Origin: Nakamurella deserti
GTDB taxonomy: Bacteria; Actinomycetota; Actinomycetes; Mycobacteriales; Nakamurellaceae
Direction of reading: 5' to 3'
Assembly (NCBI RefSeq): GCF_003260015.1
Contig: NZ_QCXS01000003.1
Coordinates: 206,315-238,314, forward strand
DNA: 32,000 nt
The notes beneath the pieces were generated by a model. The model was given only the letters and a program-made list of their open reading frames with translations, did not search any database and was not told the origin of the DNA. Shown piece after piece: positions 1-32,000 of this stretch. Position numbers and translations under genes: made by a program. Numbering within the stretch: the stretch's first letter is position 1; every line of letters begins with the position of its first letter.

Positions 1-163
1 GCGCCTCGCCCCGGTTCTCGGCGGCCCAGCCGAGGGCGGCGAGCTCCGCGCACGCCCGATGGGCGACCGTCGACCGCTCCCCCACCGACCAGGACGACAA
101 CGGCCGGGCCCGCAGTCTCCCGAAGAACGCGGAGTACAGCGGGCCCGGCCGGTGATCGGTCAT
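1..163 (-). CDS. hypothetical protein, N-terminal part only (gene runs off the left edge)
   Basis: ATG at 163..161 (MTDHRPGPLYSAFFGRLRARPLSSWSVGERSTVAHRACAELAALGWAAENRGEA) stays open to position 1. About 94% G/C at third codon positions by hand count. No family recognised. Absent from the ORF track only because it is under 60 aa within the window. Confidence 0.4.
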   Translation of the reverse strand, partial: MTDHRPGPLYSAFFGRLRARPLSSWSVGERSTVAHRACAELAALGWAAENRGEA

Positions 164-191
164 GGCAGGCAGGCTAGCGGCCTGCCGGGGG

Positions 192-1010
192 TCAGTCCTG
201 ACGCAGGTACGACAGGAGACGCAAGATCTCCAGGTACAGCCAGACCAGGGTGACCATCAGGCCGAAGGCGTAGTACCAGGCCGTGTTGGCCGGGGCACCG
301 TCCTTGACGGCCCGCTCGATCTGGTCGAAGTCGAGCAGGAAGCTCAGGGCCGCGACCACGATAATGACCAGCGAGATGACGATCGACAGCGGGCCACCGC
401 TGCGGATCCCCATGTCGAAGCCGAACAGGGACGCGACCAGGTTGACCAGCAGCAGGCCGACGATGCCGATCATGGCGCCGATGATCATTTTGGTGAACTT
501 CGGGGTGACCCGGATGGCGCCGGTCTTGTAGACGACCAGCATGCCGACGAAGACGCTCATGGTGCCGGCGAGGGCCTGCAGGCCGATGCCTTCGTACTGC
601 GGGATGCTCTCGAACAGGCCGGTGATCGCGCCGAGCAGGATGCCTTCGGCGATCGAGTAGGCCAGGATCAGCCCGGGGTTGGACGAGCGCTTGAAGATGA
701 TGACCATCGACAGCACGAAACCGACGAGCAGCGCCGGGATCATCAGACCGTAGGTGTTCACGGTCCCGGAGTTCTGCAGCCAGATCGTGGCCAGGGCGGC
801 GATGATCGCCACGCCGAGGACGGTGGCCGTCTTGGCGATGACGTCGTCGACCGTGAGGTAGCGCCGGCCGGCGGTGGCCGGCGGTGTGTAGGACGGCTGG
901 TTGTACATGTCCTGCAGCGCGGACGCGGTCGGCGCGGCGTTCTGCTGGGCCTGCACGATGGCGTCGACGTTCTTGAACGCCGGATTGCTGCTGGTGCGGG
1001 GCTTCTGCAC
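192..1010 (-). CDS. Bax inhibitor-1/YccA family integral membrane protein
   Basis: ORF 192..1127 (-). The N-terminal SSNPAFKN motif, a Pro/Gln-rich linker and about 7 hydrophobic helices (..LILAYSIAEGILLGAITGLF.., ..SFLLDFDQIER..) are typical of actinobacterial BI-1/YccA proteins. Start set to GTG 1010 because GGAG lies 6 nt upstream (ggagccaaccGTG). ATG 1127 is the longest alternative. Confidence 0.8.
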   Translation of the reverse strand: MQKPRTSSNPAFKNVDAIVQAQQNAAPTASALQDMYNQPSYTPPATAGRRYLTVDDVIAKTATVLGVAIIAALATIWLQNSGTVNTYGLMIPALLVGFVLSMVIIFKRSSNPGLILAYSIAEGILLGAITGLFESIPQYEGIGLQALAGTMSVFVGMLVVYKTGAIRVTPKFTKMIIGAMIGIVGLLLVNLVASLFGFDMGIRSGGPLSIVISLVIIVVAALSFLLDFDQIERAVKDGAPANTAWYYAFGLMVTLVWLYLEILRLLSYLRQD

Positions 1011-1338
1011 GGTTGGCTCCTGGGAGTGCGGGACGTTCTGTGTGACTGCGTGGGGAATGGTGGCTCTCGGTGCCGATCGTAGTGACCGACCGTGTCCCCG
1101 ACCGAGCCATCTCGGTAAAGAACACATAAAAGTTGCTTCTCATTCCCTGTGGGGACAACGCGCGGCCGGGGCGGGGAGTTCCCCGGCGCGGCGTGCGACA
1201 CGGGATCGCCGACCGGTTTCGCCATCACGGGCCCGGGCCGCGGGAGGGGCCGATAGGCTACCGCCGAGCTGCCGCGCCCCCGTGTGCCGCGGCGACGGGC
1301 ACGCGTGACGACCGGAGTCGTCGACCGGGAGGTTCACT

Positions 1339-2256
1339 GTGGACGAGACGACGCAGCGGCGGATGCGGCACCGGTCCCGGTGGGCCGCAGGTGCGCTGGC
1401 GGTGGGACTGGTCGTCCTCGTGGGCTGCGCGACGACGATCGACGGCCGGGCGGTGGCGGGCGGGACCGCGCCGACGACCTCCGCCGCTTCCACCGGGACC
1501 GGCGACCCCGGTACGTCCGGCACCGGTGACCCCTCGGACGCGACGGACCCGTCGGACACCTCCGACGCCTCCGATGCGTCGGACCCGACCTCGACGGACG
1601 CCACCGGCTCCACGGGTTCGACGGGGTCCACCGCGAGCTCGACGGGTGGTTCTTCGTCGTCCACGTCGTCCACCGCCGGTCCGACCTCCGACGACGACGA
1701 CCCGACGACCGGCACCAGTACGTCGTCGACCACCACCCCCACCGACTCGACCACCTTCACCGGCAACCCGGACAACCTGCCGCTGACCCCGGCGGGCACC
1801 GCGCTGACCTACGGTCAGTCGGCGCTGCTGCCGGTGTCCTACGCCGACGCCCAGGCCGTGGTCGAGGTCAGCGGGTTGACGGTGACCAAGGGCAGTGAGG
1901 CCGACTGGGCGACGCTGGGGATGGACGTCTCGGATGCGCAGGGCGAGGAGCCCTGGTACCTGCGGATGACCCTGACCCAGAAGTCGGAGGGCGACCTCAC
2001 CTACACGTCGTTCCAGGACGATCTGTGGGCCTACTCCGCGGACGACGACTACATCCTCACCGCCTACCCCGACGACGACGCGAACGCCCTGTGCCCCCTC
2101 AGCTACGCCCCCGAGGACTTCGGCGTGGGGAAGAGCTACGACGCCTGCGTGGTGCTGTCGGTCAACATCGGCGAGACCGTGGACCGCATCCAGTTCGAGG
2201 GCGGCTTCGAGCCCGACGACCCCTACGTGGAGAACCCGGTGGTCTGGAAGGGCTGA
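1339..2256 (+). CDS. secreted lipoprotein with Ser/Thr/Asp/Gly-rich linker and an unassigned C-terminal domain
   Basis: GTG 1339 is preceded by GGGAGG 6 nt upstream. Signal peptide with lipobox (..AVGLVVLVGC|ATT). About 110 aa of low-complexity TSDASDASDPTSTDATGSTGSTGST linker, then a globular ~165 aa domain with two Cys. High GC3. Confidence 0.7.
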   Translation: MDETTQRRMRHRSRWAAGALAVGLVVLVGCATTIDGRAVAGGTAPTTSAASTGTGDPGTSGTGDPSDATDPSDTSDASDASDPTSTDATGSTGSTGSTASSTGGSSSSTSSTAGPTSDDDDPTTGTSTSSTTTPTDSTTFTGNPDNLPLTPAGTALTYGQSALLPVSYADAQAVVEVSGLTVTKGSEADWATLGMDVSDAQGEEPWYLRMTLTQKSEGDLTYTSFQDDLWAYSADDDYILTAYPDDDANALCPLSYAPEDFGVGKSYDACVVLSVNIGETVDRIQFEGGFEPDDPYVENPVVWKG

Positions 2257-2293
2257 CCGGCCGACAGCTCCGCGCTGAGGCTCCGCGGCTCGG

Positions 2294-2367
2294 TGCCCCC
2301 GGTCGGACTCGAACCGACACTGCGACGATTTTAAGTCGCCTTCCTCTGCCGATTGGGATACGGGGGC
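2294..2367 (-). tRNA. tRNA with anticodon UAA (nominally Leu, reads UUA/UUG) but a class I (short variable loop) architecture
   Basis: Hand-folded cloverleaf on the minus strand: GCCCCCG-TA-TCCC-AATCGGCAG-AGGA-A-GGCGA-CTTAAAA-TCGTC-GCAGT-GTCGG-TTCGAGT-CCGAC-CGGGGGC-A. It has a 7-bp acceptor stem, a 5-bp anticodon stem (one G.T), a 5-bp T stem with a TTCGAGT loop, G18G19 in the D loop, U33, A36A37A38 and discriminator A73. CCA is not fully encoded (ACCG). Confidence 0.75.
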
Positions 2368-2398
2368 CGCACGGCCGGTCCAGCCTAGGCCGTCCCGG

Positions 2399-3352
2399 TC
2401 AGAGCGCCAGCGACAGCGCCAGTCCGTCGAGGATGTCGTGCTCGGAGACGGTGATCCGCTCCAGCGGCACCCGGCGGGCGATCTGGCGGACCAGGACGTC
2501 CAGGATCAGCGCGCCCGCACCGATGACGTCGACGCGGCCCGGGTACATGTAGCCCAACGCCCCGCGGTGTGCGGTGGTCGCGCCCAGGAAGAACGACGCC
2601 GCGTCGGCCACCTGGCCGGTCCCGATCCTCGACAGGTGGATGCGCGCCGGGTCGTAGCCGGGCAGCCGCATCGCCGCGGCGGCCACCGTCGTCGCCGTCC
2701 CGGACACCGCGACGGCCGTCCGGACGCGCGACACCGGCAGGCCGTCGAGCGCGTCGGACACGGTGCCGGTGATGAGCCTGCGGGCCTGCGCGACCTCGGC
2801 CGGGGTCGGCGGGTCGCCGTGCAGGATGCGCTCGGTGAGCCGGACGCTGCCCAGGTCCACGCTGACCGCGCCGGCCAGGGTGACCTCGCCGTGCCGGTCG
2901 GCGGTGCCGATGACGATCTCGGTGGAGCCGCCGCCGATGTCGGTGACGAGGAACGGACCGTCGGCGGGGTCGAGGTCACCGACGGCCCCGCGGAACGACA
3001 GCTCCGCCTCCTCCTCGCCGGTGATGACCTCCGGCGGCTGTCCCAGGGTCGAGGTCACGAGGTCGACGAACTGCTGCCGGTTGGTCGCGTCGCGGGTCGC
3101 CGAGGTGGCGGCCATCCGCACCCGGGTCGCCCCGGACGACCGCAGGATCGCGGTGTAGTCCGACAGCGCCGCCCAGGTGCGGTCCAGCGCCCCGGGCTGG
3201 ATGAGCCCCGTCCGGTCCACGCTCTCCCCCAGACGCACGACGCGCATCTCCCGGTGCACGTCGACCAGGGTGATTCCCCGCGGGGTGGCGGTCAGGTCGG
3301 CCACCAGCAGCCGGATGGTGTTGGTGCCGCAGTCGATGGCGGCGACCCTCAC
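2399..3352 (-). CDS. ppx: Ppx/GppA family exopolyphosphatase/phosphatase
   Basis: ASKHA-fold motifs VAAIDCGTNTIRLLVADL and VTDIGGGSTEIV. Start set to GTG 3352, which overlaps the upstream stop as GTGA. The 460-aa track ORF (to 3781) is an in-frame extension over the DUF501 gene. Synteny matches Rv1026. Confidence 0.9.
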   Translation of the reverse strand: MRVAAIDCGTNTIRLLVADLTATPRGITLVDVHREMRVVRLGESVDRTGLIQPGALDRTWAALSDYTAILRSSGATRVRMAATSATRDATNRQQFVDLVTSTLGQPPEVITGEEEAELSFRGAVGDLDPADGPFLVTDIGGGSTEIVIGTADRHGEVTLAGAVSVDLGSVRLTERILHGDPPTPAEVAQARRLITGTVSDALDGLPVSRVRTAVAVSGTATTVAAAAMRLPGYDPARIHLSRIGTGQVADAASFFLGATTAHRGALGYMYPGRVDVIGAGALILDVLVRQIARRVPLERITVSEHDILDGLALSLAL

Positions 3353-3897
3353 CCGGCGTCCTCCGCCGGCTCCGCCGGGTCGGTGGCCGGGACGCACGGC
3401 GTCCCGCGGCTGTACTGCGGCAGCAGGGCGATGGCCTCGTCCCCCAGCGGGTTGACGCCCGGGCCGGCGGCGAGCGCGTGCGCGACGAGGACGTGCAGGC
3501 ACTTGACCCGGGTGGGCATCCCGCCCGCGGTGACCTCGATCCCCAGGTCCTCGAGGGCGTTGCGTTCGGCCAGGTAGGCGTCGTGCGCGGCCCGGTACCC
3601 GACGGCCAGCTCCGGGTCGTCGGCGAGCCGGTCGGTCATGCCGGCCATCACGCCCTCGCCCTCCATCCGGCCGACGGTGGAGTTGAGCACCGAGCAGCAC
3701 AGGTAGTACAGCGTCGGGAACGGCGAGCCGTCGGGCAACCGGGGGGCGGTCTGCACCACCGCGGGGACGTCGTGCGCGCACCGGTAGGCGACGGCCCGCA
3801 ACCCACGGGGTGGCCGGCCGAGTTCGGCGGTCAGGGCGGCGATGTCGGCGTCGGTGGGGGGCGTGAGCTGCCGCCCGAAGACGGACGTGCCGGTCAT
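3349..3897 (-). CDS. DUF501 domain-containing protein (Rv1025-like)
   Basis: MTGTSVFGRQLTPPTDADIAALT... with the PFPTLYYLCC and VKCLHVLVAH motifs characteristic of DUF501. ATG 3897 overlaps the upstream stop as ATGA. Conserved position between the ftsB-like gene and ppx. Confidence 0.8.
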   Translation of the reverse strand: MTGTSVFGRQLTPPTDADIAALTAELGRPPRGLRAVAYRCAHDVPAVVQTAPRLPDGSPFPTLYYLCCSVLNSTVGRMEGEGVMAGMTDRLADDPELAVGYRAAHDAYLAERNALEDLGIEVTAGGMPTRVKCLHVLVAHALAAGPGVNPLGDEAIALLPQYSRGTPCVPATDPAEPAEDAG

Positions 3898-4487
3898 CCG
3901 GTGGGCCCGGTCGTGGCCGGCGTCAGCACACCGGGATCGACGGCGGTTCCGGGCGGGTGGGACAGCGTGTCCCACAGCGTGGCGTACCACGGGCCGCCGG
4001 GAGCGGTCGGCGCGGTCTCGGTCGCGTCGGCCGGCGTGAGGTCCGGGGCCTGCACGACGTAGACGGTGTCGCCGGGTCTGACGTACTGCAGCCGGCGCTT
4101 CGCCTCCGCCGCGATGAAGTTCGGGTCGGCCAGGGCGGCCTGCTGGATCTGCAGTTCGGCGATGCGCTGATCGAGGTCGTGCTGCCGTTCGACGGCGGCG
4201 GCGAGGTCGGCGCGCTGCGCGAGGTACGTGCGCAGCGGGTAGGCCAGCGACAGCGCGACGACGGCGAGGACCATGCCGAGGACGGCGATCTGCCGGGTCA
4301 GCCGGGAGCCGGCGAAGCGGCTGCCGGCGGTGGCCGGCTCGGTCCCGGTCGTGGCGGTGGTGGTGCGGGTGCGCCGCCCGGGGCCGGTCGTGGGTGGACC
4401 GGACCGGGTGGAGCGCCGCCCGCGGGGCACCCCCGCCCGGTCGGGGCGGGAGGTGCGGCGCGGGCGGCGACTCGACGGTGACGTCAT
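3894..4487 (-). CDS. septum formation initiator (FtsB/DivIC) family protein
   Basis: Basic, disordered N-terminus, a single TM helix (IAVLGMVLAVVALSLAY), then a coiled coil (LAQRADLAAAVERQHDLDQRIAELQIQQAAL) and the ADPNFIAAEAKRRLQYVRPGD motif. Sits directly downstream of eno, as Rv1024 does. Confidence 0.8.
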   Translation of the reverse strand: MTSPSSRRPRRTSRPDRAGVPRGRRSTRSGPPTTGPGRRTRTTTATTGTEPATAGSRFAGSRLTRQIAVLGMVLAVVALSLAYPLRTYLAQRADLAAAVERQHDLDQRIAELQIQQAALADPNFIAAEAKRRLQYVRPGDTVYVVQAPDLTPADATETAPTAPGGPWYATLWDTLSHPPGTAVDPGVLTPATTGPTG

Positions 4488-4539
4488 GCTGCGGTGGTTC
4501 TGCTTCCGGTTCCGTACTGCGGGGCCATGCGGGTGGAGC

Positions 4540-5862
<1,323 letters not shown>

Positions 5863-6253
5863 TCAGCTTTTCACGGACGACGGCAGCGGGCTCGCGGAGC
5901 GGCGCGAGCGGCACGGGTCCGGCCGAGGCCGGGTCCGGCGGGCACCGCGCCGAGCCCCGGGACAGCCTAGCCACCGCTTCCCGGCGCACCCGCCGGGACG
6001 CGCACTGTTCACCGGCCGACCACCCGGGCGTTTCCGTCGCCCGCCGGACCGCGACGGAGCCCACCGGAGCGGTCCGCCGGCGGCGGACCGGGACACCGGA
6101 TCGGCGTCCGGTCGGCGGGCCGCGGACCCGCTCGCCGCGCCGGTGCGGCCAGGGTGGGACCGCCACACCGTGCGGTAGCGTGACGCGGCGTCAGTACCGA
6201 CGAGCAGCTCCCGGTGCGACATCTCCCCTCGAGCACGAACCCCCGGAGAACCC

Positions 6254-7471
6254 GTGACGTCTGGTGCCGACCCCGCACCGTCCCCGGAGCCGCCGGGTGG
6301 GGACGGCCAGGCGCCGCGCCGGGCCTTCCCGGGTTCGGTGGGCGGGCCGCCTCCCCTGGGTCCACCGCGGGTGGCGGTGTGGCGGGACGAGTGGCTGGCG
6401 ACGTCGGAGACGTTCATCGCCAACCAGATCGGCGCGACCCACCGCTGGAAGCCGGTGCCCGCCGGCCTGCGCGTGATCCCGGACGGGCTGCCCCTGCGAC
6501 CGGCCCGCGTCCTGGGTGACCGCATCTCGGCCCGGATCGCCCACCAGATCGACGCGGAACTGGCCCTGCGGTTGTTCTACGACAGCGTGCTGCGCCGGGA
6601 GCCGGTGCAGGTCGTGCACGCGCACTTCGGCCCGGACGCCGTCACGGTGCTGCCGCTGGCTCGTCGCCTCGGACTTCCGCTGGTCGTCACCTTCCACGGC
6701 TTCGACGTGACCAGCGCTCCCGCGGAGACCGGTGGCGCGGGCCGCCGGTACGTCGACCGGCTGCGCGAGGTGTTCGACTACGCCGACACCCTCATCGCCG
6801 TCTCGCGCTTCATCGCCGGGCGGCTGCGCGACCTCGGCGCGCCGTCCCACAAGATCGTGGTCGCCCCCATCGGCATCCCGGTGCAGCCCGGGACCCACGA
6901 CGACCAGGCACGGTGCGGCGTCAGTTTCGTCGGGCGGCTCGTGCCGAAGAAGGGCGTGTCGGACCTGATCGACGGACTGGCCGGGGTGCCCCGCGAGCTG
7001 CTCGACGGGCAGCCGATCCGGGTCATCGGGTACGGGCCCGACGAGACCGCGCTGCGCGACCGGGCCCGCCGGGCCGGCCTGCCGGTGGAGTTCCTCGGCA
7101 AGCGGGACCCCGCGTTCATCGCCGACACGCTCGCCCGCAGCCGGATCTTCTGCGGGCCGTCCCGCACGGCCGCCAACGGCGATTCCGAGGGTTTCGGGAT
7201 GGTCTACCTGGAGGCGGCGCTGCAGGCCGTCCCGGTCGTGGCCTACCGGCACGGCGGGGTTCCGGAGGCCGTGGCCGACGGCGAGACCGGGCTGTTGGTA
7301 CCGGAGGGCGACGTCGCGGCCCTCACCGCCTGCCTCACCCGGCTGCTGGTCGACGCCGACGCCGCCGCGGCGATGGGCGCCGCGGGTCGCCGGCGGGTGC
7401 TCGAGGAGTTCGACATCGAGCGGCGCACGCTGCGCCTCGAGGAGATCTACGACCGAGCGGTCGGCCGCTGA
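6254..7471 (+). CDS. GT4-family (GT-B fold) glycosyltransferase
   Basis: C-terminal half carries the GT4 signature (FVGRLVPKKG..., EGFGMVYLEAALQAVPVVAYRHGGVPEAVADGETGLLVPEGD). The start is uncertain: GTG 6254 is the longest, and GTG 6371 (VAVWRDEW...) would remove a Pro/Gly-rich 39-aa extension. Confidence 0.85.
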   Translation: MTSGADPAPSPEPPGGDGQAPRRAFPGSVGGPPPLGPPRVAVWRDEWLATSETFIANQIGATHRWKPVPAGLRVIPDGLPLRPARVLGDRISARIAHQIDAELALRLFYDSVLRREPVQVVHAHFGPDAVTVLPLARRLGLPLVVTFHGFDVTSAPAETGGAGRRYVDRLREVFDYADTLIAVSRFIAGRLRDLGAPSHKIVVAPIGIPVQPGTHDDQARCGVSFVGRLVPKKGVSDLIDGLAGVPRELLDGQPIRVIGYGPDETALRDRARRAGLPVEFLGKRDPAFIADTLARSRIFCGPSRTAANGDSEGFGMVYLEAALQAVPVVAYRHGGVPEAVADGETGLLVPEGDVAALTACLTRLLVDADAAAAMGAAGRRRVLEEFDIERRTLRLEEIYDRAVGR

Positions 7472-7479
7472 CCGACCCG

Positions 7480-7640
7480 GTCGGACACCGTACGTCCGGA
7501 CGGCCCCCCGGGCGACCAGGACCGGCGCCCGGAGCGGGGAGTCGGACACCGGGCTCCCGGACGGACCCCGGGCGGCCAGGACCGGCGCCCGGAGCGAGAA
7601 GTCGGACACCGGGCGCCCGGACCGACCCCGACGGCCCCGG
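7480..7640. repeat. 60-bp imperfect tandem repeat, about 2.6 copies, in a convergent intergenic region
   Basis: Units start at 7480/7481, 7541 and 7601 (gtcggacaccg..ccggacgg.ccccgggcg.ccaggaccggcgcccggagcg.g.a). Units 1 and 2 differ at about 10 positions including one indel; unit 3 is truncated. Confidence 0.8.
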
Positions 7641-7689
7641 TCAGGTCCGCACCGCGACCGATCCGGACGACCGTGCCGGCCGGCCGAGC

Positions 7690-7716
7690 GGGGCGCCTCG
7701 AACGTGCCGGCGCCCC
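7690..7716 (-). terminator. GC hairpin just downstream of the fbiC stop
   Basis: ggggcgcc (7690..7697) pairs with ggcgcccc (7709..7716): 8-bp stem, 11-nt loop, 7 nt past the fbiC stop codon. No U-tract, which is common in actinobacteria. Confidence 0.35.
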
Positions 7717-7723
7717 GTCCGCG

Positions 7724-10423
7724 TCAGCCGACCGTCACCGGGTCCGGCCGCCGCCCGAGGGTGAGCGGGGTGGGTCCGGCGGGGGCGGCGCCGCCGGTGC
7801 CGCAGCCCGCGGTGGCCGGGGCGTTCTCCAGCCCGGCGAACGACCGGGCCAGCGCGGCCCGTTCGGGGTCGGCGCGGCCGTAGGTGGTGGTGCGTTGGAC
7901 GGCGGGCCGGCCGATCGGGGCGCAGATGTCCTCGAGTTGCGGCACGGTCAGGTACGAGCCGAACTGGGAACCGGCCATCCGCGAGATGGTCTCCTCCATC
8001 AGGGTGCCGCCCAGGTCGTTGACGCCGCCCTGCAGCATCACCCGGGTGCCCTCGGGGCCGAGCTTGACCCACGACGTCTGGATGTTGTCGATCGAGCCGT
8101 GCAGCATCAGCCGGGCCACGGCGTGCACCGCGCGGCTCTGGTCGAACGTCGCCCCGGCCCGGGCCAGCCCGGCGAGGTAGATCGGCGCGTTGGTGTGGAT
8201 GAACGGCAACGGCACGAACTCGGTGAAACCGCCGGTCCGGGACTGGATCTCCCGCAGCAGCGCGAGGTGGGCCACCCAGTGCCGCGGGGTGTCCACGTGC
8301 CCGTACATCATCGTCGACGAGCTGCGGATACCGAGCTCGTGCGCGGTGGTGACGACCTCGATCCAGGCCGCGGTCGGCAGCTTGCCCTTGGTCAGCACCC
8401 ACCGCACCTCGTCGTCGAGGATCTCCGCCGCCGTACCCGGGATCGACCCCAGCCCGGAGGCCTTCGCCTCGGCCAGCCACTCCCGGATGGACAGGTCGGC
8501 GCGGGTCGCCCCGTTGACCACCTCCATCGGCGAGAACGCGTGCACGTGCATGTCCGGGACCCGCGCACGGATCGCCCGCAGCAGGTCGAAGTAGGCGGTG
8601 CCGGGCAGGTCCGGGTGGATACCGCCCTGCATGCACACCTCGGTCGCCCCGAGGTCCCAGGCGACCGCGGCCCGCTGGGCCACCTCGTCCACCGACAGGG
8701 TGTAGGCGTCGGCGTCCCCGCGGCGCTGCGCGAAGGCACAGAACCGGCAGCCGGTGTAACAGACGTTGGTGAAGTTGATGTTCCGGTTCACCACGTAGCT
8801 GACGTCGGGGCCGTTGACGTCGGCCCGGACGGCGTCGGCCAGCGCGCACACCGCGTCCAGGTCGGCGCCGGTGGCGGTGATCAGCGCCAGCGCCTGCGAA
8901 TCGGAGAGCCGGGAGGGGTTGTCCGCGGCCACCCGGAGGGCGGCGGCCACCTCCGAGCCCAGCCGCTCCGGCATCGACGAGTCACTGGCGGCCAACCGTT
9001 CCCGCAGCGCGTCCCAGTCGCCGTACACGTCGGAGAAGTCCGACCGGCGGTCCTCGGAACGCCCGGTGTGGTCGATGTCGGTGTGCAGGTCGGTGCGGCC
9101 GCTGGACTCGATGCCCGACTCCGGCTCCTGCCACGGCAGGCCCTGCGGAATGACATCGGCGCGGGCCAGCCCGGTCTCGGGGTCGGCGAGCGCGTCCACG
9201 TGCGCTCGCAACCGCGGATCCAGCCACGGCTCCCCCGCGGTCACGTACTCGGGGTAGATCGTCAGCCGTTCCTTCAACTCGAAACCGGCGGCCGCGGTAC
9301 GCGCCGCCAGATCGTCGATCTGTGGCCACGGCCGCTCCGGGTTCACGTGGTCCGGGGTCAGCGGCGACACCCCACCCCAGTCGTCGATGCCCGCTCCGAT
9401 CACCCGGGTGAAGACCTCGTCGCCCTCGCCGATGAGGTTCGGCGGTGCCTGGATCCGCACCGACGGACCGAGCACCAGCCGAGCCACCGCGACAGTGGCG
9501 ATCAGCTCGTCGATCTCGGCGTCGGGCATCCGGGCCATCGCGGTGTCGGGCTTGGCCCGGAAGTTCTGGACGATGACCTCCTGGACGCCCCGGTAGGCGC
9601 GGGCGACCTGCCGGATCGCAAAGATCGACTCGACCCGGTCCGACAGCGTCTCACCGATCCCGATGAGGATGCCGGTGGTGAACGGCACCGACGAGCGGCC
9701 CGCGTCCTCCAGCACCCGCAGCCGCACCGCCGGGTCCTTGTCCGGCGAACCGTAGTGGGCGCCGGACTTCTCGGTGAACAGGGCACGGGACGTGGTCTCC
9801 AGCATCATCCCCATCGACGGGGCGACCGGCTTCAACCGGGCCAGCTCCTGCCAGCTCATCACCCCCGGGTTGAGGTGCGGCAGCATGCCGGTGGCCTCCA
9901 GCACCCGGATCGACATGGCCCGGACGTAGTCCAGGGTGGTGGCGTACCCGGCCTCCTCCAGCCAGTCCGCCGCCGCCGTCCACCGCTCCTCCGGCCGGTC
10001 CCCGAGGGTGAACAGCACCTCCTTGCAGCCCATCGCCCGGCCGGCCTCGGCGATCGCCACCACCTCGTCCGGCGACAGGAACGGCGCCGGCACCCGACCG
10101 GGGGTGGTCACGAACGTGCAGTAGTGGCAGCGGTCCCGGCACAGCCGCGTCAGCGGGATGAACACCTTCTTCGAGTAGGTGATCACCCCCGGGCGGCCGG
10201 CGGCCAGCAGCCCGGAGTCACGCACCCGCGCGGCCGAGGCAGAGAGTGCGTCCAGGTCCGAGCCGCGGGCCTGCAGCAGGATCGACGCCTCGGTCTGGTC
10301 GAGGGTGGCGCCGTCGGCGGCCCGGCGCAGCGCGCGCCGCAGCGACGACGGCGACGCGGCCGGGGCGTCGCCCAGCCGGACCGGGCCGTACCTCGGGTCC
10401 AGACCCAGATCGAGATCGGTCAT
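7724..10423 (-). CDS. fbiC: FO synthase (7,8-didemethyl-8-hydroxy-5-deazariboflavin synthase), fused CofG/CofH
   Basis: 899 aa with two radical-SAM CxxxCxxC sites ([10 protein letters not shown] and [10 protein letters not shown]). Colinear with mycobacterial FbiC. ATG 10423..10421 shares one base with the fgd stop (cTGATG). The 1236-aa track ORF is an upstream in-frame extension. Confidence 0.95.
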
Positions 10424-11427
10424 CAGTAGCCCAGGTTCCGCAGTCGGGGCAGCACCTCGGCGCCGTACAGCTTCAGGAACTTCGCCTGGTCCGGCCCGGG
10501 GGCGTGGAACACCAGGTGCTTGAACCCGAGATCGAGGTAGTGCCGGATCTTCTCGACGTGCTCGTCCGGGTCGGTGGACACGATCCAGCGGGACGCGGCC
10601 CGCTCCACCGGCAACGCGTCGGCCAGCCGCTGCATCTCGATCGGATCCTCCACGCCGGTCTTCTCCTCCGGCGACAACGCCAGCGCACCCCAGTACGTGG
10701 TGTCGTTCAGTGCGGCGTCGCGGTCGTGGTCGAAGCTGACCTTCATCTCCATCAGCAGGTCCATGTCGTCCAGGGTCCGGTCGACCTTCGCCGCCCCCTC
10801 CGCCAACGCCGGCAGCAGGGTGTCGCGGTAGAGCGAGTCCGCCTTGCCCGACGTGGTGATGAACCCGTCCGCCACGCGGCCGGCCAGCCGGGTCGCCGCC
10901 GGACCGGACGCACCGACGTACAGCGGCACCGGCGTCTCCGGGCGGTCGTAGATGGTCGCCTTGTCCGTCGAGTAGAACGTGCCCTCGAAGTCGACCCGCT
11001 CGTCGGCCCACAACGCCTTGATCAGCGTGATGGCCTCCTTCATCCGGGCGAACCGCTCCTTGCCGTCCGGCCACTCGAGACCCAACGGCACCTCGTTGAG
11101 CGACTCCCCCGACCCCACTCCCAGGATGACCCGGCCCGGGTAAAGCATCCCCAACGTCGCGAACGCCTGGGCGATCACCGCCGGGTGGTAGCGGAACGTC
11201 GGGGTCAGCACCGAGGTCCCGATCACGATGCGTTCCGTCCGGGCCCCCAAGGCACCCAGCCACGGCAACGCCGCCGGCGCATGCCCACCGTCGTGCCGCC
11301 ACGGCTGCAGATGATCGGACACGAACACCGAATCGAAGCCCTGCTCCTCGGCCAGAACGCCGTACCCCAACAGCTCCGACGGCCCGAACTGCTCGGCAGA
11401 AGCTTTGTATCCCAGACGGATCGGCAC
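10423..11427 (-). CDS. fgd: F420-dependent glucose-6-phosphate dehydrogenase
   Basis: Near-colinear similarity, from memory, to M. tuberculosis Fgd1 (Rv0407): [76 protein letters not shown] 11427 with GAAGGTG 5-6 nt upstream. Confidence 0.92.
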
Positions 11428-11527
11428 CGCACACCTTCTCTCTCGAACCACTCCGGCCACCCTACGACCGGGCACCGACCGCTCCGGCCGCAGGTTGCCG
11501 GACCCGATGCCGGGGCCCCCGAACGGA

Positions 11528-11561
11528 CCGGAGGCCGGCCCCCTCGGGGACCGGCCTCCGG
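11528..11561 (-). terminator. strong GC hairpin between the ABC-transporter genes and fgd
   Basis: ccggaggccggcccc / ggggaccggcctccgg: a ~15-bp stem with one bulged A and a 3-nt loop, starting 12 nt past the stop of the substrate-binding-protein gene. No clear U-tract. Confidence 0.5.
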
Positions 11562-11572
11562 TGCGGCTCGGC

Positions 11573-12799
11573 TCAGTTGCCGCCGGCGTTGAGCGTCACC
11601 TCGATCGGCGCGAAGTTCTCGCCCGTGGTGTCCAGGCCCATCTCCTCCAGCGCCGCCAGCGCCTTCTCGGTGTACTCGTTCGTGTAGGCCTCCGCGTCGG
11701 GCGCCTTGGTCAGCACGGTGTCGCCGTCGGCGTTCTTGGTGCCCTGCGCGACCTCGACGGTCTGCTTCCAGGCCTCCTCGTCGACCATCCCGATGCCGTC
11801 GGTGGACGGCCAGATGAGCTGGTTGACCTCGTTCATCTGCCACAGCTGGTGCGACGCCCCCAGCTTCGACCCGGCGGCGACCACGATGTCGCGGCACTCC
11901 TCCGGGTTCTCGGCGCAGAAGATCCAACCCTGGTAGCTGGCGGTCAGGAACTTGACCGTCGTCTCCTGGTAGGCCGCGTCGTCGGCGAGCCGCGCGGTGT
12001 CGGCCCAGATCGCGTCCTGGAGCATCGCGGTGCCCTCGGTGTTCCAGTCGATGACGTTGAAGTCGTCGGCGGTGTACAGCTCACCGGTGTCGGGGTTCTC
12101 GGCCTCGAGCACCTGTGCGTACTCGTTGTAGATCATCGCCTGGGCGGCGTCGATGTCGCCGCTGAGCAGCCCGTTCATGTCGAACTGCTGCTGGGTCAGC
12201 TGGACGTCGGCGGCCGGGTCGAGGCCCGCCTTGGTCATCCCGGCGAACAGCTCGAACTCGTTGCCGTAGCCCCAGTTCCCGACCACCTTGTCGCGCAGGT
12301 CGGCCGCGCCGGTGATGTTCTTGTCCTTGAAGGACACCTGGCGGGTACCCGACTTCTGGAACACCTGACCGACGTCGGTGATGGCCGCACCCTGCTCCCG
12401 GGACTGCAGCGCCTTGGGCACCCAGGCGATGGCGTAGTCGGCCTGGCCACCGGCGAGCACGGTCTGCGGGACGATGTCCGCGCCACCCTGCAGGATCTCC
12501 ACGTTCAGGCCCTGCGCCTCGTAGAAGCCCTGGTCGAGGGCGGCGATGTACCCGGCGAACTGGGCCTGGGTGAACCACTGCAGCTGCAGCTTGACGTCGG
12601 TCGTGGCGCCGGAGCCGCCGCCGGCGGTGTCCGGGGCGCTGGTCTGCCCGGAGGCGTTCATCGTCCCCGAGACGGCGGGGCTGGTGCTGGTCGCGGTGGC
12701 GGCCGGGGTACCGGCCGGATCGCTGCTGCCACAGGCGGCGAGTACGAACAGACCGGCGGCGGCGGTGGCGGCGCCGATCGTCTTTCCGAGGCGGTGCAT
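11573..12799 (-). CDS. ABC transporter substrate-binding lipoprotein, NMT1/THI5-like (NitT/TauT family)
   Basis: ATG 12799 with AGGAGA 5 nt upstream. Signal peptide plus lipobox (LFVLAAC|GSS) and a Ser/Thr/Ala linker. The mature domain (LQLQWFTQAQFAGYIAALDQGFYEAQGLNVEI...) resembles the NMT1/ThiY/SsuA fold. The 926-aa track ORF is an upstream extension. Confidence 0.85.
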   Translation of the reverse strand: MHRLGKTIGAATAAAGLFVLAACGSSDPAGTPAATATSTSPAVSGTMNASGQTSAPDTAGGGSGATTDVKLQLQWFTQAQFAGYIAALDQGFYEAQGLNVEILQGGADIVPQTVLAGGQADYAIAWVPKALQSREQGAAITDVGQVFQKSGTRQVSFKDKNITGAADLRDKVVGNWGYGNEFELFAGMTKAGLDPAADVQLTQQQFDMNGLLSGDIDAAQAMIYNEYAQVLEAENPDTGELYTADDFNVIDWNTEGTAMLQDAIWADTARLADDAAYQETTVKFLTASYQGWIFCAENPEECRDIVVAAGSKLGASHQLWQMNEVNQLIWPSTDGIGMVDEEAWKQTVEVAQGTKNADGDTVLTKAPDAEAYTNEYTEKALAALEEMGLDTTGENFAPIEVTLNAGGN

Positions 12800-12891
12800 C
12801 GGTATCTCCTGACGGGTGGGGGCGAGGGACGGTGCGGGGTGTGACGGGCGGTGCGGCGGTGCGGGGCGGTGCGGGGGGTGCCGGGGGCGGG

Positions 12892-13659
12892 TCAGCGGAC
12901 GTCGACCCGGCCGCGGGTGGCGAGCCGCTCGACGAGCAGCGCGACGACGTAGAACAGCAGCCCGAGCAGGACGGCGCCGAGCACCGACGCCCATGCGCGC
13001 GGGTAGTTGGTGGCGGCGACGGCGGACGTGATCCGCGCACCGAGCCCGTTCTGCAGGCCACCGAAGTACTCGGTGACGACGGCGGCGATGACCGACAGCG
13101 ACGCCGCGATCCGCAGCCCGGTGAAGAAGTACGGCAGGGCGCCGGGGATCCGGACCGTGCGCAGGACGGCCCAGCCGGACGCGGCGTAGCTGGCCATCAG
13201 TTCGGCGTGCACCGGACTGATCCGTTTCAGACCGCGGACGACGTTCATGAAGACCGGCACGAAGGCGCTGATGCCGACGACGAGCTGCCGGGGCAGCGCC
13301 GAGGTCGACGGGTAGAGGATGTTCAGCAGCGGCGCCAGCGCGACGATCGGGATGGTGGCCAGCGCGGCGACCAGCGGGGTGAACATCTCGTCGAGCACCC
13401 GCAGGCGCACCACAACCGCGGCGAACAGCAGCGCCGCGAGGGTCCCGCCGACCAGGCCGACGAGGGCGTTGAGCCCGGTGTTGCGGGCGGCCGTGGCGAT
13501 CCGCGGGGCGTCGTTGACGAAGGCCGTCCAGATCGCGCCCGGCGACGGCAGCACGTAGGCCTGGATGTTCCCGACCTGCACCAGGGCCTGCCAGGCGAGC
13601 AGGAACAGCACGCCGAAGACGACCGGTGGCGCGATCGACCGGGTCGCGGAGCGCAGCAT
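12892..13659 (-). CDS. ABC transporter permease (NitT/TauT family)
   Basis: 255 aa, 6 predicted TM helices, BPD-type permease layout. Start is adjacent to the ATPase stop (TAGATG). Confidence 0.9.
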   Translation of the reverse strand: MLRSATRSIAPPVVFGVLFLLAWQALVQVGNIQAYVLPSPGAIWTAFVNDAPRIATAARNTGLNALVGLVGGTLAALLFAAVVVRLRVLDEMFTPLVAALATIPIVALAPLLNILYPSTSALPRQLVVGISAFVPVFMNVVRGLKRISPVHAELMASYAASGWAVLRTVRIPGALPYFFTGLRIAASLSVIAAVVTEYFGGLQNGLGARITSAVAATNYPRAWASVLGAVLLGLLFYVVALLVERLATRGRVDVR

Positions 13660-14520
13660 CTACAACGCTCCCGCGGCACCGGGGTGCGCGCCGTCGGACA
13701 TCTCGCGTCCGCGCAGCGCCTCCCGGACCTGGGTGATCGCGGTGAAGAAGGCCGGCGACTCGCGCACCTGGGTGCCGCTGGCCATCGAGCCGTCGGCGTG
13801 CTGTCGCAGCCCCACCGGCACGACGGTGGCGATCCGGCCCGGTCGCGGGGACATCACCACGACCCGGTCGGACAGGAACACGGCCTCCGGGATGGAGTGG
13901 GTGACGAACACGACCGCGGCCGACGTCTCGGCGGCGATCCGGACCAGCTCGTCCTGCATGCGCTCGCGGGTCATCTCGTCCAGCGCCCCGAACGGCTCGT
14001 CCATCAGCAGCAGGCCGGGACGCTCCGCCAACGCGCGGGCGATCGCGACGCGCTGCTGCATGCCGCCGGACAGCTGGGGCGGGCGGTGCTTGGCGAAGTC
14101 GGCCAGTCCGACCATCTCCAGCAGCTCCAGGCCGCGGGCGCGGCGCTCCCGGGACCCGACGCCGTGCAGCTCCAGCGGCAGCTCGACGTTGGCCAGCACG
14201 GTGCGCCAGTCGAGCAGGCCCGCCTGCTGGAAGGCGAAGCCGTACTTGCGGCCCAGCCGGGCCTCGCGGGCCGTCTCGCCGCTGACCCGGACGGTGCCGG
14301 TGGTGGCCGGCAGCAGATCCGCGATGATCCGCAGCAGCGTCGACTTGCCGCAACCGGACGGGCCGATCAGCGAGATGAACTCGCCGGCGGGGATGGTCAG
14401 GTCGATGTCGGTCAGCGCGACGACCTGGTTCCGGCCCTTGCCGAAGGTCTTGGTGACCCCGCTGACCTCGACGGCGGCGGCGGCGACCGTCTGCGGTACC
14501 GCTCCGAAAGGTGTGCTCAT
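13660..14520 (-). CDS. ABC transporter ATP-binding protein
   Basis: Walker A GPSGCGKST, signature LSGGMQQR, Walker B LLLMDEPF. ATG 14520 overlaps the upstream permease stop as ATGA. The 618-aa track ORF is an extension. Confidence 0.93.
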   Translation of the reverse strand: MSTPFGAVPQTVAAAAVEVSGVTKTFGKGRNQVVALTDIDLTIPAGEFISLIGPSGCGKSTLLRIIADLLPATTGTVRVSGETAREARLGRKYGFAFQQAGLLDWRTVLANVELPLELHGVGSRERRARGLELLEMVGLADFAKHRPPQLSGGMQQRVAIARALAERPGLLLMDEPFGALDEMTRERMQDELVRIAAETSAAVVFVTHSIPEAVFLSDRVVVMSPRPGRIATVVPVGLRQHADGSMASGTQVRESPAFFTAITQVREALRGREMSDGAHPGAAGAL

Positions 14521-15449
14521 GAGGCGTTCCCCGTCCGTTGGTAGCGGCGCAGGGCCAGGTCGAACAGTGTGACGATGGCGGCGGTGACGAGGCCGAGCGC
14601 GGCCGCCCCGATCACCGCGGTGTACACCCGCGACGGGTCGCCGGTGGCGCCCTGCGAGTAGCTGATGATGAGGCGGCCGATGCCGCCTTCGAGGCCGATG
14701 GAGATCTCCCCGACGACGGTGCCGACGACCGCACCGGCCGCCGCCAACCGCAGTGCCGGCACCAGGAACGGCACCGAGGCCGGCAGCTTCAGCCGCGTCA
14801 GCGTCTGCCACCAGCCGGCGTTGACCGAGCGGAAGTACTCGGTCGGCACGGCACCCGGGGACTTGAGGCCGCGGGCCATGCCGACGGCGACCGGGAAGAA
14901 GGCGAGGTAGCCGGCGATCAGCGACACCGACATCCAGCGCTGCCACTCCAACGGCCCGATCGACAGGCCGTTGCCCCACCCGGTGACGAGTGGGGCCAGG
15001 GCGATCAGCGGGACGGTCTGGCTGAGCACGATCCACGGCAGCAGCGCCCGTTCGAGCACCTGCAGCCGGTCCATCACCAGTGCGAGCCCGAGCCCGACGA
15101 CGACCCCGATGGCGAAGCCGACCCCGGCCCAGAGCAGCGAGTTGCCGGCCGCCGACAGTACCGACTCGAACACCGTCGGCGCCGTGCTGCCGCGGACGAT
15201 GGTCGCGCCGCCGACCTCCTGGGCGCCGAACGCGTCGATCACCGAGGTGACGTGCGGCATCGCGGCATTGCCGGCGCGCGCCCAGATGGGCACCCCGAAC
15301 AGCGTTCCTCCCCGGGCCGGGCCGAGGGACTTGTAGAGCTCCCAGAGGCCGATCAGGACGGCCAGGCCCACGAGCGCCAGCACCGCCTTGCGGGCGTACC
15401 GCAGCGCGGTCATCGGCCGGGCGCCCGGGCCGGTCGTGGAGCCGACCAC
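14517..15449 (-). CDS. ABC transporter permease (second membrane subunit)
   Basis: 310 aa, multiple TM helices, permease-like. Start is GTG 15449 or ATG 15413 (MTALRYARKAV...); neither has a clear SD. Confidence 0.85.
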   Translation of the reverse strand: MVGSTTGPGARPMTALRYARKAVLALVGLAVLIGLWELYKSLGPARGGTLFGVPIWARAGNAAMPHVTSVIDAFGAQEVGGATIVRGSTAPTVFESVLSAAGNSLLWAGVGFAIGVVVGLGLALVMDRLQVLERALLPWIVLSQTVPLIALAPLVTGWGNGLSIGPLEWQRWMSVSLIAGYLAFFPVAVGMARGLKSPGAVPTEYFRSVNAGWWQTLTRLKLPASVPFLVPALRLAAAGAVVGTVVGEISIGLEGGIGRLIISYSQGATGDPSRVYTAVIGAAALGLVTAAIVTLFDLALRRYQRTGNAS

Positions 15450-15651
15450 AACGGGCCGCCGAGGAGCGGGCCACGGTCGACCGGGGCCACCGTCTCCGCA
15501 CCCGGGCCGGTCCCATCGGCGCGGCCGCCGTCCCCCCGGGACCAGGCTCCGGTCGCGCCGTCCAGCGGGCCGGACCCCGCCGCCGTGGTCCGGCCGTCCC
15601 GGTGCGCGCCGCCGAAGCGGGCGCGGAAGACGGCGGTGCTCAGGCCGGGGA

Positions 15652-16683
15652 TCACGTCTTGGCCGCCTTGCGCGTGTTGACGGCCGGGATGACGTGGTCG
15701 CCGTAGGCCGCCAGGGTCTCGGATTTCGCGTCGTGCTGCAGGTACAGCGCGAACTGATCCACCCCCAGTTCGCACAGCTGCGCCAGCCGGTCGACCTGGG
15801 CCTCGACCGGCCCGAGCAGGCAGAAGCGGTCGATGATCTCGTCGGGGACGAAGTTCGTGTGGTCGTTGCCGGCCTTGCCGTGCGAGTTGTAGTCGTAGCC
15901 CTGCCGGCCGGCGATGTAGTCGCTCAGCGCGGCCGGGACCGCGGCACCCTGCGAGCCGTAGCGGGCGACGATGTCGGCGACGTGGTTGCCGACCATCCCG
16001 CCGAACCAGCGGCACTGGTTGCGGGCGTGCTGCAGTCCCGCCTCGGACCCGTCGGTGACGTAGGCGGGTGCGGCGACGCAGATCTTCACCGCGGCCGGGT
16101 CCCGGCCGGCGTCCGCGGCCGCCCTGCGGACGGCGGCGATCGACCAGGCGGTGATGTCGAGGTCGGCGAGCTGCAGGATGAACCCGTCGCCGATCTCCCC
16201 GGTCAGCTGCAGCGCCTTCGGGCCGTACGCGGCGACCCACACGGGCAGCTTCGACCCGACGCTCCACGGGAACTGCAGGGTGTTGCCGTTGTACTCGACG
16301 GCCTCACTGTTGGCCAGACCCCGGATCACGCCGATGCTCTCGCGCAGGGTGGCCAGCGTGGTCGGCCGGCCGTTGGTCACCCGCACCGCGGAGTCACCGC
16401 GTCCGATGCCGCAGATCGTCCGGTTGCCGAACATCTCGTTCAACGTGGCGAACAGCGATGCGGTGACCGTCCAGTCCCGGGTGGCCGGGTTGGTGACCAT
16501 CGGACCGACCGTCACCTTGCGGGTGTTGGCCAGGATCTGCGAGTAGACGACGTACGGCTCCTGCCACAGCAGGTGCGAGTCGAACGTCCACACGTGGCTG
16601 AACCCGAGAAGCTCGGCCTGACGGGCGAACTCGACGATCCGCGCCGCCGGCGGGTCGTTCTGCAGGACTACTCCGAAATCCAC
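15652..16683 (-). CDS. LLM-class F420-dependent oxidoreductase, Mer-like (methylene-H4MPT reductase-like) subfamily
   Basis: 343 aa. GPMVTNPATRDWTVTASLFATLNEMFGNRTICGIGRGDSA closely parallels the Mer core (GPGVTNP...ITASAIATLDEL..GR..LGIG.GD). TIM-barrel luciferase-like layout. GTG 16683 with GAGGAG 5 nt upstream. Substrate unknown. Confidence 0.85.
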   Translation of the reverse strand: MDFGVVLQNDPPAARIVEFARQAELLGFSHVWTFDSHLLWQEPYVVYSQILANTRKVTVGPMVTNPATRDWTVTASLFATLNEMFGNRTICGIGRGDSAVRVTNGRPTTLATLRESIGVIRGLANSEAVEYNGNTLQFPWSVGSKLPVWVAAYGPKALQLTGEIGDGFILQLADLDITAWSIAAVRRAAADAGRDPAAVKICVAAPAYVTDGSEAGLQHARNQCRWFGGMVGNHVADIVARYGSQGAAVPAALSDYIAGRQGYDYNSHGKAGNDHTNFVPDEIIDRFCLLGPVEAQVDRLAQLCELGVDQFALYLQHDAKSETLAAYGDHVIPAVNTRKAAKT

Positions 16684-16859
16684 AGTTGCTCCTCGGTCGA
16701 GGTCGTTCGCCGGAGCCGGAGATCACCACGGTCGACGGGCGGGACCGGGGAACAGCGAAGGAGCCGATCCACGGTCGTGTTCGTGCCGACGGCGCAGCCG
16801 GCGCGCATGCTGGCCGCGGCGCCGACGGACACATCTCGGTCGAGGAGCACTGACGGCCC

Positions 16860-18269
16860 CTAGACGAGGTTCTGCGAGAGGGAGCGCTTCACGAACCGGC
16901 CGTGGCCCTTGTGGCCGACGTAGCCGGTCTCGTCCTTGACAACGGTGCCGCGGGAGAGCACCACGTCGACGTGACCGTCGATCTCGTAGCCCTCCCAGGC
17001 CGAGTAGTCCATGTTCATGTGGTGGGTCTTGCCGAGGCCGATGCTGGTGTGGCCGTTCGGGTCGTAGACGACGATGTCGGCGTCGGCCCCGGGGGCGATG
17101 ACGCCCTTGCGCCCGTAGAGCCCGAACATCCGGGCCGGGGTGGTGCAGCAGACGTCGACCCACTTCTCGAGGCTGATCCGGCCGTCCTTGACGCCCTGGT
17201 ACAGCAGGTCCATCCGGTGCTCGACGGAGCCGATCCCGTTGGGGATCTTCGCGAAGTTGCCGATCCCCAGCTCCTTCTGGTCCTTCATGCAGAACGGGCA
17301 GTGGTCGGTGGACACCGTGGTCACGTCCCCGGTCCGGATGTAGCGCCACAGGTCGTCCTGGTGACCCTCCGCCCGGGAGCGCAGCGGGGTCGAACACACC
17401 CACTTCGCCCCCTCGAAGCCGGGTGCGCCGAGGTTGTCCTCCAGCGAGAGGTACAGGTACTGCGGGCACGTCTCGCCGAAGACGTTCTGCCCGGCGTTAC
17501 GGGCCTCGGCGATCCGGGCCAGCGCCTGCTTGGCCGAGACGTGCACGACATACAGTGGCGCGCCGGTGATGTCGGCGAGCATGACGGCCCGGTGGGTGGC
17601 TTCCTGCTCGGTCTGCCACGGCCGGGTGACACCGTGGTAGTAGGGCGAGGTCTCGCCGCGCGCGAGCGCCTGCTGGACGAGGACGTCGATGGCCGAACCG
17701 TTCTCGGCGTGCATCATGATGAGACTGCCGTTGCCGGCGGCTTTCTGCATGGCCTGCAGGATCTGCCCGTCGGACGACAGGAACACCCCGGGATAGGCCA
17801 TGAACAGCTTGAAGCTGGTGATGCCCTCGTCGATGAGCTCGTCCATCGCGGCCAGCGAGGCGTCGTTCACCTCGCCGATGATCTGGTGGAAGGCGTAGTC
17901 GACGGCGCAGTTGCCGGCGGCCTTGTCGTGCCACAGCTGGACCTGGTCCTGGACGCGTTGCCCGTGGGCCTGCACGACGAAGTCGACGATGGTGGTGGTA
18001 CCACCCCACGCCGCGGCGCGGGTGCCGGTCTCGAAGGTGTCGGAGGCCTCGGTCCCGCCGAACGGCATCTGCATGTGGGTGTGGGCGTCGATGCCACCGG
18101 GGATGACGTACTTCCCGGCCGCGTCGATGACGGTGTCCGCGGTGATCGGGCCCAGGGCGGACGTGCCCGGCGCCAGCACGGCGGCGATGGTCTCGCCGTC
18201 GACCAGCACGTCGGCACGCACCGAGCCGGTGGCACTCACGACGGTGCCGTTGGTGATCAGGGTGGTCAT
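16860..18269 (-). CDS. hydA: dihydropyrimidinase / D-hydantoinase
   Basis: 469 aa cyclic amidohydrolase: GGIDAHTHMQMPFGGT (HxH metal site), SFKLFMAY (carboxylated Lys), MMHAENG, VVHVS, STDHCPF. Confidence 0.93.
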   Translation of the reverse strand: MTTLITNGTVVSATGSVRADVLVDGETIAAVLAPGTSALGPITADTVIDAAGKYVIPGGIDAHTHMQMPFGGTEASDTFETGTRAAAWGGTTTIVDFVVQAHGQRVQDQVQLWHDKAAGNCAVDYAFHQIIGEVNDASLAAMDELIDEGITSFKLFMAYPGVFLSSDGQILQAMQKAAGNGSLIMMHAENGSAIDVLVQQALARGETSPYYHGVTRPWQTEQEATHRAVMLADITGAPLYVVHVSAKQALARIAEARNAGQNVFGETCPQYLYLSLEDNLGAPGFEGAKWVCSTPLRSRAEGHQDDLWRYIRTGDVTTVSTDHCPFCMKDQKELGIGNFAKIPNGIGSVEHRMDLLYQGVKDGRISLEKWVDVCCTTPARMFGLYGRKGVIAPGADADIVVYDPNGHTSIGLGKTHHMNMDYSAWEGYEIDGHVDVVLSRGTVVKDETGYVGHKGHGRFVKRSLSQNLV

Positions 18270-18378
18270 GACTCACTCACTCCATCTCGGGGACGCCGGG
18301 TCCTGGCGGTTCCTCCCGGACGGCGGGAGGCACGCGCCGGGATCCGGCTGGGGAGGGCTCGGTCGGGGTGGAGCGCGG

Positions 18379-19227
18379 TCAGGGGGTGGTGGTCTTCGTG
18401 TACGACTCGGGGCGGCGGTCGCGGTAGAACTGCCAGTCGTTGCGGGCCTGGGTGATCTCGTCCAGGTCGAGGTCGCGGATGACGATCTCCTCCCGGTCCT
18501 GCGAGGCCACCTCCCCGACGTACACCCCGCGTGGCCCGACGAAGTAGGACGAGCCGTAGAAGGTGACGGCGTCGTCGCCGAACTCCTCGGTCTCGGTGCC
18601 GATGCGGTTGTTGGCGGCGATGAAGTACTGGTTGTTGGCGGCGGCGGCCGGCTGCTCGATCTCCCAGAGCCGGTTGGACAGGCCCGGTTTCGTCGCCGAC
18701 GGGTTGAACACGATCTGCGCGTTGTTCAGGCCGAGCTCACGCCAGCCCTCCGGGAAGTGCCGGTCGTAGCAGATGTAGACGCCGACCCGGCCGACCGCGG
18801 TCGGGAACACCGGGTAGCCCAGGTTCCCCGGGCGGAAGTAGAACTTCTCCCAGAACTGCGGCAGGTTGGGGATGTGGTGCTTGCGGTAGGAGCCGAGCAC
18901 GGTGCCGTCGGCGTCGATGACCACCGCGGTGTTGTAGTACTCCCCCTCGTTGGCCACCTCGTAGATGGGCAGCACGATGACGAGGTGCAGTTCCTTCGCG
19001 AGGGCGGCGAACCGCTGGACGGTGGGACCGTCGACCGGCTCGGTGTAGGCGTAGTACTTCTGGTCGGTCCGGATGCCGAAGTAGGGACCGTAGAACAATT
19101 CCTGGAATCCGATGATCTGCACGCCCTGCGCGGCGGCGTCGCGGGCCAGCTGCTCGTGTCGGTCGATCATCGATTCCTTGTCACCGGTCCAGGCGACCTG
19201 GGTGATGGCGGCTCGTACGACGGTCAT
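18379..19227 (-). CDS. beta-ureidopropionase-type carbon-nitrogen hydrolase (nitrilase superfamily)
   Basis: Glu-Lys-Cys triad contexts FQELF, YRKHHIP and ICYDRHFPE. IVFNPSAT...LWEIE..AAAANN...NRIGTE...FYGSSYF parallels eukaryote-type beta-ureidopropionase. ATG 19227 with GAAGGAG 5 nt upstream; the 304-aa track ORF starts too early. Confidence 0.85.
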   Translation of the reverse strand: MTVVRAAITQVAWTGDKESMIDRHEQLARDAAAQGVQIIGFQELFYGPYFGIRTDQKYYAYTEPVDGPTVQRFAALAKELHLVIVLPIYEVANEGEYYNTAVVIDADGTVLGSYRKHHIPNLPQFWEKFYFRPGNLGYPVFPTAVGRVGVYICYDRHFPEGWRELGLNNAQIVFNPSATKPGLSNRLWEIEQPAAAANNQYFIAANNRIGTETEEFGDDAVTFYGSSYFVGPRGVYVGEVASQDREEIVIRDLDLDEITQARNDWQFYRDRRPESYTKTTTP

Positions 19228-19584
19228 CGGAACTCCTTCATCGGACGCACTGCGGTACGGGGGAACCACGGTGGCACTCACGGGTGACGGCACTGCCTCG
19301 ACGCGCGCACCTCGGTCCCTCGCGTCTCCCGGCCACCGGTCCGACCGGATCGAGCGGCGGGAGACAGTGATCGTGAGGGATCAAGATTGCCTGACTATAA
19401 ACACCGGACCCCGAATGTTTCCGGCGGATGACCGCCGGACGCCGTCAACCCTGCACCGTCTACGCAGCGTGCCGGGGACGGCACCCGCGCCCACCGGTTG
19501 GCGTCCGCTGGACGAAATCGACGGCACGAAAACGTCCGCCCGCCCCCGTGTCGCGGGTGCATCCGCCGTCGTAGGGTCGGGTGC

Positions 19585-21033
19585 ATGTCGACCAACCTCG
19601 CAGATCCCACCGGTGCCGATCTCACCGACGAACCGGCCGTCTCCAGCGCCGACGCCCCGCCGGCGGAGGACCATCAGGCGGCGACCGAGACGGTGACGAG
19701 CGAGGAGGTCCGGACCGCCGACCGCGCGCACGTCTTCTACCCGTGGGCCGCCCAGGGCGTGCTCGACCCGCTGCCCATCGAGCGGGCCCTCGGCTCGTAC
19801 ATGTGGGACTACACCGGCAAGCGCTACCTGGACTTCTCGTCCCAGCTGGTCAACGTCAACATCGGACATCAGCACCCGAAGCTGGTCGCCGCCATCCAGG
19901 AGCAGGCCGGCCGGCTGTGCACGATCGGCCCGGTGGTCGCCAACGACGTCCGCAGCGAGGCGGCCCGGCTCATCGCCGAGATCGCCCCCGGCCACCTGAA
20001 CAAGGTCTACTTCACCACCGGTGGCGCCGAGTCCGTCGAGAACGCCATCCGGATGGCCCGAATCCACACCGGCCGGAACAAGATCTTCGCCGCGTACCGC
20101 AGCTACCACGGCGGCACGTCGGGCGCGGTGACGTTGACCGGCGAACCGCGGCGGTGGGCGTCGGAGCCGGGAATCCCCGGGGTGGTGCACTTCTGGGGTC
20201 CGTACCTGTACCGGTCGGTGTTCTACGCGACCACGCCCGAGGAGGAGTGCACCCGGGCCCTGCAGCACCTGCGCGACCAGATCATCATGGAGGGCGCCCA
20301 CACGGTGGCGGCCGTGATCATGGAATCCGTCGTCGGGACCAACGGCATCCTCGTACCACCGGACGGCTACCTGGCCGGCGTCCGCGCGCTGTGCGACGAG
20401 TTCGGCATCGTCTACATCGCCGACGAGGTGATGGCCGGCTTCGGCCGCTGCGGCGAGTGGCTCGCGGTGAACCACTGGGACGTCACCCCCGACCTCGTCT
20501 GCTTCGCCAAGGGCGTCAACTCCGGATACGTGCCGCTGGGTGGCGTCATCATGAGCGACGCGATCGCGGCCACTTTCGACAACCGCGTCTATCCCGGCGG
20601 TCTCACCTACGCCGGCCATCCGCTGGCCTGCGCGTCCGCGGTCGCCTCGATCGGCATCTTCCGCGAGGAGGGCATCGTGGAGAACGCCCGCCGGATCGGC
20701 GAGGACGTCATCGGCCCCGGGCTGCGCGCGCTGGCCGAGAAGCACCCGTCGATCGGCGAGGTCCGCGGCCTGGGTGTCTTCTGGGCGGTGGAGCTGGTCC
20801 GGGACCGGGCGACCCGGGAGCCGCTGGTGCCGTTCAACGCCAGCGGCCCGGACGCCGCCCCGATGACGGAGTTCGTGAAAGCCTGCAAGGCGCACGGGCT
20901 CTGGCCGTTCACCCACTTCAACCGCACACACGTGGTGCCGCCCTGCACGGTGACCGACGCCGAGGTGGAAGAAGGTCTGGCCATCCTGGACGAGACCCTC
21001 GCGGTCGCCGACCGGTACTACACCGGCAGCTGA
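19585..21033 (+). CDS. class-III (omega) aminotransferase, probable beta-alanine/beta-aminoisobutyrate:pyruvate/2-oxoglutarate transaminase
   Basis: FTTGGAESVENAIRMAR, IADEVMAGFGRCGEW and FAKGVNSGYVPLGG (PLP-binding Lys). ATG 19585. A TAGGGT -10-like hexamer at 19572..19577 ends 8 nt before the ATG, so the mRNA may be leaderless. Confidence 0.9.
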   Translation: MSTNLADPTGADLTDEPAVSSADAPPAEDHQAATETVTSEEVRTADRAHVFYPWAAQGVLDPLPIERALGSYMWDYTGKRYLDFSSQLVNVNIGHQHPKLVAAIQEQAGRLCTIGPVVANDVRSEAARLIAEIAPGHLNKVYFTTGGAESVENAIRMARIHTGRNKIFAAYRSYHGGTSGAVTLTGEPRRWASEPGIPGVVHFWGPYLYRSVFYATTPEEECTRALQHLRDQIIMEGAHTVAAVIMESVVGTNGILVPPDGYLAGVRALCDEFGIVYIADEVMAGFGRCGEWLAVNHWDVTPDLVCFAKGVNSGYVPLGGVIMSDAIAATFDNRVYPGGLTYAGHPLACASAVASIGIFREEGIVENARRIGEDVIGPGLRALAEKHPSIGEVRGLGVFWAVELVRDRATREPLVPFNASGPDAAPMTEFVKACKAHGLWPFTHFNRTHVVPPCTVTDAEVEEGLAILDETLAVADRYYTGS

Positions 21034-21124
21034 TCCGACGGCGGCCGTCGCCCCGGGCACCCGCGGCGGAGACCGGTGCCGGAGCCGGGTGTCGTCGGCC
21101 GCGGGGGCTGACCGAGGTCCGGCC

Positions 21125-21159
21125 CCGGCGGGTGCGACCGCACCGGTCGCACCCGCCGG
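21125..21159. terminator. perfect 16-bp GC hairpin between convergent genes (bidirectional terminator candidate)
   Basis: ccggcgggtgcgaccg-cac-cggtcgcacccgccgg, located between the aminotransferase stop (21033) and the beta-propeller gene stop (21176). Confidence 0.55.
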
Positions 21160-21175
21160 CGGTGGACAGGGTCGG

Positions 21176-22342
21176 TCAGGTGGCAGGCTCCGCGGCGGGC
21201 TGGAACGCCCTGTCGTCGACCCGGACGATCTGACCGGCGTCGGGCAGGCCCAGCTCGGCGCCGAGCGCCCAGGCGGAGGCGTACAACTCACCCTTGTGGA
21301 TGAGCAGCCCGGCGGGCAGCGGCACCTGGGCGTAGGTGCGGGTGCCGTCCGGAGCCACCTTGACGATCTGGCCGACCGTGGCCGGATCGAAGCCGGGCGG
21401 CGGCGCGCTCGGGTCCGCCGGCGCACCCTCGGTCAACTCGGAGACGTACACGTTGCCCTCGGCGTCCACCTCCACACCGGCGGGTCCGGTGAACCCGTCG
21501 AGCACCCGGACGGGCTCCTGGTGGTTCCAGTCGTAGACGAACACCCGGCCCGCCCCGGGCACCAGCCCGCCGAGCGCCGACACGTACACGTCGTCGTGAT
21601 TGCCGTACGCGATCCCGGTCGGCACCGGGTCGCAGCCCAGGACGGCGGGGTCGTTGTTCGGGATCTCCGCACACGGACCCTCGGTGATCAGCGGCAGCGT
21701 GCGCCACAACTGCAGATCACCGGCCGCGGTGCGGAACAGGATGTCGTTGCCGCCCGCGTCGGCGATCAGCGCACTGCCGTCCCGGTGGGCGCGGACGAAG
21801 TACGGATTGGACAACGCCTCCAGGGGCAGGCCCTCCGGTCCGAACTGGGGTTGGCCGTCGGGGTTGTTGTCCCGCTCGAACTGACCGAGGTCCTCGAGCA
21901 CCTCGGGGGTCCCGCCGCCGGAGGAACCCAGCAGCACCGAGATGCCGAACGGCGTCTCGGGCGCTTCGCTGCCGGGACCGGGTTCGCCGACGGCCACCAG
22001 GATCTGACCGTGCACCTTGTCCACGCCCTGCACGAGGCCGGCCCCGAGGTCGGTGAGCAACGGCGTCACCTCGCCCGACCGGACGTCGACCCGGGAGACC
22101 CGGCCGGCGTCGGCCTCGGCCACGAAGATCGTGTGGCCCCGGCCCTTGTCGGAGATCTGCCGCGGCCCGTCGAGACCCGAGGCGACGACGGTGATCCCGC
22201 TGGGGTCGCCACCGCCGTGCCCGCCGTGCCCGCCACCACCGTGCCCGCCACGCCCGTCGCCGGCCTGCGCGACCGGTGACACCAGGGCGGCGGCGAGCAG
22301 CCCCGCCGCCGACCCGACGATCCATCTGTTTCGCATCCGCAC
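21176..22342 (-). CDS. secreted beta-propeller protein (ScyD/ScyE- or NHL-repeat-like), with a His/Gly-rich N-terminal tract
   Basis: Signal peptide (IVGSAAGLLAAALVSPVAQA), then GDGRGGHGGGGHGGHGGGD. Repeated ..G.VYVSE../..ADAGGNDILF.. strands look propeller-like. GTG 22342 has GGAG 5 nt upstream. The family call is from memory of PGAP ScyD/ScyE family proteins and is not verified. Confidence 0.55.
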   Translation of the reverse strand: MRMRNRWIVGSAAGLLAAALVSPVAQAGDGRGGHGGGGHGGHGGGDPSGITVVASGLDGPRQISDKGRGHTIFVAEADAGRVSRVDVRSGEVTPLLTDLGAGLVQGVDKVHGQILVAVGEPGPGSEAPETPFGISVLLGSSGGGTPEVLEDLGQFERDNNPDGQPQFGPEGLPLEALSNPYFVRAHRDGSALIADAGGNDILFRTAAGDLQLWRTLPLITEGPCAEIPNNDPAVLGCDPVPTGIAYGNHDDVYVSALGGLVPGAGRVFVYDWNHQEPVRVLDGFTGPAGVEVDAEGNVYVSELTEGAPADPSAPPPGFDPATVGQIVKVAPDGTRTYAQVPLPAGLLIHKGELYASAWALGAELGLPDAGQIVRVDDRAFQPAAEPAT

Positions 22343-22584
22343 GTCTGCTCCGCTCCTTCGCGGCCCGGTGGACCCGGGCGGTCAGGCAGGAAATTAGTCC
22401 GGTCCGTCCGGCCCGGGCCAGACCTGTGGAGCGGCTGTGAACGTTCGGGAAGGCGTTTCCGTCGGTCGGCTCAAGCGGGTCGACCACGTGATGTGGGTCA
22501 CACCCCTGTTCGCCGCAGGGTCGCTCATCGCCGTTGCGCTGACCGGCGCGACCCGCGCGTGACCGGTCGTCGGACCGTGGTCAT

Positions 22585-22850
22585 TCGCCCGCGAGATCGG
22601 CGTCGTGGGGGTGCCCGTCGACGTCGGCGAACCGTCGACGCTGACCGTGACGCAGCGCCAGACTCCCTTCGACTTCGGCGCTCGCGGGTTGGGCGTCGTG
22701 CGGGTTCCCGTCCGAGTCGGCGGGCCTGGCGACGCTCACCGGTGACGCGTCGTCGGGTTGCCGGGCGACATCGGCGGGCTCCCGATGCTCACCGGCGTGG
22801 CGTCGTCCGTGTGCCGTTCGAGGTCGTCGGGCCGTCGGTGCTCCTGGTGG
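22585..22850. repeat. degenerate ~47-54 bp tandem repeats (about 5 units) downstream of metX
   Basis: The motif ggcgtcgtg.gggt.cccgtc.a.gtcggcg recurs near 22599, ~22650 (weak), 22692, 22746 and 22799. The period is not a multiple of 3, and every reading frame is broken by stops or frameshifts. Confidence 0.45.
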
Positions 22851-22873
22851 CGCTGTTGGCGCGGCGGCGCGCC

Positions 22874-24157
22874 TCAGCGGTCGACGGTGCCGGCCACCCG
22901 GGCGGCGCGCACGGAGGCCACCGCGTCCGCGACGACCGCCTCCACCTGATCGGCCTCGATCAGGAACCCGTCGTGACCGAACTCCGAGTGCATGGTGACG
23001 ACCGGGCGGGTGGTGGGGGCGGCCGCGAGCTCCAACCCCAGGTGCGGGGGGAAGAGCCGGTCGGAGTCGACGACGGCCACGGTGAGTTCGGCGGTGATGC
23101 GTTGCAGTGCGGCGGTCAGACCGCCGCGACCACGGCCCAGGTCGTGGGAGTTCATCGCCTCGGTGAGGCACAGGTAGGAGTTCGGGTCGAACCGGCGACC
23201 GAGCTTGGCCCCGTGGTACTCGAGGTAGGACTGCACGGCGTAACGCCCGCCGTCGGCGGTGCTCTCCCCCGGCTGGTCCTGACGACCGAACCGGGTGTTG
23301 AGCTCGTGCTCGCTGCGGTAGGTCGCGTGCGCGATCTGCCGCGCCACCGCCATCCCGGCCAACGGCCATTCGCCGTCGTAGTAGTCACCGCCGTGGAAGT
23401 GCGGATCCGCCCGGATGGCCGACAGCTGCGGCGTGGTCCAGCCGATCTGGTCGGCTGAGGAGTAACCGCAGGTGGCCAGGGCGACGGCCGCCTGCAACCG
23501 GCCGGGCTGGCCGACGGCCCACTCCATCACGCGCATCCCGCCCATGGAGCCGCCGATGACGGCCAGGAAGGTCCGGATGCCGAGCGCGTCGGCCAGTGCG
23601 GCCTCCGCGGCGACCTGGTCGCGGATGGTGAGGGTGGGGAACCGGGAGCCGTAGGGACGCCCGTCCGCCGCGATGGACGACGGGCCGGTGGTGCCCTGGC
23701 AGCCGCCGAGCACGTTCGGCGCGACGACGAACAGCTCGTCGGTGTCCAGCACCGCGCCGGGGCCGATCAGACCGTCCCACCACCCGGGCGTCGGCTGACC
23801 CGGTCCGGCCGGGCCGACCACGTGCGCGTCACCGGTGAGCGCGTGCAGCACCAGCACCGCGTTGCCGCCTGCCTCGTCGAGCGTGCCCCAGGTCTCGTAC
23901 GCCATCCGGACGTCCGGCAGCACGGCGCCGTTCTCCAGCACGAGGTCGCCGATGTCGGCGAAGCGGCGGCCCGCCACCGGATCGCCTTCCCGCCAGATCT
24001 CCGGACGCGGCGTCACTTCGACGCGGGACAGCGGCGAGACGGTGACGTCGGGGCGCCGCCCGGGAACGGCGGACAGCACCGCCCCCGCCCGGACGCCGGT
24101 GGAGCCGGCTCCCGGGTCGGGCGCGGTGCGATCGGCGTAGGCCATGGAGATCAGCAT
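22874..24157 (-). CDS. metX: homoserine O-acetyltransferase
   Basis: Colinear with mycobacterial MetX (Rv3341): VLHALTGD.H..GPAGPGQPTPGWWDG, nucleophile elbow GGSMGG, GRYAVQSYLE, EAMNSHDLGRGRGG, GHDGFL. Start is ATG 24157 or ATG 24145; neither has an SD. Confidence 0.92.
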   Translation of the reverse strand: MLISMAYADRTAPDPGAGSTGVRAGAVLSAVPGRRPDVTVSPLSRVEVTPRPEIWREGDPVAGRRFADIGDLVLENGAVLPDVRMAYETWGTLDEAGGNAVLVLHALTGDAHVVGPAGPGQPTPGWWDGLIGPGAVLDTDELFVVAPNVLGGCQGTTGPSSIAADGRPYGSRFPTLTIRDQVAAEAALADALGIRTFLAVIGGSMGGMRVMEWAVGQPGRLQAAVALATCGYSSADQIGWTTPQLSAIRADPHFHGGDYYDGEWPLAGMAVARQIAHATYRSEHELNTRFGRQDQPGESTADGGRYAVQSYLEYHGAKLGRRFDPNSYLCLTEAMNSHDLGRGRGGLTAALQRITAELTVAVVDSDRLFPPHLGLELAAAPTTRPVVTMHSEFGHDGFLIEADQVEAVVADAVASVRAARVAGTVDR

Positions 24158-24197
24158 GCCAGTTTCGTGGTCGTAGGAGTGTGAACGTTCAACGATC

Positions 24198-25601
24198 TCA
24201 GACGCCCGCGGGGGCCACTTCCGGTTCGACGGGCTCGACGGCGGCGTCCGCCGGCTCGGCCACGGCGGCCTCGTTCGCGGCGGCCGCCGCGGCGAAGCCC
24301 TTCTCCAGATCGGCCAGGATGTCGTCGATGTGCTCGATACCGACCGCGAGCCGGATCAGGCCCGGGGTGACGCCGGTGCTGGCCTGCTCCTCGGGGGTGA
24401 GCTGCGAGTGGGTCGTGGACGCCGGGTGGATGACCAGCGACCGCACGTCACCGATGTTGGCGAGGTTGGAGAAGATCTCGAGTCCGTCGGCGAACGCCTC
24501 TCCCGCGGCCGCGCCGCCCTTCACCTCGAACGCGACGATGGCGCCGCCACCGTTCGGGGAGTACTTCCGCTGCAGCGCATGCCATTTCGACGACGCGAGG
24601 GCCGGGTAGTTCACCGAGGCGACCTCCGCCCGACCCTCGAGGAACTCCGCGACCGCGGTCGCGTTGGCGACGTGGCGCTCCAGCCGCAGCGACAACGTCT
24701 CCAGCCCCTGGTTGAGCAGGAAGGCGTTGAACGGTGTGGTGGCCGGGCCGAGGTCGCGCAGCAACTGCAGGCGGGCCTTGAAGATGAACGCGACGTTGAC
24801 GCCGAACAACCCGTCCGGGCCCAGGTCGACGCCCCAGGTGAGGTTGTTGTAGCTCGGGTCCGGGGTGTTGAAGATGCTGAACTTCTCGGGATCCGCGGTC
24901 CAGTCGAAGTTCCCGGAGTCGACGATGACACCGCCGATGGCGACGCCGTGCCCGCCCAGGTACTTGGTGGTCGAGTGCACCACGATGTCGGCGCCGTGCT
25001 CCAGCGGCCGGATGAGATACGGGGTGGCGACGGTGTTGTCGACGATCAGCGGCACTCCGTTGGCGTGCGCGACGCCGGAGACGCCTTCGAAGTCGAGGAT
25101 GTCCAGTTGCGGGTTGGAGATGGACTCGGCGTAGAAGGCCTTGGTGTTGGGCAGCACCGCCGCCTGCCAGGACTCGAGGTCGTCCGGGTTCTCGACGAAG
25201 CTGACCGTGATGCCGAACTTCGGCAGCGTGTAGTGCAGCAGGTTGTAGGTGCCGCCGTACAGGCGCGGGGAGGCGACGATGTGGTCGCCGGCGTTGGCCA
25301 CGGTGAGCAGCGCGATCGACTCGGCGGCCTGCCCGGAGGCGACCAGCAGCGCACCGACGCCGCCCTCGAGCGCGGCGATCTTCTGCTCGACGGCGTCGTG
25401 GGTGGGGTTGTGGATGCGGGTGTAGATGTTGCCCAGCTCCTGCAGGGCGAACAGCTTCGCACCGTGCGCGGAGGAGTCGAAGGCGAAGGAGGTGGTCTGG
25501 TAGATCGGCAGCGCGCGGGCGTGGGTGGTGGCGTCGGGCGCCTGGCCGGCGTGGATCTGGAGGGTCTCGAACTTCCAGTCGTTGCTCACGGAGATGCTCA
25601 T
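24198..25601 (-). CDS. metY: O-acetylhomoserine sulfhydrylase (aminocarboxypropyltransferase), PLP-dependent
   Basis: FETLQIHAGQ, TTSF.F, IYTRI.NPT and STTKYLGGHG (PLP Lys). About 25 aa Ala/Glu/Pro-rich C-terminal tail. ATG 25601. Confidence 0.93.
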   Translation of the reverse strand: MSISVSNDWKFETLQIHAGQAPDATTHARALPIYQTTSFAFDSSAHGAKLFALQELGNIYTRIHNPTHDAVEQKIAALEGGVGALLVASGQAAESIALLTVANAGDHIVASPRLYGGTYNLLHYTLPKFGITVSFVENPDDLESWQAAVLPNTKAFYAESISNPQLDILDFEGVSGVAHANGVPLIVDNTVATPYLIRPLEHGADIVVHSTTKYLGGHGVAIGGVIVDSGNFDWTADPEKFSIFNTPDPSYNNLTWGVDLGPDGLFGVNVAFIFKARLQLLRDLGPATTPFNAFLLNQGLETLSLRLERHVANATAVAEFLEGRAEVASVNYPALASSKWHALQRKYSPNGGGAIVAFEVKGGAAAGEAFADGLEIFSNLANIGDVRSLVIHPASTTHSQLTPEEQASTGVTPGLIRLAVGIEHIDDILADLEKGFAAAAAANEAAVAEPADAAVEPVEPEVAPAGV

Positions 25602-25823
25602 TTCTCGTCGCCGACGGCGACGGGGAGGGCGGTCCGACGGGGCGCGACAATGCGACGGTCGACGGCGGATCGCGGGGATCGGGGTGGTGCGGGCCGGTGG
25701 GGCTGATCGCGTGCGGCGGACGGATCCGGGCGGCGGGCGATCAGCCGCGCGTCAGCGGCGACAACACATTCGTGCACACACAGCGGCGCTCCGTTCAGGC
25801 GTCCCACTGGTCCACCTGCTGGC

Positions 25824-25939
25824 GGACCGCGCTTGTGTCCCGCACTTCGCGGGACACCGGGTCAATCACCCGGGGCACCCCACCGCGTGTGGAGGGTTGC
25901 CGCCCAGCGAGCCGGGGCTTGACGCTGGAACTCATGACC
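25824..25939 (-). promoter_or_regulatory. SAM-IV riboswitch (Rfam RF00634 type) in the metY-metX leader
   Basis: The minus strand reads GGTCATGAGTTCCAGCGTCAAGCCCCGGCTCGCTGGGCGGCAACCCTCCACACGCGGTGGGGTGCCCCGGGTGATTGACCCGGTGTCCCGCGAAGTGCGGGACACAAGCGCGGTCC. This matches, block for block, the mycobacterial SAM-IV sequence as I remember it (GGUCAUGAGUGCCAGCGUCAAGCCCCGGCUUGCUGGCCGGCAACCCUCCAACCGCGGUGGGGUGCCCCGGGUGAUGACC...hairpin...AAGCGCGGGUC). The genomic context (metY/metX) is the canonical one. Confidence 0.85.
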
Positions 25940-25947
25940 TGGTCGAA

Positions 25948-25974
25948 AGTGTATCCGACCGTTCGGGGGGACAA
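25948..25974 (-). promoter_or_regulatory. candidate promoter for the riboswitch-metY-metX transcript
   Basis: -10-like TACACT (25953..25948) ends 9 nt upstream of the first riboswitch base. -35-like TTGTCC (25974..25969) has a short 15-nt spacer. Weak, by eye only. Confidence 0.3.
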
Positions 25975-26060
25975 CGGTGTGATCGCCGGGTCCGGCTCGG
26001 CCGCTCCGTACGGTCCGGCGACGGCGCGGGAGGGTTCCCCGAGAGCCGTCGTGTGCGCGG

Positions 26061-26663
26061 TCAGACCAGCAGCGCGTTGGTCGCCAGGTGCCCGGCGAAG
26101 ATGTCGAGCACCTCCCGCGCCTGGACCCCGTCGCGGCGCGCGACGTAGTCGATCATCAGGCCGTCGAGGGTCGCCTGCACCAGGGCGGCGAGCTGCGGGA
26201 CGGGGACGACCCATTCGATGCCGTACCGGGCCTCGACGCCGGCCAGCCACTGCTCGGCGATGCGCAGGTGGGTCGTGTGCAGCGAGAACCCCATCCGGGC
26301 CAGCAGCCCCGGGTCCCCCACCTGGCCGAGCAGCAGGACGTGCAGGGCGTGGTGCTCGTCGATCCGCTGCTCGATCATGTCCCAGACCGCACGCAGCGAG
26401 GTGCGCAGCCCGGTCTCCAGGCACGCGGCCAACCGGACGGGGCCGCCCGGATTGGCGACGTGCGAGTCGAGCAACCTCGCCGTGATCGCGACGTAGATGC
26501 TCTCCAGGGAATCGAACCAACGGTCGAACTCGGCCCGCCCGAGGCCGGCGGCGGCGCAGATCGCGTCGGCGTCGATCGCGCCGAGACCACGTTCGATGAG
26601 CAACGTGACCGTGCTGTGCAGGATGCGTTCGCGACCGTCGAGGGCGGTGTCGGGAGAGTGCAC
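26061..26663 (-). CDS. TetR/AcrR family transcriptional regulator
   Basis: N-terminal HTH (GRERILHSTVTLLIERGLGAIDADAICAAAGLGRAEFDRWFDSLESIY) followed by an all-helical C-terminal domain. GTG 26663 with AGGAG 6 nt upstream. The 541-aa track ORF is an extension running antisense through aac(2'). Confidence 0.88.
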   Translation of the reverse strand: MHSPDTALDGRERILHSTVTLLIERGLGAIDADAICAAAGLGRAEFDRWFDSLESIYVAITARLLDSHVANPGGPVRLAACLETGLRTSLRAVWDMIEQRIDEHHALHVLLLGQVGDPGLLARMGFSLHTTHLRIAEQWLAGVEARYGIEWVVPVPQLAALVQATLDGLMIDYVARRDGVQAREVLDIFAGHLATNALLV

Positions 26664-26805
26664 GGATCGCTCCTGTCGTGGGTCGCACCGGTCGGCGGAT
26701 CTCGGGACCGGGCGGCTGTCGTGCGGGTCGCCCGGTGTGCGTGGTGGGCCCAACGGACGGTGCGGCTTGAATAATAATGCGCACGGGCCGGTCGCGAGGG
26801 CCGAT

Positions 26806-27264
26806 CGAGTCGCCCGTCCGCTGGTGCCTCGGGGCGGGCCCGGTGGGATGGGCGGATGATCGGTGCCTGGCGGGTTGAGGTGGTGCTCACCGCCGAGCTC
26901 CAGAGCATCCGGCGGTCGGCGGAGTCGCCCGGCGCTCCGGGGCGGGCCCCGGTGGGATGAGCGGATGCACAGTGCCTGGCAGGTCGAGGTGGTGCACACC
27001 GCCGACCACGGGACCATCAAGCGTCCGATGACGTCGCCCATCCGCTGGCGCCAGGGAACGGGCCGCGATGGGATGGACGGATGCACAGCGCCTGGCAGGT
27101 CGAGGTGGTGCACACCGCCGACCACGGGACCATCAAGCGTCCGATGACGTCGCCCATCCGCTGGCGCCCGGGAACCGGCCGCGGTGGGATGAGCGGATGA
27201 ACGGTGCCTGGCGGGTCGAAGTGGTGCACACCGCCGACCTGGGGAGCATCCGGCGGTCGGCGGT
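26806..27264 (+). repeat. tandem array (period 109-116 bp, 4 start-codon-bearing units) duplicating the RBS, ATG and first ~15-25 codons of aac(2')
   Basis: ATGs at 26856, 26965, 27081 and 27197 each follow ggtgggatg(a/g)gcgg-like sequence and precede gcctggc(a/g)ggt(c/t)ga(g/a)gtggtgc(a/t)caccgccga. Units 2 and 3 differ at about 6 of 116 positions. Confidence 0.9.
27081..27200 (+). CDS. upstream ORF 3 (39 codons, MHSAWQVEVVHTADHGTIKRPMTSPIRWRPGTGRGGMSG), stop overlapping the aac(2') start
   Basis: The ATG context is identical in type to the real gene. Its TGA (27198..27200) overlaps the aac(2') ATG (27197..27199) as ATGA. Translation is unproven. Confidence 0.3.
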   Translation: MHSAWQVEVVHTADHGTIKRPMTSPIRWRPGTGRGGMSG

Positions 27265-27739
27265 GCGGGCGCTGCTGTACGAGGTGTTCGATGACATGAC
27301 CGAGCCCGACTGGGAGCACTGCCTCGGGGGCGTGCACGCGCTGACCGTGGCCGACGGCGGGATCGTGGCCCACGCGGCGCTGGTCGCGCGGCGCCTCGGA
27401 CATCGTGGTCGCCCCCTGCGGGCCGGCTACGTCGAGGGCGTCGCGGTCCGCCCCGACCGGCAGCGGCAGGGTCTGGGGTCGGCGGTGATGGCACCCCTGG
27501 AGCGGATGATCGTCGACGCCTACGAGGTGGGGGCGCTGGCCGCCACGGACGACGGCGCCCGCTTCTACACGGCCCGCGGCTGGCGGTCCTGGGCCGGGCG
27601 CACCTGGTCGCTGACCCCGGACGGCGCGGTGCGCACCCCCGACGACGACGACTGCGTGTTCGTGTGGCCGGGTGCGTCGGAGCCACTGGACCTCACGGGC
27701 GACCTGCTCGCCGACTGGCGCGACGACTGCGCCTGGTGA
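27197..27739 (+). CDS. aac(2'): aminoglycoside 2'-N-acetyltransferase, AAC(2')-I family (GNAT)
   Basis: 180 aa, colinear with M. tuberculosis AAC(2')-Ic (Rv0262c) from memory: VVHTADL, TEPDWEHCLGGVHAL, IVAHAALVARRL.HRG..LRAGYVEGVAVRPD, GAL, ARGW..W.G.T..LTPDGAVRTPDDDD.VFV.P, DWR. The 223-aa track ORF (from 27068) reads through repeat unit 3 and is not supported by homology. Confidence 0.88.
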   Translation: MNGAWRVEVVHTADLGSIRRSAVRALLYEVFDDMTEPDWEHCLGGVHALTVADGGIVAHAALVARRLGHRGRPLRAGYVEGVAVRPDRQRQGLGSAVMAPLERMIVDAYEVGALAATDDGARFYTARGWRSWAGRTWSLTPDGAVRTPDDDDCVFVWPGASEPLDLTGDLLADWRDDCAW

Positions 27740-27754
27740 CCCCGGAACGCCAGA

Positions 27755-27796
27755 ACGGGCGGCACCCGGGGCACGAAGCCTCCGGGTACCGCCCGT
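27755..27796. terminator. long GC hairpin between convergent aac(2') and nrdB
   Basis: acgggcggcacccgg (27755..27769) pairs with ccgggtaccgcccgt (27782..27796): 15 bp with one mismatch. Confidence 0.5.
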
Positions 27797-27853
27797 GTGC
27801 GGGGTGCGCCGCCGTGCGGCGCGGTCCGGCGCCTGACGGTCAGCGCCGGGTGG

Positions 27854-29005
27854 TCACCACTCCAGGCCGCCACCGGTCTGGTACTCGATGACGCGGGTCT
27901 CGAAGAAGTTCTTCTCCTTCTTGAGGTCCATCATCTCGCTCATCCACGGGAACGGGTTCTCCGTCTCGGCGAACAGCGGCTCGAGGCCGATCTGGACGCA
28001 GCGGCGGTTGGTGATGAAGTGCATGTACTGCTCGCACTGCGCGGCCGACAGGCCGAGCATGCCGGTGGACAGGGTCTCGCGGCCGTAGGCGATCTCCAGC
28101 TCACAGGCCTTGCGCAGCATGCCCGAGATCTCGGCGGCGAACTCGGCCGACCACAGCTCCGGGTTCTCCAGCTTGATCTGGTTGATGACGTCGATGCCGA
28201 AGTTCAGGTGGATCGACTCGTCGCGCAGGATGTACTGGTACTGCTCGGCGATGCCGACCATCATGTTGCGCCGGCCCAGCGACAGGATCTGCGCGAACCC
28301 GGTGTAGAACCACATGCCCTCGAAGATGACGTAGAAGGCGACGAGGTCCCGCAGGAACGCCCGGTCGTTCTCGACCGTGCCGGTGCGGAATTCCGGATCC
28401 TGCAGGTGCTGGGTGTAGTTCAGCGCCCAGGAGTCCTTCTCGGTGATCGAGGGGACCTCGCGGTACATGTTGAACAGCTCGCCCTCGTCGAGGCCGAGCG
28501 ACTCGCAGATGTACTGGAAGGTGTGCGTGTGCACGGCCTCCTCGAAGGCCTGACGCAGCAGGTACTGGCGGCACTCCGGGTTGGTGAGCTGCCGGTACAC
28601 CGCGAGCACGATGTTGTTCGCGACCAGCGACTCGGCGGTGGCGAAGAAGCCCAGGTTGCGCTTGAGCATCTGACGCTCGGCGGGGGTGAGCCCGTTCGGC
28701 GACTTCCACAGCGCGATGTCGGCCTGCATCGACACCTCGGTCGGCATCCACTGGTTGTTGCAGCCGGCCAGGTACTTCTCCCACGCCCAGTGGTACTTCA
28801 GCGGCAGCAGCTGGTTGACGTCGGCGCGGGCGTTGATCATGCGCTTCTCCGAGACCGACACGCGGCCGCCGGAGGTGTCGATGGAGCCGAGGCCGGTCTC
28901 CGCCGTCGGGCTGACCGCCGGAGCGGAGGTGGCCGTCGCGGTGGTGAAGGTGGTCTCGGGCGCCTCGGTCGCGGCCGGGGCGAACGTGGTGGCGAAGTCG
29001 GTCAT
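27854..29005 (-). CDS. nrdB: class I ribonucleotide reductase small (beta/R2) subunit, with class Ic-type signatures
   Basis: Ferritin-like R2: [44 protein letters not shown]. Phe163 occupies the radical-Tyr position and Glu125 the first metal-ligand position. Thr/Ala-rich ~50-aa N-terminal extension. ATG 29005. Confidence 0.92.
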
Positions 29006-29056
29006 GGTGTCAGATCCTTTCGGGCTGGTGAGTGGTCGTCGTCGGAACTTCGACCG

Positions 29057-32000
29057 TCACTGGCAGGCTTCGCAGTCGGGGTTGTCGATCGAGCACGCCG
29101 AGATGTCGCTACCGGCGACCTGGTCGGCCGCGAACGGGTTCAGCTCGATGTCGGGGGTCTTGATCACCGGGCGGGGCGCGGCCGGGGTCGGTGCGGACAG
29201 CACCGGCACCGCGGTGGCCGTCGACGGTGCCGGCGCGGCGGGGACCGCTGCCGTCGGCGCCGGGGCGACGACGGCCTGGACCGCGGCCGGAGCGGGAGCC
29301 GCGACCGGAGCGGGAGCCGCGGCCGGGGCAGCCACCGGCGCCGAGGTGGCCTGGACGGCGCTGAGCTTGCCGTCGGTGCCGCGCAGCGTCGACTTCTCGA
29401 CGTGGGTCTTGCTGGTCGAGCGCAGGTAGTAGGTGGTCTTGCACCCGGTGCGCCAGGCCAGCCGGTACAGCTCGTCGAGCTTGCGGCCGTTCGGCTGCGC
29501 CATGTACAGGTTCAGCGACTGCGCCTGGTCGATCCACTTCTGCCGGCGCGACGCGGCCTTGACCAGCCACGACCCGTCGATCTCGAACGCGGTGGCGAAC
29601 AGTTCCTTGACGTCGGCCGGGATCCGGTCGATCGGCCACAGCGAGCCGTCGAAGTACTTGAGGTCGGCGATCATGACCTCGTCCCACAGCCCGCGCTCCT
29701 TGAGCACCCGGACGAGGTGCTCGTTGACCACGGTGAAGTCGCCGCTCATGTTCGACTTGACGAACAGGTTGCGGTAGGTCGGCTCGATGGACTGCGCCAC
29801 GCCGATGATGTTGGAGATGGTGGCCGTCGGGGCGATGGCCATCACGTTCGAGTTGCGCATGCCCTGGCTCTTCACCTTGGTGCGCAGCGAGTCCCAGTCC
29901 AGCCGCTGGGTGGCGTCCTGGTCGAGGTCACCGTTGCGGTGCTCACGCAGGATCTCGACCGAGTCGATCGGCAGGATGCCCTTGCTCCACAGCGACCCGT
30001 CGAACGAGGCGTAGGCACCGCGCTCCTTGGCCAGGTCCGAGCTCGCCTCGATGGCGAAGTAGGACAGCTGCTCCATCGACGTGTCGGCGAACTCCACCGC
30101 GGCGTCGGAGGCGTAGGCGATGCCCAGGTTGTACAGGCTGTCGGCGAAGCCCATCAGGCCCAGCCCGACCGGGCGGTGCTTGAGGTTCGACCGACGTGCC
30201 GGCGGGATCGTGTACATGTTGATGTCGATCACGTTGTCGAGCATCCGGACGGCGGTCTTCACGGTCGCGCGCAGTCGCTCGACGTCCAGGCCGTCCGCGG
30301 TGGTGTGCGCGGCCAGGTTCACCGAGCCCAGGTTGCAGACCGCGACCTCGTCCTTGGACGTGTTCAGGGTGATCTCGGTGCACAGGTTGGACGAGTGCAC
30401 GACCCCGACGTGCTGCTGCGGGGAGCGCAGGTTGCACGGGTCCTTGAAGGTGATCCACGGGTGGCCGGTCTCGAACAGCATGGTGAGCATCCGGCGCCAC
30501 AGGTCGACCGCCTTGATCTGGCGGAACACCTGGATCTCGCCGCGAGCCGCGGCGGCCTCGTACTCGGCGTATTTGCGGCTGAACTCCAGGCCGTAGGTGT
30601 CGTGCAGGCCCGGGGTCTCGTCCGGGGAGAACAGCGTCCACACGCCGTCGGCCTCGACGCGGCGGAGGAACTCGTCCGGCACCCAGTTGGCGGTGTTCAT
30701 GTCGTGCGTCCGGCGACGCTCGTCACCGGTGTTCTTGCGCAGGTCGAGGAACTCCTCGATGTCGATGTGCCAGGTCTCGAGGTAGGCGCAGACCGCACCC
30801 TTGCGCTTGCCGCCCTGGTTCACCGCGACCGCGGTGTCGTTGGCGATCTTGAGGAACGGCACGACGCCGGAGGACAGGCCGTTGGTGCCCTTGATGTGGG
30901 CGCCGATGCCGCGGACCGGGGTCCAGTCGTTGCCGAGACCGCCGGAGAACTTGGCCAGCAGGGCGTTGTTCTTGATGGACTGGAAGATGTCGTCCAGGTC
31001 GTCGTCGACGGTGGTCAGGAAGCAGCTGGACAGCTGCGGCCGGGTGGTGCCGGCGTTGAACAGCGTCGGCGTGGAGCACATGAAGTCGAAGCTGGAGATG
31101 AGGCGGTAGAACTCGATCGCCCGCTCCTCGCGGTCGGCCTCCCGGATCGCGAGGCCCATCGCCACGCGCATGAAGAACGCCTGCGGCAGCTCGTAGCGGG
31201 TCTCGCGGTGGTGCAGGAAGTACCGGTCGTAGAGCGTCTGCAGACCGAGGAAGGTGAACTGACCGTCGCGCGAGGCGTCGATGGCCGCACCCAGGCGCTC
31301 GAGGTCGAATTCGGCCAGCACCGGGTCGAGCTGCCCGAGCTCGATGCCGCGGGCGACGTAGCCGGCGAAGTATCCGGGGTAGACCTCGGCCATGTCGTGG
31401 GCGCCGGCCTGGCGGTGCTCACCGGCCAGGTAGGTCAGGGCCTCGGTACGCAGCGTGTCGGCGAGCAGCCGGGACGCGACGAAGGAGTAGTTGGGCTCGG
31501 TCTCGACCAGGGCGCGGGCGGCCATGATCGGGGCCAGGCCGAGCTCCTTGGTGCTGATGCCGTCGTACAGGTTGGACGTGGTGCCGGCGTAGACGGCGTC
31601 GGCGCTGACGTCGGTCAGGCCCTCGGTCGCCTCGTCGACGATGGCGCGCAACCGCACGGTGTCGAGCAGGCTCGACGATCCGTCGGGGGCGACGACGCTC
31701 CACACCGGGGCGCCGCGGCCGGCGGTGGTCTCGGCGTCGCCCTCGGCGGCCTCGCGCTCCTCACGGGCGCGGCGGTGCTCCTCGCGGTACAGGATGTAGG
31801 CCCGCGCGACCTTGGCGTGGCCGCCGCGCATCAGCGCGAGCTCGACCTGGTCCTGGACGTCCTCGAGGTTGACGTGACGCTCGAGGCCGTGCCGGCGGGC
31901 GAGGGTGCTCGACACCTGCTCGGTCAGCTCGGCGACCAGCGCACGCAGCCGCGACGACGTGCCGGCGGAGTCGCCCTCGACGGCGATGAAGGCCTTGGTG
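29057..32000 (-). CDS. nrdA: class I ribonucleotide reductase large (alpha/R1) subunit, N-terminus beyond the right edge
   Basis: NLCTEI, CNLGSVNL, an ATP-cone remnant at the N-terminal end (..ALMRGGHAKVARAYILYREEH..) and a C-terminal Cys pair (CSIDNPDCEACQ). The frame stays open to position 32000, so the first Met in the track (31915) is not the start. Confidence 0.95.
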   Translation of the reverse strand, partial: TKAFIAVEGDSAGTSSRLRALVAELTEQVSSTLARRHGLERHVNLEDVQDQVELALMRGGHAKVARAYILYREEHRRAREEREAAEGDAETTAGRGAPVWSVVAPDGSSSLLDTVRLRAIVDEATEGLTDVSADAVYAGTTSNLYDGISTKELGLAPIMAARALVETEPNYSFVASRLLADTLRTEALTYLAGEHRQAGAHDMAEVYPGYFAGYVARGIELGQLDPVLAEFDLERLGAAIDASRDGQFTFLGLQTLYDRYFLHHRETRYELPQAFFMRVAMGLAIREADREERAIEFYRLISSFDFMCSTPTLFNAGTTRPQLSSCFLTTVDDDLDDIFQSIKNNALLAKFSGGLGNDWTPVRGIGAHIKGTNGLSSGVVPFLKIANDTAVAVNQGGKRKGAVCAYLETWHIDIEEFLDLRKNTGDERRRTHDMNTANWVPDEFLRRVEADGVWTLFSPDETPGLHDTYGLEFSRKYAEYEAAAARGEIQVFRQIKAVDLWRRMLTMLFETGHPWITFKDPCNLRSPQQHVGVVHSSNLCTEITLNTSKDEVAVCNLGSVNLAAHTTADGLDVERLRATVKTAVRMLDNVIDINMYTIPPARRSNLKHRPVGLGLMGFADSLYNLGIAYASDAAVEFADTSMEQLSYFAIEASSDLAKERGAYASFDGSLWSKGILPIDSVEILREHRNGDLDQDATQRLDWDSLRTKVKSQGMRNSNVMAIAPTATISNIIGVAQSIEPTYRNLFVKSNMSGDFTVVNEHLVRVLKERGLWDEVMIADLKYFDGSLWPIDRIPADVKELFATAFEIDGSWLVKAASRRQKWIDQAQSLNLYMAQPNGRKLDELYRLAWRTGCKTTYYLRSTSKTHVEKSTLRGTDGKLSAVQATSAPVAAPAAAPAPVAAPAPAAVQAVVAPAPTAAVPAAPAPSTATAVPVLSAPTPAAPRPVIKTPDIELNPFAADQVAGSDISACSIDNPDCEACQ

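Follow-up and report, generated by a model that had tools for sequence, protein, structure and literature searches.

The stretch of DNA analyzed here (the window, 32 kb) carries a reductive pyrimidine-catabolic gene set, as was observed earlier, and within it a luciferase-like oxidoreductase of family TIGR03842 is likely to act as an F420H2-dependent uracil/thymine reductase, a non-homologous replacement for PydA. The usual first enzyme of the pathway is missing from the cluster, and the oxidoreductase travels with the remaining pathway genes in three phyla, so on the evidence of sequence and gene context it probably performs step 1. The cluster also contains one step without a gene and one enzyme without a role, which we count in favor of the same assignment. 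The original prediction, that this enzyme supplies the missing reductive step, is supported, as all of its computationally checkable elements were confirmed. NCBIfam lists TIGR03842 as a hypothetical equivalog of unnamed function, and neither the literature nor the curated family names describe an F420H2-dependent uracil/thymine reductase of this kind.

Gene content of the window

With a G+C content of about 71%, the window allowed genes to be identified by GC bias at third codon positions. The features of the cluster (11573-21033) and of the adjoining F420 genes are given in Table 1.

Table 1. Annotated features in and beside the pyrimidine-catabolic cluster
Coordinates	Strand	Assignment	Evidence
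7724..10423	-	FbiC (fused CofG/CofH), deazaflavin FO synthase	NF006687, 1484 bits (cut-off 1018)
10423..11427	-	fgd, F420 supply gene	TIGR03554, 470.7 bits (cut-off 420)
11573..12799	-	NMT1/THI5-family lipoprotein substrate-binding protein, proposed to bind a pyrimidine base	PF09084, 107 bits
12892..13659	-	ABC permease 1	PF00528; 42 loci
13660..14520	-	ABC ATPase	PF00005; 48 loci
14517..15413	-	ABC permease 2	PF00528; kept downstream of the oxidoreductase in 47 loci
15652..16683	-	Luciferase-like (Mer-like) F420-class oxidoreductase, proposed F420H2:uracil/thymine reductase	TIGR03842, PF00296
16860..18269	-	Dihydropyrimidinase (PydB), step 2	TIGR02033, 552 bits (equivalog cut-off 393)
18379..19227	-	Nitrilase-fold N-carbamoyl amidase, probable beta-ureidopropionase (PydC), step 3	CN_hydrolase PF00795, 211 bits
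19585..21033	+	Class-III omega-aminotransferase, probable beta-alanine/beta-aminoisobutyrate aminotransferase, step 4	PF00202; PRK06062, 755 bits

The dihydropyrimidinase, the divergent omega-aminotransferase and the ABC importer with an NMT1-type binding protein, all of which had been predicted from the sequence, were recovered by profile matches. The amidase had been called a eukaryote-type beta-ureidopropionase. It is a CN_hydrolase amidase and aligns with the animal beta-ureidopropionase (165 bits), but the 'eukaryote-type' label is only approximately right, since the nearest solved relative is the plant N-carbamoylputrescine amidase (194 bits). Among NCBIfam models, aguB fits it best, but its 247.7 bits fall short of the cut-off of 410. 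Gene context favors beta-ureidopropionase. A nitrilase-type amidase gene is kept beside pydB in 58 loci. For the aminotransferase, the nearest solved relative is taurine:2-oxoglutarate aminotransferase (6jix, 386 bits). The binding protein has a lipoprotein signal (LFVLAAC), was seen in 36 related loci and, among solved structures, weakly matches the formylaminopyrimidine-binding protein ThiY (3ix1).

The genes fgd and fbiC lie directly downstream of the cluster, and the presence of FbiC indicates that the organism makes F420. The TIGR03554 gene adjoins the cluster only in the two closest relatives (L001 and L002). Gaps of 176 nt to pydB and 238 nt to the permease gene flank the oxidoreductase gene, so its co-transcription with either is not certain in the window.

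E. coli PreA and PreT were searched by tblastn (E<=1e-3) against the window and 84 related loci, 1.31 Mb in total. Neither gave a match in the 32 kb window, in agreement with the prediction that step 1 (PydA/PreTA) is missing from it, and a DHO_dh-type domain was likewise absent from the window's other scanned ORFs. Across the 1.31 Mb, PreA had no match, and PreT had a single distant one of 27% identity, in locus L021. A set of further loci (L082-L095) was also without matches to PreA or PreT.

Family, fold and active site of the oxidoreductase

The oxidoreductase gene begins with GTG, preceded by GAGGAG. Its product scores 568.8 bits against TIGR03842 (cut-off 295.45; aligned over 2-335 of 343) and 226.7 bits against PF00296, the profile of luciferase-like (beta/alpha)8 barrels. 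It had been described as a Mer-like enzyme of the F420 class, and this description holds: Mer is its best PDB match by sequence (1e-30), and Foldseek searches with an AF2 model (pLDDT 83, pTM 0.86) returned Mer, Fgd and Adf as top matches, with Mer-F420 complexes at TM 0.76-0.79. Model confidence is low in the loops with the invariant D35-S36-H37, G96-D97-S98 and H268. Twenty NCBIfam families were matched at E<=1e-5, 16 of them F420-class. The protein is nevertheless distinct from Mer, as it reaches just 115.4 bits against the Mer equivalog TIGR03555 (cut-off 348.7), and its hosts are actinobacteria, Chloroflexota and proteobacteria, where its context is pyrimidine catabolism.

Residue roles established for jMer (PMC11094777) served as the reference for aligning the active site. 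The G-P-x-V-T-N-P backstop motif, whose V-T-N-P part lies under F420, is common to both enzymes; the invariant D97 corresponds to the jMer Asp in contact with the pterin's pyrimidine ring, and the conserved Q171 to the jMer carboxamide position. In jMer, the catalytic Glu6 lies at the end of beta-1, and an E6Q variant retains 0.4% of kcat (PMC11094777), whereas the oxidoreductase has Val6 here and the position is non-acidic in all clades. F420 is the predicted cofactor, based on the V-T-N-P motif, the adjacency of fbiC and fgd, and the position of related genes at the ends of cofGHDCE-npdG operons.

The pyrimidine monooxygenase RutA also has a luciferase-like fold, acts on uracil and thymine and catalyzes a first catabolic step, and the superfamily includes many other FMN monooxygenases, with luciferases and SfnG appearing at lower Foldseek ranks. 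It is nonetheless very improbable that the oxidoreductase is an FMN- and O2-dependent enzyme of the RutA type rather than an F420 reductase. The RutA model is absent from the 20 NCBIfam matches, the top matches by sequence and fold are all F420 enzymes, and in relatives the gene lies in an operon with those for F420 biosynthesis and Fno. Moreover, RutA cleaves the ring and is followed by RutB-G, while the present cluster encodes hydrolytic Pyd enzymes, of which dihydropyrimidinase requires a saturated ring that Rut-type cleavage does not provide.

Linkage to pyrimidine genes in relatives

Close relatives of the oxidoreductase occur in at least 565 species-representative genomes, and the genome scan covered 80 loci from diverse Actinomycetota. 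Where upstream DNA extends beyond 3.5 kb (60 loci), pydB lies beside the oxidoreductase gene on the same strand in 59, with a spacer of 3-124 nt in 35 of these; in the sole exception (L035), the 3' end of pydB lies at the contig edge. The link is kept across seven gene orders, at oxidoreductase identities as low as 40%, and where an M20-type amidase replaces the nitrilase type. Co-occurrence of this subfamily with pydB and pydC, whose absence would have spoken against the prediction, is therefore near-universal and is kept through many rearrangements and even non-orthologous replacement of PydC.

Phylogenetically, the link extends over Actinomycetota, Chloroflexota and a Leisingera plasmid. 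In Streptomyces rimosus, pydB is followed by the oxidoreductase gene after 17 nt; the order in Thermoleophilia is dihydropyrimidinase, CN_hydrolase and oxidoreductase, and that in Anaerolineaceae is methylmalonate-semialdehyde dehydrogenase (MMSDH), CN_hydrolase, oxidoreductase and dihydropyrimidinase. A second clade (44% identity) is accompanied by dihydropyrimidinase, an amidase of the M20 hydantoinase/carbamoylase family, MMSDH, aminotransferase and an NMT1 ABC system. In Alphaproteobacteria, the oxidoreductase gene is the last of a cofG-cofH-cofD-cofC-cofE-npdG operon. On the Leisingera plasmid, this operon forms one arm (cofGHDCE, npdG, oxidoreductase) and diverges from another that carries pntAB and genes for an aminotransferase, an M20 amidase, HydA and an NCS1 nucleobase permease. 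Several proteobacterial family members have no Pyd genes within 8-12 kb.

In 42 of 85 loci, the cluster includes a CoA-acylating MMSDH (TIGR01722, 709 bits). Each step other than the first (import, ring opening, decarbamoylation, transamination and semialdehyde oxidation) thus has a gene of its own in such relatives. No clustered MMSDH is present in the window or in its closest relatives, and this bears on a different reading, in which a canonical PydA/PreTA encoded elsewhere in the genome performs step 1 and the oxidoreductase is an F420H2-dependent semialdehyde reductase, an analogue of PydE/RutE/YdfG that converts malonate or methylmalonate semialdehyde to 3-hydroxypropionate or 3-hydroxyisobutyrate. 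Adf, Fgd and Rv0132c, which are dehydrogenases of alcohols, sugars and hydroxy acids, are indeed among the solved F420 relatives of luciferase fold, and the absence of PydA is a result for the window and the related neighborhoods. We regard this reading as unlikely, however, because MMSDH already takes the semialdehyde in the 42 loci mentioned, and the oxidoreductase is nearest to the Mer reductases, not to the dehydrogenase branch. Its gene is also linked most tightly to pydB and the importer, while a class-III aminotransferase gene occurs in only 27 of 81 loci. In Paracoccus alcaliphilus, an NMT1 binding protein/importer follows the oxidoreductase directly, which fits an enzyme acting on the imported compound.

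Proposed reaction and related ring reductases

In the proposed route, the NMT1-type ABC system would import the base, and the TIGR03842 enzyme, in place of the iron-sulfur flavoprotein PydA/PreTA, would reduce uracil or thymine to 5,6-dihydrouracil or dihydrothymine. The hydride would pass from C5 of F420H2 to C6 of the pyrimidine, with an active-site acid protonating C5. F420 would be reduced by Fgd with glucose-6-phosphate or, in proteobacterial relatives, by Fno with NADPH; both enzymes are assigned by family, and their coupling to the pathway is putative. Dihydropyrimidinase, also a family assignment, would then open the ring, and the nitrilase-fold amidase, judging by its fold and neighbors, may release beta-alanine or beta-aminoisobutyrate with NH3 and CO2. 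The aminotransferase would yield malonate or methylmalonate semialdehyde, for oxidation in many relatives by the clustered MMSDH, as assigned by family. Two points of background count against the proposal: characterized F420 reductases of the luciferase fold act on C=N or C=O bonds, and F420-dependent C=C reduction is better known from the split-barrel FDOR fold.

In favor of the proposal, the potential of F420 (-340 mV) is comparable to that of NAD(P)H (PMC6279831). Donor and acceptor potentials are close and hydride transfer to and from F420 is reversible in principle, so the enzyme could conceivably oxidize dihydropyrimidines with F420, for salvage or to produce F420H2. This direction has very little probability, as the enzyme would compete with the co-encoded dihydropyrimidinase for one substrate, and its association with Fno, PntAB and Fgd indicates that F420H2 is consumed rather than produced.

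The reductive reaction proposed for the TIGR03842 enzyme is that of PydA or PreT-PreA (EC 1.3.1.1/1.3.1.2), with hydride to C6 and a proton to C5, and it occupies the same position upstream of PydB and PydC, yet the proteins are not homologous. PreA combines a DHODH-like FMN barrel with 4Fe-4S clusters and is supplied by the FAD/NAD(P)H subunit PreT, whereas the oxidoreductase is a luciferase-like barrel lacking an Fe-S motif, with diffusible F420H2 as its predicted donor. If the proposal is true, the committed step of reductive pyrimidine degradation would have a third, non-homologous solution, in which a single small barrel protein with a diffusible deazaflavin takes the place of an FAD/FMN enzyme bearing multiple 4Fe-4S clusters. 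The proposal would also give a function to a large, very conserved and unnamed family, correct pathway reconstructions in which pyrimidine catabolism is scored as absent from these organisms, and perhaps point to an unrecognized reduction of 5-fluorouracil. More tentatively, TIGR03842 may be a widespread deazaflavin-dependent dihydropyrimidine dehydrogenase of Actinomycetota, Chloroflexota and Alphaproteobacteria, the Rhodobacterales cofGHDCE-npdG operon chiefly serving it as a two-component system from NADPH via F420 to uracil; this would provide a way of reducing (fluoro)pyrimidines without iron-sulfur clusters. Why Proteobacteria and Chloroflexi make F420 was an open question in a 2021 review (PMC8498797), on which an F420-linked pyrimidine step bears; in Proteobacteria, such a step would give F420 its first defined physiological role.

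Two other systems reduce, or are proposed to reduce, similar rings. In mureidomycin, the uracil C5=C6 bond is reduced, according to genetic evidence, by a putative F420/FMN oxidoreductase (SSGG-03002/NpsU), although the study did not obtain activity in vitro (PMC10714638). This is a precedent for the proposed step. The substrate of SSGG-03002/NpsU is a uridyl-peptide antibiotic and its role biosynthetic, as opposed to the catabolism of a free base, and its likeness to the oxidoreductase is one of description. In Chloroflexota uric-acid clusters, a PF00296 F420 'yanthine reductase' has been proposed to replace the PydA homologue UacX or YgfK (PMC12507026). This is likewise a bioinformatic proposal for reductive dearomatization of a uracil-like ring, although the putative enzyme would act on a purine-derived ring in another pathway, and the likeness is at the PF00296 level.

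The yanthine example lends some weight to the view that the oxidoreductase reduces another cyclic ureide or modified pyrimidine, such as a 5-substituted uracil, a hydantoin or a yanthine-like compound, instead of uracil or thymine. Hydantoins are also hydrolyzed by dihydropyrimidinases, the only solved relatives of the NMT1 binding protein bind other pyrimidines, and the amidase scores best against N-carbamoylputrescine amidase. We consider such a substrate improbable, given that the omega-aminotransferase and MMSDH match exactly the beta-alanine and beta-aminoisobutyrate formed from uracil and thymine, the dihydropyrimidinase scores above its equivalog cut-off, and the Leisingera island includes the NCS1 nucleobase permease.

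Gene content of the pyrimidine cluster

The genes of the window (~71% G+C) were selected by third-position GC bias and named via NCBIfam and Pfam, and are listed in the table below. The original prediction of a reductive pyrimidine-catabolism (Pyd) cluster without a PreA/PreT gene for the first step was borne out by the gene calls, by tblastn with the E. coli proteins, which gave no PreA/PreT-type match in the 32-kb window, and by Pfam, which found nothing PreA/PreT-like among the other ORFs scanned. Two of the enzyme names call for a small correction. The supposed eukaryote-type beta-ureidopropionase (PydC) is a CN_hydrolase, but among solved structures a plant N-carbamoylputrescine amidase is slightly nearer to it than the animal beta-ureidopropionase; the omega-aminotransferase does belong to class III, but its nearest solved relative is a taurine:2-oxoglutarate aminotransferase.

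Features of the window in order of position, with strand and supporting matches
Feature	Position	Strand	Remarks
tRNA-Leu(TAA)	2292-2367	-	
fbiC	7724-10423	-	F420 synthesis
fgd	10423-11427	-	F420 reduction
NMT1/THI5-family lipoprotein binding protein	11573-12799	-	NCBIfam/Pfam; last of the minus-strand series
Second permease	12892-13659	-	NCBIfam/Pfam
ABC ATPase	13660-14520	-	NCBIfam/Pfam
Permease	14517-15413	-	NCBIfam/Pfam
Luciferase-like oxidoreductase (LLM)	15652-16683	-	TIGR03842, 568.8 bits (cut-off 295)
pydB-LLM spacer with extra DNA	16700-16860		
Dihydropyrimidinase (pydB)	16860-18269	-	TIGR02033, 552 bits (cut-off 393)
CN_hydrolase (putative pydC)	18379-19227	-	First in direction of transcription
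Class-III aminotransferase	19585-21033	divergent from minus-strand series	NCBIfam/Pfam
Secreted ScyD/ScyE-family protein	21176-22336	-	NF033206, 178.8 bits
Alpha/beta hydrolase	22874-24157		
Cys/Met-metabolism PLP enzyme	24198-25601		
SAM-IV riboswitch	25824-25939	-	109 bits (gathering score 38)
Ribonucleotide reductase small and large subunits, with ATP-cone	27854-31915	-	

In the closest relatives, ~17-20 nt separate pydB from the oxidoreductase gene; the window has ~157 nt more. This additional DNA is rich in G+C, is predicted to fold strongly and has a 15-nt inverted repeat on its flanks; no second copy was found elsewhere in the window or among the homologous loci, and it is not a repeat. 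When the intergenic regions were scanned for promoters, terminators and repeats, no match exceeded chance expectation.

The Mer-like oxidoreductase

The LLM was expected to resemble Mer, the F420-dependent methylene-H4MPT reductase, and both sequence and fold agree: among solved relatives the Mer enzymes match best (1e-30), followed by other F420 enzymes, and the top fold matches of its AlphaFold2 model (pLDDT 83, pTM 0.86) are Mer-F420 complexes (TM 0.76-0.79). That the protein is itself Mer was rejected, as its 115 bits fall short of the cut-off (349) and the catalytic Glu is lost. In jMer, Glu6 activates the methylene-pterin, and an E6Q variant retains 0.4% of kcat (PMC11094777); the aligned residue of the oxidoreductase is Val6. 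Retained are the G-P-x-V-T-N-P segment, the cis-peptide backstop under the deazaflavin, together with D97, which is invariant in every clade and corresponds to the Asp of Mer that touches the pyrimidine ring of the pterin, and a carboxamide position of Mer, kept as Q171. Since these elements are kept and Glu6 is replaced, the F420 site looks intact and the substrate site as if it could still take a pyrimidinone ring, while the chemistry specific to Mer has been lost. Position 178 of jMer is given as Gln in PMC11094777 but is Asn in PDB chain 8qpm_A as aligned and counted here; either is a carboxamide, in agreement with Q171.

The oxidoreductase belongs to a large, highly conserved family, with relatives of 70-94% identity across the Actinomycetes and Acidimicrobiia, and at least three further clades (40-45% identity) also pass the TIGR03842 cut-off. 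As of the June 2026 NCBIfam release, TIGR03842 has no functional name. On the NCBIfam search we rejected a RutA-like function, and the reading of the protein as a RutA-like oxygenase fits the evidence poorly and is most improbable.

Conservation of the gene neighborhood

One single-protein scan of species-representative genomes returned at least 565 confirmed relatives, and the best 80 of these loci were kept and probed with the proteins of the window by tblastn. The co-occurrence with pydB and pydC that the prediction called for is present. Upstream DNA extends beyond 3.5 kb in 60 loci, and in 59 of them pydB adjoins the oxidoreductase gene on the same strand; in the sole exception (locus L035) the end of pydB lies at the contig edge. 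Among the loci kept, pydC is found in 58, the ABC genes in 36-48, the aminotransferase in 27 and a MocR-type regulator in about 10. Median identity across loci is 75% for the oxidoreductase, 73% for PydB and 66% for PydC, so that the oxidoreductase is no less conserved than its partner enzymes. The pydB-oxidoreductase spacer is 124 nt or less in 35 loci, and in most of those with a longer spacer the ~1.5 kb gap is a gene for the CoA-acylating methylmalonate-semialdehyde dehydrogenase (MMSDH; TIGR01722, 709 bits), which is part of the cluster in 42 of 85 loci. PreA homologues are absent from ~1.3 Mb of these neighborhoods and from the later loci. The lone PreT-like match (L021, one locus, 27% identity, ~6 kb from pydC) was interpreted as a GltD-type relative and not as a conserved partner.

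These arrangements bear on the main alternative, in which a canonical PydA encoded elsewhere carries out the first step and the oxidoreductase reduces malonate or methylmalonate semialdehyde. We regard this as unlikely, given that MMSDH is often present in the same cluster and that the oxidoreductase gene is linked most tightly to pydB and the importer rather than to the aminotransferase. That the substrate is a different cyclic ureide is about equally doubtful, as the aminotransferase and MMSDH exactly suit the products of uracil and thymine.

Other members keep the association in other forms. The 44%-identity clade combines a dihydropyrimidinase with an M20 hydantoinase/carbamoylase-family amidase, which replaces the nitrilase-fold one, as well as MMSDH, an aminotransferase and an NMT1 ABC system. 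Gene order is MMSDH, CN_hydrolase, LLM and dihydropyrimidinase in one Anaerolineaceae genome; dihydropyrimidinase, CN_hydrolase and LLM in one Thermoleophilia genome; and pydC, an aminotransferase-like gene, an intervening stretch, pydB and LLM in Streptomyces rimosus and another Streptomyces. A plasmid of Leisingera caerulea (NZ_CP081074.1, ~155.7-171.2 kb; L092/L093) carries two divergent operons, one with pntA, pntB, aminotransferase, M20 amidase, hydA and NCS1 nucleobase permease genes, the other with a complete F420 synthesis set (cofG, cofH, cofD, cofC, cofE) followed by npdG and the TIGR03842 gene, which is present on ten Leisingera plasmids. The same F420 operon, with npdG and LLM at its end, occurs in Paracoccus alcaliphilus, where genes for an ABC system and its NMT1 binding protein follow. 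Because the association persists although gene order and partner proteins vary, shared descent cannot explain it.

Some family members, on alphaproteobacterial-type contigs, lie near other ureide or amide genes and not Pyd genes: a 446-aa luciferase-like protein with isochorismatase, Hydantoinase_B and amidase genes (L088), and a member with npdG directly upstream and Hydantoinase_A 6 kb off (L090).

Proposed reaction and F420 supply

By these assignments, a dedicated gene would exist for each of import, ring opening, decarbamoylation, transamination and oxidation of the semialdehyde. Uracil/thymine reduction would be the sole step of the pathway lacking a gene, and the Mer-like F420 enzyme the sole conserved gene lacking a step, which is why the oxidoreductase is proposed to reduce the pyrimidine. 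The original prediction, F420H2-dependent reduction of uracil and thymine in place of PydA, is supported in that it agrees with every computational test available, and we consider it fairly likely. Hydride would pass from C5 of F420H2 to C6 of the pyrimidine, with a proton added at C5, and F420H2 would come from Fgd in the window organism and from Fno in Proteobacteria. FMNH2 in PydA does the same chemistry, with hydride going to C6 and a proton to C5. At -340 mV, F420 has a potential comparable to that of NAD(P)H (PMC6279831), from which PydA physiologically draws its electrons. The family assignments, the synteny, the lack of PreA nearby and the tie to F420 supply genes are observed; the substrate, the direction of the reaction, the proton donor and the ligand of the transporter we infer. 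Candidate donors of the C5 proton are the invariant D35/S36/H37, D97, H234, Y263/D264/Y265 and H268. Operation in the oxidative direction fits the evidence poorly and is very unlikely.

The pathway is the known Pyd route, with a proposed first enzyme that lacks homology to PydA/PreTA. Closest to this idea in the literature are an F420/FMN-type uracil-ring reductase implicated genetically in mureidomycin biosynthesis (PMC10714638), and the suggestion, made from bioinformatics, that a luciferase-family F420 enzyme may stand in for a PydA homologue in the uric-acid clusters of Chloroflexota (PMC12507026). A full-text search found nothing tying F420 to dihydropyrimidinase or dihydropyrimidine dehydrogenase in catabolism, and no description of such an enzyme under TIGR03842 or under reductive pyrimidine and F420. 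What F420 is for in Proteobacteria and Chloroflexi is among the open questions listed in a review of the cofactor (PMC8498797). Since culturable hosts (Streptomyces rimosus, Leisingera and Paracoccus) carry the cluster, the hypothesis is directly testable.

With fbiC and fgd, the source organism can make F420 and reduce it. Among the loci, these genes lie beside the Pyd cluster only in the two closest relatives (L001 and L002), and their juxtaposition is therefore lineage-specific. On the other side of the cluster, the ScyD/ScyE-family protein, whose gene adjoins that of the aminotransferase, has a Gly/His-rich N-terminal stretch; L001, a 97%-identical relative, has a beta-lactamase-family gene at this position. 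Further along, the SAM-IV riboswitch lies upstream of the PLP enzyme and alpha/beta hydrolase genes, which are probably a metY-metX pair.

Follow-up and report, generated by a model that had tools for sequence, protein, structure and literature searches.

The window analysed here, a 32,000-nt stretch of Nakamurella deserti DNA, carries on its plus strand a gene for a 180-residue AAC(2')-I-like GNAT acetyltransferase (27197..27739; aac(2') below) and, divergent from it on the minus strand, a gene for a 200-residue TetR-like regulator (26061..26663) with an AGGAG SD. The aac(2') product aligns with M. tuberculosis AAC(2')-Ic (PDB 1M44) at an E-value of 6.5e-45, with residues 8–180 matched to 9–181, and scores over the cut-offs of the Pfam models Acetyltransf_9, Acetyltransf_7, and Acetyltransf_1, identifying a GNAT domain. 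It is a predicted AAC(2')-I aminoglycoside 2'-N-acetyltransferase homologue, sharing full-length homology and GNAT domains with AAC(2')-Ic and other chromosomal AAC(2')-I enzymes. Its score with NCBIfam AAC_2p_Ic (159.5 bits over 9–181 of 181), however, lies under the allele cut-off of 375 (curated alleles Ia–Ie), so that, unlike the named AAC(2')-I alleles, it is an unnamed homologue. An exact-protein look-up returned no matching record for the 180-residue product or for a 223-residue version extended at the N-terminus, and a metagenome scan gave no match above 64% identity.

Upstream of aac(2') lies a tandem array in which the final ~48 nt before the gene are repeated together with its first 22 codons. 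TRF places the array at 26801..27250 (period 116, 3.9 copies, 81% matches, score 532), and a repeat search resolves four copies at spacings of 109, 116, and 116 nt. ATG codons stand in like context at 26856, 26965, 27081, and 27197; re-reading of the sequence returned these positions, and the four peptides that they open, exactly as given in the initial annotation. The motif GGGATGNNCGGATG occurs four times in the window without mismatch (26845, 26954, 27070, and 27186; 0.00 occurrences expected from 100 shuffles). The wider context quoted earlier as common to all starts, ggtgggatgNgcgg, is nevertheless departed from at two positions in unit 3, which reads gATgggatgGAcggATG. The earlier view that only the fourth copy runs on into the enzyme is supported by the NCBI protein of N. 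deserti (P0001, 180 residues), which is 100% identical to the translation from the fourth ATG; this, together with the end-to-end alignment with 1M44, identifies the fourth ATG as the real start.

All four units are on the plus strand. Unit 1 (26808..26922) comprises 48 nt of upstream sequence (26808–26855) and a decoy start with 22 codons (26856–26922), and its tail is, as claimed, still similar to the real gene (..ATCCGGCGGTCGGCGG). Unit 2 (26923..27031) has its decoy start, again with 22 codons, at 26965; a 7-nt gap in its upstream part (26923–26964) accounts for the 109-nt spacing of the first two ATGs. Unit 3 (27032..27147) consists of an upstream part (27032–27080) and the decoy start at 27081, and unit 4, the functional copy (27148..27263), of an upstream part (27148–27196) and the true aac(2') start at 27197. 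Units 2 and 3, aligned in ATG phase, differ at 6/116 positions, in agreement with the earlier estimate of about 95% identity, which makes unit 3 the youngest duplication. Kinship among the units is mosaic: the upstream parts pair as 1+2 and 3+4, and the coding tails as 1+4 and 2+3. Repeat homology ends on the right at 27263. This point falls within the 3' arm of a perfect 11-bp inverted repeat (27229..27265; arms CACCGCCGACC at 27229–27239 and GGTCGGCGGTG at 27255–27265), making the repeat a possible slippage hot spot; as single-stranded DNA it has a calculated folding energy of −16.4 kcal/mol (z −1.98).

The array brings with it the three stacked plus-strand uORFs of the initial annotation, all of which are present. 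uORF1 (26856..26960, 34 codons) stops 5 nt ahead of the uORF2 ATG. uORF2 (26965..27147, 60 codons) crosses the unit-3 start in a different frame, the 116-nt period not being divisible by 3, and terminates 50 nt short of the aac(2') start. uORF3 (27081..27200, 39 codons) has a TGA that overlaps the aac(2') ATG (27197) as ATGA, a stop/start overlap that is a feature of translational coupling. Copying of the start region at a 116-nt period is enough to produce the three uORFs, the frames in which they stand, and the overlap, the ATGA being fixed arithmetically by that period together with the ancestral sequence context, ATGnnnnnnATGA. The in-frame false extension from 27068, against which the initial annotation had warned, also exists as an ORF (27068..27739, 223 residues). 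A 245-residue over-call is found in one relative, where the leader is long and single-copy, without duplication.

The start region is single-copy in all eight of the nearest relatives (68–84% protein identity: L001 84%, L005 78%, L086 76%, L087 76%, L002 75%, L171 73%, L003 71%, and L168 68%), with the same synteny wherever the available flank suffices. Repeats were checked with TRF individually for five loci, by batch TRF for L003, and by eye for L168 and L171, the sequence covered upstream of L171 being 21 nt only; a scan of the genome collection yielded two close relatives, both already among those compared. None of the eight has an intermediate array state, and no comparable start-region array occurs in 167 other AAC(2') loci; near-start repeats in L047 and L112 were rejected as duplicated starts, being of low complexity and 29–32 nt. 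The starts of the TetR-like gene and of aac(2') are 533 nt apart in N. deserti versus 173–186 nt in L001, L002, and L086; subtraction of the 341 extra nt brings the N. deserti distance to 192 nt. The units are 73–87% identical to each other and at most 70% identical to any orthologous leader, implying an origin of the duplications inside the N. deserti lineage, which one genome represents here. The initial annotation had proposed that orthologous leaders be compared for copy number and conserved uORF starts, and had named a strain-specific array as evidence against a regulatory role; a lineage-specific array, absent from the eight nearest relatives, is what the comparison reveals.

At four-fold degenerate sites aac(2') differs from its nearest sampled relatives by 44–57%. 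Relative to L002, aac(2') has diverged by 56%, metY by 30%, and the RNR small-subunit gene by 13%, indicating that the TetR-aac cassette is evolving much faster than its flanks. The context is repeat-prone: this 32-kb window has three tandem arrays with a period of at least 50 nt, whereas 478 kb from other actinobacterial loci contain two. The two further arrays in the window have periods of 50–60 nt and apparently lie in non-coding stretches.

Purifying selection on the upstream peptides, as might act on a stalling motif, was not detected over their ~22 codons, a length giving low power. Comparison of codons 1–22 with the real gene gives non-synonymous to synonymous differing codons of 4:3, 8:2, and 8:2 (with low power over the same ~22 codons), and His11 and Leu15, invariant across the family, are replaced in the upstream copies. 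Columns invariant in six orthologues show no depletion of unit-to-unit differences (odds ratios 0.85–2.6 for unit pairs that span an old split, with every p > 0.09). The ATG and the TGGGAT core preceding it are intact in all three decoys, and 1 change is seen in ~35 ortholog-conserved core positions versus ~4–5 expected (rough Poisson p ~0.03–0.1, post hoc and uncorrected for shared ancestry or gene conversion).

Predicted RNA structure gives no sign of a regulatory fold. Neither a single unit (folding z-score −0.29) nor the leader as a whole (−0.04) is unusually stable, and, with an alifold covariation term of +1.1, the single-copy leaders share no conserved fold. Searches of Rfam returned no match near any gathering score, permissive E-values giving chance matches only, and scans for terminator-like sites and for consensus promoters were both empty. 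A candidate SD-sequestering hairpin, in which CCGCTGGCGCC pairs with GGTGCCTGGCGG, was rejected, its MFE being no better than that of shuffled sequences and covariation being absent.

That the leader contains a four-copy array of the aac(2') start region is thus upheld by TRF and the repeat search, but the label 'RBS' earlier given to the element repeated before each start is doubtful, since the homologous element across the AAC(2') family is the extended −10 box of leaderless transcripts. Such a box (tgcGAGGATg) lies 6–7 nt before the start codon in 94/147 distant AAC(2') loci versus a 3% background, and its position abutting the start codon implies leaderless mRNAs in those loci. The N. deserti hexamer TGGGAT (27185..27190, plus strand, 6 nt ahead of the start codon; copies in units 1–3 at 26844–26849, 26953–26958, and 27069–27074) is the positional homologue of this −10 box but has G at −11. 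A hexamer of the form xAxxxT at 6–7 nt before the start is likewise absent from N. deserti and its clade, which have TGGGAT, TGAGAT, or TGGAAT with G at −11. Judged from its position, the repeated 'RBS' may be a promoter element and no RBS, and each unit may carry a promoter remnant.

WblC promoters have been described as a GAAAWY box followed after 3 bp by a −35 element, a 16–19 bp spacer, and TANNNT (PMC7157823), and the aac(2') gene of M. abscessus, MAB_4395, is WhiB7-dependent (PMC10727445). GAAAWY is found at the published position in 8/92 distant AAC(2') loci; by eye, none lies 3 bp upstream of the −35 in the four units or the clade leaders. The N. deserti TGGGAT stands at the same distance from the ATG as the −10 box of WhiB7/WblC leaderless promoters, whereas the Nakamurella clade has G for the essential −11 A, lacks the GAAAWY box, and pairs the locus instead with the divergent TetR-like gene. 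That gene is syntenic in L001, L002, L005, and L087, and a partial divergent gene lies upstream in L086 and L168, the L168 fragment having a TetR-like N-terminus. Outside the array, an AT-rich box (TTGAATAATAATGCGC, 26767..26782) contains a minus-strand TANNNT hexamer in 6/6 TetR-linked loci, by which it is assigned to the promoter of the TetR-like gene, and a plus-strand xAxxxT hexamer; the box is probably the site of divergent promoters and an operator. It was rejected as a WhiB7 site for aac(2'), there being no −10 at the required distance. A conserved 3-codon mini-ORF, ATGnnnnnnTGA, which overlaps the start in 6/7 close relatives checked, was rejected as the primary explanation because a 1-nt insertion in L086 breaks its frame while the hexamer-to-start distance stays 7, and because its 'ATG' corresponds in distant loci to the ..AT of the −10 hexamer plus the G that follows.

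Taken together, these observations argue that the array is probably a lineage-specific product of multi-step tandem duplication of a ~115-nt segment (about −48 to +67, counted from the aac(2') start codon), now drifting and not an evolved sensor. A first illegitimate or slipped-strand event would have joined codon 22 to position −48, possibly helped by the perfect 11-bp hairpin ending at the junction. Unequal crossing-over would then have enlarged the array, with units 2 and 3 as the likely outcome of the last step. The three upstream copies are decoy starts that have drifted without detectable constraint, the enzyme remaining attached to the last copy only, and the present state of the array appears to be near-neutral. 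Absence from near relatives, combined with the lack of signs of selection, makes a mutational scar the most likely explanation and a drug-sensing switch an improbable one. Of the two readings offered in the initial annotation, repeated unequal crossing-over is therefore the one favoured by the comparative evidence, with 8/8 relatives single-copy, and the multi-uORF translation sensor, which it had preferred, fares poorly for an array that is lineage-specific, shows no purifying selection on its upstream copies, and has no conserved or stable RNA structure. Stubs left by whole-gene duplications were rejected in view of the identical junction position in all units. Three observations count against a scar. 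The mosaic relationships of the units call for conversion or for at least two junctions; a divergence of 12–25% among the oldest copies implies an array that has been in place for a good part of the period since N. deserti separated from the nearest sampled relatives; and the core is intact in every decoy.

The last two of these observations would also be expected if the extra copies were adaptive, raising or otherwise altering AAC(2') output through added ribosome-loading sites or, if the core is a promoter, through tandem promoters, a proposal that we consider unlikely. Ribosomes could be passed on from uORF1, which stops just before uORF2, and from uORF3 at the ATGA overlap, and the fast divergence of the TetR-aac cassette from L002 is compatible with changing selection. 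The proposal has a parallel in the erm(C) duplications that make that gene constitutive, for which replication slippage or illegitimate recombination is held responsible (PMC3429524) and which, like the N. deserti array, are direct tandem duplications of tens of nucleotides comprising an initiation signal and the truncated 5' coding end of a resistance gene. Attenuation by the parent leader, however, is proven for erm(C), where duplication frees the SD from a hairpin, whereas the single-copy N. deserti-type leader has no detected attenuator structure to relieve, so that the logic is not transferable. The erm(C) duplications are moreover usually of one extra copy, recent, plasmid-borne, and under clinical selection, while N. 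deserti, a desert soil actinobacterium, has three extra chromosomal copies diverged by up to 25%. Beyond the weak hint at the core, the upstream copies lack constraint, no relative preserves an intermediate state, and the course of uORF2 across the uORF3 start to its end short of aac(2') makes interference more plausible than help. A more specific scheme, in which four tandem non-canonical promoters (a TGGCGN block, ~19 nt, and TGGGAT) would each fire a leaderless transcript at their own ATG, with decoy ORFs relaying ribosomes via ATGA and module copy number setting the AAC(2') level or making it translation-dependent, seems to us quite improbable.

Still less credit can be given to a ribosome-sensing attenuator, in which aminoglycosides would perturb uORF translation and so alter access to the aac(2') start. 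Its appeal lies in the three uORFs ahead of a gene whose substrates target the ribosome, and in the coupling of the last of them to the aac(2') start by ATGA. The erm, cat, and whiB7 leaders likewise place short ORFs upstream of genes protecting against ribosome-targeting drugs, but they are distinguished by cross-species conservation, specific stalling peptides, and alternative RNA structures, none of which was found in N. deserti: leader ORFs are not conserved in the eight single-copy relatives or in the other loci (0/167), and the folding, covariation, and terminator analyses give neither alternative structures nor a terminator. The peptides are instead N-terminal copies of the enzyme in decay, most of their codon changes being non-synonymous. 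In the AAC(2') family, ribosome-drug sensing is delegated to WhiB7/WblC (MAB_4395; PMC10727445), and distant loci have leaderless promoters, some with GAAAWY at the published WblC position (PMC7157823). The leader or riboswitch proposed for integron aac/aad genes is a similar case, with drug induction of an aminoglycoside-modifying enzyme attributed to the 5' leader, but its sequence is unrelated to that of N. deserti, Rfam gives no relevant match, and aminoglycoside sensing by it is contested (PMC7588185 versus PMC9410878). In the literature retrieved, no aac(2') gene of mycobacteria is reported with a duplicated start region, and aac(2') leaders of comparable build did not come up in searches not aimed specifically at them.

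An assembly artefact, in which short reads expanded or mis-joined a single-copy region, is scarcely credible despite the source being a single draft record and despite the 95% identity of units 2 and 3, since duplications created by assembly are identical and these copies are set apart by 5–25% divergence and a 7-nt indel, with the six differences between units 2 and 3 spread across the 116-nt unit. The opposite risk is real, in that further near-identical copies of units 2 and 3 may have collapsed in the assembly.

For annotation, the locus illustrates how duplicated start regions generate decoy starts, stacked uORFs, and false N-terminal extensions (here 27068..27739), and how uORFs of designed appearance, ATGA overlap included, can arise automatically from duplication. 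If the extra copies do affect expression, the array would be a natural and old analogue of the erm(C) duplications on the chromosome of an environmental actinobacterium, and would offer an easy system of one to four units in which to study decoy-start effects on a downstream gene. Across Actinobacteria, AAC(2') genes usually have an extended −10 box at the start codon and sometimes a WblC/WhiB7-type box, a pattern that aids both start-codon choice and the prediction of regulation in this resistance family.

The open reading frame from 27197 matches, with 100% identity and the same start, a 180-residue GNAT protein of Nakamurella deserti (record P0001). The product contains GNAT domains, matches all of the NCBIfam AAC(2')-I models at scores under their allele-specific cut-offs (159.5 vs 375 bits), and aligns along its full length with the M. 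tuberculosis enzyme AAC(2')-Ic (1M44; E 6.5e-45). Upstream and divergent lies a TetR-like gene (26061..26663, 200 aa; Shine-Dalgarno AGGAG), the product of which matches TetR_N under the cut-off (E 0.0036) and NCBIfam TetR-type models as well; the flanking genes encode a Cys/Met PLP enzyme and ribonucleotide reductase. In the Nakamurella sp. MAG loci L003 and L004 (1170-2390) an LtrA-family membrane protein gene takes the place of the TetR-like gene, with aac(2') and its flanks unmoved.

The tandem array described at the aac(2') start by the initial annotation is confirmed. Tandem Repeats Finder reports a single strong array at 26801..27250 (period 116, 3.9 copies, 81% matches, score 532), and a repeat search gives four copies spaced by 109, 116 and 116 nt. 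All four occurrences of the GGGATGNNCGGATG context in the 32-kb window fall in the array, and shuffles predict 0.00; the earlier description is accurate overall, except for two bases of unit 3 that do not fit the context it quotes. The ATGs at 26856, 26965, 27081 and 27197 open peptides beginning MIGAWRVEVVLTAE, MHSAWQVEVVHTAD (twice) and MNGAWRVEVVHTAD, and each unit comprises, in register, an upstream stretch of ~48 nt followed by the ATG and 22 codons. Drawn with one common junction, the units span 26808-26922 (unit 1), 26923-27031 (unit 2, with a 7-nt gap), 27032-27147 (unit 3) and 27148-27263 (unit 4, which continues into the enzyme). Units 2 and 3 are mismatched at 6 of 116 positions, the number previously estimated by eye. 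The relationships among the units are mosaic: their upstream parts group 1 with 2 and 3 with 4, and their coding tails group 1 with 4 (..ATCCGGCGGTCGGCGG) and 2 with 3 (..ATCAAGCGTCCGATGA). This pairing implies that several rounds shaped the array, and that either conversion took place or a second junction was used. An 11-bp perfect inverted repeat (27229-27239/27255-27265; single-stranded DNA fold -16.4 kcal/mol, z -1.98) terminates exactly where the repeat homology ends, at the right-hand boundary of the array, and is compatible with hairpin-assisted slippage. It sits within aac(2') codons 11-23 and arises from synonymous codons unlike those of L001 (CGG TCG GCG GTG vs CGG TCC GCC GTC).

DNA was recovered for eight near relatives of the locus: L001 (84% protein identity), L005 (78%), L086 and L087 (76% each), L002 (75%; the same as L006, a 3.9-Mb MAG chromosome), L171 (73%), L003/L004 (71%) and L168 (68%). 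Synteny holds wherever the flank suffices. Tandem Repeats Finder and sequence inspection revealed no repeat at the aac start in any of these eight, and no comparable start array turned up among 167 AAC(2') loci of genomic and metagenomic origin. L001, L002 and L086 have a TetR-to-aac spacer of 173-186 nt, L005 and L087 one of ~270 nt and N. deserti one of 533 nt, which drops to 192 nt once the three additional units (341 nt) are taken out. The units are 73-87% identical to one another and at most 70% identical to any orthologous leader, which assigns the duplications to the N. deserti lineage itself. The oldest split among units (12-25% divergence) therefore amounts to a substantial share of the 44-57% four-fold-site divergence of aac from its nearest relatives; the event separating units 2 and 3 (5% divergence) is recent. 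We consider it likely that the start region was duplicated in tandem in several steps, in this lineage alone, and that the resulting array is now drifting. The Nakamurella clade has leaders of plastic length, about 71, 170 and 410 nt.

The surrounding genome region seems prone to such duplications: under the same settings, arrays with a period of at least 50 nt number three in the 32-kb window and two across 478 kb from other actinobacterial loci. The other two in the window are apparently non-coding. One (7480-7630; 60 nt, 2.5 copies, 87% matches), GC-rich and internally complementary, begins just 3' of the stop of a plus-strand ORF ending at 7471, and is overlapped by long ORFs on the opposite strand; the other (22692-22843; 53 nt, 2.8 copies, 70-78% matches) is just past the stop (22874) of a 427-aa minus-strand ORF, with further long ORFs overlapping. 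In a comparison of window 26061-27739 with L002 1725-3049 (MAG OY969473.1), four-fold-site divergence is 56% for aac, 39% for TetR, 30% for metY and 13% for the ribonucleotide reductase small subunit, which retains 98% amino acid identity. The TetR-aac(2') cassette stands well above its flanks in divergence, and either evolves fast or has been exchanged at a conserved site.

The upstream ORFs (uORF1, 26856..26960, 34 aa; uORF2, 26965..27147, 60 aa; uORF3, 27081..27200, 39 aa) are most likely by-products of the start-region duplication. The 'tail' peptide that units 2 and 3 have in common is the upstream part of the following unit, translated. Since 116 leaves a remainder of 2 on division by 3, the uORF3 TGA overlaps the real aac ATG, a consequence of the period and the ancestral ATGnnnnnnATGA context; the coupling of uORF3 to aac is an arithmetical by-product. 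The false in-frame N-terminal extension predicted from 27068 is present as an ORF with a 223-aa product.

Constraint on the extra copies bears on whether the duplication was adaptive and tunes expression, a reading we regard as unlikely. For unit pairs involving an old split, between-unit differences are not depleted at columns invariant in six orthologues (odds ratios 0.85-2.6, all p > 0.09). Relative to codons 1-22 of the real gene, unit 1 has four non-synonymous and three synonymous differing codons, and units 2 and 3 have eight and two; family-invariant residues are lost in unit 1 (H11 to L) and in units 2 and 3 (L15 to H). The ATG and TGGGAT core are undamaged in every copy, with one of ~35 conserved core positions changed where 4-5 changes are expected (p roughly 0.03-0.1, a post hoc estimate). 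This is the sole hint of retention, and gene conversion would give an identical pattern.

The proposal that the array is a ribosome-sensing attenuator is very improbable: it fails each test made of it here, on conservation, structure and selection. Neither a single unit (z -0.29) nor the leader as a whole (476 nt; z -0.04) folds better than shuffles; seven orthologous leaders give no conserved structure in RNAalifold (positive covariation term, +1.1, many pairs broken); every Rfam match stays well short of its gathering score; and no intrinsic-terminator-like or sigma-70-consensus site was found. Neither the array nor the ancestral single-copy leader therefore shows any sign of an attenuator, which removes the logic of the nearest precedent, the tandem duplications in erm(C) leaders (PMC3429524), from which the array differs in having no attenuator and in copy number and age. 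Aminoglycoside-sensing leaders of integron aac/aad genes are contested (PMC7588185 vs PMC9410878), and their sequence is unrelated to the array. Divergence among the copies makes an assembly artefact scarcely credible.

The hexamer preceding each ATG, formerly labeled an RBS, is probably not simply that, given a homologous -10-like layout at distant AAC(2') starts. An xAxxxT hexamer ends 5-8 nt before the candidate start codon in 94 of 147 distinct loci, against 3.2% for internal in-frame NTG codons, the spacer being 6 nt long in 49 of them and 7 nt long in 40. In loci L008-L167 the profile has T-G-C ahead of the hexamer, i.e. an extended -10 (tgcGAGGATg), a weak T.GC at -35 and, upstream of that, a patch rich in A, where GAAAWY occurs in 8 of 92 loci, at its published place in WblC/WhiB7 targets (two occurrences over the other ~100 positions); an SD-like core lies inside the hexamer region in only 33 of 93. 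A three-codon mini-ORF, ATGnnnnnnTGA, overlaps the start in six of seven close relatives checked (broken in L086), and its layout recurs in very distant loci (CTGCsAsGATGnnnnnATGA). The distant layout agrees with the published WblC/WhiB7 promoter (GAAAWY, 3 bp, -35 TKGMNN, 16-19 bp spacer, TANNNT, TSS 7-8 bp downstream; PMC7157823), and the M. abscessus aac(2') gene MAB_4395 is WhiB7-dependent (PMC10727445). Together with an extended -10 abutting the start codon, this layout points to leaderless AAC(2') mRNAs.

All nine Nakamurella clade members have TGGGAT, TGAGAT or TGGAAT, followed by 6 nt (7 in L086) and ATG/GTG (window 27185-27199; L001 2489-2503; equivalent positions in L002, L003, L005, L086, L087, L168 and L171). 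This hexamer (TGRRAT) has G at -11, a normally invariant, essential position; no GAAAWY box was found in the clade, and a TGGCGN-like block is conserved ~19 nt upstream. With positions 1, 2, 5 and 6 conserved and 3 and 4 variable, the pattern resembles a -10 element more closely than it does an SD. It may be either a promoter remnant reused as a weak SD or a non-canonical leaderless promoter. An AT-rich box at 26767-26782 has a minus-strand TANNNT in all six TetR-linked loci and a plus-strand xAxxxT, and is the likely location of the TetR-like regulator's operator and of divergent promoters that overlap. The box would fit a leadered aac mRNA with divergent promoters under TetR control, which counts against the leaderless promoter reading. 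The box lies in a very GC-rich spacer and is partly palindromic (GCGC..AATATT..GCGC in L001, 2415-2431). L005 (994-1731, P0010) and L087 (1060-1237) have ~100 extra non-repeated nt between box and core, and the L005 gene call is an over-extended 245-aa protein starting inside the box. Under both readings of the hexamer the initiation signals of the gene are present in each unit, and the choice of reading leaves the conclusion about the array unchanged.

Judged from sequence, AAC(2') genes across Actinobacteria would typically have leaderless mRNAs, with drug sensing left to WhiB7. Four active leaderless promoters in the N. deserti array, or control of expression by its copy number, would make it of greater interest.
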